56,948 bases of DNA, from IMG/VR virus record IMGVR_UViG_3300037502_002662, positions 1 through 56,948 of that record; one strand, given 5' to 3'. Positions 1 through 56,948 of this stretch are shown in pieces. The stretch is from a virus (taxonomy: Duplodnaviria > Caudoviricetes). The notes below the pieces were generated by a model that made no database searches, was not told the origin of the DNA, and saw only the letters and a program-made list of their open reading frames with translations. Made by a program: the position numbers and the translations under genes. Position 1 is the first letter of the stretch. The number at the start of each line of letters is the position of its first letter.

Positions 1-105
<105 letters not shown>

Positions 106-134
<29 letters not shown>

Positions 135-1140
135 GTTACTAAACATACCCGTGTGGCACGAAAAAGGCTACACAGGGAAAGGTATAAGGGTGGCTGAACT
201 TGAGTCAGTCAACCCTGATACCTGGTTCCTGAAACATAAATTGCATGACCCTTTTAATATTGGTAACGACCAACGATGTAATAGTCATGGTCAAAAGGTT
301 ATTGATATTATTAATCAAGTAGCTCCAGATGCACAAATATATTCACTACCAAACTCCAAGAGGTACACACATAAAGGCATAACTGGAGATTTTGTAGATA
401 AAACAATACCATTCGCTATAAAGGAAGGGATACACATAATAGGGGCGAGCCTTGGTGGTTCTGATAATGATGACTTAAACAAAATAATATTAGAAGCTCA
501 AAAATATGGTATTGTATTTACTACTTCAGCTGGAAACAAAGGAAAGAAAGGTCTTGGCAGCTATGCAAGAAGTGACTTATGGATTTCAGTAGGAGCCTTG
601 GGCCTTCGTGGAGATGATTTTGACGATATCTATTTGAAAAGCTATTCAAGCAGAGGTCAGGAATTGGATGTAGTAAGCTTTAGTGGACTCTACGTCCGAG
701 ACGCTAAGCAGAAGGGTAGGGTATTTAAACAGGAGGGTACGAGTTTTAGCCACCCTTTATTCTTAGGTATGCTTGCACTAATGCAACAATTATTCTTAGA
801 AAAGATAGGTCGTACTCTATACCAAGATGAGGTTCTACTGTTTGTTAAAGATCACGTTGTAGATCTAGGAGATACTGGTCGCGATGAATTATATGGTCAT
901 GGTCTATTTATATTACCTGACCCACAAGATATCGATCCACTGAAATATTTATTACATGGGAGGTGTAATGATATGTATAAAGACTTAAACAATCATTGGT
1001 CCAAAGAATATGTAGAAATAATTGAAAGGCACATGCCAAATATTTTTAACGGCTTTCCTGATGGTACATTTAAGCCTGATAAACCTTTAACGAGGGGCGA
1101 GATAGCTAAAATAATATGCGTTTTAAAGGGGTGGAAATAA
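106..1140 (+). CDS. S8 subtilisin-like serine protease with C-terminal SLH domain
   Basis: GYTGKGIRVAELES, SHGQKV, SAGN oxyanion motif, GTSFSHP, YGHG; C-terminal HWS..GFPDGTFKPDKPLTRGE is SLH-like. Confidence 0.9.
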
Positions 1141-1499
1141 TGCCTAGTGAAAATGAACATAAAGATGTTATAAGACGCATAACCGAACTAGAGAAAAGAG
1201 CTACAAATATAGAAAAGTCAATTATTCAGATACAGCAAGAAATTAATAACCAAGATAAAGAAGACTTAAAGCTTGATATGAAATTAAGGCAGCTACAGGA
1301 TGAGTTCAAAGAACTAAAAGAAGAAATTGTATTTACAGTACATGATCAAACAGAAAAAACTTGGGAACTCATTCATAAAGGATCTGAAATGATTAACAAA
1401 GAACTTAAAATACTATTCTCACTTATATTGTTATTGTTAACAATTGCTTTTGGTGTTAAAGTAGCACCTGAGTTCCTTAAAATAGTGGGGTTGATGTAA
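1140..1499 (+). CDS. Coiled-coil protein with C-terminal TM helix (holin/XhlA-like lysis accessory)
   Basis: Heptad-rich N-terminus, hydrophobic ILFSLILLLLTIAFGV, position before endolysin; start at overlapping TAATG. Confidence 0.6.
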   Translation: MPSENEHKDVIRRITELEKRATNIEKSIIQIQQEINNQDKEDLKLDMKLRQLQDEFKELKEEIVFTVHDQTEKTWELIHKGSEMINKELKILFSLILLLLTIAFGVKVAPEFLKIVGLM

Positions 1500-2177
1500 A
1501 TGCGTAGATTTAAAGCTTATACAATAAATGAATTTAAAAATTATATTAATAATATACAGGTGGAGAGGGAGATTACACATGTCCAATATCACCACACGTG
1601 GAGACCGACAAAGAATGGTTTTTATATGGCTAAAGAAAAAGAAAAAGTTATATGGAGTATATGGAAATACCATACTTCTGTTAGATTTTGGCAAGATATA
1701 GCTCAGCATTTTACTATATCACCAGATGGTATGATATGGGATGGTAGAAGTTTAGAATTAGACCCTGCTGGTATTAAAGGACATAATAAAGGTGGTATAA
1801 TGATTGAAATGATAGGTAATTTCGATATAGGGCAGGAAAAATTAGATAATGGCCAATTATATGCAGCTACTAAAGCAGGTGCTATACTAGTTGAAAAATT
1901 TAATTTAACTACAAATGATATAGTATTTCATAATGAATTTTCAAATAAAACATGTCCAGGAAGTTCTATAAATAAAGATATGTTTGTAGGTTTAATACAA
2001 AATATAATAGATACAGAACTTAATAAGTTCGACAAGACAGATGGACTTAAATATTTAGCCAAGCAGGGTATAATAGAAAATCCAGAGAGATGGCTTAAAA
2101 AGTTAGATGAACCTATACCAATATGGGCCGTAACTACAATTCTTGCTAGAATTTATAAGGGGGTGAAAAATAAATGA
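1500..2177 (+). CDS. Endolysin, N-acetylmuramoyl-L-alanine amidase (Amidase_2)
   Basis: HHTW, QHFTISPDG, GIKGHN, IEMIGNF, FHNEFSNKTCPG zinc-amidase motifs. Confidence 0.9.
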   Translation: MRRFKAYTINEFKNYINNIQVEREITHVQYHHTWRPTKNGFYMAKEKEKVIWSIWKYHTSVRFWQDIAQHFTISPDGMIWDGRSLELDPAGIKGHNKGGIMIEMIGNFDIGQEKLDNGQLYAATKAGAILVEKFNLTTNDIVFHNEFSNKTCPGSSINKDMFVGLIQNIIDTELNKFDKTDGLKYLAKQGIIENPERWLKKLDEPIPIWAVTTILARIYKGVKNK

Positions 2178-2437
2178 TTGCTATGCAATATATAGTGGCT
2201 TTTGCTATGGGAGTCGTGAACGTATTTAAAGCACATATTCCATCTAAAGCAGTACCATTTGTAACAATGGGTTTGACGATAATATTTAATTTAGTAAATT
2301 CATATTTGTACGGTGAGGGTAACTTATTAATGGCAGGAAAAGATGCATTTATCGCAGGAGGTATTGCAGTAGGTATGTTCGCAGCTGGTGACGCTATTAG
2401 GAAGTCAGAACATACTCCGTTTAAAACACAAAGATAA
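2174..2437 (+). CDS. Holin
   Basis: Small protein, 2-3 hydrophobic segments, charged C-terminus, follows endolysin. Confidence 0.7.
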   Translation: MIAMQYIVAFAMGVVNVFKAHIPSKAVPFVTMGLTIIFNLVNSYLYGEGNLLMAGKDAFIAGGIAVGMFAAGDAIRKSEHTPFKTQR

Positions 2438-2446
2438 AGGATTTTA

Positions 2447-2474
2447 ATACCGGATATATCCGGTATTTTTTATT
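2447..2474 (+). terminator. Rho-independent terminator of lysis operon
   Basis: ATACCGGAT-ATCCGGTAT hairpin followed by T-run. Confidence 0.85.
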
Positions 2475-2492
2475 TAAGTAAAACATAGAAAA

Positions 2493-2602
2493 TCACGGAC
2501 TCGTATAATTAAGTTTATTTTAATTTTTTAAGGTATATTAATGTTATAATATTAATAGGGTATCACGAACATGTAATTTTTAAAATAAACACGTTACATG
2601 TA
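2493..2602. repeat. Dispersed palindromic element, copy 1 (partial; TCACGRACWCGTA family)
   Basis: Shares TCACGGACTCGTA, TATAATATTAATA, TATCACGAAC and AAACACGYTACATGTA with 19921-20030 and partly with 26233-26320. Confidence 0.85.
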
Positions 2603-2666
2603 AAAATTAAATTTATACTACTTTATTTTAATATAAAATAAGGGAAGCATTCCTTAGAAGGAAAAT

Positions 2667-2700
2667 TTCCTTAATAAACTTCTTTCCTTTGTGGTATAAT
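2667..2700 (+). promoter_or_regulatory. Early-type promoter (TTCCTT-N22-TATAAT, extended -10)
   Basis: TGTGGTATAAT upstream of RBS; same architecture at 4054, 10401, 23140, 33307 and minus 32904-32938. Confidence 0.7.
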
Positions 2701-2721
2701 AAAAAAGAAAGGGGGATAAAA

Positions 2722-3300
2722 ATGAATAAAAACTCAATTTTAGCATTTTGTGCTTCTACCGCTATTGTTACAGGTTTAGTCACCTCAGCAATATATGATG
2801 ACAGAATAAATAAAGAAGTTAATGCAATGACTACACAGGTGGAGCAATTAAAAAGGGAGGTGGAACAACAGTCAAAGGAATATGATATATTATATGAGAG
2901 ACTAAGTGCAGCTAGAAAACGTCTTGAAGAGTTAAGTGATGATACTGAGGTATTAAAAGCTATAGCGCATAACTGTAATATAGATAAATTTAAAGTAACT
3001 GCTTACTCACCTTACGATGATAGAAATGGTTTAAATAGTGATGGCAACCCTAACTATACAGCAACAGGGATAACCCCTAAAGAAGGTACTATTGCTGTAA
3101 ATCCAGAAATTATACCTTATGGTTCTACAGTTGTAATAGTATATAATGATGGTACCATAGAAGTTGGACGAGCTGAAGATACTGGTGGGGCGCTGCGACG
3201 CAAGGGTAATATGCAGATTGATGTATTTAGACGTACATATGAGGAAGCCATGCGCCATGGCGTAAAAGAAGCCACTGTATTATGGTATAAGGAGGAATAA
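2722..3300 (+). CDS. Membrane-anchored/secreted 3D-domain (lytic transglycosylase-like) protein
   Basis: N-terminal hydrophobic helix, coiled coil, VTAY, TATG, IAVNP..IPYGS, AEDTGGA, IDVF. Confidence 0.85.
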   Translation: MNKNSILAFCASTAIVTGLVTSAIYDDRINKEVNAMTTQVEQLKREVEQQSKEYDILYERLSAARKRLEELSDDTEVLKAIAHNCNIDKFKVTAYSPYDDRNGLNSDGNPNYTATGITPKEGTIAVNPEIIPYGSTVVIVYNDGTIEVGRAEDTGGALRRKGNMQIDVFRRTYEEAMRHGVKEATVLWYKEE

Positions 3301-3301
3301 T

Positions 3302-3781
3302 ATGGTATTTAATGTAGACGAATTAGAGGCTATACAAGCATACCTACAGGAGCTTGTAGATAAATACTCACCAGAAAAAATAGACCTTGTATGTTTAGGT
3401 ACCACAAGAATTGTAGGTGACTCTGTAGGACCTCTTATAGGTACTTCTATAAATCCAAAAAAGAAATTAAATATTATAGGCACAGTGTCCAAACCTATTT
3501 ATAGAAAAAACTACCATAAACGTATACAAGATAAAAGAAATGATGCATTATGCATTGCTATTGATGCATGTATAAGTGATGAATATAAAATTGGTACAAT
3601 TATAATAGAAGAAGTACCTCTTAAACCCGGCGCTGGTGTAGTAGACACACCTACAGAGGTTGGTGATATATCTATAAAATGTATTGTAGGTAGTAATTTA
3701 GATCAAGTAATAAATGCAGATTATATAAAAATCTATGAAATAGCTTATAATATAAGTACTATTATAAATAATATTTTTTGA
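3302..3781 (+). CDS. yyaC: YyaC/DUF1256-like spore protease (Gpr-like aspartic protease)
   Basis: CLGTTRIVGDSVGPLIGT, IIGT..P, IAIDAC, IGTI, PLKPGAGV, VGDISIKCIV resemble YyaC motifs. Confidence 0.85.
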   Translation: MVFNVDELEAIQAYLQELVDKYSPEKIDLVCLGTTRIVGDSVGPLIGTSINPKKKLNIIGTVSKPIYRKNYHKRIQDKRNDALCIAIDACISDEYKIGTIIIEEVPLKPGAGVVDTPTEVGDISIKCIVGSNLDQVINADYIKIYEIAYNISTIINNIF

Positions 3782-3970
3782 TACTTTTGATACTTTTGAT
3801 ACTTTTGATACTTTTGATACTTTTGATACATTATTTTTATTTTCTCACTCAAAAAAAATTTTTTAATATTATGTAGGTACCCACAAAAATATCTTTTTAA
3901 ATTTTTATTATAAGTAGGTAAAATGTGTAGCAAAAGTAACAAAGGTAGCAAAAGTAGCAAAGTAGCGAAA
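3776..3970. repeat. Inverted 9-bp repeat arrays: (TTTTGATAC)x6 and ~(GTAGCAAAA)x5 flanking an AT-rich core
   Basis: Arrays read directly at 3776-3829 and 3927-3970. Confidence 0.9.
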
Positions 3971-4129
3971 AATTAAGAAGTATTCTAAAGTAAAATAATA
4001 TCAATTTTTGTAGAAAATTCGTGGAGAAAATTCGTGGAGAAAATTTTAAAAAATTACTTATAATAATGTTACTTTTATAGTATAATATAAATGAAGAAAA
4101 AATTAAAAATTTTTAAGGAGGTACAAATT

Positions 4130-4444
4130 ATGGTTGAAACTTATGAAGCTACTATTGTTTGTCCACATTGCGGTGGAGAAGTTCTTATTGAAAGGGATTT
4201 GCCTAAAAGAAGAGGTATGTTAGCAGGAAAGACACTTGAAGAAATGACTGATGAAGAATTAAAGATTGAAATCAGAAATGCAAAGTCAGCTCTTTACAAA
4301 GCGCAACAAAAAAATGCTAATGAAGAAACTATTTTAAGAAATAAAGTTAGGGTTGAAGCTGCTTTAGCTGAAAGAGAGAAAAGAGAAGCTGCTAAAAAAG
4401 AAGCGGAAGTAGAAGAAGCGGAAGTAGAAGAAGCGGAAATGTAA
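4130..4444 (+). CDS. Hypothetical protein: CPHC knuckle, helical domain, acidic EAEVE repeats
   Basis: AAGGAGG RBS before ATG 4130; promoter-like TTACTT-N21-TATAAT upstream. Confidence 0.75.
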   Translation: MVETYEATIVCPHCGGEVLIERDLPKRRGMLAGKTLEEMTDEELKIEIRNAKSALYKAQQKNANEETILRNKVRVEAALAEREKREAAKKEAEVEEAEVEEAEM

Positions 4445-4447
4445 TAT

Positions 4448-4470
4448 AAAGCCCGATATATCGGGCTTTT
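4448..4470 (+). terminator. Terminator
   Basis: AAAGCCCGAT-ATCGGGCTTTT. Confidence 0.8.
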
Positions 4471-4474
4471 ATGT

Positions 4475-4516
4475 GGGAGGAGAGGCTGTGATGTAGGTTC
4501 AACTCCTACACCTCCC
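4475..4516 (+). ncRNA. tRNA-like minihelix (acceptor stem plus T-arm only)
   Basis: GGGAGG...GTAGG-TTCAACT-CCTAC-A-CCTCCC; no D or anticodon arms. Confidence 0.55.
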
Positions 4517-4752
4517 TGCTTAATTTTTGTACATCATTTTGTTCAACCCCCTTTGTATATGGCACCTTATATTATGGTGCCGCCTTATTTCCTTTTTAAG
4601 TGCTATTAGAGTGTCTATAATAATAATAATAATAAAGCTTTGTAGGCATTCTAATAACATTTAAAATTATTTTTAACCTAATGTTTTAAAAATTTTTAAA
4701 ATAAGGAGGTGTACTTTTAAAATTACAAAATTACAAAGGGGGCAGTTACAAA

Positions 4753-5034
4753 GTGAAACAACAAAAGTTTGTAGAATTGTATTGTGATGAGCAGGACGGT
4801 TTATGGAAACTCACAGTTTGGACAATACCTACAAAAGATTTCGACCCATTTGAGTGTGACTTTAAGAACTTAGACTATAAAAGCCCACACATACATAAGG
4901 CTACACGAGAACAAAGACGTATTGCTAAAAAATATCGCGAACAAGGTTATAAAGTACATACTAATACAGCAAACAAAGATAGTTATTTTCAAATAGTACC
5001 TAAATGGATTGTAGAATTAATAAAAGGAGGTTAA
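4753..5034 (+). CDS. Hypothetical protein
   Basis: ORF with AAAGGGGG RBS. Confidence 0.7.
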   Translation: MKQQKFVELYCDEQDGLWKLTVWTIPTKDFDPFECDFKNLDYKSPHIHKATREQRRIAKKYREQGYKVHTNTANKDSYFQIVPKWIVELIKGG

Positions 5035-5036
5035 AG

Positions 5037-5255
5037 ATGAGTAAAGCCACAGAATATCACTATTATAGCGACGGATATCTTTTTATAAAGCATTCTACTA
5101 GGCCTGAAAATGGCACAATAAATGTTTACAAAATAATTGTAGATAGAGAAGGTAATGTACATCTTAATGAGAGATTTTTATTTAACATTTACGGTATAGG
5201 TAGTTATGATGAATTTGTAATGTATTGTAAAGAATATAGTAAGCTTGAATGGTAA
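5037..5255 (+). CDS. Hypothetical protein
   Basis: AAGGAGG RBS, ATG at 5037. Confidence 0.7.
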   Translation: MSKATEYHYYSDGYLFIKHSTRPENGTINVYKIIVDREGNVHLNERFLFNIYGIGSYDEFVMYCKEYSKLEW

Positions 5256-6937
5256 AGGGGGACAAGCTTATAGCTAAACTACTATTCAACCATAGGTATA
5301 TTGAAATTGTTTGTAATAAAAATGATATTGAATCAAGACATTTAGCTAGTAAGATACCTTACGTTCATAGTAATAGAACAAAGACTAAATTTAAAACTAC
5401 TATAAGAAATATAGACTTAGTATTGAAATTATTCAGGAATATCAATAATTTGCAAGAATTAAAGTCAGCTAATGCTCCTAAAAAGATTGTAGATTTATAT
5501 ACTAAAGAATTCAATAGAAGAACAACTACACAGTTTCTAATAAATAATGGACCGCAGCAACACAATGGATGGTTATGGACACATCAACAATTAGGCAGAG
5601 AAATAGCACAGTATAATGATAGATTTGCTTTCTTTTATGATACTAGAACTGGTAAAACACCTATGAGTTTACAGATAATAGCAGATGACATTGAAAAGAA
5701 TCCTACACATAAATGGTTAGTTTTATGTCCATTAATTCTTATAGAAAATGCTTGGTTAGAAGATGCTAAAACATTTTTTCCAGACTTAAAAGTAGTTAAC
5801 TTACATGATAAAACTAAAGCTCGTAGGTTGAAAAAATTTAAACGGGATGCAGATGTATATATTACAAATATAGAGTCTTTTGTAAATTATAAGAAACATA
5901 TAGAGCAATTATCGATAAAAGGCTGTTTTGTAGATGAGTCTTCTACAATGAAAAGCCATAAGTCTAAATTTGCTAAAGCAGCTGTAGATTATAGTCAAAA
6001 AATTAATAGATGGTACCTTCTTTCAGGAACCCCAGCGCCTAATGGTGAATGGGAATATTACAGACAATTACAGTCGATTGATTATTACGGTGTACATAAA
6101 TCATGGACACAGTTTAAAAATTACTTTTTTAATAATATTTCTTATAATCCACAATTTGAAAAGTTACAAATAAAACCTGAAAAAAGAGATGAACTTTTAG
6201 GCCTGTTACGGAGATACTCATTATATGTAGACAAGGAAGATGTACTTACAACACCTGGAATGGACTTTATTGTATATGAGGTAACTATGCCTGACAAACT
6301 TAGAAAGCAATATGATGAATTGCGTAGAAAGCTTTATCTAGAAGTAGAAAAAGAAGGAGGTGAACTAGCTCTAATAACCGCATTATCTACAGGAGCTAAA
6401 TTTAATAAACTTAATCAAGTTACATCTGGGTTCATAATTGATACTGAGGAAGAACAAACGTATCTATTATCAGATTATAAGTTTAAAGCCTTAGATAAAA
6501 TACTTCACAATATTGGAGATAACCAAGCAATAATATGGGCAAATTATCATAAAGAGTTTGAGTTAATAAATAAAAGATATCCCGGTAAATGTGGCTTAGT
6601 ATATGGTAAAATACCTTTTGAAGAGAAAAATAAAAACATACAGGATTTTAAGCAAGGTAAACTACAATATCTTGTGGCTAACCCAGCTTCTGCGGATAAG
6701 GGTTTAACACTTACTAATGCGCATTTTAGTATTTACTTTAGTTTAAATTATAGTTATGAATTATGGAAGCAATCTGTAGACCGTATATATGGAGATATAA
6801 GTAAACAAAAGCATAAATGTATATATTATGTTATAGTGGCTAAAGGCACTATTGATAAAACAATCTATAATACAATAAAGAATAAAGGATCTATGAGTAC
6901 TGCGGTGCTAGATCACTTAAAAGGAGAAACTTTTTAG
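5249..6937 (+). CDS. SNF2-family (SF2) helicase
   Basis: DTRTGKT, VDESS, LLSGTP, GLTLTNA, QSVDRIY. Confidence 0.9.
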   Translation: MVKGDKLIAKLLFNHRYIEIVCNKNDIESRHLASKIPYVHSNRTKTKFKTTIRNIDLVLKLFRNINNLQELKSANAPKKIVDLYTKEFNRRTTTQFLINNGPQQHNGWLWTHQQLGREIAQYNDRFAFFYDTRTGKTPMSLQIIADDIEKNPTHKWLVLCPLILIENAWLEDAKTFFPDLKVVNLHDKTKARRLKKFKRDADVYITNIESFVNYKKHIEQLSIKGCFVDESSTMKSHKSKFAKAAVDYSQKINRWYLLSGTPAPNGEWEYYRQLQSIDYYGVHKSWTQFKNYFFNNISYNPQFEKLQIKPEKRDELLGLLRRYSLYVDKEDVLTTPGMDFIVYEVTMPDKLRKQYDELRRKLYLEVEKEGGELALITALSTGAKFNKLNQVTSGFIIDTEEEQTYLLSDYKFKALDKILHNIGDNQAIIWANYHKEFELINKRYPGKCGLVYGKIPFEEKNKNIQDFKQGKLQYLVANPASADKGLTLTNAHFSIYFSLNYSYELWKQSVDRIYGDISKQKHKCIYYVIVAKGTIDKTIYNTIKNKGSMSTAVLDHLKGETF

Positions 6938-6950
6938 AGGGGGTAGATTA

Positions 6951-7142
6951 ATGTATATAAAAACTGTAAAAGTTACCAATCCAAAAAATGTAATAGTACA
7001 AATACCAAAATTTGTTGTAGAAAACTGGGGTTTAAATGAAAAAGATGGTGTGGAGGTGCATATTAATAGTGAAGAAAAATACCTCATCCTTAAGCCAAGA
7101 AAAGGATACTCACCGATACGCACAAGAATCAACACTGACTAG
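6951..7142 (+). CDS. AbrB/SpoVT/MazE-like DNA-binding protein
   Basis: VQIPKFVVENWGL..KDGVEV..LILKP swapped-hairpin pattern. Confidence 0.7.
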   Translation: MYIKTVKVTNPKNVIVQIPKFVVENWGLNEKDGVEVHINSEEKYLILKPRKGYSPIRTRINTD

Positions 7143-7404
7143 ACATGTTAAGAAATGGTTGTCAACTCAAAAAGATATAGCTTTCTATAAGGCAAGTGAT
7201 AGATATACGAAGGGTATATCAGACATTATAGCTTGCGTAAGAGGTGTATTTGTAGCTATTGAATTAAAAGCTGCTAATGGAAGCCCTACACCTCACCAAG
7301 AAATATTTATACGTAAAATACAACAAACAGGTGGGATAGGTGGTGTTTGCTACTGCTTAAAAGACGTTAAAGAGCTTATTGATAAAGCTAGAAATAAAAT
7401 TTAA
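7069..7404 (+). CDS. VRR-NUC PD-(D/E)xK nuclease
   Basis: E..L, GISDII, FVAIELKA..G.PTPHQ; GTG start after GGAGGTG. Confidence 0.85.
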   Translation: MKKNTSSLSQEKDTHRYAQESTLTRHVKKWLSTQKDIAFYKASDRYTKGISDIIACVRGVFVAIELKAANGSPTPHQEIFIRKIQQTGGIGGVCYCLKDVKELIDKARNKI

Positions 7405-7418
7405 AGGGGGGGATACAT

Positions 7419-7598
7419 ATGAATAAAGATATTTTACGCGCATTAGGTTTTGAAAAAGAAGTAGAGTGTATAGAAAATGGTAAATGCCCATTATGTAATA
7501 GACCTATAAGAATGGAAGAATTTAGGGACACGTTATCTATAAAAGAATTCAAAATATCAGGTATGTGCCAAAAATGTCAGGATAAGATATGGGGCTGA
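7419..7598 (+). CDS. Small Zn-finger protein (59 aa; absent from ORF track)
   Basis: G-rich RBS; MNKDILRALG..CPLC..SGMCQKCQDKIWG. Confidence 0.8.
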   Translation: MNKDILRALGFEKEVECIENGKCPLCNRPIRMEEFRDTLSIKEFKISGMCQKCQDKIWG

Positions 7599-7602
7599 TA
7601 TT

Positions 7603-8205
7603 ATGGAATATAATGAAGTCCTTGTTTATGAACTATTAAATAAACCTTTATCACAAGAAAACTTAAATAAACTCATAGATATGAACTCAGGACTTGTAGG
7701 TAATGAATTAAAACGATTTAATTTAATAGGTGATGATGAAGCTAAGAGTTATGGCTTTGAAGCACTTTTTAAAGCCATAAAAACTTACAAAAAGTCTAGA
7801 GGTAAATTTTCTACATACGCTACAATATGTATAAGAAATAGATTAAGACAACTATTGCGTGAACGCAAGAATAGAAATAAACTAAAATGTATTTCTATAT
7901 ATACTCCAATTACTATTGATGGTAATGTTACATTAGAAGATAGTATTGCTAGCCCTTTAGATACAGAAGAGTTTGGCATATCTAGCGCTTCTATACAATA
8001 TATAAATAAATGTATAAAAGATGTTTTAAGTACATATAATCAAGGTACAGCTAAAAGTATCTTGTTGTCTTGGATAAAATCTAACTATACATATAGTAAT
8101 ATTAAATTAGCAAATATATATAATGTGTCGCAGCCTTATGTAAATAGAGTAATTAATAAGTTTAGAAAAAAACTACTTGAAGAGTTAGGGGGTTGTTATT
8201 TATAA
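7603..8205 (+). CDS. Phage sigma-70 family sigma factor
   Basis: Region 2 ALFKAIKTY..GKFSTYATICIRN; region 4 LANIYNVSQPYVNR. Confidence 0.85.
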   Translation: MEYNEVLVYELLNKPLSQENLNKLIDMNSGLVGNELKRFNLIGDDEAKSYGFEALFKAIKTYKKSRGKFSTYATICIRNRLRQLLRERKNRNKLKCISIYTPITIDGNVTLEDSIASPLDTEEFGISSASIQYINKCIKDVLSTYNQGTAKSILLSWIKSNYTYSNIKLANIYNVSQPYVNRVINKFRKKLLEELGGCYL

Positions 8206-9491
8206 TGTTAAATGATATAGCTAAAGCTATTAAAGAAATACAACTTATGTCAAGTCGTAATGCTAAGAAAAATTTATTATTAAAATACAAAAACTTGTCA
8301 GGTTTTAAAGATGTATTGCATTTTATTTACAATCCTTATCTAAAAACTAATATAGCAAAGAAAAAATTAAATAAACGTAAGCATGACAAGGTGCCACAGG
8401 AACATATATCTATTAAACAAATAATAAAGTATTTTGAATTAAACCAGACAGGTAATGACAATGACTTGTATTATGCTTGGCAGTTTATCAATCAACAAAA
8501 CACAGCTATTGCTAAAGAACTTGCTATTGCTATGATTACACAAAATCTTAAAATAGGCGTTAGTGTTAAAACATTAAATGATGTATACGGTACTGGTTTT
8601 ATACCTATTATAGATTGTATGCTTGGTAAAAAGTATAGTGATGTAAAGCATAAAATGAAAGGTTGTTATATTGCATCTAAGAAAATAGATGGTGTACGTA
8701 GGTTATTAATAAAAGAAAATGGAAATATAAGAATGTATAGCAGAAATGGCAAATTAGACACTGGACTTGTAGATATTATCAGGGAAGCTAAACATCTTCC
8801 GGATAATGCTGTATATGATGGGGAGTTAACAGCGAAAGGCAACTTTAAAAATAACCTAGAATTAAGACAAGCTACAAATTCAATAGCTAACAGAAAAGGT
8901 GTAAGAACTGGGTTAGTATTTAATATCTTTGACATGATACCAGTTAATGAATTTAAGAAAGGCAAATCTACATTTACTGCTATTGTAAGAAAAGCAGCTA
9001 TAGCTAGTATGTTCTCTGATAATGATATGATAAACATAAATTTATCATATCTTGAACATATAAAACCTGTGCCAATATTAATGGTATCGTCAGATCTAAC
9101 GGTGCACGAAAGAATATTTGCTGAAGAAATAAAACGTGGTGGAGAAGGGATAATGCTAGTTAAAGATGATAGTTTATATGAGGTTGGTAAAAGATCTAAT
9201 AATTGGGTTAAAATGAAAAGGTATGAGGATGTAGATCTAAAAGTCGTAGACATAGAAGAAGGTACAGGTAGATTGAAGGACAAACTTGGGGCTGTTATTG
9301 TAGATTATAGGGGTAACCTAGTAAAGGTAGGTTCTGGCTTCAGCGACTCGGAGCGCCAACGCTTTTGGGAAAAACCTAGTGAAATAATAGGTAAAACTAT
9401 TGAAATAACACATCAAGGTGAAAGTAAAAACAAAAATGGCGGTATATCTTTAAATTGTCCTATATTTAAAGGTATTAGATATGATAAATAA
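8193..9491 (+). CDS. ATP-dependent DNA ligase
   Basis: KIDGVR, DGEL, EGIMLVK, WVKMK, VGSGF. Confidence 0.95.
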   Translation: MLFIMLNDIAKAIKEIQLMSSRNAKKNLLLKYKNLSGFKDVLHFIYNPYLKTNIAKKKLNKRKHDKVPQEHISIKQIIKYFELNQTGNDNDLYYAWQFINQQNTAIAKELAIAMITQNLKIGVSVKTLNDVYGTGFIPIIDCMLGKKYSDVKHKMKGCYIASKKIDGVRRLLIKENGNIRMYSRNGKLDTGLVDIIREAKHLPDNAVYDGELTAKGNFKNNLELRQATNSIANRKGVRTGLVFNIFDMIPVNEFKKGKSTFTAIVRKAAIASMFSDNDMININLSYLEHIKPVPILMVSSDLTVHERIFAEEIKRGGEGIMLVKDDSLYEVGKRSNNWVKMKRYEDVDLKVVDIEEGTGRLKDKLGAVIVDYRGNLVKVGSGFSDSERQRFWEKPSEIIGKTIEITHQGESKNKNGGISLNCPIFKGIRYDK

Positions 9492-9732
9492 GGAGGTGAG
9501 TAATATAACACGCAAAGAAAAATTTAGACAGGATTATTTAGAAAAAGCACATACAACTGGGGTTAGTAAGCTAATTGTAGTTGTTAGACTACCAAGTGGT
9601 GCACAAGAAGTTATTATAAACGATGATAACATTTCAGAAAAAATGGCTTATTATTTAGCTGCTTATGATAACGACTTAAAATTAAAAGGTGCACCTATGG
9701 ACATTAAAATTGAACAATATTTGATAGTATAA
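9481..9732 (+). CDS. Hypothetical protein
   Basis: ORF within operon. Confidence 0.7.
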   Translation: MINKEVSNITRKEKFRQDYLEKAHTTGVSKLIVVVRLPSGAQEVIINDDNISEKMAYYLAAYDNDLKLKGAPMDIKIEQYLIV

Positions 9733-9749
9733 AAGGAGGAAAGTACAAA

Positions 9750-10370
9750 ATGGCTATAATTGCAACTGATGGTTCTTGTAAAAGAAATGGGAAACCCGAT
9801 TGTATATCAAGCTATGCTATAGTAGTATGGGTAGGCGACAAAGAATATGAAATTGTAGGTTATGAATATGAATCTACAAGCCAACGCGGTGAATTAATGG
9901 GTATAAGACACGCATTAGAAATAGGCAAAAAGTTAATTGAGCAAAAAGACGAGGAAGAAATTTACTTAATTACTGACTCTGAATACGCAAGAAAGGCTAT
10001 TTACTATAAATGGTTTGACAAATGGTCAAGAAATGGTTGGAAAACTTCATCAGGTAGTGATGTAAAGAATAAGGATTTATGGCAGGATATAATGAAACTT
10101 GTAGATAGTTACGATGAAGATACTCTACACATATTTCAGGTTAAAGGGCATGTTAATGTAAATAATGATGATAAAGTACGTGAAGCAATGCTTAATTTTA
10201 TAGACTGTAATAATGGCGTGAAGCCTCCAAGACATGTATTGATTACATTTTTATCAATGAATAACAAAGCAGACAAATTAGCAAAAGAATATGTTGAAGA
10301 GATTAATGAGATTTATTTGAATAATATTGCTGATAATATGGAACCTACAGAAGGATATAGTTGGAAATAA
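9750..10370 (+). CDS. rnhA: Ribonuclease HI
   Basis: TDGSC, QRGEL, TDSEY, W..NGWKT..VKNKDLW, VKGH, ADKLA. Confidence 0.92.
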   Translation: MAIIATDGSCKRNGKPDCISSYAIVVWVGDKEYEIVGYEYESTSQRGELMGIRHALEIGKKLIEQKDEEEIYLITDSEYARKAIYYKWFDKWSRNGWKTSSGSDVKNKDLWQDIMKLVDSYDEDTLHIFQVKGHVNVNNDDKVREAMLNFIDCNNGVKPPRHVLITFLSMNNKADKLAKEYVEEINEIYLNNIADNMEPTEGYSWK

Positions 10371-10461
10371 ATCACTTAAAGTCGTCATCATAAAATAAAT
10401 TTCCTTCTTATAACTGTGTATTATTATATTATAATATAATAAGAAAGTAAAAAGTAAAGGA

Positions 10462-10794
10462 GTGAGTCATATGTCAAGGGTTTTTATACTTAACAATAAT
10501 CTACACAATTATGATAAAGCCAAACGTTTTGGAGAATTAGTTAATGTTACTCAGGGCCGCTTACCTATATTTAAAACAGATACTGTTTTAAATATGGTAA
10601 GTTTTGGTTTAAAAAATTTTACTAAGGATGACTATTTATTAGTCTCTGGACCAGTTCTATTAAATATACTGGCTACGACTATATTATATGAGAAGTTTGA
10701 TAATTTTAAGCTGCTCATATTTGATGCTAAAAAGCAAGATTATGTAGTTAGACACATTACTAAGGAAAATATTAGGGCAATTTGTGGTATATAA
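10462..10794 (+). CDS. Hypothetical protein
   Basis: ORF after promoter-like 10401-10435. Confidence 0.7.
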   Translation: MSHMSRVFILNNNLHNYDKAKRFGELVNVTQGRLPIFKTDTVLNMVSFGLKNFTKDDYLLVSGPVLLNILATTILYEKFDNFKLLIFDAKKQDYVVRHITKENIRAICGI

Positions 10795-10833
10795 CCACTT
10801 GCAAATAAAAATTTTAAAAGGGGGAAATTAATA

Positions 10834-11583
10834 ATGTCAAAAAATGAAATTATGGAAAAGCAACAAAATGAACTTATGGAAAATATTGAGGCTCCATTAG
10901 GTTTCGAAGATGAAGAAAAAGGTGATATGATTATACCTCGTGTAAAAATTGTACAAACTCTATCACCTGAAAGAAAAGATAAGATTGCTGAAGAAGGCGA
11001 CATAATCAATTCTTTAACTAAAGAAAAATTAAATGGTAAAGTGTTTATTCCTGTCTTTAAATTCAATTCTAATATAGAATGGAGACCACGCTCTGAAGGA
11101 GGAGGCATTGTCTGTATAGCAAGAGATGGTAAAATTGGTGTAACTAATGATGGTAGTACAAAAATTTGTAAACAGTGCCGTAGAAATAAGTTTGATAATA
11201 GTAAACAAGGTAAAGATGCAATACCTAAATGTACCAAGTATATTAATTTCTTTGGGTTTATGGAAGATAGCATGATACCTATCATTATTAGTTTTGGTAA
11301 AACAAATTATAATGAAGGAAGAAAATTATACAGCTTAGCAAAAGTTACTATGCAAAATATGTGGAACCATAAATATACGTTACAAGAAAAGCTCATGTCA
11401 AAGAATGGTAATGAATGGTATATTATTGATGTAGTACCAGCAGGCCCCACAACTGAAGAACAAAGAGCTCACGGAAGTACATTATATAAACAATTTAGAT
11501 ATGCTGACTTAAATGTAGATACTGAAGAAGAAACTGATCCTACAATGGCTAGTGATGAAGAAATTAAAAGTGTAGAATTTTAG
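10834..11583 (+). CDS. Probable ssDNA-binding/annealing protein
   Basis: IPRVKIVQ.LSP motif, acidic tail ending in Phe, next to primase-helicase. Confidence 0.6.
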   Translation: MSKNEIMEKQQNELMENIEAPLGFEDEEKGDMIIPRVKIVQTLSPERKDKIAEEGDIINSLTKEKLNGKVFIPVFKFNSNIEWRPRSEGGGIVCIARDGKIGVTNDGSTKICKQCRRNKFDNSKQGKDAIPKCTKYINFFGFMEDSMIPIIISFGKTNYNEGRKLYSLAKVTMQNMWNHKYTLQEKLMSKNGNEWYIIDVVPAGPTTEEQRAHGSTLYKQFRYADLNVDTEEETDPTMASDEEIKSVEF

Positions 11584-11614
11584 TATTAGCGGGAGTATAT
11601 CCCGCTTAATACTA
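11582..11614 (+). terminator. Hairpin/terminator
   Basis: AGTATTAGCGGGA..TCCCGCTTAATACT. Confidence 0.6.
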
Positions 11615-11636
11615 CTTGTTAAAGGGGGAATAGCAT

Positions 11637-14594
11637 TTGAACTGGCCAGAATATCGCAATCGTATTCTTGCTGAAATAGACAATGAAGCCTTTTATATGT
11701 CAGAGTTAGACAATGTAATAAGGCGTGGCAGCGAATTAAAAGCTGAGTGCCCTTTCTCAGAACTTCATGAAAACCAATCCGATGATACTCCCTCGTTTAC
11801 AGTTAATTTAGACAAGGGTGTTTATTATTGCCATACTTGTCATAGTAAAGGTAATGTGCATACATTATATAAAACATTATATGGCCTAACATCAACAGAG
11901 GCTTGGTTTGAATTAGGTGATGCTTTAAATATACCAAGGCCTGACACTAGCGAACCATTTAGACCAGAGATACCTACAGGTCTTGTAGGTAAATTTCATC
12001 AGAATTTAATTAATCAAACAGGTCCATTAAGAGATGTTTTACGTAAAAAACGGGGCTTAACAGATGAAACATTGAAGCGTTTTCAGCTTGGTTGGGATGG
12101 AGAAAGGATTACAATACCTATATATGATGAGTACAATAGATTAGTTAATTTTCGTAGGTACAAATGGAATAGTAATAATGACCAATGGAAAGTATTAAAT
12201 TACGAAGATGAATTAGGAAATACATATGGTGAAGTAAGGATTTTTGGTATTGAAAACCTAATTAATGATGATATAGAAGAGATTATATGGTGCGAAGGTG
12301 AAATGGATCGTATAATTTTAGAGCAGTACAGCTTCCCAGCAGCATGCCCTACAGGTGGTGCAGGTACTTGGAGAAATGATTGGGCTAAGTATTTTAGAAA
12401 CAAAAAACGTGTATACATTTTACAAGATAATGATAAAGCAGGTAAAGAAGCAACAGAAAAGATATGTCATAAGTTGTATAGAGTAACAGATCCATACGTA
12501 CCTAAATGGCCAGATGATTTTTTGCATAAGGGTGACGCTACTGATTTCTTTGTAAAATGTGGTTATACTAAAGAAGATCTACAAAAGTTACTGGATAATG
12601 CTGAAAAATTTATACATCCTAATTCTTCTGAATTGACGCAAACAGACACTGAGGCTATTGCGGTACATTTAGCAGACTCTGCTAATGCTACTCTACACGG
12701 TAAAAAGATTAAAGTACCTGTAATGGTATCTGGTAAGGATAATACACCATACATTTGCCCTAAGAAGATAAAGTATTATTGTGGTGATCAAGCGGATGCC
12801 GAGAATAAGCGCTGTCAGTCATGTGATCTTGCATTTACAGGTGGTTTAAAATTAATAGAACTCGGTGCGCACAATAAAGACACTTTAAAGTTAATAAAAT
12901 GTAGTGAAAAGAAACAACAGGAGGTACTCAAACATATAGCAGGTATAAATAAGAATTGTCCTAAGTGTACAATAACTGTAGAAGAGTCAATGAACTTAGA
13001 AGAAATTAGAATGATACCTAAAGCTGAGGACTCTAACGTATCAAAAGTACATGAATATGTAGTTAGATTAGGTTACAGTATATCTGATGATATTAAAACT
13101 AATAAAAGATATACTATGGTAGGTTATATGTGGCCAGACCCACATACACAATATGCAACATACATATTTGATAAAGCAATACCAGAGAAAGACTTTATAT
13201 CTGAATTTGAAATGACTGATGAGATATATAATCAATTAAAAATATTTCAAGTAAATAAAGGTCAAACAATAGAAGATAAATTTAATGAAATACATAGAGA
13301 TTTAGAAAGAAATATTACTCATATATGGGAACGACGTGATGTAGCAATAGCGGTAGATTTAATATATCATACTGTTTTAAATTTTTACTTTCAAGGACAG
13401 TTTGTAAAACGTGGTTGGGGAGAATTACTTATTATAGGTGACTCTGGACAAGCAAAAACTACACTTGTAGAAAGACTTATGAGTCACTATAGGCTGGGTG
13501 AAATGTATTCAGGTGAGTCATCAAAGCGTACAGGCCTTGTATACAATTTACAACAAAACAACAAGAGATGGTTTTTAGTATGGGGCGCGTTTCCACTAAA
13601 TGATGGTGGTTTAATAGCTATAGATGAATTATCTGGTATAGATGAAAAAGAATTAGCTATTATGTCAGATGTACGTTCATCAGGTATAGCTAAGGCAACT
13701 GGTGTTATAACTGCTGAAACAAATGCACGGACAAGAGCTATTTATATATCTAACCCTAGAAATGGTAGGCCCCTTAATACAGAAACATTTGGTGTAGAAG
13801 CAGTGCTAAAATTATTTGGCAAAACAGAAGACGTCAGAAGGCTAGACCTAGCCATAGCAGTCGCATCCGGTGATGTAAACCCAGCTTTAATTAATAGGCG
13901 TATTTCTCAATTAGATGATGTACAACATGTATATACCTCTGATTTATGCAATTTACGCGCCCTATGGGCATGGAGCCGCAGGGCAGATAACATCAGGTTT
14001 ACAAATGAGTGTATACAATATATACTAGATGCTGCTACTAAAATGGGTAATAAGTATTCTTCCAGTGTACCTATTGTAGAAGCTGCAGACCAACGTATGA
14101 AAATAGCAAGATTAGCAGTAGCAACCGCTTGCTGTATGTTTTCTACAGAAGATGGCGAGAATGTAATTGTAGATAAAGGACATGCAGAATTTGTAGTTAG
14201 CTTTATGGACAGAATTTATAGTTCGAAAAGTTTTGCTTATGATAAACTATCTGAACGTGATAAACAAAATACAGATGCTTCTGCAGATAAACTAGAAAAA
14301 CTTAGAAAAGAGTTCATTTTATTGCCTCTACCTGACCATAATGAAATGGCTAGAATACTGTATAACTTACCATACTTCAATAGATACACACTTGAAGATT
14401 ATTCTGGTTTACCTAAAGATGAACTAAGAGCCTTACTTAAGTTTTTAACTACAAGACATTTAATAGAAAAAACTCGTGGTGATTATAGACGCTATCCATT
14501 AGGTACCGAATTTTTTGCAAGTATTTTAAATAGACCTATCTTAACAGATGAGCTTAATAAAGTACGTAAAGAACATTATAATACAGAGTATTAA
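11637..14594 (+). CDS. DnaG-type primase (CHC2 Zn finger + TOPRIM) fused to MCM-like AAA+ helicase
   Basis: CPF..H..TPSF..CHTC; CEGEMD, DNDKAG, KGDATD; IIGDSGQAKT, DGGLIAIDE, ISNP, RRLDL. Confidence 0.88.
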   Translation: MNWPEYRNRILAEIDNEAFYMSELDNVIRRGSELKAECPFSELHENQSDDTPSFTVNLDKGVYYCHTCHSKGNVHTLYKTLYGLTSTEAWFELGDALNIPRPDTSEPFRPEIPTGLVGKFHQNLINQTGPLRDVLRKKRGLTDETLKRFQLGWDGERITIPIYDEYNRLVNFRRYKWNSNNDQWKVLNYEDELGNTYGEVRIFGIENLINDDIEEIIWCEGEMDRIILEQYSFPAACPTGGAGTWRNDWAKYFRNKKRVYILQDNDKAGKEATEKICHKLYRVTDPYVPKWPDDFLHKGDATDFFVKCGYTKEDLQKLLDNAEKFIHPNSSELTQTDTEAIAVHLADSANATLHGKKIKVPVMVSGKDNTPYICPKKIKYYCGDQADAENKRCQSCDLAFTGGLKLIELGAHNKDTLKLIKCSEKKQQEVLKHIAGINKNCPKCTITVEESMNLEEIRMIPKAEDSNVSKVHEYVVRLGYSISDDIKTNKRYTMVGYMWPDPHTQYATYIFDKAIPEKDFISEFEMTDEIYNQLKIFQVNKGQTIEDKFNEIHRDLERNITHIWERRDVAIAVDLIYHTVLNFYFQGQFVKRGWGELLIIGDSGQAKTTLVERLMSHYRLGEMYSGESSKRTGLVYNLQQNNKRWFLVWGAFPLNDGGLIAIDELSGIDEKELAIMSDVRSSGIAKATGVITAETNARTRAIYISNPRNGRPLNTETFGVEAVLKLFGKTEDVRRLDLAIAVASGDVNPALINRRISQLDDVQHVYTSDLCNLRALWAWSRRADNIRFTNECIQYILDAATKMGNKYSSSVPIVEAADQRMKIARLAVATACCMFSTEDGENVIVDKGHAEFVVSFMDRIYSSKSFAYDKLSERDKQNTDASADKLEKLRKEFILLPLPDHNEMARILYNLPYFNRYTLEDYSGLPKDELRALLKFLTTRHLIEKTRGDYRRYPLGTEFFASILNRPILTDELNKVRKEHYNTEY

Positions 14595-14610
14595 TAAAGG
14601 GGGAATAAGA

Positions 14611-15627
14611 TTGTTAACTAAAGATATTATAACACAATTGAATAATTGTAAGGTAGTTTCAACCATTACACAAGATGAAAATGAAAAAGAATGGCTGCAT
14701 GTAAGGTCTAATGGTATAGGTGGATCTGATATAGGTACTATATGTGGTGTAAATAAATGGTCTACACCAAGATTATTATATTTAAAGAAGACAGGACAAT
14801 ATAAGGAGTCATATGAAAAACAAGATGATGGCTCTGTAGATAGAATGCGTTTTGGACACTTATTAGAACCTATTGTTGCGCAAGAATTTGAATATCGTAT
14901 GAATGAAAATGGTAGAAATATACGTATTATAGAAGTTAAAGCTACTTTTTGTCATAAAGATTATAAATGGGCATTAGCAAATGTAGACAGATTAATTATA
15001 GATAATGAGACAAATAAAATAATAGGCGTATTAGAATGTAAAACAGCTAGTGAATACTTAAAAGAAGAATGGAATGAAGGTGATATACCTGTATCTTACC
15101 TGTATCAGCTTAATTGGTACCTTTGGATATTAGGTTTAAATTACGGTGCATTGGCTTGTCTTGTAGGTGGTAATAAATTTTATTATTATGAAGTATATAG
15201 AAATGATGAGCTAATAAAAGAAATGCTTGAAAAAGCTGATAAGTTTTGGAACTACAATGTGAAAAATCTTATTGAGCCTGAACTTGATGGATCTGAAGCA
15301 TCAACGCGTCTTGTAGAAAAAATGAATGAAGATGTAGAACCTAACTCAGAAATTATATTAGAAGATGAAAGTGTAAATGAAATGGCAAATAATCTTATAA
15401 AGGTTAAGCAGGAAATAAAAGAGCTAGAAAAAATCAAAAAAGAGCTTGAAAATAAACTAAAAGAGAAGATAGGCAATCATGAAATTGCTTATACAACTGA
15501 TAGAGTTATGAAATGGAAGATTCATGTCCAACGCAGATTAGATAGTAAAAAGCTTAAAAAGGAAATGCCCGACATTTATAATGCTTTCTTAAAGGAAGCT
15601 ATATATAGAAGATTTACAATAAAATAA
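14611..15627 (+). CDS. YqaJ-like (lambda exonuclease family) nuclease
   Basis: WL..R..GIGGSD, FGHLLEP, ANVDR, LECKT, YLYQLNWY. Confidence 0.92.
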   Translation: MLTKDIITQLNNCKVVSTITQDENEKEWLHVRSNGIGGSDIGTICGVNKWSTPRLLYLKKTGQYKESYEKQDDGSVDRMRFGHLLEPIVAQEFEYRMNENGRNIRIIEVKATFCHKDYKWALANVDRLIIDNETNKIIGVLECKTASEYLKEEWNEGDIPVSYLYQLNWYLWILGLNYGALACLVGGNKFYYYEVYRNDELIKEMLEKADKFWNYNVKNLIEPELDGSEASTRLVEKMNEDVEPNSEIILEDESVNEMANNLIKVKQEIKELEKIKKELENKLKEKIGNHEIAYTTDRVMKWKIHVQRRLDSKKLKKEMPDIYNAFLKEAIYRRFTIK

Positions 15628-15640
15628 AGGGGGAACTGTT

Positions 15641-16036
15641 ATGGGTATGCTACAGAAAATGCTTAATATGCAGAATAACTTACAAGAAAAATTAGGCTAT
15701 AATATTAAAGAAATGTCTATGAAAGAACGTGTTGATTTTATTAAAGAGTTCAGTATACATGCAACGCAAGAATTGCATGAAATGTTATATGAGCTACCTT
15801 ATTTAAAACCATGGAAAGATTACAATGAAATGACTTATGGGGAACGCTTGAAGCAGTTTGAAAAGGCTAGACAGGAGTTTAGTGATTTTATGCACTTTAC
15901 TTTGAATATTGCATTAGCCTTAGGCTTTTTTGAAGAACAAGACTTATACAAATACTATGTAGATAAGAATAAAGAAAATCATGTAAGACAAGATGAAGGC
16001 CGTAATAAAGGTATAAGATATAAGGAGGTTAAATAA
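15641..16036 (+). CDS. Dimeric dUTPase / MazG-like NTP pyrophosphatase
   Basis: ELHEM, KPWK, EFSDFMHF, KNKENHVRQ. Confidence 0.8.
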   Translation: MGMLQKMLNMQNNLQEKLGYNIKEMSMKERVDFIKEFSIHATQELHEMLYELPYLKPWKDYNEMTYGERLKQFEKARQEFSDFMHFTLNIALALGFFEEQDLYKYYVDKNKENHVRQDEGRNKGIRYKEVK

Positions 16037-16308
16037 TGAGTTTTAGAGTTATAAAAGGTAAAAGTGAAAGCATCGCTAGAAATGAATGTATACTGGTTTG
16101 CGACGATAAAGTAAACAAATATATGGATTATATTATGGTAGGCATAAGTGATAAAGGCGCTTTAACACTTGCACATAATTGTGACCCAATATTTATGGCA
16201 ACTGCCTTAGAGCTAGTTAAGGATGCTTTTATAGATATGTTCTCAAAATTACCTAAACATGAACAAGAAATAGTATTAGAATATATAAATACATGTACCA
16301 ATGAATAG
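16036..16308 (+). CDS. Hypothetical protein
   Basis: Translationally coupled ORF. Confidence 0.7.
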   Translation: MSFRVIKGKSESIARNECILVCDDKVNKYMDYIMVGISDKGALTLAHNCDPIFMATALELVKDAFIDMFSKLPKHEQEIVLEYINTCTNE

Positions 16309-16322
16309 AAAGGAGGCATACA

Positions 16323-16565
16323 ATGATAGTAACCTGTGATACTAAAAGGTTTACAAGGGATGATTTAATAGGCTCAATTATACAACATAGACATAGTAAT
16401 GAATACTATTTAGTAAGCACCGCACCGCTTAAAAGTATAGAAAATACAATATTTGCTTATAACTTAAATGGAAAGACTCTCATTGAAATAGATTACATGG
16501 AATTATACAAAGATTTTGAAATATTCTTACCTACAGAGTACATGTTAAAACTGGAAAAGCTTTAA
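16323..16565 (+). CDS. Hypothetical protein
   Basis: AAGGAGG RBS. Confidence 0.7.
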   Translation: MIVTCDTKRFTRDDLIGSIIQHRHSNEYYLVSTAPLKSIENTIFAYNLNGKTLIEIDYMELYKDFEIFLPTEYMLKLEKL

Positions 16566-16578
16566 AAGGGGGATATTT

Positions 16579-17361
16579 ATGAATAAGATAGAAGTTAAAG
16601 TTATAATAGGTCCATCTACTAAACCAGCTTCAATGATGATGTTTTTAGCTAAGCTAACTCAACGTGGTCATAAAATAAAAAATATGGATGATTTAAATAA
16701 TTTACTTGATGAAACTTTAGAAAGCAATAGGACTAATAAAATAGCTGAAAGAGTTATAGCGTTACCACATGGAACTATTAAAAGATTTACTCCTATTGTA
16801 GTTGCTATTGTAGGTGCTTCTAGAAGGTTTTTAGCACAAGCAAGAACGCACCATGTAGGTATTAATTGGGTATCAGCGTCACTGCAATATTCTGATTATA
16901 CTGATGAAGCTGATTTTGTTGTACCTTATGAACTACTTAATGACAAAAAAGAAATGGAAAGACTACTATACCTACAACAGTGCAATAACGCTATGGTAAC
17001 ATATAAAGCCCTTGTACAACAGGGTTGTGATAATGATACAGCTGGCTATGTTGCTCCTCAAGGGCTTAGAAATATCCTTGTAGGCATAGCTAATCATGAA
17101 GCTTGGTTAAATTTTATACGAGTTAGAAGTTGTAATAGAAATACAGAAGAAACACAATATATAACAATGAAAGTATGGGAAGCCTTATCAAATACATTGG
17201 ATGGAAATGTGATGTTTAAATATGCTGGACCCGATTGCTTATATGGAAAATGCCGAGAAGGTAAGATGTGTTGTGGTAATAACTTTCCAGAACTAAATAA
17301 TAAATCATACCCTACAGAATTTATTAAACAAAAATGGCCTTTATTATATGGAGGCAAGTAG
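16579..17361 (+). CDS. thyX: FAD-dependent thymidylate synthase
   Basis: GASRRFLAQARTHH..SASLQY (variant of RHRx7S.R), YVAPQG, C.EGKMCCG. Confidence 0.85.
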   Translation: MNKIEVKVIIGPSTKPASMMMFLAKLTQRGHKIKNMDDLNNLLDETLESNRTNKIAERVIALPHGTIKRFTPIVVAIVGASRRFLAQARTHHVGINWVSASLQYSDYTDEADFVVPYELLNDKKEMERLLYLQQCNNAMVTYKALVQQGCDNDTAGYVAPQGLRNILVGIANHEAWLNFIRVRSCNRNTEETQYITMKVWEALSNTLDGNVMFKYAGPDCLYGKCREGKMCCGNNFPELNNKSYPTEFIKQKWPLLYGGK

Positions 17362-17893
17362 TATGATTATTGTAAACAAATGTAAAAGATTATCCATTAA
17401 GGACATTGATAAAATCCAAAACCTTTTAAAAAATATAAGTATGGTAAAACATAATATAAAGTTAATTATTTGTGATGAGAATACCGCAGGCGATTTTTAT
17501 AAAATATATGTAGATAATTCATTTCCAGGTATTGAAAGCCACAGAGCAATCTGCGCACATAATGGTAAAAGATGTATAATTGGTATATATTTCACACAAT
17601 ATGAAACAATAGAAAGTATTACATGGTTAATAATACATGAATTAACACACTTTGCAATACGTGAGTCAGGTATATTAGATCTTTATTTTTTATTATGTAG
17701 AGACGATTTTGCAGAATCTTTAAGTTATAATCCTACACTTTTTGCTAAAGATTATAATCTACACAGACAAGACGAAATACATGAAAATATACCTGAAGAA
17801 GCTTTTGCTAATAGCGTAGCTACTAAAATAATAGGTAAAAACTACGATAGAAAATGGTGGAGAGAACAAATCAAGCTTATAAAGGGGGCTTAA
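17348..17893 (+). CDS. HExxH zinc metallopeptidase-like protein
   Basis: IIHELTH..PEEAFAN. Confidence 0.6.
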   Translation: MEASSMIIVNKCKRLSIKDIDKIQNLLKNISMVKHNIKLIICDENTAGDFYKIYVDNSFPGIESHRAICAHNGKRCIIGIYFTQYETIESITWLIIHELTHFAIRESGILDLYFLLCRDDFAESLSYNPTLFAKDYNLHRQDEIHENIPEEAFANSVATKIIGKNYDRKWWREQIKLIKGA

Positions 17894-17895
17894 AT

Positions 17896-18363
17896 ATGTT
17901 TATAATAATTGTTGGTCCAGATGGTGCAGGAAAAACAACGCTAGCTAAACAATTAGCAAAACAAACTGGTTTTGAAATAATTAAAAGAAATAAGCCAGAA
18001 ACTGAACAAGAGAAAAAAGAGATGTATGAAAATTATTGCAAAATAATTATGCATAAAAATAATGTGATATTTGATAGATTTGCATATTGTGAGAAAGTAT
18101 ATGGGAGCCTAATGCGCGATGAATCAATTATATCTGATGAACAGCTAAAATATTTGGAGTCATTGCTGTCTATGAAAGGTGCGATAGTAATACATTGTAC
18201 AGATAACATCGATAATTTATGGGATAGATGTACAACACGTGGTGAAAGATACATCACTGATAAAGATACATTAGATAAAATAAGAAAAGCTTATATTAAG
18301 TTATTTAGCAAACAACGCTTAATACCGGTGGTGGAGTATCGTGTCAGTAAAGAGAACATGTAG
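17896..18363 (+). CDS. dNMP/thymidylate kinase
   Basis: GPDGAGKTT, IFDRF, R..RGE. Confidence 0.85.
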   Translation: MFIIIVGPDGAGKTTLAKQLAKQTGFEIIKRNKPETEQEKKEMYENYCKIIMHKNNVIFDRFAYCEKVYGSLMRDESIISDEQLKYLESLLSMKGAIVIHCTDNIDNLWDRCTTRGERYITDKDTLDKIRKAYIKLFSKQRLIPVVEYRVSKENM

Positions 18364-19000
18364 TAAATGTGGATGGGTTTTTCCATCTACCTATAATAAA
18401 TCACGTTGCAATATTTGTGGTAATTTACTAAGTATCCAATATTGTCCTAAATGTAAGCAATTTCTTCCGTTAAGTAATTTTTCATGGAGAAGCAGTGATA
18501 AAAGAGTCTTAAGGTCATATTGTGATGAGTGTCATAAAAGATTTGCTATAGAATATAGATTAAAATATCCTGAAAGATCTAAAAGATACCATAAAAATAC
18601 CTATATACGGCAGAATGAAGAAGTAGAGAAAAGATATAAAGAATGGCTTAGTACTATAAAGGCTTTAGGTAAAATATCTCCTTTAACTGAAGAAGAATGG
18701 CATGAAGCTGTAGACTTTTTTAAAGGGTGCGCAATATGTGGTGACCCACATATTGAAATTAGAACATTATTTATATTAACCAAATGCGGTGGTGGATACA
18801 ATAAAACTAATGTATTTCCTACATGTGCTACATGTGGAACAAGAAAGCGCACGCAAGAAAATCCTTTTAGGTGGTTACACTACAGACTAGGTAATTATCA
18901 ACATATGAATTTAAGTAAGCGTCGCACTGAGCGCTTAATTGGCTATTTGAAATCAAAAATTGAGGAGGTACAGAATGAAAGAAATATGGGTGCCGATTAA
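18341..19000 (+). CDS. Zn-ribbon plus degenerate HNH-like protein
   Basis: Multiple CxxC; LTEEEW..FKGCAICG..GGGYNKTNVFPTCATC lacking the usual DH. Confidence 0.65.
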   Translation: MSVKRTCSKCGWVFPSTYNKSRCNICGNLLSIQYCPKCKQFLPLSNFSWRSSDKRVLRSYCDECHKRFAIEYRLKYPERSKRYHKNTYIRQNEEVEKRYKEWLSTIKALGKISPLTEEEWHEAVDFFKGCAICGDPHIEIRTLFILTKCGGGYNKTNVFPTCATCGTRKRTQENPFRWLHYRLGNYQHMNLSKRRTERLIGYLKSKIEEVQNERNMGAD

Positions 19001-19829
19001 AGACTATGAAGGTTTATATGAAGTTTCTAATAAAGGTAACATACGTGACGCACATGGCAAAAACCTTATTCCTAATGATAATGGTCAAAGATTACAGGTG
19101 ACGTTATGTAAAAATGGTATGCACAAAGAAGTAGCAATTCACAAAATAGTAGCAGAAACTTTTGTACCAAATGACGACCCAATAAATAAAATTATAATTA
19201 ATCATAGAGATGGCAACTATAGGAATAACTCTGTAGATAACTTAGAGTGGTGCACTCCACAGCATGGTAAGGATAATAAAATTAAAAAAGTATACCAGTT
19301 TAACAAATATTATAGTCTTATAGCACAATATTATTCAGCTAATGAAGCATCAAAGCAAACAGGGATATCTCTTAGAGATATCCTGGCTGCTTGTAATGGC
19401 GAAATAAAGTCAGCTGGTGGATATAAATGGAGCTACAGAGTGCCAAAAGAAGTAATACTGATGGACTTTACAGAAAATTTAGCTAGCTTATCAAAATGTG
19501 AGCAACGTAGTGTTGCTGCTATAATTACTGATTATAATATGAATCAAGTTTATAGTATTGGTGTTAATGGAGGTCCTGCTGGTGGTATAGATTGTCTATG
19601 CTCTTTAGGTGGTAAAGAAACGTGTATTCATGCAGAGACTCAGGCTATAGCAAAATGTACTATAAATGATAAAAATAAAATTATGTTTGTAACGCTGTCT
19701 CCCTGTGTAACATGTGCTTCATTAATAGTAAATAGTGGTTTTAATAAAGTATATTACAGAGAAGATTGGAAAGATAATCCCGGAGTTAAACTTCTCAGAG
19801 CTTCAGGTATTATAGTAAGTAAAATTTAG
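18975..19829 (+). CDS. NUMOD4-HNH-NUMOD1 endonuclease fused to dCMP deaminase
   Basis: W.PIKDYEGLYEVSN.G, INHRDGN..NN..NLEW, SAGGYKW; then HAETQA and SPCVTC. Confidence 0.85.
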   Translation: MKEIWVPIKDYEGLYEVSNKGNIRDAHGKNLIPNDNGQRLQVTLCKNGMHKEVAIHKIVAETFVPNDDPINKIIINHRDGNYRNNSVDNLEWCTPQHGKDNKIKKVYQFNKYYSLIAQYYSANEASKQTGISLRDILAACNGEIKSAGGYKWSYRVPKEVILMDFTENLASLSKCEQRSVAAIITDYNMNQVYSIGVNGGPAGGIDCLCSLGGKETCIHAETQAIAKCTINDKNKIMFVTLSPCVTCASLIVNSGFNKVYYREDWKDNPGVKLLRASGIIVSKI

Positions 19830-19920
19830 AATAAATAATTTTTTTATAGCATTTTAAAAATATCTTATAATATTAATATAAGGGGTTACTTTTTAGCCTC
19901 TTTGCATTTTCTCCTAATTT

Positions 19921-20030
19921 TCACGGACTCGTAAAATAGTCTTATGCGTGTTCGTGATACACAAGTTAATATTATAATATTAATAAGCTATCACGAACAC
20001 GTAAAATTTAAAACAAACACGCTACATGTA
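19921..20030. repeat. Dispersed palindromic element, copy 2
   Basis: CGTGTTCGTGATA-N29-TATCACGAACACG with internal TTAATATTATAATATTAA. Confidence 0.85.
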
Positions 20031-20059
20031 TTTTAATAGTATTAAAGGGGGATTTTATT

Positions 20060-20293
20060 ATGATTACTGTAAAAATTTATGAGCATGAAAAGAAAAAAAT
20101 TATAAGTGTCATTAAAAAGCATGATGGTAAACAAATGTCTATAGCTGCTATTGCACGAAAAGCTAATTACAATCCAAATAGGACTAGGTTCATTATTGAT
20201 GCATTAATTGATGAAGGACGAATTGAAAAAATATTAATAAAAAATTACAACCCTAAGTATAGACGTTATGCATATAGGGTGGTGAAAAAATGA
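20060..20293 (+). CDS. Winged-helix DNA-binding protein
   Basis: MSIAAIARKA..TRFIIDALIDEGRIEK wHTH pattern. Confidence 0.7.
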   Translation: MITVKIYEHEKKKIISVIKKHDGKQMSIAAIARKANYNPNRTRFIIDALIDEGRIEKILIKNYNPKYRRYAYRVVKK

Positions 20294-20919
20294 AAAGATA
20301 TTTGAATGTTGAGGAGAAAAATCAAGTCGCTATACTAAATAGCTTTGTGTATTTTATGGAGAACTGTATAGATAAATGGCATACGTTAAATCGTGATAAG
20401 AAGTTACTAAAAAATGCCAGAATGGCTAAAACCTGGACAGTAAAAGCTATAAAAACCTTGCTAGAGTCGCTAGACAATGATGAAAAGAAAAAAGTAAATA
20501 AATACATAAAAAGAATGCATGTTGTAGTTAGAACAAAACCAGAAGCACAAAGAGAACTACAGAGATTAAAAGAACTAGACTCTACAGTTGTAATTGATAG
20601 AGAAGATTTTATAAATTTATGCAGTTTTGCTATATTTAACTGCATGGAGTGTACTAAAAAAGATTATAAAAACTGTAAATTACGTGATATACTAATGGAT
20701 AATGAAATAGATCCTATGGACGAATACGCAGAACCTACACAATGCCAGTATCAGTACAAAGATATAAAGGAAAATGCAGTATTTAATGTTTTTAAGCATA
20801 AGGAGACTGGGGAATTATATAGAATACAACCTGGCTTAAAGCCAAAAGGCTTTGAATTAGTGGCTACAGCACCACTTGAAGAGAAATATTGGACACTACC
20901 AAAAATAATTACAGATTAA
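20290..20919 (+). CDS. Hypothetical phage protein (C-rich C-terminal motif)
   Basis: YLN.EEK start, CMEC..C..CQY. Confidence 0.7.
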   Translation: MKRYLNVEEKNQVAILNSFVYFMENCIDKWHTLNRDKKLLKNARMAKTWTVKAIKTLLESLDNDEKKKVNKYIKRMHVVVRTKPEAQRELQRLKELDSTVVIDREDFINLCSFAIFNCMECTKKDYKNCKLRDILMDNEIDPMDEYAEPTQCQYQYKDIKENAVFNVFKHKETGELYRIQPGLKPKGFELVATAPLEEKYWTLPKIITD

Positions 20920-20933
20920 AGGGGGATTTACAC

Positions 20934-21143
20934 ATGTTTTTATCATGGAAACCTACAAGCAGAAAATCACCTTGTAAAGATTGTAAAGATAGGTATCCGG
21001 GATGTCATGGGTCGTGTGAAGCATATCAATTGTACAAAGATCTTAGAAGTAAAGCTAATAAGAAACGCTATTTTGAAAGTGATGTTAATGATTTAGAACA
21101 TTGTAGAAGGCTTAGAGCTAAAAGAAAGTGGTGTGGTAAATAA
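20934..21143 (+). CDS. Small Cys/His-rich protein
   Basis: PCKDCKDRYPGCHGSCEAY. Confidence 0.7.
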   Translation: MFLSWKPTSRKSPCKDCKDRYPGCHGSCEAYQLYKDLRSKANKKRYFESDVNDLEHCRRLRAKRKWCGK

Positions 21144-23146
21144 TGGCTGTAATTAAACCAAAAAGAAAAACGGTTATTAAGCGTGGCAGTTCTTATACCT
21201 ATGATCCGAAAACATTTAAAAAAGAGCATTGGATAGATAATTTCAAACTTGTAGATGACCCAGATGAAATAATAAGAGCATTAGATAATGCGGAAATATT
21301 TGCTTTTGACTCAGAAACGTATTCTACGGGTATTGACATAAAGAAATTGCCAAAAGGTGTAGTACGTAGATGGATAGGTTCTGGTAAAAAAGCACGTCCG
21401 CAAGATTATCCGTTTTTAATGAGTTTCTGTTATGGCGATACAGCGTATTCAATATATGATACAGCTGAAAATGGGTTCAAGAAATTTAAAAGGCTTGGTA
21501 AAGAACTACTTGAGGACAAAACAAGAGAAAAAATAATACATAATGCAAAGTTTGATATGCATATAGCTGAAAATATTGGTATTAAACTTCAAGGTAAAAT
21601 ACATGACACAATAGTACTAGCTAAATTAGTTAATGAAAATAGAGGTTCATTCAGGCTAATGAAACTGGCAGAACAGTATGATGAGGGTATAATAAAATTT
21701 GAATATATGGTAGATGCTTACAAGAAGAAATACAAAATTGGTGACTATCGCAAAATTCCTAAGGACTTAATAGTAATGTATGCAAATGCAGACGTTTGGA
21801 ATGCACAACTGATATATAATAAAGAATATCCAAAAATAATTGACGATAACCTTATAAACTTATACAATCAAGAATTAGAATTAATATACCCATTATATGA
21901 AATGGAACGTATAGGTATGTATACAGATGAAGCTTATTTATTAAAGCAAGATGTATTAATGCAAGAAGAAGTTAACACAGCCGAACAAAAAATATACGAT
22001 GAAGCTGGTACTTATTTCAATATAAATTCTGGTAAACAACTATATAGAACGTTACTAGATTTGGGAGTAGATGATAGAATTATAAAGAAAACTGACAAAG
22101 GTAACCCAAAAACTAGTAAAAAAGAATTAGAAAGGTTAGCTACAAAACATAATGTAAAACTTGTTCAATATATTTTGGACTATAGAGCCGTGCATAAACT
22201 ACATAATACATATATTGAAGGTATTTTGGCTCAAAGAGACGCAGAAGGTAAAGTACATGGTAGCATAAATCAAACTGAAGCAACTACAGGCCGTATGTCT
22301 ATAACAAAGCCAGCACTACAAACACTACCTAAGGATGATACAAGAATAAGAAAGGCTTTTGTACCATCAAGTGATGAATACGGATTATATTTCATGGATT
22401 TAGATCAGGTAGAATATAGATTATTTGCACATTACGCTAAAGCTGAAGAATTAATTAAGAGTATTAAAAAAGGATGGGATATACACAGAGCCACCGCAGC
22501 TATATTATTTAGCGTGCCTTATGATGAAGTAACAGACGAACAAAGGTCTAAAGCTAAAACAATGAACTTTGCTTTAATTTATGGAATGGGTATAAATGCA
22601 TTAGCTGGTAACTTAAAATGTATTGTATCAGAAGCGCACGATTTTAGAAATAGATATTTTGCTCAAATACCTGAGGCAGAACCATTTATAAGTCAAGTAC
22701 AAAGAGTGTGCAGAACCAGAGGATATATACGTAACTTCTATGGTAGACGAAGAAGACTTAAATACAATGAAGTTTACAAAGCTGTTAATGCACTTATACA
22801 AGGATGCGCAGCAGATTACATTAAGAGTAAAATAATTAAAATATATAGGTTTTTAAAGTACAATAATTACAAAACCAGAATGATTAATGTAGTTCATGAC
22901 GAAATAGTTTTTGAAGTCCATAAAGATGAGCTACATATATTACCAAAATTAAGATGGTTGCTATCTGATTTTGAAACATTTAGGGTACCTATAACAGCAG
23001 GTGTAGATAAAGGTAATCCATCTTGGGGTCAAAAACAAAAAGATGTACCAATAGATTTTGAAAAACTCACAGATGAAGAACTAAAATTGATAAGCAAATC
23101 AATAATACCGCACAGAGAAGCACCGTTCGATAAAGAAATTTCCTAA
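21143..23146 (+). CDS. Family A DNA polymerase with 3'-5' exonuclease
   Basis: FDSET, HNAKFD, YANAD; TTGRMS, DLDQVEYR, KTMNFALIYG, NALIQG, VHDE. Confidence 0.95.
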   Translation: MAVIKPKRKTVIKRGSSYTYDPKTFKKEHWIDNFKLVDDPDEIIRALDNAEIFAFDSETYSTGIDIKKLPKGVVRRWIGSGKKARPQDYPFLMSFCYGDTAYSIYDTAENGFKKFKRLGKELLEDKTREKIIHNAKFDMHIAENIGIKLQGKIHDTIVLAKLVNENRGSFRLMKLAEQYDEGIIKFEYMVDAYKKKYKIGDYRKIPKDLIVMYANADVWNAQLIYNKEYPKIIDDNLINLYNQELELIYPLYEMERIGMYTDEAYLLKQDVLMQEEVNTAEQKIYDEAGTYFNINSGKQLYRTLLDLGVDDRIIKKTDKGNPKTSKKELERLATKHNVKLVQYILDYRAVHKLHNTYIEGILAQRDAEGKVHGSINQTEATTGRMSITKPALQTLPKDDTRIRKAFVPSSDEYGLYFMDLDQVEYRLFAHYAKAEELIKSIKKGWDIHRATAAILFSVPYDEVTDEQRSKAKTMNFALIYGMGINALAGNLKCIVSEAHDFRNRYFAQIPEAEPFISQVQRVCRTRGYIRNFYGRRRRLKYNEVYKAVNALIQGCAADYIKSKIIKIYRFLKYNNYKTRMINVVHDEIVFEVHKDELHILPKLRWLLSDFETFRVPITAGVDKGNPSWGQKQKDVPIDFEKLTDEELKLISKSIIPHREAPFDKEIS

Positions 23147-23231
23147 ATAATTTTATTTATTATATGTTATAATATAAATAGAAGGAAAAAATTTAAAATT
23201 TCAAATCAAAAAATTAAGGGGGGTGAACAAA

Positions 23232-23438
23232 ATGGCTATGAAAGCCACCATGTGGTCAATAATTTACAATGAAAAAACAGATGAAGCATGTACAGCAAAA
23301 GCTAATACGTATAATTTAACATTAAAAGACTAAATGATTTATTTCCAGAGCACAGTACAACTTGTATTATGTGTTCTACTAAAGAACCTACAAAAAGAGC
23401 AAATTAAAAGAATTGTTAGGAGGTGTAATAAATGGTAA
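23232..23438 (+). pseudogene. Small gene broken by two A-run frameshifts
   Basis: Promoter and RBS, MAMKATMW..LK then RLNDLFPE..KEPTK then EQIKRIVRR in shifted frames. Confidence 0.5.
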
Positions 23439-24010
23439 ATGGTAAAAAGTATGTTAAGCATTTAGGTTGTGAGGCGCTTAAAGAAATCGCTGAAAAAATA
23501 TTAAGTAATCATAAACAAGCAATTCACAAACATGCACGTAACGTTAAACTAAATAAAAGCGTTGAGGCAATGTTTGTAAAAAGAACGTTAGAAGCTATAT
23601 CTTGGGATATAGAGTACTTAGCAGATTATATACACAATCAATTAAATAGTATTATTAAATTATACGATAGATGGATGCTAAAAGCAGATACCTCTATAGA
23701 GGCCTATAAAAGGATAATAGAGGTATTAGAAGACATAGACTATAAAATTACATTACATTTGGATGAAGTACTAATAGAAGCATTTGATGAAAGATTATCA
23801 ATTAATATATCTATTAATGAAATAAAAATAGTATATGATACAGATGTTAACGTTTATAAAAGGTCTGAATCATATATTGATTCATCAATAGAGCATATAC
23901 AATCAATTATTATACAGGAAGAAGGCAATTTTGAAAAATTTTCTGATGAAGTGCCTGAAGGAATTAGAAAAGATTTTAAGTATTTTTCATCACCAACATG
24001 GGAAGAATAA
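23432..24010 (+). CDS. Hypothetical protein
   Basis: AGGAGG RBS. Confidence 0.7.
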   Translation: MVNGKKYVKHLGCEALKEIAEKILSNHKQAIHKHARNVKLNKSVEAMFVKRTLEAISWDIEYLADYIHNQLNSIIKLYDRWMLKADTSIEAYKRIIEVLEDIDYKITLHLDEVLIEAFDERLSINISINEIKIVYDTDVNVYKRSESYIDSSIEHIQSIIIQEEGNFEKFSDEVPEGIRKDFKYFSSPTWEE

Positions 24011-24035
24011 AAAACTATAATAAGGAGGTATTAAA

Positions 24036-24653
24036 ATGGTAAAAAAAGCAATAAAAGCAATTTGGACAACAAAATTAGAGAAAGGATTAGATGCAAATAG
24101 TTACTTTGAAGGTTTTTCTGATGAAGTGGAAGAAAAATTATACGAAAAAGTAAAAATTAAAGTTGCTGGATATAGTCAAAACGAAGGTTCAAGAGAATTT
24201 GAGATTTTAAAAAAAGAAAAAATTGAAAAAATTATAAACAATATAGACATGGAAGAAATTTGGAAAAGGACATTTAAAAAGGCTAATGGATATACTTCTG
24301 GTACCGCATATACCTATATTGATACTAGAACAGGAAAAATTGTAACATCATGGTTGCAACAATATAATGAGTTACACCCTTGGGATAGCTTTTACGAAAT
24401 AGTGTTGTGTTCTATCAAAACTCCTGTATTTGATTTTGAAGCAAAAGACTTACTAGATGAAGAAGAACAGAAAGATTTTTTTAGTCAAGACAATTACATT
24501 GATATTGAAGAATTTATAAGAGGAAAATATGGAGATGAAGAATTAGAAGAAAGAATAGAAGAAGCCATAGATTGGTATGCATGTGAATTTGTACCAGATT
24601 GGGATAATATAGAAAATCAGATTATAAATTTATATAGAAAAGTAGAAGAATAA
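24036..24653 (+). CDS. Hypothetical acidic protein
   Basis: AAGGAGG RBS. Confidence 0.75.
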   Translation: MVKKAIKAIWTTKLEKGLDANSYFEGFSDEVEEKLYEKVKIKVAGYSQNEGSREFEILKKEKIEKIINNIDMEEIWKRTFKKANGYTSGTAYTYIDTRTGKIVTSWLQQYNELHPWDSFYEIVLCSIKTPVFDFEAKDLLDEEEQKDFFSQDNYIDIEEFIRGKYGDEELEERIEEAIDWYACEFVPDWDNIENQIINLYRKVEE

Positions 24654-24747
24654 AAATGGTTCTTTATAAAAATTTAAGTTGCTCCCGGGGGACTAAGGGG
24701 ACCCCCGGGCATGAATCCTAGCGTAAACGATAAAGGAGGTGCTGATA

Positions 24748-24963
24748 ATGCCTAATATTTATTCGTCAATTCATTTCAGAAGTGATGAAAAAGTGTCAGC
24801 TGATATGAAAATTAATGAATCGGCTGAGACAGGTGTTTATGCTGTGTTATCAATAGGGGATATAAAATTCTTTGGAACAATCAAACAAATAAGGTCGATA
24901 ATGCATCAAATTTATGCTAAGATAGATGATTTTGAAGAATCCGCACAGTATTATGAAAAGTAG
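24748..24963 (+). CDS. Hypothetical protein
   Basis: AAGGAGGT RBS. Confidence 0.65.
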   Translation: MPNIYSSIHFRSDEKVSADMKINESAETGVYAVLSIGDIKFFGTIKQIRSIMHQIYAKIDDFEESAQYYEK

Positions 24964-24981
24964 GGTACAGTATCACACATT

Positions 24982-25270
24982 AAATGGCATAAACGTGTAA
25001 AAACAAATATTAGCCATTTGTTAAAGATGGCATTATAAAATCACTATTTAGGAGTGATATGTAATGTTCAATAATAGAATAGAGCTATGGGAAGTAGGGT
25101 TCACCTGTGGTAAAATAGAACTATGGGAAGTAGCATTTCATGAAGGTGGACAGTACTACAAAGTTATAACAGATAACTATTCTTCATTTGATTATGACAA
25201 TGAAATACCAGAATGGCATGACATGAATGATATTTCTAATGAACTAATAAGAGATATCGAATATATACAA
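24982..25270 (+). repeat. Degenerate duplicate of 25879-26209
   Basis: Long near-identical blocks with different deletions in each copy. Confidence 0.9.
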
Positions 25271-25300
25271 TCAATTATTATGCAGGGAGGTGGAAAGTAA
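25064..25300 (+). CDS. Hypothetical protein (rearranged duplicate)
   Basis: IELWEV repeated; homologous to broken copy starting at 25986. Confidence 0.55.
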   Translation: MFNNRIELWEVGFTCGKIELWEVAFHEGGQYYKVITDNYSSFDYDNEIPEWHDMNDISNELIRDIEYIQSIIMQGGGK

Positions 25301-25497
25301 TGACTACTATATTCTGTCCATATAGCGCTTGCAAATATAATACTTCTCGACGTCCTTGTAAAGTTGGTATATGCATAGCTGAAGAGATAAGACTTGCAGA
25401 TTATGAACTGGACGAGCCTATCTACACAGACAAAGGAGAAATTGAAGAAGCTTTAGATTGTGAAATGTACAAGCATTATCCACAAAAATTCTATTAA
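25300..25497 (+). CDS. Small Cys-rich protein
   Basis: CP..CKYN..C..C..C. Confidence 0.65.
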   Translation: MTTIFCPYSACKYNTSRRPCKVGICIAEEIRLADYELDEPIYTDKGEIEEALDCEMYKHYPQKFY

Positions 25498-25518
25498 TTC
25501 ATGGGGCCAAGTGCCCCA

Positions 25519-25572
25519 GTGTCTAATGCAGCCGAGGACGGTCCCAAGCCCGTGTAAATGCAGAGGGGACAT
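25519..25572 (+). ncRNA. Twister ribozyme (type P1, no P3)
   Basis: UGUC U^A A UGCA GC CGAGG ACGG UCCC AAGC CCGU GUAAA UGCA GAGGG GACA: P1, P2, P4 and both pseudoknots present. Confidence 0.9.
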
Positions 25573-25597
25573 AAAAATTACAAAGGGAGGCAATATA

Positions 25598-25795
25598 ATG
25601 AAAAGAATTAAGTGCCCACTTTGCTCTACGCCTTCAACAGCAACAGAATGGAATAATAAGACACGAGAATATTTTGATACAGGCATTGCAGAGCCCTACA
25701 TTATAATATCTGTAATTGAAGCAGCTATATATGTTTGTCCTAAATGTGAGGAGGAGTTAGGAGGTGAGATACTAGAACAAAACTTTATAGATTAA
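25598..25795 (+). CDS. Small Zn-ribbon protein
   Basis: GGGAGG RBS; CPLC..CPKC. Confidence 0.7.
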   Translation: MKRIKCPLCSTPSTATEWNNKTREYFDTGIAEPYIIISVIEAAIYVCPKCEEELGGEILEQNFID

Positions 25796-25818
25796 GATTA
25801 AACAAAGGGGGACCAATT

Positions 25819-25986
25819 ATGTATGACTACAATAAAATGTCAAAAATGAGAGAAGCTATCAAAAAACCTTATGGCTACAAATGGCATAAACGTGTAAATA
25901 AAATGACTGATAAACAAATATTAGCCATATACAAACGATTTGTTAAAGATGGCGTTATAAAACCACTATTTAGGAGTGATGTGTAA
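25819..25986 (+). CDS. Small phage protein (55 aa; absent from ORF track)
   Basis: AAAGGGGG RBS; MREAIKKPYGYKWHKRVNKMTDKQILAIYKRF. Confidence 0.7.
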   Translation: MYDYNKMSKMREAIKKPYGYKWHKRVNKMTDKQILAIYKRFVKDGVIKPLFRSDV

Positions 25987-26215
25987 TGTTCGATAATAGA
26001 ATAGAACTTATAAAATATTTAGAGAGTATCATAGGCACAGATGACATAGCAGTTGTTAAAGTAGGGTTCATCTGTGGTAAAATAGAACTATGGGAAGTAT
26101 TACAAAGTTATAACAGATAACTATTCTTCATTTGATTATGACAATGAAATACCAGAATGGCATGAATGATATTTCTAATGAACTAGTAAGAGATATCGAC
26201 TATATACAAGTAATA
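25986..26215 (+). pseudogene. Frameshifted paralogue of 25064-25300
   Basis: Deletion after ELWEV shifts the frame; downstream homology continues. Confidence 0.6.
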
Positions 26216-26232
26216 TTTTAAAATAACCCTTA

Positions 26233-26320
26233 TACGTGTCCGTGATAAAATTAATAGTACTATAATATTAATAAGGTTATCACGGACACGTAAAATTTAA
26301 AATAAGCATGTTACGTGTTA
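26233..26320. repeat. Dispersed palindromic element, copy 3
   Basis: TACGTGTCCGTGATA-N30-TATCACGGACACGTA perfect 15-bp arms. Confidence 0.85.
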
Positions 26321-26356
26321 TCTATGAGTATAATAATATGTATAATAATTATATTA

Positions 26357-26418
26357 GCTTAATGCGGCCTGTAGATTTTCTACAGACGGTCCCAAGCCCG
26401 TGTAAACGCAGAGGGAGC
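26357..26418 (+). ncRNA. Twister ribozyme (type P1, with P3 hairpin)
   Basis: GCU U^A A UGCG GC CUGUAGA-UUU-UCUACAG ACGG UCCC AAGC CCGU GUAAA CGCA GAGGG AGC. Confidence 0.9.
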
Positions 26419-26442
26419 ATACAATACATAAGGAGGTATTCT

Positions 26443-26709
26443 ATGGCAAGAAGTACAAACTAGTGTGGGACAATCAAAAAGTTATAGGTGAAGTTAAAAA
26501 GTCCCAAGAAAAAAGGTGGTGATAACGTTAAATGCAAGACAAGGAATAAAGTACATATACCTAAAAGGTTTCTACATACGTAAAAAAAGACAACGAAAAG
26601 ATGGTATCAAAAGACCAATTGAAGAAAACAGCACTATATTGTTAAATTAATGCAAGAAGCTATTGACCAAGCAGATGATTTTGACATTATAATATGGTTC
26701 TGTACATAA
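26443..26709 (+). pseudogene. Multiply frameshifted PC4/YdbC-like ssDNA-binding gene
   Basis: Fragments KYKLVWDNQKVIGEVKK / VVITLNARQGIKYIYLKGFYIRKK / KDGIKRP in different frames after AAGGAGG RBS. Confidence 0.5.
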
Positions 26710-26721
26710 AGGGGGACACGT

Positions 26722-27663
26722 ATGAAAGTAAAAGACTTAAATGTAGGTGATAATGTAAACATAATACTAGCGGTAAAAGAAGCTCAGCTAAAATCTACAA
26801 AAGGTGGTAAACCTTACTTGGCGATGACATTATTTGATGGAGATGAAATAATATCAGCCAATCACTGGGATTATTACTCACAATATATACCAAAACCAAA
26901 TGATATTGTAGACATTATAGCTAACGTATCAACATGGAAAGAAAAGAAGCAGCTAACAATTCAATCATTCAAAGTCAGAAGAGACTTGGATATTAAGCAG
27001 TTTGCACCTCAAGGTAACATCAATGTGGAGCAGTATATTAAAACATTAAATGGTCTAATTAACAGTATCAACAACCCAGTACTAAAAGAATTAACAGAAC
27101 AGATAATTGTAGACAATCTACCTAATCTAAAAGTTAAGCCTGCAGCAAAGACATTTCATCACGCCTATGTTGCAGGGTTGCTTAAACACTCTGTAGACGT
27201 AGCTTCACATGCAGCAAATATTGCATCATACACAGATAACTGCTCTGAAGACTTATGTATAGCTGGAGGCCTTCTGCATGATATTGGTAAACTATGGACT
27301 TACAATATTGATGGAGTAGATATAACAATGTCTTTAAATGGAGAATTAATTGAACACATAAGCAAAGGCCTCATAGAGATTGAAAAATATAGAAATAAAG
27401 AGAACACAGGTTTAATAGATTTATTACAACATATAATTGCTAGTCATCATGGTAAGCTTGAGTATGGATCCCCAGTGACACCAAAATTCCTAGAAGCGTG
27501 GATAGTGCATTTCTGTGATAACCTTGATGCTAAAATAAATATAGTACAAGAAATAAATCAAAACTTAAAAAAAGGTGAGCTATATACAGATAAGCAATGG
27601 GCATTAGAAAATCAAAAAATGATATCCCAAGAATACATTAAGTCTATTGTAGGAGGTGCTTAA
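26722..27663 (+). CDS. yhaM: YhaM/Cbf1-like OB-fold + HD 3'-5' exoribonuclease
   Basis: GKPYLAMTL.D, PAAKTFHHAY.GLLKH, LLHDIGK, SHHGKLEYGSP. Confidence 0.9.
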   Translation: MKVKDLNVGDNVNIILAVKEAQLKSTKGGKPYLAMTLFDGDEIISANHWDYYSQYIPKPNDIVDIIANVSTWKEKKQLTIQSFKVRRDLDIKQFAPQGNINVEQYIKTLNGLINSINNPVLKELTEQIIVDNLPNLKVKPAAKTFHHAYVAGLLKHSVDVASHAANIASYTDNCSEDLCIAGGLLHDIGKLWTYNIDGVDITMSLNGELIEHISKGLIEIEKYRNKENTGLIDLLQHIIASHHGKLEYGSPVTPKFLEAWIVHFCDNLDAKINIVQEINQNLKKGELYTDKQWALENQKMISQEYIKSIVGGA

Positions 27664-28474
27664 AGTGGGTTTCTACAAACTGTTCTATTGTGATATCTGT
27701 GGGGCGGAGTACCCTCCCCACTTGTTAAAAGATTTAGGCAATTCAACACATTTGTGTGAAACATGTATAACACCTAAATTAGTGGTCGTAAGAGATATAG
27801 CCAACATCATAGATGAAAATTCTAATAAATATTTTGCAGCAATACAAAAAATGGCAAAAGAACACGATGTATTAGTGCTAGAAACTATTGTACAAAATGA
27901 AAAAGAATTTAAGGAAGTTGCTTCACTTGAGATACCTACTCTTGTGTTGCAACCGTGTCAATTTGATACATCAATTATCAAACATAATATGGAAAAATAT
28001 CAAACAGTAAGGGCCATAAAAAGTATAATAAAAGAGTCAAATATAGATAAGCCTACTGTTATAATATTCAACAGATCAGACTTAATAGGAAAGCCACTGG
28101 CACTTGCACTCCTAGATAAAGACATAAATGCAACGCCTATTGTAATACACTCTAAAACACCACATGAACGTGCCGCCACGCTTCTTGAACAAGCCGATAT
28201 TGTTGTGTTGGCTACATCTAAAACGCAGAATATTAATGTAAAAGGTAAAGTGGTCATTGATATAAGTGGTGATAATTCATCACTTAAAGACCAGTGTAGA
28301 TACGTTTCTATGTCTGAGGTAGGTAAGCGTACTACACAAAGACTAATCAAAGATGTTAGGAGATGGTGGTATGGAAACATGCAAGAATGGCGTAAAGGTC
28401 TACAGTATGGGTTGGATAATGCTAATAATAACGATAATAGCATTGATAGTAGTGCCGGGGAGGCAGGAAGATGA
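27656..28474 (+). CDS. folD: Zn-finger fused to truncated FolD-like methylene-THF dehydrogenase/cyclohydrolase
   Basis: PKLVVV..S.KY, NRSDLIGKPLA..LL..NAT..HSKT..ADIVVLA, VVIDI. Confidence 0.7.
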   Translation: MLKVGFYKLFYCDICGAEYPPHLLKDLGNSTHLCETCITPKLVVVRDIANIIDENSNKYFAAIQKMAKEHDVLVLETIVQNEKEFKEVASLEIPTLVLQPCQFDTSIIKHNMEKYQTVRAIKSIIKESNIDKPTVIIFNRSDLIGKPLALALLDKDINATPIVIHSKTPHERAATLLEQADIVVLATSKTQNINVKGKVVIDISGDNSSLKDQCRYVSMSEVGKRTTQRLIKDVRRWWYGNMQEWRKGLQYGLDNANNNDNSIDSSAGEAGR

Positions 28475-28790
28475 TTTAACTAAAAGAGAACAAAACTATA
28501 TGCAAAGTGTATTAACTGAATATGATACATTCAAAGAACTATTTGAAGACCCTGAAACAAGAAAAAATCCAAATGTAATGAAGATACAACTACAAATAAT
28601 TGAACAGAAAGTTAAAGAGCTTAAAAATATATCTGACAATCCAAAGATACACGCATTTGGTGATGCAATACTTGGTGGCTGCGGATTAGTCTATAAAGGT
28701 TATCTAGAATCAGATGTTGACAAAATCAAAGAAGGTATCAAATTATTGAAAAGTGCAAAAAGCATTCTAAAGGGGGAAGATGATGAATGA
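28371..28790 (+). CDS. Membrane-anchored hypothetical protein
   Basis: N-terminal TM WIMLIITIIALIVV. Confidence 0.6.
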   Translation: METCKNGVKVYSMGWIMLIITIIALIVVPGRQEDDLTKREQNYMQSVLTEYDTFKELFEDPETRKNPNVMKIQLQIIEQKVKELKNISDNPKIHAFGDAILGGCGLVYKGYLESDVDKIKEGIKLLKSAKSILKGEDDE

Positions 28791-29221
28791 AACAATGTAA
28801 GGTTTGTGAGGGGCATTTTCAAGAAACAAAAATTAGGCGTTACAAAGGGGTATACCTTTGTAACGCTTGTTACAATGAAGCTATTAATAGAGAAAGATGT
28901 GTAATATGTGGTGGTGGACTAGTTAATCTAGGACCTCATAAGTATTGTGAAAGATGTGGTAGTAGAATATTTGTAGTTAATGATGATTATATAGAGCACT
29001 GTCTTGTACTAATAGGTATGTTAGTTAGTAATACGAGGTACGCAACCAAAGAAGCATACGAAAGTGATGTACGCAGAATGCTACAAATGCATTGCCCCAT
29101 GGTTATAAAATGGATCAATCAATTTGTAGATACTACTGAAGTCTTAAGATATGTCTACAGAACAGTCTTATCTCAAGCGATTAATATACACATAGGGGGT
29201 ACAGAACAAGATGACGCTTGA
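28787..29221 (+). CDS. Double Zn-ribbon protein
   Basis: Four CxxC pairs. Confidence 0.7.
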   Translation: MKQCKVCEGHFQETKIRRYKGVYLCNACYNEAINRERCVICGGGLVNLGPHKYCERCGSRIFVVNDDYIEHCLVLIGMLVSNTRYATKEAYESDVRRMLQMHCPMVIKWINQFVDTTEVLRYVYRTVLSQAINIHIGGTEQDDA

Positions 29222-29399
29222 TGACTTATTTGTCACTACAGATGATAAATACAGGATTTGTAGTGAATGTGGTGAACGTAAGCATGTTAGTGAGTTCTAC
29301 AAAGATGGTAAGCGTAATGGATTGATACGCTACAGAAGAGATTGTAAAAACTGTTATCGTAAAAAACGTATACGTGAAAGACGCTATAAAAGGAGGTGA
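29211..29399 (+). CDS. Small Zn-finger protein
   Basis: CSEC..K..SEFY..RRDCKNC. Confidence 0.7.
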   Translation: MTLDDLFVTTDDKYRICSECGERKHVSEFYKDGKRNGLIRYRRDCKNCYRKKRIRERRYKRR

Positions 29400-29974
29400 T
29401 AAAAGTGAGGCCAGACGTAAACAACTGTGCAACATGTAAACAATGTGGTGAATACAAACCTATAAGTAAATTTAGAAAGTACCGCGGCGGTCGTAGGGGT
29501 TACTACAATTATTGTACCAGTTGTGAAAGTATCAACAACCGATATAAGTATCTTATACAAAAATACGAAAAAATAGGTGATGAAAGTACTAAGCAACAAA
29601 TTGAAGATATCGAAAAACTTTATAAAATATTAGAATCCAAGGGTTATACTGTATATGGGTTGTGGCGTAGACATAACGCTGAGAAAACTGCAGAAGATAA
29701 CATCAAAAGACTACTTAATAAATTCAATGAGGGACCTGATGTATCTATAAATGAATTACGTACGTATTATAAAATGGACTTCTACAGTATGTCTGAGGAT
29801 GAGTTGGAGGAACTACAAGCTGAACTTATGAATAAATACTGTCCAGTCATTGATTATGAACTAAATGAACAAACAGGTATTAAAATACCTATTAGAGACA
29901 AATCAATATATGATAAATATGATGGGCTGTTTGAAAAAATCATGAATAAGATTGATGATGCGCTGGGGTATTAG
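29396..29974 (+). CDS. Zn-finger hypothetical protein
   Basis: CKQC..KPISKF..CTSC. Confidence 0.7.
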   Translation: MIKVRPDVNNCATCKQCGEYKPISKFRKYRGGRRGYYNYCTSCESINNRYKYLIQKYEKIGDESTKQQIEDIEKLYKILESKGYTVYGLWRRHNAEKTAEDNIKRLLNKFNEGPDVSINELRTYYKMDFYSMSEDELEELQAELMNKYCPVIDYELNEQTGIKIPIRDKSIYDKYDGLFEKIMNKIDDALGY

Positions 29975-29991
29975 CCTATAAAATATATGCA

Positions 29992-30240
29992 GTGGGGGAG
30001 GGGAATTTAACTACAATGATATCAAATGTAGACGAGGTTGTTAGGGCTATAGAATCACTGGATGATAATTACAGAGTTACTAGTGCTACACCAATGGAAA
30101 TTTATGTTACATTTAATAACATACCATTATCTGGTAAAAGACTTGTGGAACTACAGGATACCGTACGCAATATTATAAAATATGAAGGTATGAAATCATT
30201 CATAATAAGATGTAAGGGAGGTATACTCAAGGATGAATGA
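29992..30240 (+). CDS. Hypothetical protein
   Basis: ORF within operon. Confidence 0.6.
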   Translation: MGEGNLTTMISNVDEVVRAIESLDDNYRVTSATPMEIYVTFNNIPLSGKRLVELQDTVRNIIKYEGMKSFIIRCKGGILKDE

Positions 30241-30691
30241 GCAATGGAAAGATATTAAAGGTTATGAAGGTATCTACCAAGTCAGTAATACTGGTAAGAT
30301 AAGGAGTATTAAACGTGATAAGTTACTGAAACAACAGATTATAGGGAACTACAGGGCTGTAAGGTTATCAAAGGATAACATTCAAAAGGTGCACTATGTA
30401 CACAGATTAGTTGCGGAACACTTTATTGATAACCCTAAAGGATATAAATATATCAAGCATAAAGATGATAATATGTCAAATAATAGAGCGGATAATCTAC
30501 AGTGGATACCTAAACCTAATGATAGGAATAAGTCACGCAGTGTTTCTAAGATACTTGATGGAACTACACTTGAGGTATACGACACGGTGACGCAGGCTGC
30601 TGAGGAGAATAATTTATCTACAAGCTCTATCATAAAAGTTTGTCGAGGCTTACAGAAAACAGCCGGTGGGTATGAGTGGAGATACTTATAA
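30233..30691 (+). CDS. NUMOD4-HNH homing endonuclease-like protein
   Basis: WKDIKGYEGIYQVSN.G, VHRLVAEHF, HKDDN..NN..NLQW, TAGGYEW. Confidence 0.88.
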   Translation: MNEQWKDIKGYEGIYQVSNTGKIRSIKRDKLLKQQIIGNYRAVRLSKDNIQKVHYVHRLVAEHFIDNPKGYKYIKHKDDNMSNNRADNLQWIPKPNDRNKSRSVSKILDGTTLEVYDTVTQAAEENNLSTSSIIKVCRGLQKTAGGYEWRYL

Positions 30692-30732
30692 TTGTACAAA
30701 TAACTACGTATATTACAGGATGTTGGAACTAC

Positions 30733-30761
30733 AGTGTATCATTTTGATACACTTTTTTTTT
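30733..30761 (+). terminator. Terminator ending the replication/accessory arm
   Basis: AGTGTATCA-TTT-TGATACACT plus T-run. Confidence 0.8.
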
Positions 30762-30777
30762 CTGTAAAACTTACCAA

Positions 30778-31390
30778 TTTTCGCTACGTAGCAATGTAGC
30801 GAAAAAGTGTTCAAACCCAGTGTTTCCAATATATTGAGCATCCCTGAGGGTATACTTTTTCGCAACCTTCGTCGCCTTTGCTACTTTTGAACGTAAAAAT
30901 AGGTTTATTTAATAAAAATTTTATCTAAGTATGTGTTGCGGTGGTTATACAGTTATCTTTCTGTAATTATTCAAAAAAGAGCATATATCTAAACTACAAT
31001 ATTTCTTTATATATTAAAGAAAATGTATATAAAGGGATTTTTTTTATTTATTGTTATTAAAATATTTTAAATATACATTAAATACTATATAATATATGTT
31101 TTTATAAAATATCTTATTAGATATAATACTTTATTAGAAAATATACAAAATATAAATTGTATGTAGATAAGTACTCTATCAGCATATTAAATTAAACAAA
31201 AATTTTTTATTATAAAACTAAAAAATGCGTTGCGAAGGTAGCGAAAGTAGCGAAGGTAACGAAAAAAATATCTTTCCAAATTGCCTATAGGTTGGAATCA
31301 CTAAGTTTGAAGGCTCTTAAAATTTTCGCTACGTAGCGAAAAACTGTACACTTCATAGCTAAAAACGTAGCGAAAACGTAGCGAAAAATT
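30778..31390. other. Candidate replication origin: long imperfect inverted repeat with GTAGCGAAA iterons flanking an AT-rich core
   Basis: Mirror arms ~30778-30925 and ~31195-31342; perfect palindrome TTTTCGCTACGTAGCGAAAA at 31323-31342. Confidence 0.65.
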
Positions 31391-31832
31391 ATTTATTGAG
31401 TTTAAAAATTTTAAAATAATTTTAAAAATCATTAAATAACTTAAAAACAACCAAGCTAAACGACATTTTCTACCAATTTTATCAAGTGCGGATCAGCGCG
31501 GCGCGGCAGCTAAGTCCTCTTAATATTATATAAACCATTAGCCACAGCGATACAATGTTAAATAAACTCAAAATAAAATACAAATGTAGCTTAGTAACGA
31601 AGTGCCTTTTTACGCGGGTCAATCTGCAAAGATTCAAAAACTATAAGACTGAGCGGCCTCGTCTTATCGAGGCAGCACCGCGACATAGACCCCCTCTTGC
31701 GTCGTGGCATTGCATAGGCTAATTGAGGCTATAATAGTATAAGTAATTAATAGTTATGGCTAATCGGCGCCGCAAAGAGGTTGTGTAGTTAATACATAGC
31801 TCAGGCTAATCGGCGCCGCATCAGCACAAAAT

Positions 31833-31863
31833 AAAAAGAAGCGACTATTCATCGTCGCTTCTT
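31833..31863 (-). terminator. Terminator for minus-strand transcript
   Basis: AAGAAGCGAC-N8-GTCGCTTCTT with A-run on the left. Confidence 0.75.
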
Positions 31864-32019
31864 ACTAACATTTCCATTAGCTTAAGCTTTGCTGATAGCA
31901 AGTCATCATACATAAATCTTTTGTAGGAACTTATAGCATCTATTATTTTGTTGTCGTCATCCATAAAGCATATACTAACAAGATCATACAGTATTCTTAA
32001 TTCTTTTTGTAGTTAACAT
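31845..32019 (-). pseudogene. Small minus-strand gene with a 1-nt frameshift near its start
   Basis: GGAGG RBS, MLT then QKELRILYDLVS..VRSDDE* in shifted frame; 175 nt. Confidence 0.5.
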
Positions 32020-32074
32020 TTGTAAACCTCCTTAAGTTATTAAATTGTTGAAGGGCTTGTACAGCCCTTCGTAT

Positions 32075-32860
32075 TTATTTGGATACCAACATCTCCCTAA
32101 TTTTACTAAGTATTTCTTTACTATCTGAAGCCTTTAGTTTTTCAACATTGATTGTAGTTAACATATTTTCGATTTCTTTTTGTTTTTCTAATGCTTCAGC
32201 AGCTTTTGGATTACCGCTGTCTCTAAGCGTTTTCAATTGTTCTTCAACTTCAAGTAACTTTTTGTACCTTTCACTATTAGGGTCAAAGTCAGCTTTTGAT
32301 TTCATTATGGACTTTTTGGATTGAATATTTCTGATTGCCTTCCTTAATTTTTCTTGGTCGTTAGCTAACTCTTGGAGTTCATCTTCAGTATATTCTACTG
32401 TAGATCTTTTTGGACCACCACTTTTAGACTTAGGCTTGTCCGCAGCGATTCTAAGTAAATTTTCTGCAATCGCTGCTGTTACAAGCTTTTTATAGTTATC
32501 GATTGTCATTGTTTTTGATTTTGTGCGACTTCTTTTTGATTGTTGGCTCTTAATCATTCTGTCGATTTCATCATCCGTTGCTTGTTTTAGAAATTCAACG
32601 TCAACTTCTTGTAAGTTAGTAACTTGTGATATTAATTCATCCATAGCGTCATGTGATTTTTTACTTTCTTCAACCTTTGATTGATACTTTTCAACATCAG
32701 TAGCTATTTTGTTTAACACATCGTTTGCAACTTCTTCACTGGTAGCTACTAATTGTGCTGTGTAGGTCAACGACCTACCAGCTGTACTTTGCTGCTTGCC
32801 TCCTTCAGCAAAAAGTCCTTTCAAGTTGTTTTTGTTTGACATCATTTTACCAACCTCCAC
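32075..32860 (-). CDS. Basic helical hypothetical protein with two IxxxQSK repeats
   Basis: IKSQQSKRS and IRNIQSKKS; GGAGG RBS; promoter at 32904-32938. Confidence 0.85.
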   Translation of the reverse strand: MEVGKMMSNKNNLKGLFAEGGKQQSTAGRSLTYTAQLVATSEEVANDVLNKIATDVEKYQSKVEESKKSHDAMDELISQVTNLQEVDVEFLKQATDDEIDRMIKSQQSKRSRTKSKTMTIDNYKKLVTAAIAENLLRIAADKPKSKSGGPKRSTVEYTEDELQELANDQEKLRKAIRNIQSKKSIMKSKADFDPNSERYKKLLEVEEQLKTLRDSGNPKAAEALEKQKEIENMLTTINVEKLKASDSKEILSKIREMLVSK

Positions 32861-33364
32861 TTTGTAATTTTTTTTGAAAAGAAATTTTTCTTTTCTTAAT
32901 TATATTATACTACAAATAACTGAAATTTAATTAAGCAATTTGGATTTGGAGCAGCGACCACTAGTGTGATTATGTCGTTTTATATCTTTGGTCCGTTTTA
33001 TGCAGCAGGTTTTGGCTAATCATTATCGCATGTAATTCTACTATGCTTGGTCAAATTGACGCTGCATGATGCGCTATGTAGTTCAATCTAACTGATGTTG
33101 TTTTTATTGCTGCTTGATTAGGATTTACCAAAGCTTCATGAAGTATTGCATAGCTAGTTCTAATCGTTGCTTCTATGTTAACTTAGATTTAGCTGACTGC
33201 CGCTGAATTCATAAAGTGATATTGTAATATTATTTAGTTTGACTGAAGCCGCATAGGGGTATGCCTTTAGCAATTATTAGTTGAACGGCGCTGATCCAAT
33301 TTAAAATTACTTGTGTAAACTTCAACATTTTGTGGTATAATATAAATAAGAGGTTGATTTTAAA

Positions 33365-33742
33365 ATGAAAAAACTAACAGCTGCTGACAAAAATATTATA
33401 TTGGAGGTGGTTAGCAATAAATTAAACTTGATAGCATACGACGATGCTACAAAACTGAGAGATGACTTATGGCAAGAAAATTTCATCAGTTTGCTTCAGG
33501 CTAAATACAATTTACGATGTGAAACATATAGCGATGAGCTACAGCTGCTAAAAGAACATTTGATGCTGCTAGTTGAAATCTATTTGAGGAAAATTGACAA
33601 ACACCAAGAGATTAATGCATTCTTCGATATCAAAATAACAGTGAATGACGTTGAATATGAAATACCGTTAGATTGCGATGTGTATAATACGCTGGTAGAT
33701 TTTATTGATAAAAAACTTGGTATTGAAGATGATAGTGAGTAG
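33365..33742 (+). CDS. Hypothetical protein, own promoter and terminator
   Basis: TTACTT-N23-TATAAT (33307-33341), GAGG RBS, AGTAGCCA..TGGCTACT terminator. Confidence 0.75.
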   Translation: MKKLTAADKNIILEVVSNKLNLIAYDDATKLRDDLWQENFISLLQAKYNLRCETYSDELQLLKEHLMLLVEIYLRKIDKHQEINAFFDIKITVNDVEYEIPLDCDVYNTLVDFIDKKLGIEDDSE

Positions 33743-33892
33743 CCATTAGTGGCTACTTTCTTTTTTTACTTTTTATGCGGCAGCTGATGGTAATGCTAAA
33801 CCGTTTTATAGCAATTGCTTAGCCCAATCAAAGCTTTTATGGTGTTGCGTAGTCTTAACCAATCGACGCTGATTACAGAATATTTAAAATGT

Positions 33893-34150
33893 TTAGAATA
33901 TTCTGACAATTTTGAAGACTCGAAGTACTTAGAATATTCTGACAATTTCGAAGACTCGAAGTACTTAGAATATTCTGACAATTTCGAAGACTCGCGTTGT
34001 GTGACAATTGATTTGGCTGATCGAGGCCGCATAGCATTCATTAGGTAAATTGTCAGAATATTCTGACAATTTTGAAGACACGCATTACCAGAAAAGTGAA
34101 GGCTCGCATTACCAGAATATACATAATATTCTGAATATTCTGACAATTCA
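33893..34150. repeat. 36-bp tandem repeat (~2.8x) and GAATATTCTGACAATT family, including a 26-bp perfect palindrome at 34047-34072
   Basis: TTAGAATATTCTGACAATTTCGAAGACTCGAAGTAC; AAATTGTCAGAATATTCTGACAATTT. Confidence 0.9.
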
Positions 34151-34217
34151 AAGCCTATCTCCCCCTCGGTCTCCACGGCATATTTCCCTTAAATATGCCC
34201 CCTTTAGGGTGAAGAGG

Positions 34218-34319
34218 CTATTTCATTAACCTCTTCATTCTATTTAAACCTTTGAAGGTAGGCTCTATACTCATTTCTTTACATATCCTTAAGTACAATC
34301 TTAAAATCTTTATGTTCAT
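34218..34319 (-). CDS. 33-aa basic peptide (absent from ORF track)
   Basis: AAGGGGG RBS; MNIKILRLYLRICKEMSIEPTFKGLNRMKRLMK. Confidence 0.65.
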   Translation of the reverse strand: MNIKILRLYLRICKEMSIEPTFKGLNRMKRLMK

Positions 34320-34352
34320 TTGTTCAACCCCCTTGATTTGATGAGTTAAACC

Positions 34353-34868
34353 TTAAAGGTTTAACTCATCATTATTTAAGTCTTTTAGTAGTTGTATTAC
34401 ATATTCTTTATCTAATTTTTCTTCTTGATTTTCTAGATGATTTATTAGATTATTTATTGAAGATTTTCTTACACAATATTCAGGAACTGGTTTAATCGTT
34501 TCTTTATGTTCTAGTAACATTTTTTCAATTTCACAAGCTTTATTATATTCTGTTTTATCTTCATCATATTGTGAATTACATTTTTTAGATTGAATTGATT
34601 TTATTGCTCTTAAAGTTTCTTCATAGTTTAGATTTTTAATATCTTCTTGTTCAAATTCTGTGACAAATTTTTTCCTTGGTTCAAAATAAGCTTTAACTTC
34701 TTTTAGTGCTTGTTCATATTCTAGTAGTTTTTTCATTTTTGATTCATAATCTTTTCTTGCTTTTTGTTTTTTCAATCTGCACTTTTTAGTTTGTACATTT
34801 CTTATCTCTTTTTTCACCTCTTTTACATTTTTGAATTTTTTGCTTAATTCTTGTACATTTTTTAACAT
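34353..34868 (-). CDS. Basic helical hypothetical protein, paralogous to 32075-32860
   Basis: IRNVQTKKC..KKLLEYEQALK and IKSIQSKKC; AAGGAGGG RBS; TGTGGTATAAT promoter. Confidence 0.85.
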   Translation of the reverse strand: MLKNVQELSKKFKNVKEVKKEIRNVQTKKCRLKKQKARKDYESKMKKLLEYEQALKEVKAYFEPRKKFVTEFEQEDIKNLNYEETLRAIKSIQSKKCNSQYDEDKTEYNKACEIEKMLLEHKETIKPVPEYCVRKSSINNLINHLENQEEKLDKEYVIQLLKDLNNDELNL

Positions 34869-35029
34869 TTGTAATCCCTCCTTATTTAATTTTTAAAAGT
34901 TTATTTATTATTTGTTCTAGTTATATTATACCACAAATTAATAAAAATTATAACCATTTTTTTAATTTAGGCAAAAAATTTTTGATTTAAAAAATTTGTT
35001 TAGAAGTTTGAATATTTAAAATATTTTTA

Positions 35030-35225
35030 AAATTATGAATATTATAAATATTATGAATATATATAAAATATTTTAAATATTATGAATATATAAAAAATTT
35101 TAAATATTATGAATATTATGAATATTATGAATATTTAGAATATTCTGAAAATTTAAAATATTCTGAAAATTTAAAATATTCATAATAGTCCAAAAATTAC
35201 GAAAATTTTGAATATTCTGACAACT
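35030..35225. repeat. 9/18-bp AATATT-based repeat array upstream of terS
   Basis: (AATATTATG)n, AATATTCTGAAAATTTA x2, GAATATTCTGACAA. Confidence 0.85.
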
Positions 35226-35356
35226 ACGCCAAGGGTTGAGGCGCACAATCATATAATAAGGAAAGCCCCAAAGCGGCGCATGATTATACTAATACATAAA
35301 CCATAGTATAGGTCCAAAAGTTACACGAAATATGGACGTAGAGTCAGAATAGGCTA

Positions 35357-35389
35357 GAGCTATAGCAAATGACATTCTAACGTATAATA
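35357..35389 (+). promoter_or_regulatory. Candidate late promoter GAGYTATARC-N12-AACGTATAATA
   Basis: Same bipartite motif and spacing at 40023-40055; both precede AGGAGGTG of structural operons. Confidence 0.65.
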
Positions 35390-35410
35390 TTTATTAGGAG
35401 GTGAAATATT

Positions 35411-36160
35411 GTGTCCAACGAAATAAGCAAATTAATTAAGTGTAAACGCTGCGGTCAAGAAAAGTTACCGCATAAAAATAATCCACACCTGTGTGTAGAA
35501 TGCGCAAAAGCAGAACAGAACCGTATAAGCTACTTTAGACAGCATAATAATAATTGGATGCAAATTGCTAAAGAAGCGGGATTAGAATTGTGGGAACGTC
35601 AACCAGGAGAAACTGATAGAGAATGGCAAGTATGGCTTGCTTATAGGGATGCTTATCCTTCTATAAAGCCTACTTACAGAAAGGTTGCAGAACAATTAGG
35701 AACAACAATAAATGTAGTTAAGAAAGTGGGACAACGCTGGAATTTTCCATTAAGATTACAAGCATGGGCAAAGCATGTAGACGAACTCACACAACGTCAG
35801 CGAGAGAAAGAAATTGTAGAAATGAACAAGAGGCACATAGAAATGGCAACGAAGCTACAAGAAAAAATACAAACAGCTATAAACAATATAAATCCACATG
35901 TGCTTGAGCCAAAGGATATAAAAAGCTTATTTCAATTATCAGCTGAGTTAGAGCGTAAAGCTAGACTAGATAAGACAGAAGTATCTCCTGTTAAAATTGG
36001 GGATAATAATCCAGAGCTTAAGAAAATTGAAACGGATGCTAACAGTCTAGGGGAGGTAATTAAAATTCTACAGGGTGCTGGATTAGTTCCTAAGAGTCCG
36101 AAAGTCGGCATCGAAACGACGCAGCGTATAGTCCTCAAGGAGGATGATGAAGAGGAATAA
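35411..36160 (+). CDS. Terminase small subunit
   Basis: WERQPGET..AYRD, HTH, W..R..AW; upstream of TerL. Confidence 0.8.
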   Translation: MSNEISKLIKCKRCGQEKLPHKNNPHLCVECAKAEQNRISYFRQHNNNWMQIAKEAGLELWERQPGETDREWQVWLAYRDAYPSIKPTYRKVAEQLGTTINVVKKVGQRWNFPLRLQAWAKHVDELTQRQREKEIVEMNKRHIEMATKLQEKIQTAINNINPHVLEPKDIKSLFQLSAELERKARLDKTEVSPVKIGDNNPELKKIETDANSLGEVIKILQGAGLVPKSPKVGIETTQRIVLKEDDEEE

Positions 36161-36175
36161 TAATGGGGAATACGC

Positions 36176-36646
36176 TTGCAGTCAACAAAGGCATGTCGTT
36201 TGTGTGGTGTAGAAAAGCCACTGACGCAGTTCTACAGAAATGGTAAGGATAAGTACGGTAGAACAAAGTATAGGAGTGAATGCAAGACGTGTCATAAGAT
36301 ACTTAAGAAAATAAGTAAAAAGAAACATAATAAGTTCAAGAATAATACAAGAAATCGTGGGGCTAAAGATGTGTTAACCTTTGATGAATGGAAGGAGATA
36401 TTAATACACTGGCAGGGTAGATGTGCCTATTGTGGAAAGGAGCCAAAGGGACGTGGTCAACAACTAACAAAAGAACATGTAGTACCTTTGAGCAAAGGTG
36501 GAGCATCTACAAAGAATAATATAATACTCGCCTGTATAAGTTGTAATTGTAGCAAATCTAATGAAGATTTAATAGATTGGTATCACAGACAGAAATTCTT
36601 TAATAAAGAAAGACTTAGAAAAATATTGGATTGGATAGGGAGGTGA
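36176..36646 (+). CDS. HNH endonuclease with N-terminal Zn finger
   Basis: CAYCG, EHVVPLSKGG..NII.ACISCNCSK. Confidence 0.9.
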   Translation: MQSTKACRLCGVEKPLTQFYRNGKDKYGRTKYRSECKTCHKILKKISKKKHNKFKNNTRNRGAKDVLTFDEWKEILIHWQGRCAYCGKEPKGRGQQLTKEHVVPLSKGGASTKNNIILACISCNCSKSNEDLIDWYHRQKFFNKERLRKILDWIGR

Positions 36647-36651
36647 CACTG

Positions 36652-38031
36652 ATGAAAGTACCGGGTATTGATTTGCTTAACTCGGATGTAGATCTCGTGG
36701 CACTACAGAAGGCTTTAACACCACGACTTACTAAGTACATTCCGTTTGATCCAACAACAAAACAAACAGCTTTCTTGATAATGAATGACGTTAGGGAGAT
36801 ATTGTATGGAGGTGCTGCAGGTGGTGGCAAGTCTGTTGCTCAGCTAATGGGAGCTCTTCAGTATGCAGATATCCCCGGGTACAATGCTATCTTGTTTAGA
36901 AAAACTTATGCTGACTTAGCAAAGCCCGGTGCGCTGTTAGATATGGCTAAGCAGTGGTTAATGCCTTTTGTAGAACGTAAGGAAGTAAAGTGGTCGGAGA
37001 AGGAAAAAAGGTTCACCTTCCAATCAGGTGCCACATTAACATTTGGGTATCTGGAGTCTGAAAATGATATGTACAACTATCAAGGAGCTGAGTATCAATA
37101 CATCGGCATGGATGAATGTACGCAGATAAACCCTAAGTGTTATAGGTATCTATTCTCAAGACTTAGAAAGCCAAAGTGGCTTAAAGTACCATTAAGATTT
37201 AGAGCCACAGCAAACCCTGGTGGTGAATTCGGAGAGTACTACTACGAAAGGTTTTTTGTAGAAGGACCAGAAAAAGGTAGAGTATTTATTCCTGCTGGTA
37301 TAGATGACAATCCGTATCTTGACTCTGAAGAGTATAAACAGTCACTTGCAGAACTAGATCCAGTTACAAGGGAGCAATTACTTAATGGTAACTGGCAAAT
37401 AAGAGAAGCTGGTGACATGTTTAATAGAGAATGGTTTACTATTGTATCGCATAATGAAATACCAAGCAATGCAATATATGTAAGATATTGGGATATGGCA
37501 TCTACAGATCCTAGTAAGCGAAAAAATAAAAAGGATAAACGTGAACCAGACTGGACTGTAGGTCTTAAAATGGCGTTTAGTCAAGGCATATATTGGATAA
37601 TAGATATTGTAATGACACAATCAACCCCAAGTCAGGTTGAGTCCTTGATAGCACGTACTGCTTCATCTGATGGGCATAATGTTGCAATAAGGATGGAGCA
37701 AGAACCGGGGTCTTCTGGAGATATTACAATAGACCATTATGCAAGAAATGTGCTTGTAGGTTACAACTTCAAAGGCGTTAGATCTACAGGGTCCAAGATT
37801 CAGAGAGCTGAACCGGCTTCTGCTGCAGCCGAGCAAGGTAGGATATTAATAAGTAATAGATGTAGGAATATTAGTGCATTTTTTGATCAGATTGAGCTGT
37901 TTCCTTATGGTGCAAAGGACGACATTGTAGATGCATTTTCAGGAGCGTTTAATTACTTTAGGGGTCCTGCAATATCTGTAGCACCGTCTGGGATAGGGAA
38001 TAAGGGTTCATATTGGAAACGAGCCTACTAA
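36652..38031 (+). CDS. Terminase large subunit
   Basis: YGGAAGGGKS, IGMDE, ATANPGG, YWDMA, DDIVDA. Confidence 0.95.
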   Translation: MKVPGIDLLNSDVDLVALQKALTPRLTKYIPFDPTTKQTAFLIMNDVREILYGGAAGGGKSVAQLMGALQYADIPGYNAILFRKTYADLAKPGALLDMAKQWLMPFVERKEVKWSEKEKRFTFQSGATLTFGYLESENDMYNYQGAEYQYIGMDECTQINPKCYRYLFSRLRKPKWLKVPLRFRATANPGGEFGEYYYERFFVEGPEKGRVFIPAGIDDNPYLDSEEYKQSLAELDPVTREQLLNGNWQIREAGDMFNREWFTIVSHNEIPSNAIYVRYWDMASTDPSKRKNKKDKREPDWTVGLKMAFSQGIYWIIDIVMTQSTPSQVESLIARTASSDGHNVAIRMEQEPGSSGDITIDHYARNVLVGYNFKGVRSTGSKIQRAEPASAAAEQGRILISNRCRNISAFFDQIELFPYGAKDDIVDAFSGAFNYFRGPAISVAPSGIGNKGSYWKRAY

Positions 38032-38037
38032 TAGGAG

Positions 38038-39417
38038 GTGAAACATTTGAGTAATGAACGTGTACCAAGAAACATAACTAGGTCTATAGGTCAAACAGGC
38101 TTAGAAAGACAAAGTGGATATGTCCACGAAGAATTTATATCTGACCTACGTTGGCCTAGAGCAGGTAAAGTGTATAAAGAAATGTCTAGTAATGACCCAG
38201 TAATTGGGGCGATATTATACTTAGCTGAGATGCTCATACGTAAGATTGATTGGACTGTAGAACCTGTATCAGATAAAGCTGAAGATGAAGAAGCAGCACA
38301 ATTTCTAGAGTCTTGTATGCATGATATGAGTATGTCATGGCATGATACGATAACTGAAGTATTATCAATGTTAACCTATGGTTTTAGTTTTCATGAAATT
38401 ATCTACAAAGTACGTAGAGGACCTAATGAAAAGAGTAGTAAATATAGAAGCAAATATTCAGATGGTAGAATAGGCTGGCGTAAAATAGCAATACGAAGCC
38501 AAGACTCTTTATATGCATGGGAATTTGATGACGATGGTGATGTTAAAGCATTTATACAAATGCCAGCACCAACTTATAAAATAATTAGAATACCACTTTC
38601 TAAGGGGTTACTATTTAGAACAAGGATAAATAGGGATAATCCAGAAGGTAGGTCACTATTAAGAAATGCGTATAGGCCATGGTATTTTAAAAAGCGTATT
38701 GAGGAAATTGAAGGTATAGGTATTGAAAGAGATTTAGCAGGTCTACCTACATTAACGGCACCTGAGGGACTTAATCTGTGGGATAATACTAACCCTGAAA
38801 TGGTTAAGTTAAGACGAGAAGCAGAAGATTTAATAAAAAGTGTTCGTAGAGATAGCAATGAAGGTATACTACTTCCGCATGGTTGGGAAATTCAATTATT
38901 GTCGACCGGATCTTCTAGACAGTTTGATACAAATTCTATAATAAATAGGTATGATAATAGAATTGCAATTACGATGTTATCAGATCTAGTGTTAATAGGT
39001 GGCGATAAAACAGGTTCATTTGCATTAGCTGATACGAAAAAATCTATGCTAGCTGCAGCATTAGAAGCACAAGTCCATAACATTGCTGATGTGTTTAATA
39101 AGTATGCTGTACCAAAGTTATTTGATTATAACGTATTCCCAGGCATTACCGATTATCCGCGTATAGTACCGGGTGAGGTAGAAACGCCTAGTCTCAAGGA
39201 AATTGCTTTATTACTTAGAGCAATGGGCTTAGATATATCTAAAGATTTAAAACTTATGAATTATTTAAGAAAAATAGCTAGTATGCCACAATTATCTAGA
39301 CAAGAGTTTGAAGACATATATGCTAATCAACAATACGAAGATAATAATAATGACCAATTTGATGACACTGTAGAAAACACTTTCGAACAAAATGACCTTG
39401 CTTACACAGGTCAATAA
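38038..39417 (+). CDS. Portal protein (DUF935-like)
   Basis: YGFSFHEI, NPEGRSLLRNAYRPW, GSFALA; follows TerL. Confidence 0.88.
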   Translation: MKHLSNERVPRNITRSIGQTGLERQSGYVHEEFISDLRWPRAGKVYKEMSSNDPVIGAILYLAEMLIRKIDWTVEPVSDKAEDEEAAQFLESCMHDMSMSWHDTITEVLSMLTYGFSFHEIIYKVRRGPNEKSSKYRSKYSDGRIGWRKIAIRSQDSLYAWEFDDDGDVKAFIQMPAPTYKIIRIPLSKGLLFRTRINRDNPEGRSLLRNAYRPWYFKKRIEEIEGIGIERDLAGLPTLTAPEGLNLWDNTNPEMVKLRREAEDLIKSVRRDSNEGILLPHGWEIQLLSTGSSRQFDTNSIINRYDNRIAITMLSDLVLIGGDKTGSFALADTKKSMLAAALEAQVHNIADVFNKYAVPKLFDYNVFPGITDYPRIVPGEVETPSLKEIALLLRAMGLDISKDLKLMNYLRKIASMPQLSRQEFEDIYANQQYEDNNNDQFDDTVENTFEQNDLAYTGQ

Positions 39418-39435
39418 TAGAAAGGGGATGTATAA

Positions 39436-40017
39436 ATGGGTATAAAATATTTTAATGATATTAGTGAACTTCCTGAAAAAGTACGGAATAAGTTATCAGA
39501 ACAAGCACAACAGGTATTTTTAGAAGCATATAATAGGTATATTACTATGTATATTGAAGATGTAGCTTTTGAGTATGCTTGGCAAGAAGCTACTGAAAAT
39601 GATTTATTCGATATACTTAAAGCTAAGGAGGATAGTGTAGTTATTACTAAGTCAAATGAAGATCAACAACTTGTGTTTGGATGGGCTAGCATCTCTATAA
39701 ATAAAGATGGGTCGTTACCATTAGATTGGGATGATGATGTAATACCTCCTACAGAACTTGAGAAAGCAGCATATAATTTTGTTTTAAAGTATAGAGGTAC
39801 AGGTGAAATGCATAAAAGTGAGACTGTAGGTCAGCTAGTAGAGTCGGTAATATTTACAAAAGATAAAATAGAAGCCATGGGCTTACCTGAAGGATCAGTG
39901 CCTATAGGCTGGTGGGTAGGCTTTCATATACCTGATAAAGATGTATTTAATAAAATAAAAGATGGGACTTACAAAATGTTTTCAATACAAGGTAAGTCTA
40001 CCAGAGTAAAATTGTAA
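39436..40017 (+). CDS. ChaB-like domain + XkdF-like prohead protease
   Basis: ELPEKVRNKL..AQQVFLEAYN; LVFGWAS, GEMH, LVES, GWWVGF, FSIQG. Confidence 0.85.
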   Translation: MGIKYFNDISELPEKVRNKLSEQAQQVFLEAYNRYITMYIEDVAFEYAWQEATENDLFDILKAKEDSVVITKSNEDQQLVFGWASISINKDGSLPLDWDDDVIPPTELEKAAYNFVLKYRGTGEMHKSETVGQLVESVIFTKDKIEAMGLPEGSVPIGWWVGFHIPDKDVFNKIKDGTYKMFSIQGKSTRVKL

Positions 40018-40022
40018 ATGTT

Positions 40023-40055
40023 GAGTTATAACGCAGTAATATCCAACGTATAATA
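40023..40055 (+). promoter_or_regulatory. Candidate late promoter, copy 2
   Basis: GAGTTATAAC-N12-AACGTATAATA. Confidence 0.65.
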
Positions 40056-40074
40056 AAAATAGGAGGTGTGCTAA

Positions 40075-40839
40075 TTGCCTAATGCGTTACTTAATTTAGA
40101 TATAGACAGAGTTGACCTTGTTGACGAAGGTGCAAACTCTGCTGCATTTATAAAATTATATAAAAGAAAGGAGCGAGTAAAGGGTATGGATTTAAAAGAT
40201 GTTTTAGCTAAAATTAAACCAGAGCATGCTGAAGTTATAGAGTCTGCTTTGGAGAAAGCTAAGAATGAAGTACCAGAAGATGTTGAAAAGAAAGTTAAAG
40301 ATTTAAAAGCTAAATTAGAAAAGGCAAACAAAGAATTGAAGGAAGCAACTGAAAGACTTGAAAAGAGTAAAGAACTTAAGAAAGATGACAACTTAGAAGA
40401 AATTGTTAAGTCCTTAGACGGACCAATTAAAGAAGCTTTTGAAAAGTTACAAGCACAAAAGAAAGCTGCTGAAGAAATAGCAAAACAGCTACAAGAACAA
40501 AAAGAAAAAGAAGCTGCTTTAGCTAAAGCTAAGGAACTTAAGAATTTACCTATGGAAACAGAAAAATTAGCCGGTATAATCAAGAATGTATCTCCAGAGG
40601 TATTTGAATTATTAAAAGCAGCAAACGAAGCTATTGAGAAAAATGTGTTGGGCACAGTAGGTGACAATGGCGATAATACGATTAATAATTCTGCTGGTGA
40701 TGATGCTTGGGCTAAAATTGAGAAGAAGGCTAAAAAGCTTGCTAAGGAAGAAAGTATTTCCATGGAAAAGGCGATAGCTAAAATTATTGATGAAGAACCT
40801 GAATTATACGAAGAGTACCTAGAAGGAGGTAGGGAATAA
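40075..40839 (+). CDS. Capsid scaffolding protein
   Basis: N-terminal DRVDLVDEGAN strand then coiled coil; between protease and capsid genes. Confidence 0.75.
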   Translation: MPNALLNLDIDRVDLVDEGANSAAFIKLYKRKERVKGMDLKDVLAKIKPEHAEVIESALEKAKNEVPEDVEKKVKDLKAKLEKANKELKEATERLEKSKELKKDDNLEEIVKSLDGPIKEAFEKLQAQKKAAEEIAKQLQEQKEKEAALAKAKELKNLPMETEKLAGIIKNVSPEVFELLKAANEAIEKNVLGTVGDNGDNTINNSAGDDAWAKIEKKAKKLAKEESISMEKAIAKIIDEEPELYEEYLEGGRE

Positions 40840-41570
40840 TGGCAGCTTATGAAATCCCTGGTCTACAGTTTAGTGCCGAAGCAGGTGGCGCAATAGCGAT
40901 AAGACGTTTTGTTAAATTTGACGCAAATGAAAATGTAGTACAAGCTGGTGCTGGTGAAGCAGCATTAGGCGTATCAATGAATGATGCTGACACAGGTGAG
41001 GTTGTAGATATATCTGATGGTATAGTTATAGTTGAAGCTGGAGGACCAATCAATCCTAATGATGCTGTAGAGTGTGATGCAAACGGTAGAGCTATTGTTA
41101 GATCAACAGGTATTACAATTGGTGTTGCTTTAACAGGTGCTGCGGCTGCTGGCGAGTTAGTAACAATAAAAACTCCTGCAGTAGTTACATTGGCAAATTT
41201 TTTCACTATTAATTACCAAGTTGAAGACTTAAATGCCGATGCAGATATTGCTAATAGGCCTATATTTGTAGTACCAACAGGTAAAAAGTTTACTATTACA
41301 GATGTTCAAATTATTTCACAAGGTGCGCCAACAGGAATTGATGATGCTAATACCTGTGTTGTAGCTCTTGAAAATGGTGGCGTATCAATTGTAAGTAAAA
41401 CTTATAATTCTACTAATGTTTTTCCAAATGAAACAGCGGATTCATTAGGAACTATTTCTAATGCAGAGCTATCTGCTGGGGATATCTTAGATTTATCTGT
41501 AACTAATGGAACAGCTGCAGATACTCCTGCATTTATAGTACAAATTATAGGCACATTACAAAATGCTTAA
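40839..41570 (+). CDS. Capsid decoration/cement protein with extra C-terminal domain
   Basis: Ala/Gly-rich beta pattern DANGRA..GVAL..AAAAGELV before the capsid gene. Confidence 0.7.
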   Translation: MAAYEIPGLQFSAEAGGAIAIRRFVKFDANENVVQAGAGEAALGVSMNDADTGEVVDISDGIVIVEAGGPINPNDAVECDANGRAIVRSTGITIGVALTGAAAAGELVTIKTPAVVTLANFFTINYQVEDLNADADIANRPIFVVPTGKKFTITDVQIISQGAPTGIDDANTCVVALENGGVSIVSKTYNSTNVFPNETADSLGTISNAELSAGDILDLSVTNGTAADTPAFIVQIIGTLQNA

Positions 41571-41600
41571 TAAAAATTAATGAAAGGAGAGGAATGATTA

Positions 41601-42578
41601 ATGCCTACTAAAAATCAAGCACATATAGATAGAGCTTTAACTAATATATCAGTAGCATATATGCAAGATGCGTCTGCTTTTGTAGCAGATAAAGTTTTTC
41701 CAATCGTACCTGTAAAGAAACAGTCTGATGTTTACTTTGTATATAATAAAGGAGACTTCTTTAGAGATGAAGCAAGAGTAAGAGGTAGAGCAGCTGAGTC
41801 AGTTGGTGGCGACTACGGTGTAGAAGCTGCTGAGCCTTATTACTGTAAAGTACACGCTTTTCATAAAGATGTAACAGAACAAGATAGAGCCAACTATGAT
41901 ACTCCATTGGACGCGGATAAAGATGCTACAGATTTTGTTACACAAAAAATGTTAGTTAGAAGGGAAGTAGAATGGGCAAGTAAGTTTTTCGTACCTGGTG
42001 TATGGGGTACAGAAATAACTGGTGTAGCATCAGAGCCTGGTGAAGGTGAAGTTTTACAGTTTGATCAAGCTGCTTCTGATCCAATAAGTGTTATTACAAA
42101 CGAAGCTGTAAAAATGGCAGCTAAAACAGGATATAAACCTAATACAATAGTAATGTCCCCTTATGTATTTTATGCGCTTAAAAATCATGAAGATATTTTA
42201 AATAGAATTAAGTATACACAAAAAGGTATAGTTACTACTGATTTATTAGCTACTTTATTTGAAGTTGATAAAGTGCATATAGCATGGGGTGTAGTTAATA
42301 CTGCTAACCAAGGCGCGAACGATAATATAGATTTTGTTATGGGTAAGCATATGCTACTATGCTATTCTAACCCAAGACCTGCACTTAAGAAGCCTTCAGC
42401 TGGCTATATATTTGCTTGGACAGGACTTAAGAATTCAGGCGGCTATGGTAATAGAATAGTAAGAATACCTATGGATCAATTAGGTATAGGCACAGAAAGA
42501 ATTGAAGGTGAACTTGCTTTTGATGCCAAGGTTATTTGCTCTGACATGGGCGTATTCTTTAAGGATATTGTTGGATAA
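41601..42578 (+). CDS. Major capsid protein
   Basis: LTNISVAY..FP.VPV, RREVEWA, KPNT pattern; position in head module. Confidence 0.85.
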   Translation: MPTKNQAHIDRALTNISVAYMQDASAFVADKVFPIVPVKKQSDVYFVYNKGDFFRDEARVRGRAAESVGGDYGVEAAEPYYCKVHAFHKDVTEQDRANYDTPLDADKDATDFVTQKMLVRREVEWASKFFVPGVWGTEITGVASEPGEGEVLQFDQAASDPISVITNEAVKMAAKTGYKPNTIVMSPYVFYALKNHEDILNRIKYTQKGIVTTDLLATLFEVDKVHIAWGVVNTANQGANDNIDFVMGKHMLLCYSNPRPALKKPSAGYIFAWTGLKNSGGYGNRIVRIPMDQLGIGTERIEGELAFDAKVICSDMGVFFKDIVG

Positions 42579-42964
42579 TGAAACGCATATTAGTAGCTAG
42601 GCGGTCTTTCAAGTCAATGGGCAAGTTTTATTATGTAGGGTCTATTATAACGGACACTACTAAAATAAAATATGTACAGAGTAAGCTTGATGACGGTATA
42701 TTAGTATATGTAAGAAGCCCACTTGAGGCCGTAAATATAGCAAATTATATAAAGGCTAAGTCAGGTAAAGATATCTATCCTGAGTTAGAGAGATTATTAT
42801 CTGAAAATAAAACGCCTAAAACAGAGCAAAAACCTAAGAAAGCTGAACCTAAGAAAGCTGAACCTAAGAAAGCTGAACCTAAGAAAGCAGAACCTAAGAA
42901 AGCATCTACTAAGGAGTCTAGAGCTAAAAAAGCTAGGCCTGTTATAAAATCAGGCAATGAGTAG
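42578..42964 (+). CDS. Head-associated protein with (AEPKK)n 15-bp repeats
   Basis: Repeats at ~42831-42903. Confidence 0.7.
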   Translation: MKRILVARRSFKSMGKFYYVGSIITDTTKIKYVQSKLDDGILVYVRSPLEAVNIANYIKAKSGKDIYPELERLLSENKTPKTEQKPKKAEPKKAEPKKAEPKKAEPKKASTKESRAKKARPVIKSGNE

Positions 42965-42973
42965 GTGATATAA

Positions 42974-43330
42974 ATGACTTGGACATATTCGGGAGACCCT
43001 AGTGTAAGTGAAAAAGACAAATATAGGTTTCTAATTGATGACACAGACGAAAATAATCCATTATTACAGGATGAAGAAATACAATTTGTTCTTAATTCTA
43101 CTAATTCACATTATGGTAGATTAGCTGTATTATACAGAATTTGTTCAAATAAATTTTCAAAGGATCCTAAAAAGTCTTTAGGTCCACAGTCTATTGATCC
43201 TACATCAAGAGCTGAAAAATATGAAAGATTAGCAGATAGATATGAAAAATTGGCAAGTGCTGTAGGTGCTTTTAGTAATACTAGTATGACGGATCCGGTT
43301 TTTACTAAGGAGATGCATGATAATGTATAA
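42974..43330 (+). CDS. Head-tail adaptor
   Basis: MTWTYSGDP..RFLI.DTD..LLQDEEI. Confidence 0.75.
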   Translation: MTWTYSGDPSVSEKDKYRFLIDDTDENNPLLQDEEIQFVLNSTNSHYGRLAVLYRICSNKFSKDPKKSLGPQSIDPTSRAEKYERLADRYEKLASAVGAFSNTSMTDPVFTKEMHDNV

Positions 43331-43640
43331 TGACTTAAAAGAATGGTTAAACATACCTGTAGAATGGAAACAATTTATATCTCATGATGGTAGAGGTAAT
43401 GAAACTTATGCGGATCCTGTTATAAAGTATTGTTATTTAGATGGCAAAATAAGTCGTATACGTAATGAAAAAGATGAAGTGATTGTAAGCAATCAGATCT
43501 TATATTTTAGTGGTGAAGATGGCAAGGATATGTCTATAAATGATGTTTTTGTAATAAACGCCTCTGAAAAGAGCCCCGTACATTTGCAACCTTACTATAA
43601 TGAAAAAGGCAATTTAAGTCTATTAGGAGTGTATCTATAA
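43317..43640 (+). CDS. Head-closure protein
   Basis: Position and size; DGRGN..Y motif. Confidence 0.6.
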   Translation: MIMYNDLKEWLNIPVEWKQFISHDGRGNETYADPVIKYCYLDGKISRIRNEKDEVIVSNQILYFSGEDGKDMSINDVFVINASEKSPVHLQPYYNEKGNLSLLGVYL

Positions 43641-44047
43641 TGTCAAAAATAAACCTTACAATTGATAAAGGATCTGTAAAGAAACTTGAGGCTGAGGTTA
43701 AGAGGTCTTTTTTAGAATACTTTACAAAAGGTATTGATGCACTTGAACAAACAGCAAGGAATATAATGGCAGAAAGTCAGTTAGAGGTACCTAGAGAAAC
43801 AGGTACATTAGCAAGTACTGGCTTTGTAGAACGTAGAGGTAATAAGGTTGCGTTAGGTTATGGTGGTAGACATGATCAAATAAACCCTAAAAGAGGCTAT
43901 GCAGCATCAGAATACATGATTATAGTTCATGAAGATCTGAATGCCCACCATGATATAGGTAAGGCTAAATTTCTAGAAGACCCCCTAATGAGAAATATAG
44001 CAAATATCCAAAAGAACCTTATAAATACTATGAAAGAGGTGAAATAG
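43640..44047 (+). CDS. HK97 gp10-like neck protein
   Basis: VPRETGTL, Y..IVHE, KAKFLEDP. Confidence 0.8.
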   Translation: MSKINLTIDKGSVKKLEAEVKRSFLEYFTKGIDALEQTARNIMAESQLEVPRETGTLASTGFVERRGNKVALGYGGRHDQINPKRGYAASEYMIIVHEDLNAHHDIGKAKFLEDPLMRNIANIQKNLINTMKEVK

Positions 44048-44377
44048 ATGGCTCAATTATCTACACAATTATTTGGCGATGTAGGTATTTCACCAATATT
44101 TACTGCAGCAGATGTTGCTGGTGATACCTTTAAAAATGATGGAATAGTATATTTATTTGTTACAAATAATAGTGCTTCTACTATTGATGTTACAGTTACT
44201 GCTGCTAAAGAATGTGATCAAGGGTTTTTACATGATTTAACAGTTTCTGTATCAGCTGGTACAACTGAGCAAATTGGCCCTTTAAGCTCAGCTAGATTTA
44301 ATGACAATAACAACAATGTGTCAGTTACTTATTCTGATGCTACGAATGTAGAAGTTGCGGTGGTGAAGGTACAATAA
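44048..44377 (+). CDS. Small beta-rich virion protein
   Basis: GDTFKNDG..L.VTN; within neck module. Confidence 0.6.
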   Translation: MAQLSTQLFGDVGISPIFTAADVAGDTFKNDGIVYLFVTNNSASTIDVTVTAAKECDQGFLHDLTVSVSAGTTEQIGPLSSARFNDNNNNVSVTYSDATNVEVAVVKVQ

Positions 44378-44764
44378 ATGGCTGATTTATTAAACGATAT
44401 TGCTGAATTTATAATAAGCAATAACTATGCAACTGCTATAGGTTCTGACATATATTTAGATTACAGACCAGATGGACCTGATAATATTATTGTAGTAAAT
44501 GAATATATAGGTACTCCTATAGAATATACTGAAGCAGCTATAAGAAGACTACAAATACAGGTTAGGAATAAAAATAGCAATGATGCTAGGCTACTTATAA
44601 ACAATTTATACAGAATGTTTAATGAAAATATAATATATGAAAATTTACCAAATAATAGATATGGTATAGTATCACCTACTAGTACCCCTACTATACTTAC
44701 CACTGATGAAGAAAATAGAACAATATACTATTTTAACTTAAGCATTACAACTAAGATTGATTAA
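44378..44764 (+). CDS. Tail terminator/completion protein
   Basis: PD.PD..I, LQIQVR, DEENR..NL. Confidence 0.75.
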   Translation: MADLLNDIAEFIISNNYATAIGSDIYLDYRPDGPDNIIVVNEYIGTPIEYTEAAIRRLQIQVRNKNSNDARLLINNLYRMFNENIIYENLPNNRYGIVSPTSTPTILTTDEENRTIYYFNLSITTKID

Positions 44765-44778
44765 AAGGAGGTAAAATT

Positions 44779-45351
44779 ATGGCAGGTGTAAAGATAGGCG
44801 TAAAGAACTTTCATTACGCTAAATTAACTTCAGATAGCGAATCAGGTGTAAAATATGAATCACCTGTAAAAGTACCTGGTCTTGTTACAATAAATATAAA
44901 CCCAAATCCTTCAGTTGAAACATTATTTGCCGATGATGCACCATTTGAAACAGCTGCTACAACTGGACAGATAACTGCAGAGATAAGTTTAGCTGATTTA
45001 CCATTAGATGTTCAAGCAGACTTGTTAGGCCATACGCTTGATGCTAATGGTCAATTAAAGGTTAAAGCTGATGATACACCACCTTATGTAGCTATAGGTT
45101 TTGAGTCGCTTAAGTCAAATGGGTCTAAAAGATATGTATGGTTAGTTAAAGGTAAATTCTCAGAGCCTGAAGATAATAATGAAACTAAAGGAGACTCAAT
45201 TAATTTCCAATCTGCTACAATAACTGCTTCATTTGTATCAAGAGAATATGACGGAATTTGGAAAATTGTAGGAGATGAAGATGCTACTGGTTGGTCAGAA
45301 CCTACAAAAGGTTGGTATGACGTTTCAGTTCTTGGCGACGTGACAGCTTAA
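44779..45351 (+). CDS. Major tail protein (phi13-like)
   Basis: IGVKN..YA, FADD, PPYVAIGFES, WLVKGKF. Confidence 0.9.
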   Translation: MAGVKIGVKNFHYAKLTSDSESGVKYESPVKVPGLVTININPNPSVETLFADDAPFETAATTGQITAEISLADLPLDVQADLLGHTLDANGQLKVKADDTPPYVAIGFESLKSNGSKRYVWLVKGKFSEPEDNNETKGDSINFQSATITASFVSREYDGIWKIVGDEDATGWSEPTKGWYDVSVLGDVTA

Positions 45352-45355
45352 AATA

Positions 45356-45380
45356 ACTACTGCCTTTTGAGGCAGTAGTA
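45356..45380 (+). terminator. Hairpin after major tail gene
   Basis: ACTACTGCCT-TTTG-AGGCAGTAGT. Confidence 0.7.
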
Positions 45381-45410
45381 AAATTTTAAAATTAAAAAGG
45401 AGGAATTAGT

Positions 45411-45749
45411 ATGAGTAATGTTAAAGATGTTAGACAAAAACCCGTTACAATTGAGTTAGGAAATAAAAAATGGCAGTTATTATATGACCTAAATGCTTTT
45501 GCAGAATTAGAAGAAATGTATGGTTCTGTAGAAAAAGCTATGGATGAATTAGAAAAAGGTACATTAAAAGCTATACGAGCTATATTATGGGCTGGTTTAG
45601 TTCATCAAGATGAAACGCTAACACAAAAGGAAGTTGGAAAACTTATAACCCTAGATAAATTAGAAAGCGTAAGTATAGCAATGTCTAAAGCTTTAGAAAT
45701 CAGTCTGCCTAAGCCTGAACAAGCAAACCCAAACAAACAGGACCAGTAA
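45411..45749 (+). CDS. Tail assembly chaperone (gpG)
   Basis: YDLNAFAELEE.YG, IRAILWAGL; between MTP and TMP. Confidence 0.85.
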   Translation: MSNVKDVRQKPVTIELGNKKWQLLYDLNAFAELEEMYGSVEKAMDELEKGTLKAIRAILWAGLVHQDETLTQKEVGKLITLDKLESVSIAMSKALEISLPKPEQANPNKQDQ

Positions 45750-45949
45750 CATCTAATAATATTAGTAATGATGATGGATGGGACTGGCGTTATTTGATGT
45801 ATATAGGTACAGTTATATTAGGTATGTCTGAAGAAAAATTTTGGAGAACAACCCCTAGAAAGCTTATGGCATTATTTAATGTGCATATGGAAATTCAAAC
45901 AGGTGAAACTGCGAAAGAAGCTCTTACTCCTATAGATTATGTTCTATAG
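45728..45949 (+). CDS. gpGT extension via -1 programmed frameshift at C CCA AAC
   Basis: -1 frame reads ..DGWDWRYLMYIGTVILGMSEEKFWRTTPRKL.. to TAG 45949. Confidence 0.8.
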   Translation, partial: PKQTGPVTSNNISNDDGWDWRYLMYIGTVILGMSEEKFWRTTPRKLMALFNVHMEIQTGETAKEALTPIDYVL

Positions 45950-45964
45950 GAAGGAGGTTATTAT

Positions 45965-48900
45965 ATGGCTAAAAATCATAAAATAGCAGAACTCTTTGCT
46001 AATTTAAGCTTAAATATGGATAGTTATAAAAAGAGTATGCAAAGAGTTCGTAGAGTAACACGCGTAACGGCATCAAAATTAAATAAAGAATTTAGACAGA
46101 ATGTAGGTATGGCTATAAAAGAAACAGAAGATGATATGAAACGTTTCTCTATTAGAAGTTCAAGATACATAAAGGACGTATCAAGAGTTGTTACAGGTAT
46201 ACTTATTTCACAAGCATTCTATTCCCTATTACGTAGGATAAGATCTGCTACACGTGAGATAGTAGAATTTTCTATGGAAGTAGAAAGAGCTATGGTATCT
46301 TTTACTGTGCTACTTGGATCTGTTGAAAAAGCTACAGGATTTATGTACGCATTAGAAGAATTTACTGCTAGAACACCTTTTCAAATGCGTGAATCCATAC
46401 TAGCAGCACAACAATTACTAGCAATGGGTTATCCTATACAAAGTATTATACCAGTACTTAGGCAATTACTTGATGCAGCTGCTATTCTTGGAGGTTCTAA
46501 AGATGTTCTTAATAGAATAGTCTTAGCAATGGGTAAAATACAAGCTACTGGTATAGTATCTGCGCGTGAACTTAGATCTCTTGCAAAAGCTGGTATACCT
46601 ATTTATCAAATAATGAAAGAGCAACTTAACTTAACAGACGAACAAATAGCTAAAATAGGTGACTTAAGGATATCTGCTGAGCAAGGTATTGCTGCAATTT
46701 TAAGAGGTTTAAATAGGGTAAAAGGTGCTTCTATACTTATATCAAGAACATTACCCGGTTTATTAAGTACTGTAAAAGATAATCTATTACTTATCGGTAA
46801 GGATCTTACTAGAGGCATTTATAATAACGTAAAATCTTTCGTAAAATCATTAGTAGGTTATCTTGATGTATTTAGAAAAATAATTCGTGAAAATGGATTA
46901 GGGGCTCTACTTAAAGAGTTACTTCCTAAGACTATGTATAAAGAAATAGTGCGGATAGCTAATGCGTTTAATTTATTGTGGCGATCTGCTAAGAAAATGG
47001 TCGTTGTATATAAAGACATATTTAAGTCAATTACAAAGTTGGCTATTAAAATTTCAAGTTTTTTATTACCAGTTTTTGCTACCTTAATTGATAAAATCAC
47101 ATCTTTATATTATTGGGTAAATAAGAATATACCTGTACTTAAAGATTTAGTAGCCCTATTCTTTAGTTTAATGATAGCTGGTAATGTAGCTACATTGGTG
47201 AAAGGTCTTGCTAAAGCTTTAATGATATTAAATGTAGCAACATATGTTACGAAAGCAATACGAGGTCTAACTTGGGCTATAAAGGGCTTGTTCCTTGTTA
47301 TGTCTAGTCATCCTATAGGGTTTGCTATAGCTGCTGCAGTAACGCTATTTGGGGTATTTGTATCAAGAATTAAAGAAGTGCGTATAGCGATAAGCAAATT
47401 AAAGAAGTCATTAGCAGATTTTGCTGGATTTGATCCGCATATCCTCAAACCTATAGGTAAGCAAGATGTAGACACAACTGGAGAGTATAACAAAAAATAT
47501 GAAGACACAGTGAAAATAACAGATAAAGTGGGTCAAGCAGCGAAAAAAGCTTCAAAAGAAGTAAAATCATTCTTAGCTAATTTTGATGAAGTTGTTACAA
47601 TACCTGATAAAAAATCTAGTGGCATTGAAGAAGCCTTTAATGAAATGTCTGATGTAGATACAAAAATACCTAATATTGACCTACAGGGATTAAACTTAGA
47701 GGAATTAACTTTACCTACTTTAACTAAAATTTATAATACCTTTACAGGTAACTTAAAAGAATTTATAAAAAATATTATAGGGGCTATAAAGAATGGGTAT
47801 AATAAAGCTATTAAGTTTATAAAAGGATTAGGTCCTGAGACGTTAAAAAACTTAAATAATTGGAAAGATACTACATTGAGGTCTGTTACAGATTTCATAG
47901 CAAGAATTATAGCTAAGATTTTATTATTCAATGAAGACTCTATTAAGACTTTTACAGAATGGTACCATAATCTTTTAAATACTTTAAATAAGTTCGGTAG
48001 TTTCGCGTGGAGTACTTTAAAAGAAGCCTTTAAAAGACTAAAAAATATATTTACAGATTGGAGTTATGAAAGCTTAACAAGTTGGATTGAATGGTGTTTT
48101 TCAATGTTAGGCGAATTCCGTAGTTTGTTTGGTGAACTAGTTAAAGTGGCTTCAGATGGTGTAATTCGCATACTTGGCCATATCCTTGGCTTTTCAGATG
48201 ATACAGTACAAGCAATCATAGATTGGAAAGATAATATAATAAATGTGTTTGTAGATTGGTCTAATGAGACATTAAAAAGCTTTTCAAAATTTATTACTGG
48301 TACAATGAAATTTTTCAAAGATTGGCGTACTAAAACCATTGTAGAAATATATGGATGGTATAAAGACGCCTTATCAGGCTTCAATACATGGTTTTTACAA
48401 ACGCTCGCAATTTTTACTACTTGGGATAACAAAGTAATAGAAAAAATACAAACTTGGATTGCAGATGTTAAAGCAAAGTTTGAGGAGTGGAAAAGTAATA
48501 CCTTACAAATAATACTATCATGGAGCAATGACTTTGATACCGCAGTAGCAGCTGTTATTGATAATACTATTTTAGGTATAATACAATGGAAAGATAATAT
48601 GATAGCTAACTTCCAATTATGGTTATTAAATACAAAAATGATATTTATTGATTTTGTTACTAATACTATACAATTCTTCCAAAATTGGCGTGAAATAACT
48701 ATTGGTCAATTAATTAGTTGGTCAAAATCTACAATGAAGACATTAAGTAATTGGGTAATTAATACTCTTACTACATTCTTAATATGGGATACTGACATAA
48801 GAAGTTTAATACAAGGTTGGATAGATAATATTAAAGCTAAATTTAATAGCTGGAAAGATAATACTATAACTACTTTCAAAGAATGGGACGCTAAAATTGA

Positions 48901-49768
48901 AAATATTATAATCAATTTTATAGATAATACAATAGCTAGTATTAATCAATGGATAGTTGATGTAGTAAATGGTATTATAAACTGGAAAGATAATGTTATT
49001 AATGTATTTGTTATGTGGAAAATAGACTTAATTGAGCTTATAAATAATACGGTTAATAGAGCGTATTCAATAATAATAGATACTTTAAATAATATAAAAG
49101 ATAGGGTATCTATTAGTCTAACAGATATGTATACAACTGTTGTAGATGCTTTTGATAAAATAAATGAATATATTACAACAGCAGGAGATACTATGAAGAC
49201 TATATTTGATAATATATGGGAGAGTATTAAAATAGCTGCTAAAAAAGCCTGGAAAAGCATATTTGAAAGCATATCAGGATTTATAGATAGTATGATAGAA
49301 AAAATAGGCGATCTACTAGAAAATATTGCAGAAGCCGGAGAAAAAGTAAACGAATTCTTCACCTCTAAAGGTAGTAGTGGAGGTGGCGGAAGTGGAACCA
49401 GTAATGCAGGAGGTTACCAAGCTGCAGCAGTTGCAAGTGGTGTTGTATCTAGTGATTGGAGTTCACCAAGTCCTCCACCTAATTTTGGTTTAGCTAAAGG
49501 TGGTATTGTACGCAAGCAAATATTTACCAGACTAGCTGAAAAGCAAAAAGAAGCCGTTATACCTTTATCAGAGAGTGGTTTAAGACCTCTTGCTAATGCT
49601 TTATTAGATGTTATGGGTCATAGTATAAATAGTGCAACTCAAACTGTTGTAGATAAAAGGCCTTTATATGTAGGAACTTTAATAGCTGATGAACGAGGTT
49701 TAAAACAGCTAAACCGTAAATTAAGAGTAATAGAACTACAAGAGAAGCAAAGGAGGGGAGACGCTTGA
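45965..49768 (+). CDS. Tape measure protein
   Basis: 1267 aa; RTPF..LLAMG, GIPIY, periodic Trp repeats, LAKGGIV. Confidence 0.93.
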   Translation: MAKNHKIAELFANLSLNMDSYKKSMQRVRRVTRVTASKLNKEFRQNVGMAIKETEDDMKRFSIRSSRYIKDVSRVVTGILISQAFYSLLRRIRSATREIVEFSMEVERAMVSFTVLLGSVEKATGFMYALEEFTARTPFQMRESILAAQQLLAMGYPIQSIIPVLRQLLDAAAILGGSKDVLNRIVLAMGKIQATGIVSARELRSLAKAGIPIYQIMKEQLNLTDEQIAKIGDLRISAEQGIAAILRGLNRVKGASILISRTLPGLLSTVKDNLLLIGKDLTRGIYNNVKSFVKSLVGYLDVFRKIIRENGLGALLKELLPKTMYKEIVRIANAFNLLWRSAKKMVVVYKDIFKSITKLAIKISSFLLPVFATLIDKITSLYYWVNKNIPVLKDLVALFFSLMIAGNVATLVKGLAKALMILNVATYVTKAIRGLTWAIKGLFLVMSSHPIGFAIAAAVTLFGVFVSRIKEVRIAISKLKKSLADFAGFDPHILKPIGKQDVDTTGEYNKKYEDTVKITDKVGQAAKKASKEVKSFLANFDEVVTIPDKKSSGIEEAFNEMSDVDTKIPNIDLQGLNLEELTLPTLTKIYNTFTGNLKEFIKNIIGAIKNGYNKAIKFIKGLGPETLKNLNNWKDTTLRSVTDFIARIIAKILLFNEDSIKTFTEWYHNLLNTLNKFGSFAWSTLKEAFKRLKNIFTDWSYESLTSWIEWCFSMLGEFRSLFGELVKVASDGVIRILGHILGFSDDTVQAIIDWKDNIINVFVDWSNETLKSFSKFITGTMKFFKDWRTKTIVEIYGWYKDALSGFNTWFLQTLAIFTTWDNKVIEKIQTWIADVKAKFEEWKSNTLQIILSWSNDFDTAVAAVIDNTILGIIQWKDNMIANFQLWLLNTKMIFIDFVTNTIQFFQNWREITIGQLISWSKSTMKTLSNWVINTLTTFLIWDTDIRSLIQGWIDNIKAKFNSWKDNTITTFKEWDAKIENIIINFIDNTIASINQWIVDVVNGIINWKDNVINVFVMWKIDLIELINNTVNRAYSIIIDTLNNIKDRVSISLTDMYTTVVDAFDKINEYITTAGDTMKTIFDNIWESIKIAAKKAWKSIFESISGFIDSMIEKIGDLLENIAEAGEKVNEFFTSKGSSGGGGSGTSNAGGYQAAAVASGVVSSDWSSPSPPPNFGLAKGGIVRKQIFTRLAEKQKEAVIPLSESGLRPLANALLDVMGHSINSATQTVVDKRPLYVGTLIADERGLKQLNRKLRVIELQEKQRRGDA

Positions 49769-50109
49769 TTTTAAAAATTGATGGTGTTAAGATTAAAGAG
49801 CCACATGAATTTAATATTGAACGATATGATATAACTAAGGCAGAGCGTCTCGCTTCTGGTAAAATGGTAATGGATTTAATTGCAAAGAAAAAGAAATTTA
49901 TATTTAATTATAATGTACTATCTGGCAAAGCTTTACAGGCTTTATTAGATTTAATTGACACGGATAAAATGTTTCATGAGTTTACTTATGAAGAAAATGG
50001 AGTATTAAAAACTACTACCGTTTATTCAAGTCCTATTAAGTACCAAAAGTTTAGAACTTCAATGGGATGGTATTGGAAAAATGTATCATTTAGTTTAATT
50101 GAGCAATAG
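49765..50109 (+). CDS. Distal tail-like protein
   Basis: R..SGKMV.D.IA.K, SFSLIEQ; follows TMP. Confidence 0.7.
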   Translation: MILKIDGVKIKEPHEFNIERYDITKAERLASGKMVMDLIAKKKKFIFNYNVLSGKALQALLDLIDTDKMFHEFTYEENGVLKTTTVYSSPIKYQKFRTSMGWYWKNVSFSLIEQ

Positions 50110-50120
50110 GAGGTGTCTTC

Positions 50121-50288
50121 ATGGAAGATAAGTCAATAGTAAGAATAAAAACAAGAAGACGTATATTAAAATATAAAGAGGGGCAGAACCCAGAAGTCGA
50201 CGAACCTTATGAAGTAGACGTTAAAGAAGAAATTCTTACAGGTGAAGAAGCTGAAAGGTTTATAAAAGAATTAGGAGGTGCTAAATAA
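50121..50288 (+). CDS. Small acidic protein (55 aa; absent from ORF track)
   Basis: AGGAGGTG RBS; MEDKSIVEIKTRRR..ELGGAK. Confidence 0.7.
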   Translation: MEDKSIVRIKTRRRILKYKEGQNPEVDEPYEVDVKEEILTGEEAERFIKELGGAK

Positions 50289-50668
50289 TGGCATTAACTA
50301 ACGCTGGTAGAGATTTTATAGCAGGCGCCATAATTGGCAATGAGGCTACTTTATTTGACAATACTAATGCATACATTGGTGTAGGTGATAGTAACGCAGC
50401 CTTTAGTGCTGCACAAACAGACTTACAAGGTACTAACAAGTTTAGAAAAGGCATGGATACAACCTACCCACAGATATCTGGTAATGTAATTACTTTTAAA
50501 TCAACATTTAGTGGAGATGAAGCTAATTTTGCTTGGGAAGAGTGGGGCGTATTTAACGCTGCCTCTGGAGGTACTATGTTGAATAGACTTGTCGAATACA
50601 ATGGTACTAAACAATCAGGACAGACTTGGATATTTGAAGTCGACATAACTGTTGAAATTGGTGCTTAA
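50288..50668 (+). CDS. Tail/baseplate structural protein
   Basis: YIGVGD..QTDL, ANFAWEEWGVFNA..GTMLNR. Confidence 0.7.
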   Translation: MALTNAGRDFIAGAIIGNEATLFDNTNAYIGVGDSNAAFSAAQTDLQGTNKFRKGMDTTYPQISGNVITFKSTFSGDEANFAWEEWGVFNAASGGTMLNRLVEYNGTKQSGQTWIFEVDITVEIGA

Positions 50669-50687
50669 TAAATAAGGAGGGAGGACT

Positions 50688-53600
50688 TTGAAAGTCATAA
50701 CTACAAAGCAAGCAAATGGGAGCTTTAATGGACAGTTAATTAATAATATTACTAGTTCATCAAAAAGTTGGTTCTCCCTTTCTAATAATCAACTTAACGG
50801 TAATTATTATCCAATACCAAGTAGTCCTACTGAGCTCCCTTCTCATATAGGCATATGGACAAGCAGTCTTGAAGAAGAGACATCTGGAATTAAGATTGTA
50901 GGTGACTCTAACTTATCAAATGGTGAGAATGTAATACTTATACAAGGAAACTGGTCAGCTGGAATGCATTATGCCACTGAAGAGGATTATGGAGAAGTAC
51001 GTGATGATGGTAGTTCAGTTACAGGCAAGCATTATTGGAGATGGTGGCATAATAGTGGCTCTGGTAACTGGATGGGCTTATTTGGTAGGTATACTCAACA
51101 ACTACAGGCTGGAAAATGGTATAGAGCTTCTGTTTATGTTAGAAGTAATTATACTGTAACAGTTGCTCCATTTTTAATCTATACGGGTGATGCAAACAAT
51201 GTTCGTCCTATATATACTATAACACAACGATATAAATGGGAACGCATAGCTGTATCCTTTTATATGGACCCTTCGTATAATAATAGTGGTAGACCTTACT
51301 TATATGGTCATTATGGACCTGCAGGAACTTATATAGATTGGGATGGATATTTACTAGAAGGTCCGTTTGACAATGATCCAGGTACTGAAAATGTGCCACA
51401 CCCTGAACAGGAAATAGGTTTCATAAGTGGCTATGGAACCAAAAAAGCATTTTACTTTGATGGCCAAGATGATTATATAGAGCTTCCTCAACAAATAATA
51501 TTGAATAAAGATAACGCAAGAATTAAAGCTAGCTTTTATGTAGACGATTTTACAGCACATATTGATAGGGCCAATAGCGTTGCTTTCTTAACACGTGATT
51601 ATGCTACCTACTCGTTTATAGGCCTAATGGAAGGTCGTTTACATTTTGAAACCGATACCAATAATGATGGAGGTTATTTATATTCTAACTCTATAACTAC
51701 GGGTCAGTGGTTTGATGTTGAAATCGAATTTGTTAATGGTACTGCAAATTTATATGTTAATGATGCATTAGAAGATAGCTTAACTATAACTGATAATATA
51801 ACTGTAGGTTTTATAGGTAAGTGTTTACCAGATAGTAGTTTTCAATCATATTACCCAAGTTGGTATGATGGTATGATAAAAGATATAGTAATTGAAACAA
51901 ATGGAGAAGTAGTGTATAATACTAAAAACCTACAGGAGGACCTAGGAACTTTATATGGTGTCACAAAAGTCGATGATGGTACAGGAAATATTGTAAGACC
52001 TTCACTAACTGCGGACGGTATTAGCACTATACAAATACCACTAACATTACCTGATAATGGTACTATCGAAATGTGGTACTATCCTGAACAATTTTATAGT
52101 TACAATACACTATGGGACAACTCTATTGACCCTAATGTTTGGAAATGTTGGATAGATTCAACTGGAGTATTACAGGCTAGATTAAATACCGCATATGTTA
52201 GTTGCGATTTAAACAATTTAGGCGGTGTTAAATCTTGGTATCATATAGCTTTTACTTGGGAGAAAACAGGTAATATATCGTTGTTCGTAGATGGTAATTT
52301 AATAGAGAGTACACCTATAACTGGTTGGGTAAATCCGGGAACTTATTTCTATATTTTCGGTGGTAATTCTGGTAACACTAAAGGGAAAGGAATATGCCAC
52401 GACTGTAGAGTGTGGAATGTAGCTAGAACCCAACAAGAAATACAACGCGATATGAATAAGCCTTTGGCTGGAGATGAAACAGGCTTAATAGGTTATTGGA
52501 GATTAGATGAAGGTTCAGGTGATGTTGCATATGATTTAACATCCAATGGAAATAATGGCGTCATCTACAATGGTACTTGGACCACAACACAAGCACCAGC
52601 GGTACTTCGTTTACAGGATACCAGATCCATACACACCTTAAGATTAGCAGGTGATAATAATCTTAACGCTTACCCAGTGGACTTTGATATACAATTATAC
52701 GATAATAGTGGTAATAAATTATACGAAGAGAATGTAACAGATAATAACATAGTAGAATTGACTAAGCAATTACCACAGGTATACGATATAGGCACTATGG
52801 ACATCAGTATACATAAAGTAAATAATGCAGCGTTCATTACCGAAATTTCTAATATATTTGATTTTAGTAGAACAGACAGTATAAAACCTAAAACTTTAAC
52901 AACAAATTTAGTTGGTATAAGTATAAACAGTCAAGATAATATAAAATCAAAAATTAATGATACAGTATCACAGCATAACGTAGAATTATCATCACTAGAT
53001 AGTATACTCTACAAAATTGTAAATAGCTCATTCTTTAGGCAGTATGAATTTAAGTCTTCCGATGTAACTACTACGCGAGTGTCAGAAAATAAAGAAATAG
53101 TAGTAACTTTTTCTACAGGAGATTCATTAACACTTACAACATCACAAGTAAAAGATATAATAGTTGAAATATTAAAATCGGACCCACTTATCGTAAGAGA
53201 AGACATAGAATATAATGAAATTACAGTTGATTTAAGTTCTAATGATATTTTAAAACCTCTAACAGCTGACTTATCTAATCCTACCAACGTTCACACTAAA
53301 ATGGATGAGCCCTTTAGAAAAATATACGGTAAAGTGGAGATAACTTATACAGACCCATTCCTAGACGGAGACTTAACAATAAACGCCTCAGAGACAAATA
53401 GAGCAACAAATGTAAAAGACGTTTCAGATGGTTTTGATACAGTTGAGCATAAATACTTTTCGTTACACAACAACAAATTAGATGGTACGTATCATCCAGT
53501 ACCTACACAAGAGCCTGTTGGGTGGTGGAATAACACTTTATCAAATGGTACAGGTATGTTCGATCAACCCCCACAGATAACCGTAACTTTTGAGACACCG

Positions 53601-55121
53601 AGACCAGTAGTTAACTTAAAGGTTGCGGGAGATAACCAGCTCAATAATTATCCTGTAGATTTTACAATAGAATTATACGACGCTAGTAACACACTACTGC
53701 ATTCAGAGCAAGTTGTAGATAATACGCAATTAATATGGAATAAAGCAATATCAGAAGTTCAAAGTGTAGCTAAGCTAGTTCTTACTATAAGTAAAATAAA
53801 TAAGCCATATAGTGTTGCAAAGATTACAGAATTTTATACAGCTGTAAGAGAAACATATTACAATGATGATATAATAGATATAGATTTATTAGAAGAACTT
53901 GAATACCCTACTGGTACAATAAGTATCAGTGCTATATCAGCAAATGAAATAGATATAACACTAGATAATAAGAACAATAAATTTAGTGAAGGTAGCACAA
54001 TATCATCTGTATGGAAATACTTAAAGAAAAATAGAAAAGTCAAGGCTTGGTTAGGTGTAGAAATCATATCAGGAGAAATAGAATGGTATCCGTTAGGAAC
54101 TTTTTGGACCACGCAATGGAATGTGCCTACAAATCGATCTGTAGCTCATGTTACTGCGAGAGATATTTTAGAACTTATGAGATTTACTGATTTTGAAACG
54201 TCGCAAGTTTATGTAAATTATACTTTGTATCAACTATTCGAATTGGTGCTGCAAGACTTTGGTTTAACTAATGAGGAATATATTATAGATGATAACTTAC
54301 AAAATATTATTATACCATATGCTTGGTTTGAAAGAGATACTCATAGAAAAGCTCTAGAGAAACTAGCTAGCTGTGCCTTAATACAAGTTTATTGCGATAG
54401 ACAAAATAGGATTGTGGTAACTCCTAACAAATCTACAAATACTTTAATGTATGTCTATGCTGACGATGTAAATATATTTGATAAACAATTCCCTATGGCA
54501 TGGTCAGAAATAGCGAACTATGTAGAAGTAGAATCTATAACATATAAGCAAGGTACGCAGCAAATAGTATACGAAGACAATAGTACCATAGATATAGGAC
54601 CTGGAGAGTCCATCACATTAACTTACACTTACTCTATGATACCTGTAATGAATGCTATACAACCTATTATAACAGGGGGTGCTGATATTGTAGTAACTCA
54701 ATTTAATTCATACGCTTGGGGCGCCGAAGTAACTTTTACTAATAATGGTACCTCATCGCAACAAATTACTTCTATAACAATTGAAGGTACACCACTACAA
54801 GAAAGTGGTAGAACTATATGTGTGGCTAAGGACGAAACACTGATTAGAGAAAATGGAAAAATTAAAGCTACCTTATCAAGCGATTTTATACAAAATACTT
54901 CATATGCCCAACAGTTGGCTAATGAAGTACTAGATACATTTAAAGATGCTAGACAGGATATAGAACTAGATACTAAAGGCAATATAGCACTTAAACTACA
55001 GGATAAAATTAAAGCACCGGGTCAAGTCGAAGGTAATACAAATTATTACCTTGTGAGTAGACAACAGATACATTGGGCAGGAGCATTATCTGCTCAAGTA
55101 ATAGGAAAGAAAATTTCATAG
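50688..55121 (+). CDS. Large tail hub/adhesin protein with carbohydrate-binding and LamG-like inserts
   Basis: WYRASVYVR/WERI CBM-like; FDGQDDYI, WYHIAFTW, RVWNVART, GLIGYWRLDEG LamG; internal duplication. Confidence 0.8.
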   Translation: MKVITTKQANGSFNGQLINNITSSSKSWFSLSNNQLNGNYYPIPSSPTELPSHIGIWTSSLEEETSGIKIVGDSNLSNGENVILIQGNWSAGMHYATEEDYGEVRDDGSSVTGKHYWRWWHNSGSGNWMGLFGRYTQQLQAGKWYRASVYVRSNYTVTVAPFLIYTGDANNVRPIYTITQRYKWERIAVSFYMDPSYNNSGRPYLYGHYGPAGTYIDWDGYLLEGPFDNDPGTENVPHPEQEIGFISGYGTKKAFYFDGQDDYIELPQQIILNKDNARIKASFYVDDFTAHIDRANSVAFLTRDYATYSFIGLMEGRLHFETDTNNDGGYLYSNSITTGQWFDVEIEFVNGTANLYVNDALEDSLTITDNITVGFIGKCLPDSSFQSYYPSWYDGMIKDIVIETNGEVVYNTKNLQEDLGTLYGVTKVDDGTGNIVRPSLTADGISTIQIPLTLPDNGTIEMWYYPEQFYSYNTLWDNSIDPNVWKCWIDSTGVLQARLNTAYVSCDLNNLGGVKSWYHIAFTWEKTGNISLFVDGNLIESTPITGWVNPGTYFYIFGGNSGNTKGKGICHDCRVWNVARTQQEIQRDMNKPLAGDETGLIGYWRLDEGSGDVAYDLTSNGNNGVIYNGTWTTTQAPAVLRLQDTRSIHTLRLAGDNNLNAYPVDFDIQLYDNSGNKLYEENVTDNNIVELTKQLPQVYDIGTMDISIHKVNNAAFITEISNIFDFSRTDSIKPKTLTTNLVGISINSQDNIKSKINDTVSQHNVELSSLDSILYKIVNSSFFRQYEFKSSDVTTTRVSENKEIVVTFSTGDSLTLTTSQVKDIIVEILKSDPLIVREDIEYNEITVDLSSNDILKPLTADLSNPTNVHTKMDEPFRKIYGKVEITYTDPFLDGDLTINASETNRATNVKDVSDGFDTVEHKYFSLHNNKLDGTYHPVPTQEPVGWWNNTLSNGTGMFDQPPQITVTFETPRPVVNLKVAGDNQLNNYPVDFTIELYDASNTLLHSEQVVDNTQLIWNKAISEVQSVAKLVLTISKINKPYSVAKITEFYTAVRETYYNDDIIDIDLLEELEYPTGTISISAISANEIDITLDNKNNKFSEGSTISSVWKYLKKNRKVKAWLGVEIISGEIEWYPLGTFWTTQWNVPTNRSVAHVTARDILELMRFTDFETSQVYVNYTLYQLFELVLQDFGLTNEEYIIDDNLQNIIIPYAWFERDTHRKALEKLASCALIQVYCDRQNRIVVTPNKSTNTLMYVYADDVNIFDKQFPMAWSEIANYVEVESITYKQGTQQIVYEDNSTIDIGPGESITLTYTYSMIPVMNAIQPIITGGADIVVTQFNSYAWGAEVTFTNNGTSSQQITSITIEGTPLQESGRTICVAKDETLIRENGKIKATLSSDFIQNTSYAQQLANEVLDTFKDARQDIELDTKGNIALKLQDKIKAPGQVEGNTNYYLVSRQQIHWAGALSAQVIGKKIS

Positions 55122-55132
55122 GAGGTGTTTAA

Positions 55133-56305
55133 ATGACCTGGCAAGAACCTAAAACAGATTGGACATCTGCAGACGGTGTAACAGATGCAGATCTTAATAG
55201 GATTGAGGGGAATACAGAGGAGGTAAAAACTGATTTAGATAATCACAAAAGTGATACAGCAAATCCCCACAATGTAACGGCAGCCCAACTAGGTGGTTCT
55301 AGTATATTAGCACAACTAAAAACTGTAGACGGTTCCGGTAGTGGATTAGATGCAGATTTATTGGATGGTAAGCAGACATCTTCAATAGGAAACAGATGGG
55401 ACGTAGTACCTTTTATAGGTTTCGACGGAGTAATGGAAGTTGGAAAGTATATAGATTTTCACGAAAGTGATACAGATACTAGTGATTACAGCGTAAGAGT
55501 ATTTTCAGAATCCGGTATTTTATATATAAATGGTAATAAAATTTGGCATAAAGGTAATGATGGAAGTGGTAGTGGATTAGATGCAGATTTGCTTGATGGA
55601 TGGCATAGAGACAGTATAAGAAATTGGAATAATATACTAAATAAACCTGCCACATTCACACCTTCCGCACACCAGCACGCTGGTGGAGATATAACAAGTG
55701 CTGTTGCAAATGCAGTAAATGTTACAGGAGAGGTAAAATCAAGTGCAAAAATATATGGAAAAGTAGGGGAATGGGAGTTATTTAAGGATGTAGGAGAACC
55801 TATCTCACAATTCGCTAGTCCAGGTACTAGTCCTCAAGGATTAGCATGGGATGGAACTTATTTATGGAACGCAGACAATGATACAGACCAAATTTATAAG
55901 TTAAATACGACAGGTACTATTATCTCACAATTCGCTAGTCCAGGTACTAGTCCTCAAGGATTAGCATGGGATGGAACTTATTTATGGAATGCAGACAATG
56001 GTGCAGACCAAATATATAAGTTAAATACGACAGGTACTATTATCTCACAATTCGCTAGTCCATATGCTTATCCTCAAGGATTAGCATGGGATGGAACTTA
56101 TTTATGGAACGCAGACAATGATACAGACCAAATATATAAGTTAAATACGACAGGTACTATTATCTCACAATTCGCTAGTCCAGGTACTAGTCCTCAAGGA
56201 TTAGCATGGGATGGAACTTATTTATGGAACGCAGACAATAGTGCAGACCGAATTTATAAGTTGGATACAACAGGTACCTACCACTTAGTTGTTAAAAAAC
56301 AATAA
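55133..56305 (+). CDS. Tail fibre / receptor-binding protein
   Basis: WQEPKTDW, 2x DGSGSGLDADLLDG, C-terminal 40-aa propeller-blade repeats PQGLAWDGTYLW. Confidence 0.85.
   Translation: MTWQEPKTDWTSADGVTDADLNRIEGNTEEVKTDLDNHKSDTANPHNVTAAQLGGSSILAQLKTVDGSGSGLDADLLDGKQTSSIGNRWDVVPFIGFDGVMEVGKYIDFHESDTDTSDYSVRVFSESGILYINGNKIWHKGNDGSGSGLDADLLDGWHRDSIRNWNNILNKPATFTPSAHQHAGGDITSAVANAVNVTGEVKSSAKIYGKVGEWELFKDVGEPISQFASPGTSPQGLAWDGTYLWNADNDTDQIYKLNTTGTIISQFASPGTSPQGLAWDGTYLWNADNGADQIYKLNTTGTIISQFASPYAYPQGLAWDGTYLWNADNDTDQIYKLNTTGTIISQFASPGTSPQGLAWDGTYLWNADNSADRIYKLDTTGTYHLVVKKQ
55801..56278 (+). repeat. Four 120-bp tandem repeats in the fibre gene
   Basis: Units start at 55801, 55921, 56041, 56161. 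Confidence 0.95.
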
Positions 56306-56320
56306 AAAGGAGGAATTAAA

Positions 56321-56770
56321 ATGTATTATAAACTTCAAATTTCAATGGAGGGGAATAATTTTGTATATCCTGTCAATGATATTAGTAAAATAAAAGGTGC
56401 AAAGTATAGAAAAGATTTTAAAGAATGTGTTTGTATGTATACAGAACAAATAGTAGGTGAAGGAATAGAAGAAATTACAGAAACACAATATAATACTTAT
56501 CCTAATTGCCGAATAAACGTAAATAAACAACAAATACAAGGAGATGGGATAGATATTGCTAAAATAACTGTTATATTGCCTTCAAGCATAGCAGATGAAC
56601 AAGTTAATTTATTCGTTGATGGAGAGCTTATAGACTTTGCTTTAACAGATACAAATAAAGTTATTTTTGAACTTGTAGCAGATGAAACAATGTTAGGTGA
56701 TATATTAGAAATCACAGCAGAATCTACTCATTGGAAAAGAAGTGAAAAAGTGTTGTTGGAGGTGATTTAA
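56321..56770 (+). CDS. Tail-associated hypothetical protein (possible fibre chaperone)
   Basis: Follows fibre gene; AAGGAGG RBS. Confidence 0.6.
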   Translation: MYYKLQISMEGNNFVYPVNDISKIKGAKYRKDFKECVCMYTEQIVGEGIEEITETQYNTYPNCRINVNKQQIQGDGIDIAKITVILPSSIADEQVNLFVDGELIDFALTDTNKVIFELVADETMLGDILEITAESTHWKRSEKVLLEVI

Positions 56771-56771
56771 T

Positions 56772-56909
<138 letters not shown>

Positions 56910-56948
56910 GTGGAAAAAAGTGATTAAACAAAATTTACCAGAATTTAC

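Follow-up and report, generated by a model that had tools for sequence, protein, structure and literature searches.

The window, as we call the whole stretch of DNA analysed here, spans the whole of an IMG/VR virus record, 56,948 bases long (completeness estimate, 96%), and represents an uncultured, low-GC phage. Its G+C content is ~30 to 35%, with a strong purine skew on the + strand, which carries nearly all of the genes, the few minus-strand genes lying at 32 to 35 kb. A PHROG scan covering 20 of the window's 87 ORFs that are 80 aa or longer gave matches to endolysin/amidase, DNA helicase (5249-6937), sigma factor, DNA polymerase, HNH endonuclease, and terminase subunits, and no integrase was found among these 20 scanned proteins. 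Blastn of positions 4000-5100 against cultured phages returned no match, all tblastn matches of the helicase are below 30% identity, and the sole Rfam match over the whole window is a twister-P1 ribozyme located elsewhere in it. A search of sequencing runs for the stretch showed one DNA run that contains it and may be the source sample, with no RNA run listed.

The element under study occupies the first early intergenic region, in which a gene ending at 4444 is followed by two small genes and then by the helicase gene. The following features were delineated at this locus:

4130..4444, + strand: small Zn-ribbon (CPHC) early gene, the conserved anchor upstream of the tRNA island
4448..4469: perfect 11+11 palindrome forming a terminator-like hairpin, flanked by an A-run and a T-run
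4475..4517, + strand: element read with high confidence as an internally deleted tRNA-Ser relic, with acceptor halves at 4475-4481 and 4510-4516 and a T-arm at 4493-4509
4516..4557, + strand: left arm of a predicted long-range pairing (anti-start region), with a C-rich anti-SD core at 4547-4557 and a CAT at 4535-4537 opposite the GTG
4561..4581, + strand: GGCACC/GGTGCC hairpin with a 9-nt loop
4580..4590, + strand: second C-rich tract, complementary to 4699-4709 at 10 of 11 positions
4594..4666, + strand: long hairpin of 27 positions, its loop consisting of (TAA)n, far more stable on the + than on the minus strand
4699..4709, + strand: SD-like AAATAAGGAGG followed by no usable start codon, the partner of 4580-4590
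4732..4774, + strand: right arm of the predicted long-range pairing, containing the SD at 4735-4742, the GTG start at 4753-4755, and the first codons
4753..5034, + strand: gene for 93 aa with a GTG start, whose start region is masked by the predicted pairing
5037..5255, + strand: small gene abutting the stop of the 4753-5034 gene, with an AAGGAGG SD

The start of the Zn-ribbon gene was set at the Met encoded at 4130 by alignment with four orthologues (60 to 62% identity), within an ORF listed as 4091-4444, and the 5037-5255 gene lies within an ORF listed as 5004-5255. Neither the 5037-5255 gene nor the 4753-5034 protein has a PHROG match. The 4753-5034 protein has one homologue, and since the two are 56% identical we regard the gene as real; tblastn of this protein returned no match, and no relatives of it were found in the viral contig collection. 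Just behind the Zn-ribbon gene, the 11+11 palindrome and its T-rich tail are present where an earlier note on this DNA had placed a terminator (4448-4470), but a terminator scan of 3700-5400 called no site, this palindrome included, and the label "terminator" is a judgement by eye.

Five nucleotides farther on begins the element that the same note had described as an acceptor stem plus T-arm lacking both a D and an anticodon arm, and this is what we see at 4475-4516. The acceptor consists of six Watson-Crick pairs (4475-4480 with 4511-4516) and an A.A mismatch at 4481/4510 (position 7:66), giving 6/7 pairs, and the T-arm is perfect, with a 5-bp stem (4493-4497/4505-4509) and the loop TTCAACT. 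Only 11 nt separate the 5′ strand of the acceptor from the T-stem, the D and anticodon arms are missing, the discriminator is U4517, and CCA is absent. With strict Watson-Crick pairing such a minihelix is present in 4 of 500 Markov-shuffled genomes, and once G-U pairs and at least 6/7 acceptor pairs are allowed it is present in 138 of 300. Folded alone, the 43-mer 4475-4517 has a z-score of −1.45 (15 of 200 shuffles being as stable or more so), and in its sequence context the pair probability of the minihelix is 0 to 0.2, a competing hairpin being predicted instead. The motif alone is thus weakly beyond chance, and its reality rests on homology.

Gene finders and covariance models do not call a tRNA here. 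ARAGORN, which the earlier note had put forward as a check, finds 0 tRNA genes and no tmRNA in the window, and the Rfam tRNA model, applied permissively to 4300-4900 and 4465-4530, reaches 15.9 and 14.9 bits, where the gathering score is 29. These results, together with the absence of the D and anticodon arms, rule out a functional tRNA gene, and the ARAGORN result likewise rules out a tmRNA-like reading. We also rejected an attP core carrying the 3′ fragment of a host tRNA, since both acceptor halves are present, relatives carry the whole tRNA, and integrase is absent among the 20 of 87 proteins scanned. The exact 24-nt T-arm/acceptor pattern has no match in the viral contig collection.

With respect to the relatives, a search with the helicase protein yielded four syntenic loci (~68% identity), and an alignment search with the Zn-ribbon protein yielded 31 viral and 29 metagenome loci, several of these 60 being the same contig in two collections. 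The near-clade gene order is Zn-ribbon gene, hairpin(s), tRNA(s), and helicase module, and at the syntenic site ARAGORN calls a complete type-II tRNA-Ser in L006/L012 (anticodon GCT) and L008/L014 (anticodon ACT). Altogether, 31 tRNA genes are called in 16 of the 60 loci. In more distant clades the Zn-ribbon gene is followed by tRNA-Met, -Asn, -Arg, -Ala, or -Leu, and tRNAs of other identities in the same slot indicate that the site is a family-wide tRNA island. Rfam applied to the odd tRNA-like elements of L013 gave no tRNA match.

We inspected 22 near-clade rows, of which 17 hold the element, 4 are contigs that end before the site, and 1 (L043) is without the element. The 17 rows comprise 14 distinct sequences, 2 of them full-length tRNA-Ser genes and 12 truncated forms, the window's copy being one of the 12. 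Pairs in the 14 forms were tabulated by script; in a MAFFT alignment, the 5′ halves of the acceptor were put in the wrong place across the deletions. The longest truncated form has 46 nt (acceptor, variable arm, and T-arm) and the shortest have 25 to 26 nt (acceptor stem closed by a loop), with acceptor pairing kept at 7/7 in eight forms, 6/7 in three, and 5/7 in one, while the T-arm is retained in 4/12 and CCA in 7/12 (lost in 5/12). Read by eye, the deletion junctions coincide with short repeats, AGGT among them, as deletion by microhomology would suggest.

When the window's 42-nt form is set by eye against the intact gene of L014, the acceptor matches at 5/7 positions on its 5′ strand and 6/7 on its 3′ strand, the T-loop matches at 6/7, and the discriminator is identical. 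The form also retains what is apparently the 5′ strand of the variable-arm stem, a remnant that no longer pairs. As regards covariation in related phages, which the earlier note had considered informative, three pair changes relative to L014 are compensated (acceptor 3:70 and two T-stem pairs), and other relatives show G-U intermediates. The intact syntenic tRNA-Ser genes and the homologous acceptor and T-arm thus bear out a tRNA-derived element on the + strand, and these sequence comparisons leave us highly confident that 4475-4517 is a tRNA-Ser gene that has undergone internal deletion, in an island between the first early gene and the helicase module. Internal deletions of the microhomology type would have taken out the D and anticodon arms and destroyed the variable arm, with the acceptor stem and T-arm surviving.

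The appropriate annotation for the element is accordingly a tRNA-Ser relic within a tRNA island and not a novel class of sRNA, and the relic belongs with the decaying tRNA genes that are ordinary in phages. As in that class, it sits in the slot of an intact tRNA, keeps homology in the acceptor and T-arm, and is no longer called by gene finders. It differs in that exactly the interior has been lost, leaving an acceptor/T-arm minihelix with compensated pairs, and in that the relatives form a series from 46 down to 25 nt in which the acceptor helix is always kept. A literature search for phage tRNA genes reduced to minihelices gave no such paper among those listed.

In the predicted fold of 4471-4775, positions 4516-4557 pair with 4732-4774 in four helices of 4, 9, 9, and 11 pairs, which total 33 pairs (30 Watson-Crick and 3 G-U). 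The 11-pair helix joins 4547-4557 to 4732-4742 with 11/11 complementarity and covers the SD of the 4753 gene, so that the partner of the C-rich tract, an SD plus start codon, lies on the same strand 175 nt downstream. The helices over the SD and the start have pair probabilities of 0.86 to 1.0 in five contexts of 305 to 1201 nt, and the outermost 9-pair helix is weaker (0.09 to 1.0). The whole fold reaches −100.3 kcal/mol on the + strand (z = −8.3) versus −78.0 kcal/mol on the minus strand. When 4516-4562 was scanned for duplexes against 22,760 windows of 50 nt on both strands, its best non-self partner genome-wide was this cis site (−38.7 kcal/mol; mean of all windows, −10.3; SD, 4.2).

The two hairpins that the earlier note had reported within this region are both found. 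The GGCACC/GGUGCC hairpin at 4561-4581 has a predicted energy of −11.5 kcal/mol (z = −3.1), and the 27-bp hairpin at 4594-4666 contains 22 Watson-Crick pairs, 4 G-U pairs, and 1 C.A mismatch, confirming that four of its five imperfections are G-U on the + strand, where its fold is −26.0 kcal/mol versus −13.3 kcal/mol on the minus strand. MiRNA-type Rfam matches on the long hairpin are below threshold and were treated as chance. Across the leader helices and the long hairpin, 7 of the 8 transition-type imperfections are G-U on the + strand, an asymmetry of 7 to 1 with P of ~0.035 by our own arithmetic, in a count that is biased because the folding program accepts G-U but not A.C. The inner pair of arms (4580-4590 with 4699-4709) and the outer pair share one centre, 4644.5, and with this common centre 4516-4590 and 4699-4774 behave as a single, interrupted inverted repeat with the long hairpin in its middle. 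None of the retrieved relative loci has a counterpart of 4518-5255.

On the predicted folds, the tract is most likely the left arm of a cis leader that masks a start site. Given the observed homology, synteny, and complementarity, we consider it on balance probable, if by a modest degree of belief, that the locus combines a tRNA-Ser relic, which is not a separate sRNA gene, with a cis leader masking the start of the 4753 gene; transcription, processing, and an effect on translation are what we infer from these observations. An uncultured phage thus appears to carry a long-range anti-SD/anti-start leader ahead of a small early gene. In such an arrangement, a + strand transcript would read through from an early promoter and its arms would pair in the four helices, burying the SD and the GTG and closing a leader of ~260 nt that encloses the GGCACC hairpin and the 27-bp hairpin. 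The 4753 gene would likely be translated poorly from read-through RNA of this kind. Relief could come from a transcript starting inside the leader, at predicted promoters near 4673-4723, or from cleavage of its double-stranded stretches, with RNase III as one example of an enzyme that could do this. Should the relic still be active, a cut by RNase P or RNase Z at this position would separate the upstream mRNA from the leader.

Among the points against the leader are that the promoters predicted inside it match the consensus weakly and lie in AT-rich DNA (16 found versus 8.7 ± 3.4 expected), and that the hairpin at 4448-4469 may stop most of the read-through. On the other hand, the pairing is predicted for any read-through RNA, whatever the origin of the repeat, which makes some effect on translation hard to avoid.

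Leaders that sequester an SD and are opened by RNase III are known from the lambda N and T7 early mRNAs. As in these, an upstream C-rich anti-SD in the window is predicted to pair with a downstream SD and start codon, with long double-stranded hairpins in between. Here, in contrast, the pairing is long-range (~175 nt) and made of four helices, its left arm resembles an inverted copy of a start region, and it is known from predicted folds.

This resemblance is at the basis of the strongest alternative, according to which everything at the locus is inert, the relic being a tRNA pseudogene, the tract either what is left of a dead gene on the minus strand or a start region duplicated by accident in inverted orientation, and the pairing an unselected by-product; the debris would have come with the insertion that brought the genes at 4753-5255. 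The earlier note had itself named a leftover minus-strand RBS as an outcome that would refute its reading, and this stays a live rival, since the tract, once reverse-complemented, is closely similar to three real start regions. The minus-strand reading gives a textbook start, with a strong SD (AAAGGGGG), a spacing of 9 nt, and ATG ATG followed by another three codons and a stop. Agreement is 16/16 positions with the start of the gene at 34319, 18/19 with the start at 23216-23234, and ~27/35 (by eye) with the start of the gene ending at 32860, which likewise has two initial Met codons. Such a likeness to normal starts means that the repeat could be an accident at the DNA level with no selected role. 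The single centre of the outer and inner arm pairs is what one inverted duplication of ~75 nt would produce, the tract segment is absent from all relatives, and the near-clade tRNA-Ser copies are decaying by many different deletions among close relatives.

Inert debris does not, however, readily account for the strand asymmetry of the imperfections, which are G-U on the + strand in 3/3 cases in the long-range helices and in 4/5 cases in the 27-bp hairpin, nor for the rank of the cis site as the single best partner genome-wide. The pairing would moreover form on read-through RNA irrespective of how the repeat arose, and the relic has kept a flawless T-arm and six acceptor pairs next to a scrambled remnant of the variable arm. 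The leader and the debris reading are separated by two points alone, namely, the asymmetry and the cis-site rank. Overall, we regard inert debris as a serious possibility, though clearly a less probable one than the combination of relic and masking leader.

In the specific case of the relic, a further question is whether it still has a use. That selection has kept the acceptor/T-arm minihelix and the relatives' acceptor forms of 25 to 46 nt, tRNA-Ser having been repeatedly miniaturised into a tRNA-like module, seems to us rather improbable on the sequences compared. In its favour, all 12 truncated forms keep the acceptor helix (at least 5/7 pairs), every substitution observed in the stems of the truncated forms is either G-U or compensated, and the T-arm of the window is flawless over a divergence of ~1 substitution per site, the length of the window branch in the Zn-ribbon gene tree, while the variable-arm remnant is scrambled. 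Against it, CCA has been lost from 5 of the 12 forms, and the near-clade genomes lie at most 0.12 substitutions per site apart (end branches of the same tree) and yet bear many different deletions. Such small divergence combined with so many deletions looks like ongoing neutral decay, with too little time for the ends to erode, and the compensated pairs may predate the deletion, as the window's deletion is undatable.

A review states that RNase P and RNase Z clamp the D/T-loop elbow and that RNase Z acts on CCA-less precursors (PMC4810234); this elbow would be absent from the relic, which has no D-loop. Compared with the substrate form of these enzymes, taken as a stacked acceptor/T-arm helix of ~12 bp with a canonical T-loop and a CCA-less 3′ side, the minihelix offers 6+5 pairs, an A.A junction, the T-loop TTCAACT, and a CCA-less end, is without a D-loop, and yields to a preferred competing fold. 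We treat a residual role of the relic in processing as no more than possible.

Processing modules resembling tRNA occur elsewhere, as in the MALAT1 mascRNA, the stable RNAs of the T4 tRNA cluster, and the phage P4 CI RNA, which is matured by RNase P. By analogy with these, RNase P and RNase Z could be drawn to an acceptor/T-arm fold that forms part of a longer transcript; the relic differs from them in having no D-loop or elbow, a mismatched 7:66 pair, and a fold that is not the thermodynamically favoured one in context. If it were a selected module, it may recruit RNase P, RNase Z, or the CCA-adding enzyme, punctuating the early transcript and freeing the masked leader, or may serve as a decoy for host defences that attack the acceptor ends of tRNAs. 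Neutral decay would make the relic an ordinary finding, while helices under selection would bear on tRNA-like processing signals in phage transcripts. In either case, the natural deletion series from full tRNA to minihelix to microhelix could offer a gauge of the rate of phage tRNA decay or of the use of acceptor modules after loss of the anticodon, and this series, together with the possible selection on acceptor modules, is the only unusual aspect of the relic.

The earlier note had taken the minihelix, tract, and hairpins as one processed + strand small RNA, freed by RNase P/Z at the minihelix, which silences or titrates RBSs in trans through the C-rich tract; we consider this unlikely. The underlying complementarities hold when recomputed, both the 18/19 with 23216-23234 and the 16/16 with 34319-34334, where a minus-strand gene starts, and the corresponding duplexes are strong (−32.1 and −33.7 kcal/mol, respectively). 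The claim that the core of the tract can pair with many RBSs also stands, as AAAGGGGG occurs 17 times in the window versus ~1.2 expected, 15 times on the + strand, where 15 genes use it, and twice on the minus strand, one of these two copies being the C-rich tract. Many relatives, in addition, have a hairpin with a C-rich apical loop directly after the Zn-ribbon gene.

C-rich motifs that pair with SD regions are a hallmark of Firmicute sRNAs such as RsaE/RoxS, and the likeness adds to the case for a trans-acting RNA. The window shares with these sRNAs a C-run complementary to G-rich SDs and, in several relatives, its presentation in a hairpin loop. It differs from them in that the tract has no promoter of its own, has no Rfam match to them, and is predicted to be paired in cis.

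The trans targets do not hold up as the principal ones, however, since the strongest partner of the tract is the SD and start of the adjacent gene in cis, whose duplex (−38.7 kcal/mol) exceeds those with 34319 and 23216, and any A-rich start region gives scores similar to theirs. Whenever the RNA includes 4732-4774, as the full-length form does, all of the tract is predicted to pair in cis (probability, 0.86 to 1.0). It is looped out in the isolated 39-mer alone, a fold no better than those of shuffles (z = 0.24). An independent sRNA gene is disfavoured as well. Only 5 nt lie between the end of the palindrome at 4469 and the start of the element at 4475, leaving no room for a promoter, and the promoter scan places none there; no Rfam family matches, and no relative has the tract segment, with C-rich loops after the Zn-ribbon gene present in some loci and missing in many others. 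Given these loops, a family-wide role of a C-rich element in + strand RNA is conceivable, and the trans model keeps a low probability.

We attach still less weight to a role on the DNA, in which the long AT-rich hairpin and its flanking inverted repeats would act as a replication origin, recombination site, or protein-binding site. The region is AT-rich, its 27-bp inverted repeat adjoins the replication genes, and direct repeats lie upstream at ~3925-3965 and 4017-4047. Against a DNA-level function, stability differs between the strands, the hairpin is not conserved in relatives, and a much larger AT-rich repeat field at 33.9 to 35.2 kb is a better candidate for an origin or regulatory site than the hairpin at 4594-4666.

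Least probable of all is a small minus-strand transcript from ~4564 to 4448, comprising a 5-codon mini-ORF, the T-arm in reverse-complement form as a hairpin, a C/U-rich stretch left single-stranded, and the palindrome as terminator, for which a promoter-like site on the minus strand (4599-4571), the symmetry of the palindrome with a T-run on either strand, and the best Rfam match of the region (Yfr1, 29.8 bits, E = 6e-4, 4511-4448, minus strand) can be cited, but the Yfr1 match falls short of its gathering score of 38 and the family is cyanobacterial, the promoter match is 9/12 in AT-rich DNA, the minus-strand folds are much weaker, and the homologous element in the relatives is a tRNA gene on the + strand.

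Among the loci of related phages retrieved through their Zn-ribbon and helicase proteins (paired labels such as L006/L012 denote one contig present in two collections), the tRNA-Ser genes of the near-clade relatives are near-identical in L008/L014 and L006/L012 apart from the anticodon, which is read as ACT, with A at position 34, in the former and is GCT in the latter. Near-clade relics of the gene that do not carry CCA are present in L048/L069, L051, L052 and L013, and since a T-rich run follows directly 3' of their acceptor hairpin, these relics resemble an intrinsic terminator. Two further types of tRNA-like element occur in the relatives:

L007/L013, about 527-632; also L019, L022, L025, L029 and L055: tRNA-like element of about 105 nt.
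L010, L011, L013, L046, L050, L053 and L054, downstream of the small early Zn-ribbon gene: second uncalled tRNA-like element, about 85 nt.

The longer element, for which neither ARAGORN nor Rfam gave a call, is near-identical across two clades, though these clades have otherwise diverged. Its acceptor-type helix has 7 bp, its D-arm is type-II-like, its extra arm is very long and its T-arm loop is non-canonical. The shorter element begins with GGGCGG, and its end resembles a T-arm; L041 and L043 carry truncated versions joined to other relics, a fusion from which a new 6-bp helix arises in L043.

Within the first ~250 nt past the stop of the Zn-ribbon gene, we also observe a hairpin with a run of 4 to 6 C in its apical loop, similar to an anti-Shine-Dalgarno stretch. 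It is found repeatedly in several clades (for example, L012, L013, L014, L019, L025, L028, L047 and L048) and is absent from many loci, and the alternative pairings that surround it resemble a switch.

An identical (TAA)n microsatellite is present at three sites in the window, namely at both record ends (7-43 and 56823-56857) and in the 27-bp hairpin loop (4620-4637), and the record ends may simply reflect an assembly break within this repeat. A complementary (ATT)n run lies between the two tRNA-like genes of L006/L012.

Additional repeats and one ribozyme were located elsewhere in the window:

3925-3965 and 4017-4047: short repeats in direct orientation that precede the early promoter-like site.
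26356-26419, plus strand: type-P1 twister ribozyme.
33876-34147 and 35011-35217: palindromic motif arrays containing GAATATTC, with a 200-nt AT-rich repeat field.

The arrays and the AT-rich field separate the minus-strand genes from the terminase genes, and they likely constitute a regulatory or origin/packaging region. One of the direct repeats is of the GTAGCAAA type, and the other is a 13-nt unit with ATTCGTGGAG, repeated twice; the relatives have a single similar copy, ATTCGTGAA. The twister ribozyme scores above the Rfam gathering threshold (73 versus 67.2 bits), and a hairpin with 33-nt arms lies upstream of it at 26230-26295.

Follow-up and report, generated by a model that had tools for sequence, protein, structure and literature searches.

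The window, by which we mean the whole stretch of DNA analyzed, is an entire virus record of 56948 bp with an estimated completeness of 96%. Near its middle lie two twister ribozymes, both intergenic and on the coding strand of a co-directional gene block whose neighboring genes all share that strand. The locus comprises the following features:

25502..25518, + strand: P0-type hairpin UGGGGC-CAAGU-GCCCCA, 6 bp, abutting P1 of twister 1 and absent from the original prediction.
25520..25571, + strand: twister 1, type P1, P3-less; predicted cleavage U25524/A25525.
25585..25795, + strand: Shine-Dalgarno sequence (SD) GGGAGG at 25585-90 and a 65-aa CxxC...CxxC gene, ATG 25598, stop 25795.
25819..25986, + strand: 55-aa gene, phrog_6038 (unknown function), E 4.4e-09.
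25986..26221, + strand: frame-disrupted second copy of the 78-aa gene at 25064-25300, within a tandem duplication.
26228..26318, + strand: third copy of a promoter/operator-like element, with inverted half-sites and promoter-like sequence.
26356..26419, + strand: twister 2, type P1, P3 present; predicted cleavage U26360/A26361.
26430..26463, + strand: perfect SD AAGGAGG at 26430-36, ATG 26443, and a 6-codon ORF (MARSTN), TAG 26461-63.
26464..26721, + strand: leader in which the only ORFs are of 31 aa and 44 aa, neither a convincing gene, and in which no RNA structure is detected.
26722..27663, + strand: full-length YhaM-like 3'-5' exoribonuclease (OB + HD), the first real gene after twister 2.
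27656-28474, + strand: FolD-like gene, the next after the YhaM-like gene.

The phage probably infects a Gram-positive, Bacillota-like bacterium, as indicated by an Amidase_2 protein, an S8 protease with an SLH domain, a 3D domain, and the YhaM homologue. The terminase is 46% similar to those of Methanothermobacter phages psiM100 and psiM2; an archaeal host was considered and rejected, since the lysis genes (Amidase_2, SLH, 3D) suggest infection of bacteria. Neither a Pei peptidase nor PMBR was matched in the phage, a weak blank given that the Peptidase_C71 control also matched nowhere.

Comparison with the Rfam family model confirms both elements as genuine type-P1 twister ribozymes on the gene strand, with cleavage itself predicted. 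The original prediction had placed two P1-type twister folds here, and RF03160 (twister-P1) matches both sites on the + strand. In a cmscan of the whole window, copy 2 (26356-26419, +) scores 73.0 bits (E 8.3e-15), above the RF03160 gathering score of 67.2 bits. Copy 1 (25520-25571, +) scores 60.8 bits, with E 6.6e-13 in a 1.4-kb stretch and 2.7e-11 window-wide; it lies 6.4 bits under the gathering score and passes by its E-value and conserved core, not by the curated cut-off. The sole cause of this shortfall is the deletion of 16 model positions belonging to the optional P3, so the twister-P1 scan proposed at the outset is positive by the curated threshold for copy 2 and by E-value for copy 1. 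Our own covariance model, R1, gives 68.9 bits for copy 1 and 77.1 bits for copy 2, and no other ribozyme family matched at E <= 0.1 across the window. Arithmetic bears out the cut positions initially given, 25524/25525 and 26360/26361, which are 836 nt apart. Self-cleavage by a twister yields a 2',3'-cyclic phosphate and a 5'-OH end, which at these two sites are predicted products. The end chemistry of self-cleaving ribozymes is given in PMC8782182.

The upper-case consensus positions (UAA at the cleavage site, GC, CGGUCCCAAGCCCG, UAAA, and GAGGG) are all identical in both copies, and the conserved core nucleotides of the L4 loop GUCCCAAGCC within P4 are matched in copy 1 and copy 2. Copy 1 pairs P1 (25520-23 with 25568-71, 4 bp), P2 (UGCA/UGCA, 4 bp), and P4 (ACG/CGU, 3 bp), and all three stems are recovered in its minimum free energy (MFE) fold. 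In copy 2, P1 has 3 bp and an A.A mismatch, P4 is the same 3-bp stem (ACG/CGU), and P2 is a 4-bp stem of different sequence (UGCG/CGCA); its P3 joins 26369-74 to 26380-85 in 6 bp, with a seventh A-U pair possible. The covariation first noticed in P2 is borne out, as one pair is double-compensatory between the copies (A-U vs G-C). Of the 7-bp P3 described for copy 2 only, the absence from copy 1 stands and the length becomes 6 bp with a possible seventh pair. Pseudoknot complements are present in copy 1 (CCC 25543-45 with GGG 25565-67; GC 25531-32 with GC 25548-49) and in copy 2 (CCC 26391-93 with GGG 26413-15; GC 26367-68 with GC 26396-97), which, by our own derivation, we take to be the partners in pseudoknots T1/T2 of both copies. 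The twister double pseudoknot joins loop L4 to loops L1/L2, and P1 is reported to be dispensable for cleavage (PMC6154101). The pseudoknot columns are nearly invariant in 8 aligned twisters and hence uninformative for covariation. When 31 distinct twister matches were aligned to our model, 88.3% of cells were paired, 17/17 pairs varied on both sides, and pairing exceeded that of shuffled and slid controls, in an alignment that, being fitted to the model, leans towards structure.

Compared with the type-P1 family, P1, P2, P4, the pseudoknot complements, the conserved nucleotides, and the U^A dinucleotide are all alike. The optional stems are P3 in copy 2 and the P0-type hairpin in copy 1, and we find no structural difference from the family. 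Copy 1 represents the minimal 52-nt P3-less type-P1 form; its linker GCCGAGGACGG occurs also in Roseburia phage Shimadzu, with near-identical linkers in two further loci (L078 and L077).

Around twister 1 the order is stop codon, P0 hairpin, twister, SD, and start codon, a standard intergenic cassette. P0 lies 5' of P1 in twisters, and a stem P0 is likewise placed 5' of P1 in hatchet ribozymes. This optional stem is found in 21% of twisters (PMC6154101). Here the hairpin is present in both the MFE and centroid folds of 25495-25620, and the 24 nt upstream of twister 1 fold at -10.8 kcal/mol, within the most stable 0.3% of the window's 24-nt windows. Once twister 1 was cleaved, 6 nt would separate the P0 hairpin from the new 3' end upstream of the cut. 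On the other side, the SD GGGAGG begins 13 nt past the end of the ribozyme, and the 65-aa CxxC gene behind it, which has only a weak PHROG match (phrog_4875, unknown function), is the first cistron of the predicted 3' cleavage product. A 111-aa ORF (25460-25795) that reads through twister 1 is a mechanical extension of this gene.

The surroundings of twister 2 are different in kind. A 65-nt promoter/operator-like element is present in three copies in the genome, one of them between the two ribozymes; the copies share 76% mean column identity when aligned. In the copy considered here the inverted half-sites ACGTGTCCGTGATAA / ACGTGTYCGTGATA occupy 26234-48 and 26277-91, and the half-site motif has 9 occurrences in the window, where 0.69 would be expected. 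Each of the other two copies comes after an intrinsic terminator and ahead of genes. A promoter-like TTAATA-17-TAAAAT lies at 26268-26296, with promoter-like matches at homologous positions in two of the three copies; the candidate matches only 9/12 of the consensus, and such sites in this AT-rich stretch are barely more frequent than in shuffled sequence (38 vs 27.7 +/- 5.3). A sigma-70 promoter at the TATAAT boxes 26329-34 and 26341-46 was rejected, as neither has an acceptable -35 and none appears in the promoter scan. As RNA, the element would form a hairpin of -29.6 kcal/mol (z -7.5). We also considered the palindrome at 26230-26295 as an RNA terminator and rejected it; it has no U-tract behind it, and since two further intergenic sites carry the half-sites in different orientations, a DNA operator appears more likely. 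Based on these features we infer that transcription starts near 26303 and, since the promoter-like element lies between the ribozymes, that twister 2 probably belongs to the 5' leader of a separate transcription unit. With such a promoter, many transcripts bearing copy 2 would start ~57 nt before its cut rather than at copy 1; only read-through RNA would give rise to the 836-nt species.

Downstream of twister 2, the SD AAGGAGG begins 10 nt past the ribozyme. The original prediction had put a ribosome-binding site and a gene behind each twister. The SDs are in place (13 and 10 nt), as is the gene at 25598; the ORF at 26443 has only six codons, so copy 2 heads no ordinary cistron. Stop-codon recoding, which might have extended this reading frame through the two in-frame TAGs after ATG 26443, was rejected, given that table 11 leaves the long late genes open and the phage carries no tRNA. 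In 26420-26725 no structured RNA was detected (fold z-score +0.55; no Rfam match above noise), and a tblastn search of 26420-26760 for a paralogue or pseudogene, with its + strand ORFs of 30 aa or more as queries, returned only noise (E >= 0.003) among the matches listed; DNA matches of this interval to the 74-aa gene are weak (E 0.17). The YhaM-like protein that follows matches NCBIfam NF010007 over residues 2-301 (E 1.3e-50; its 172 bits fall below the equivalog cut-off of 460), the YhaM structure PDB 9h3f (E 7.7e-40), and Pfam HD (E 2.4e-15); no relative of it was found among viral_contigs.

To place the locus among its relatives, we compared the contexts of 17 type-P1 matches scoring at least 55 bits in viral, genomic, and window DNA, a sample that is not unbiased, since its search pattern came from the core of the two ribozymes studied here. 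In 8/17 twisters (7/15 without the window's two) the upstream 24 nt rank among the most stable 5% for that locus, and in 8/17 (again 7/15) an SD and the beginning of an ORF of 40 aa or longer lie 8-35 nt downstream, compared with a background of 6.4% of positions; each feature is missing in 9/17. Twister 1 shows both features and twister 2 neither: its upstream stretch forms no adjoining hairpin (-0.1 kcal/mol), and its SD is not followed by a real ORF. Same-strand twister pairs 0.46-1.2 kb apart are also present at loci L005, L036, L073, and L006, the last of type P5. The nearest relative in the phage collection, and the only match there, is an unannotated twister of Roseburia phage Shimadzu (LR596903.1, 24284-24335), 93.5% identical to copy 1 over a 46-nt core. 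It shares with copy 1 the P3-less linker and an abutting GC hairpin; unlike copy 1, it stands after the last gene of a + block, faces an integrase pseudogene, and has no SD or start codon behind it. The two phages are otherwise unrelated, only the ribozyme core matching, and the searches brought up no close relative of the phage studied here.

Parallels in layout also come from hammerheads. In PMC3088659 (Perreault et al. 2011), prophage hammerheads flank single genes or short gene blocks, the genes flanked are not constant, a hammerhead of haloviruses HF1/HF2 lies 13 nt before a start codon, and processing of long phage transcripts is proposed. The present locus has the same arrangement, in that two + strand twisters bracket two intact small genes and one pseudogene; as with those hammerheads, ribozymes on the coding strand flank a few small, variable genes, some standing right before a start codon (PMC3088659). 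It differs in ribozyme class (twister) and in that one copy follows a probable promoter/operator and its SD heads a 6-codon ORF. The locus adds neither a new class nor a new arrangement; both the layout and the processing hypothesis are already in print.

We propose, with a probability of about 60%, that the best explanation of this locus is cis processing that defines mRNA ends and furnishes stabilized, SD-proximal leaders. The twisters would be embedded in the sense strand of early/middle (replication, nucleotide-metabolism) phage transcripts, and both would act in cis during transcription, cleaving at U^A. The fragment upstream of a cut would be left with a 2',3'-cyclic phosphate at its 3' end; the one downstream would start with a 5'-OH and a compact, pseudoknotted ribozyme body, with a strong SD 10-13 nt further on. 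At twister 1, cleavage would part the upstream message, which keeps its 3' hairpin, from the next cistrons and give these a defined, context-independent 5' leader. Twister 2 would lie ~57 nt after the probable regulated promoter with no terminator preceding it, and would trim promoter-initiated and read-through RNAs to the same 5' end ahead of the yhaM-like and folD-like genes. There, the folded ribozyme, the perfect SD, and the mini-ORF would together stabilize the 5' end against 5'-exonucleolytic decay. No + strand intrinsic terminator is predicted in 23000-28000, so read-through over both cut sites is possible. The self-processing polycistronic transcript first suggested is in keeping with this lack of terminators and with published precedents; the mini-ORF at 26443 and the internal promoter-like element speak against it in its simple form. 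Polycistronic processing has been suggested for bacterial twisters (PMC6765202). In RNA viruses, 5' UTR ribozymes are required for translation (PMC13725137).

The same chemistry could have the opposite outcome. In Bacillus subtilis, the 5'-OH made by the glmS ribozyme is an entry site for RNase J1, which degrades the product and destabilizes the mRNA (PMC3997798), and by that precedent cleavage could lower rather than protect downstream expression. Applied here, the 5'-OH end would be attacked by an RNase J1-type exonuclease, lowering the distal genes or fixing a proximal/distal ratio, much as in glmS but constitutively. The probably Bacillota-like host and the accessory small ORFs downstream of both ribozymes, for which the phage may want a low dose, are consistent with this. 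We nevertheless consider a decay trigger unlikely. Unlike the glmS product, the twister 3' fragment retains its pseudoknots, so that the RNA opens with a compact double pseudoknot in which the 5' end is buried (PMC8782182). Moreover, a strong SD stands 10-13 nt behind each twister, and on hbs mRNA the path of RNase J1 is blocked by ribosomes that initiate at such an SD (PMC5737220). Enzyme genes (yhaM-like, folD-like) also lie downstream of twister 2, not just accessory ORFs. With glmS and with the STAB-SD or ribosome-protected 5' leaders of Bacillota mRNAs, the twisters share a predicted ribozyme-made 5'-OH end, a probable Gram-positive host, and a nearby strong SD as a possible shield from RNase J1; they differ from glmS in having no metabolite dependence and no relation in sequence or fold.

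The history of the DNA raises a different possibility. Judging from the alignments, both ribozymes sit inside a decaying tandem duplication: 24982-25275 matches 25879-26214 with 74% identity over 341 columns (blastn), the repeat offset shifts from 922 through 967 and 944 to 939, and the second copy of the 78-aa gene is broken into ORF pieces of 44 aa and 29 aa. The twister modules are themselves alike through the SD to the ATG (25537-25597 vs 26385-26443, 82%; blastn). Portable hairpin-ribozyme-SD cassettes could accordingly be selfish elements, propagated by duplication, that offer patches of homology at which small genes are shuffled, with cleavage incidental. The tandem duplication with its reciprocal gene decay, the swapping of unrelated DNA between homologous flanks, and the two twisters of L073, which share an identical 3' flank of at least 60 nt, most of it recurring after the strong twister of L072, would all fit such a module. 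So would the absence of neighboring genes common to the window and 76 other loci (nine neighboring proteins gave 0 matches), and the flanked genes in PMC3088659 are likewise inconstant. We hold this to be quite improbable as the main explanation. Although the gene next to it has decayed, twister 2 retains every conserved nucleotide, an intact P3, and a compensatory change in P2, which points to selection on the RNA itself, and the spread of such cassettes is in any case compatible with a processing role.

The original prediction went further and had the ends of the 836-nt RNA (25525-26360), released when read-through RNA is cut twice, joined by an RtcB-type ligase. If a host RtcB-type ligase closed it, the product would be a circular, translatable mRNA for two small proteins that carries an intact twister 1 body. 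A 5'-OH and a 2',3'-cyclic phosphate are suitable ends for RtcB, and no terminator is predicted between the cut sites. Tandem ribozyme pairs yield circles in eukaryotic retrozymes and viroid-like RNAs. By comparison with those RNAs, the 836-nt bounded unit here is single-copy coding DNA, ordinary genes plus a pseudogene, with a probable promoter between its two sites. RtcB itself was not matched in the phage, and a published search for circular or spliced products of prophage hammerhead arrays detected none (PMC3088659). Both the circle and its host-ligase version are very doubtful, and the joining step initially suggested finds no backing here.

Finally, the possibility that the elements are no ribozymes but chance likenesses, or a shared peptide (...TVPSPCK(C/R)RG...) in the spanning open frames 25460-25795 and 26308-26463, which do read through them in the same relative frame, is effectively refuted by the E-values of 8e-15 and 3e-11 against a structure-aware model, the compensatory P2 change, the same core in noncoding contexts at dozens of unrelated loci, and the lack of SDs for these ORFs, the strong SDs coming after the ribozymes.

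The processing interpretation extends to a more specific role. RiboJ is an engineered, hammerhead-based insulator, in which a ribozyme before the SD fixes the 5' leader whatever lies upstream; its likeness to the twister cassettes is one of function only. Phages may use P0-twister-SD cassettes as natural insulators of this sort, giving RNAs, whether promoter-initiated or read-through, one identical, exonuclease-resistant 5' end; we offer this tentatively and at less than even odds, although it is far more likely than the circular-mRNA version. Because one copy is P3-less and falls under the Rfam threshold, and because ORFs read through both ribozymes, default annotation can miss such elements. 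The locus would provide a compact test case for what these ribozymes do in phages, with a textbook cassette at twister 1 set beside a probably promoter-proximal twister 2 ahead of a YhaM-like exoribonuclease gene.

Twister-P1 (RF03160) is the sole family recovered when the whole window is scanned at Rfam's curated cut-off, the gathering score. The original prediction of two twister ribozymes is confirmed with corrections, since both proposed elements match this model on the + strand. The twister-P1 scan that had been named as its check returns copy 2 above the gathering score of 67.2 (73.0 bits, E = 8.3e-15) and copy 1 below it; the latter is seen with E-value reporting as a full-length match of 60.8 bits (E = 6.6e-13 for the local stretch, 2.7e-11 for the whole window). 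Its alignment matches everywhere except at the P3 positions of the model, whose deletion places it under the cut-off.

Features of the ribozyme region and of the repeated element
25520-25571, + strand: twister copy 1
26356-26419, + strand: twister copy 2
26722-27663, + strand: full-length YhaM-like OB and HD 3'-5' exoribonuclease (NCBIfam, PDB), adjoining the twister 2 leader
2515-2605, 19940-20030 and 26228-26318, in large intergenic gaps before + strand genes: ~65-nt element (TTAATA..TATAATATTAATAAG-TATCACGRACAYGTAAWWTTTAAAAYAARCAYGYTACRTGT) with half-sites ACGTGTYCGTGATA

Comparison of the sequence with the consensus gives stems P1 UGUC/GACA, P2 UGCA/UGCA and P4 ACG/CGU in copy 1, and P1 GCU/AGC with an A.A mismatch, P2 UGCG/CGCA and the same P4 (ACG/CGU) in copy 2, with predicted cleavage at U25524-A25525 and U26360-A26361, respectively. 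P3 is indeed restricted to copy 2, as predicted, although it comprises 6 bp (26369-74 with 26380-85) and a possible seventh A-U pair rather than the seven claimed. The proposed P2 covariation between copies is also borne out by a compensatory change at the fourth pair (A-U in copy 1, G-C in copy 2). Both copies carry the CCC/GGG and GC/GC complements required by two pseudoknots, whose letter-by-letter pairing is our putative assignment. Loop L4 of the twister is described as pairing with L1 and L2 (review, PMC6154101). Hammerhead, pistol, hatchet, twister-sister and HDV-like ribozymes gave no match at E 0.1 in an Rfam scan of the whole window. Each element is a representative of an established ribozyme family, and the way the two are arranged has precedents as well.

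A 6-bp GC-rich hairpin (25502-25518) abuts P1 of copy 1 directly 5', as predicted by MFE and centroid folding alike, and this stretch lies within the most stable 0.3% of the phage's 24-nt windows. The P0 stem of twisters is likewise positioned 5' of P1. The optional stems P0, P3 and P5 are listed in 21%, 78% and 1% of representatives (review, PMC6154101), and the P0 of hatchet, a hairpin immediately 5' to where that ribozyme cleaves, is described as dispensable for catalysis and without apparent role.

Searches turned up no close relative of this phage: the phage collection matched solely in the ribozyme core (46 nt) of Roseburia phage Shimadzu. Twisters were therefore gathered by core pattern instead (11 viral, 57 genomic and 7 metagenomic stretches). 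Our own covariance model, built from eight P1-type hits and run on everything fetched, picked out 33 matches across one set of 70 sources and 9 across another of 7. In the alignment of these 33, which was fitted to the model, paired cells make up 88.3% and double changes occur in all 17 pairs; this pairing far exceeds shuffled and slid controls, as expected for a known family. Seventeen hits scored 55 bits or more, and their flanks were compared as a small sample that is biased by a search pattern taken from the window's own ribozymes: an unusually stable 24-nt stretch abuts the 5' edge in 8 (7 of 15 without the window's two), and a Shine-Dalgarno (SD) sequence with a real ORF start lies 8-35 nt past the 3' edge in 8 (again 7 of 15), compared with a background of 6.4% of positions. 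Both features are seen in copy 1 and neither in copy 2. The Shimadzu twister, which is unannotated and scores 56.5 bits in Rfam (3998-4049 of locus L001; LR596903.1 24284-24335), resembles copy 1 in lacking P3, in its linker and in an abutting GC hairpin; it sits between orf30 and an oppositely oriented integrase pseudogene. Same-strand twister pairs 0.46-1.2 kb apart were also present in four other fetched loci (L005, L036, L073 and L006, the last of type P5), and a viral contig (L004) carries a twister-P1 (2812-2874) with a twister-sister 2.3 kb downstream (5163-5234).

The gene claimed at 26443 proved to be an ATG plus five codons, then TAG. The 258 nt after this mini-ORF hold only 31-aa and 44-aa ORFs, show no excess structure (fold z +0.55) and have no significant paralogue elsewhere in the phage among the matches listed; the first real gene 3' of copy 2 begins at 26722. 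Its product matches YhaM at E = 1.3e-50 in NCBIfam (under the equivalog cut-off) and PDB 9h3f at E = 7.7e-40, and the next gene is FolD-like. That the YhaM-like enzyme might act on ribozyme-made ends, by 3' trimming or by HD-domain removal of the cyclic phosphate, is pure speculation. A YhaM-like gene beside a twister was found in no other fetched locus, the protein has no relative in viral_contigs, and nine proteins encoded nearby in the window are all absent from the other twister loci fetched.

Between the ribozymes, a 33-nt inverted repeat (26230-26295) would fold as RNA at -29.6 kcal/mol (z -7.5), with no U-tract after it. The half-site ACGTGTCCGTGATAA has 9 matches in the window at up to 3 mismatches, vs 0.69 expected; seven sit in three gaps between genes, around 2.5, 19.95 and 26.25 kb, which align over a ~65-nt common element with a mean column identity of 76%. 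By consensus scanning, two of these three copies show a promoter-like TTAATA-16/17-TAAAAT, equivalently placed at 19980-20007 and 26268-26296; in the AT-rich stretch around the ribozymes, such matches only slightly exceed shuffles. The other two sites have a + strand intrinsic terminator upstream (2446-2467 and 19880-19902) and genes downstream, and their half-site orientations differ from those at 26.25 kb, which argues for a DNA operator instead of an RNA hairpin. The element is probably a class of regulated promoter/operator at transcription-unit starts, and its repetition and consensus matches point to a putative regulated start near 26303, ~57 nt 5' of the predicted cleavage site in copy 2. 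No + strand terminator is predicted before the third element copy; thus, upstream read-through is also likely.

The record (56948 bp, estimated completeness 96%) looks complete, uses the standard code and contains no tRNA genes. A Gram-positive, Bacillota-like bacterium is its probable host, as judged from genes for an Amidase_2 lysin (1500-2177), an S8 protease with SLH (106-1140), a 3D domain (2689-3300) and the YhaM homologue. The best phage-collection matches of the large terminase (36631-38031) are Methanothermobacter phages psiM100 and psiM2 (46% identity), and no pseudomurein lysin to accompany it was found in the phage. Elsewhere, the 11637-14594 ORF encodes a 985-aa fusion of DnaG-type zinc finger, Toprim primase and MCM-type P-loop helicase, near genes for YqaJ exonuclease, ThyX, SNF2 helicase and ATP-dependent DNA ligase. 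The 18960-19829 ORF joins N-terminal NUMOD4 and HNH_3 homing-endonuclease motifs to a C-terminal dCMP deaminase domain and may represent a deaminase gene to which an endonuclease was fused or ahead of which one was inserted. Coding is sparse, the coding strand switches and GC skew collapses at 30700-35400, probably the boundary between early and late modules; its - strand ORFs are 32075-32860, 33796-34176 and 34353-34868, and the two tested had no Pfam match.

We favor, at a probability of roughly 0.6, a joint reading of separation by copy 1 with trimming and 5' stabilization by copy 2. Copy 1 would part the upstream message, whose 3' end would then consist of the P0 hairpin, 6 nt and a cyclic phosphate, from the cistrons that follow, which would acquire a fixed structured leader. 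Trimming by copy 2 would leave RNAs from the promoter and from read-through with a common 5' end, whose folded ribozyme, perfect SD and mini-ORF would stabilize the yhaM-like/folD-like message. Among precedents in print, a haloviral hammerhead lies 13 nt upstream of a start codon and its cut site is the mapped 5' end (PMC3088659), bacterial self-cleaving ribozymes are reported to cluster together and near phage genes (2019 review, PMC6765202), and ribozymes of DNA bacteriophages are treated in print as already described. The interpretation given with the original prediction finds support in part. Its processing idea repeats an existing hypothesis, since hammerhead and twister ribozymes have both been proposed to process polycistronic RNAs, with a purpose that the same review leaves to be defined (PMC6765202).

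The ribozymes could instead be a constitutive decay trigger, which we consider improbable. In Bacillota-like hosts a ribozyme-made 5'-OH end, as in glmS, is described as open to RNase J1 attack (PMC3997798); ribosomes on a strong SD close to the 5' terminus are reported to block this enzyme (PMC5737220), and the twister 3' fragment to retain its pseudoknots with the 5' end buried (PMC8782182).

A slightly less probable alternative, compatible with separation and trimming, is a selfish or recombination boundary module. Both ribozymes lie within a tandem duplication: 24982-25275 matches 25879-26214, and 25537-25597 (ribozyme 3' half, leader and SD) matches 26385-26443 at 82%, with unrelated DNA between the homologous blocks. 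The duplicated block (24982-25300 vs 25879-26221) consists of small genes in reciprocal decay; judged from repeat offsets, a 45-nt insertion followed by 23-nt and 5-nt deletions disrupts the frame of the 78-aa gene in unit 2, and only a remnant of the 55-aa gene tail persists in unit 1. Among the other loci, the L073 twisters (91-164 and 1274-1347) share an identical, hairpin-containing 3' flank of at least 60 nt, in which the hairpin is conserved; most of this flank recurs behind the strong twister of L072 (180-239), so that ribozyme cassettes seem, from these flanks, to spread as units. Two short contigs from unrelated assemblies (Alcanivorax and Thalassococcus; L046 1837-1911 and L066 719-793) hold twisters of equal score (47.3 bits) with identical 40-nt upstream flanks, which look like shared contamination or mobile sequence rather than native genes.

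Circularization of the ribozyme-cut RNA, originally proposed through RtcB joining, is very unlikely given a negative precedent: for prophage hammerheads, spliced or circular products were considered and are reported as not detected (Perreault et al., PMC3088659). That neither element is a ribozyme at all has a negligible chance, given the model scores and compensatory change.

P3-less twisters drop under the Rfam threshold, of which copy 1 is a reminder, and the locus is a tidy test case for what phage ribozymes do.
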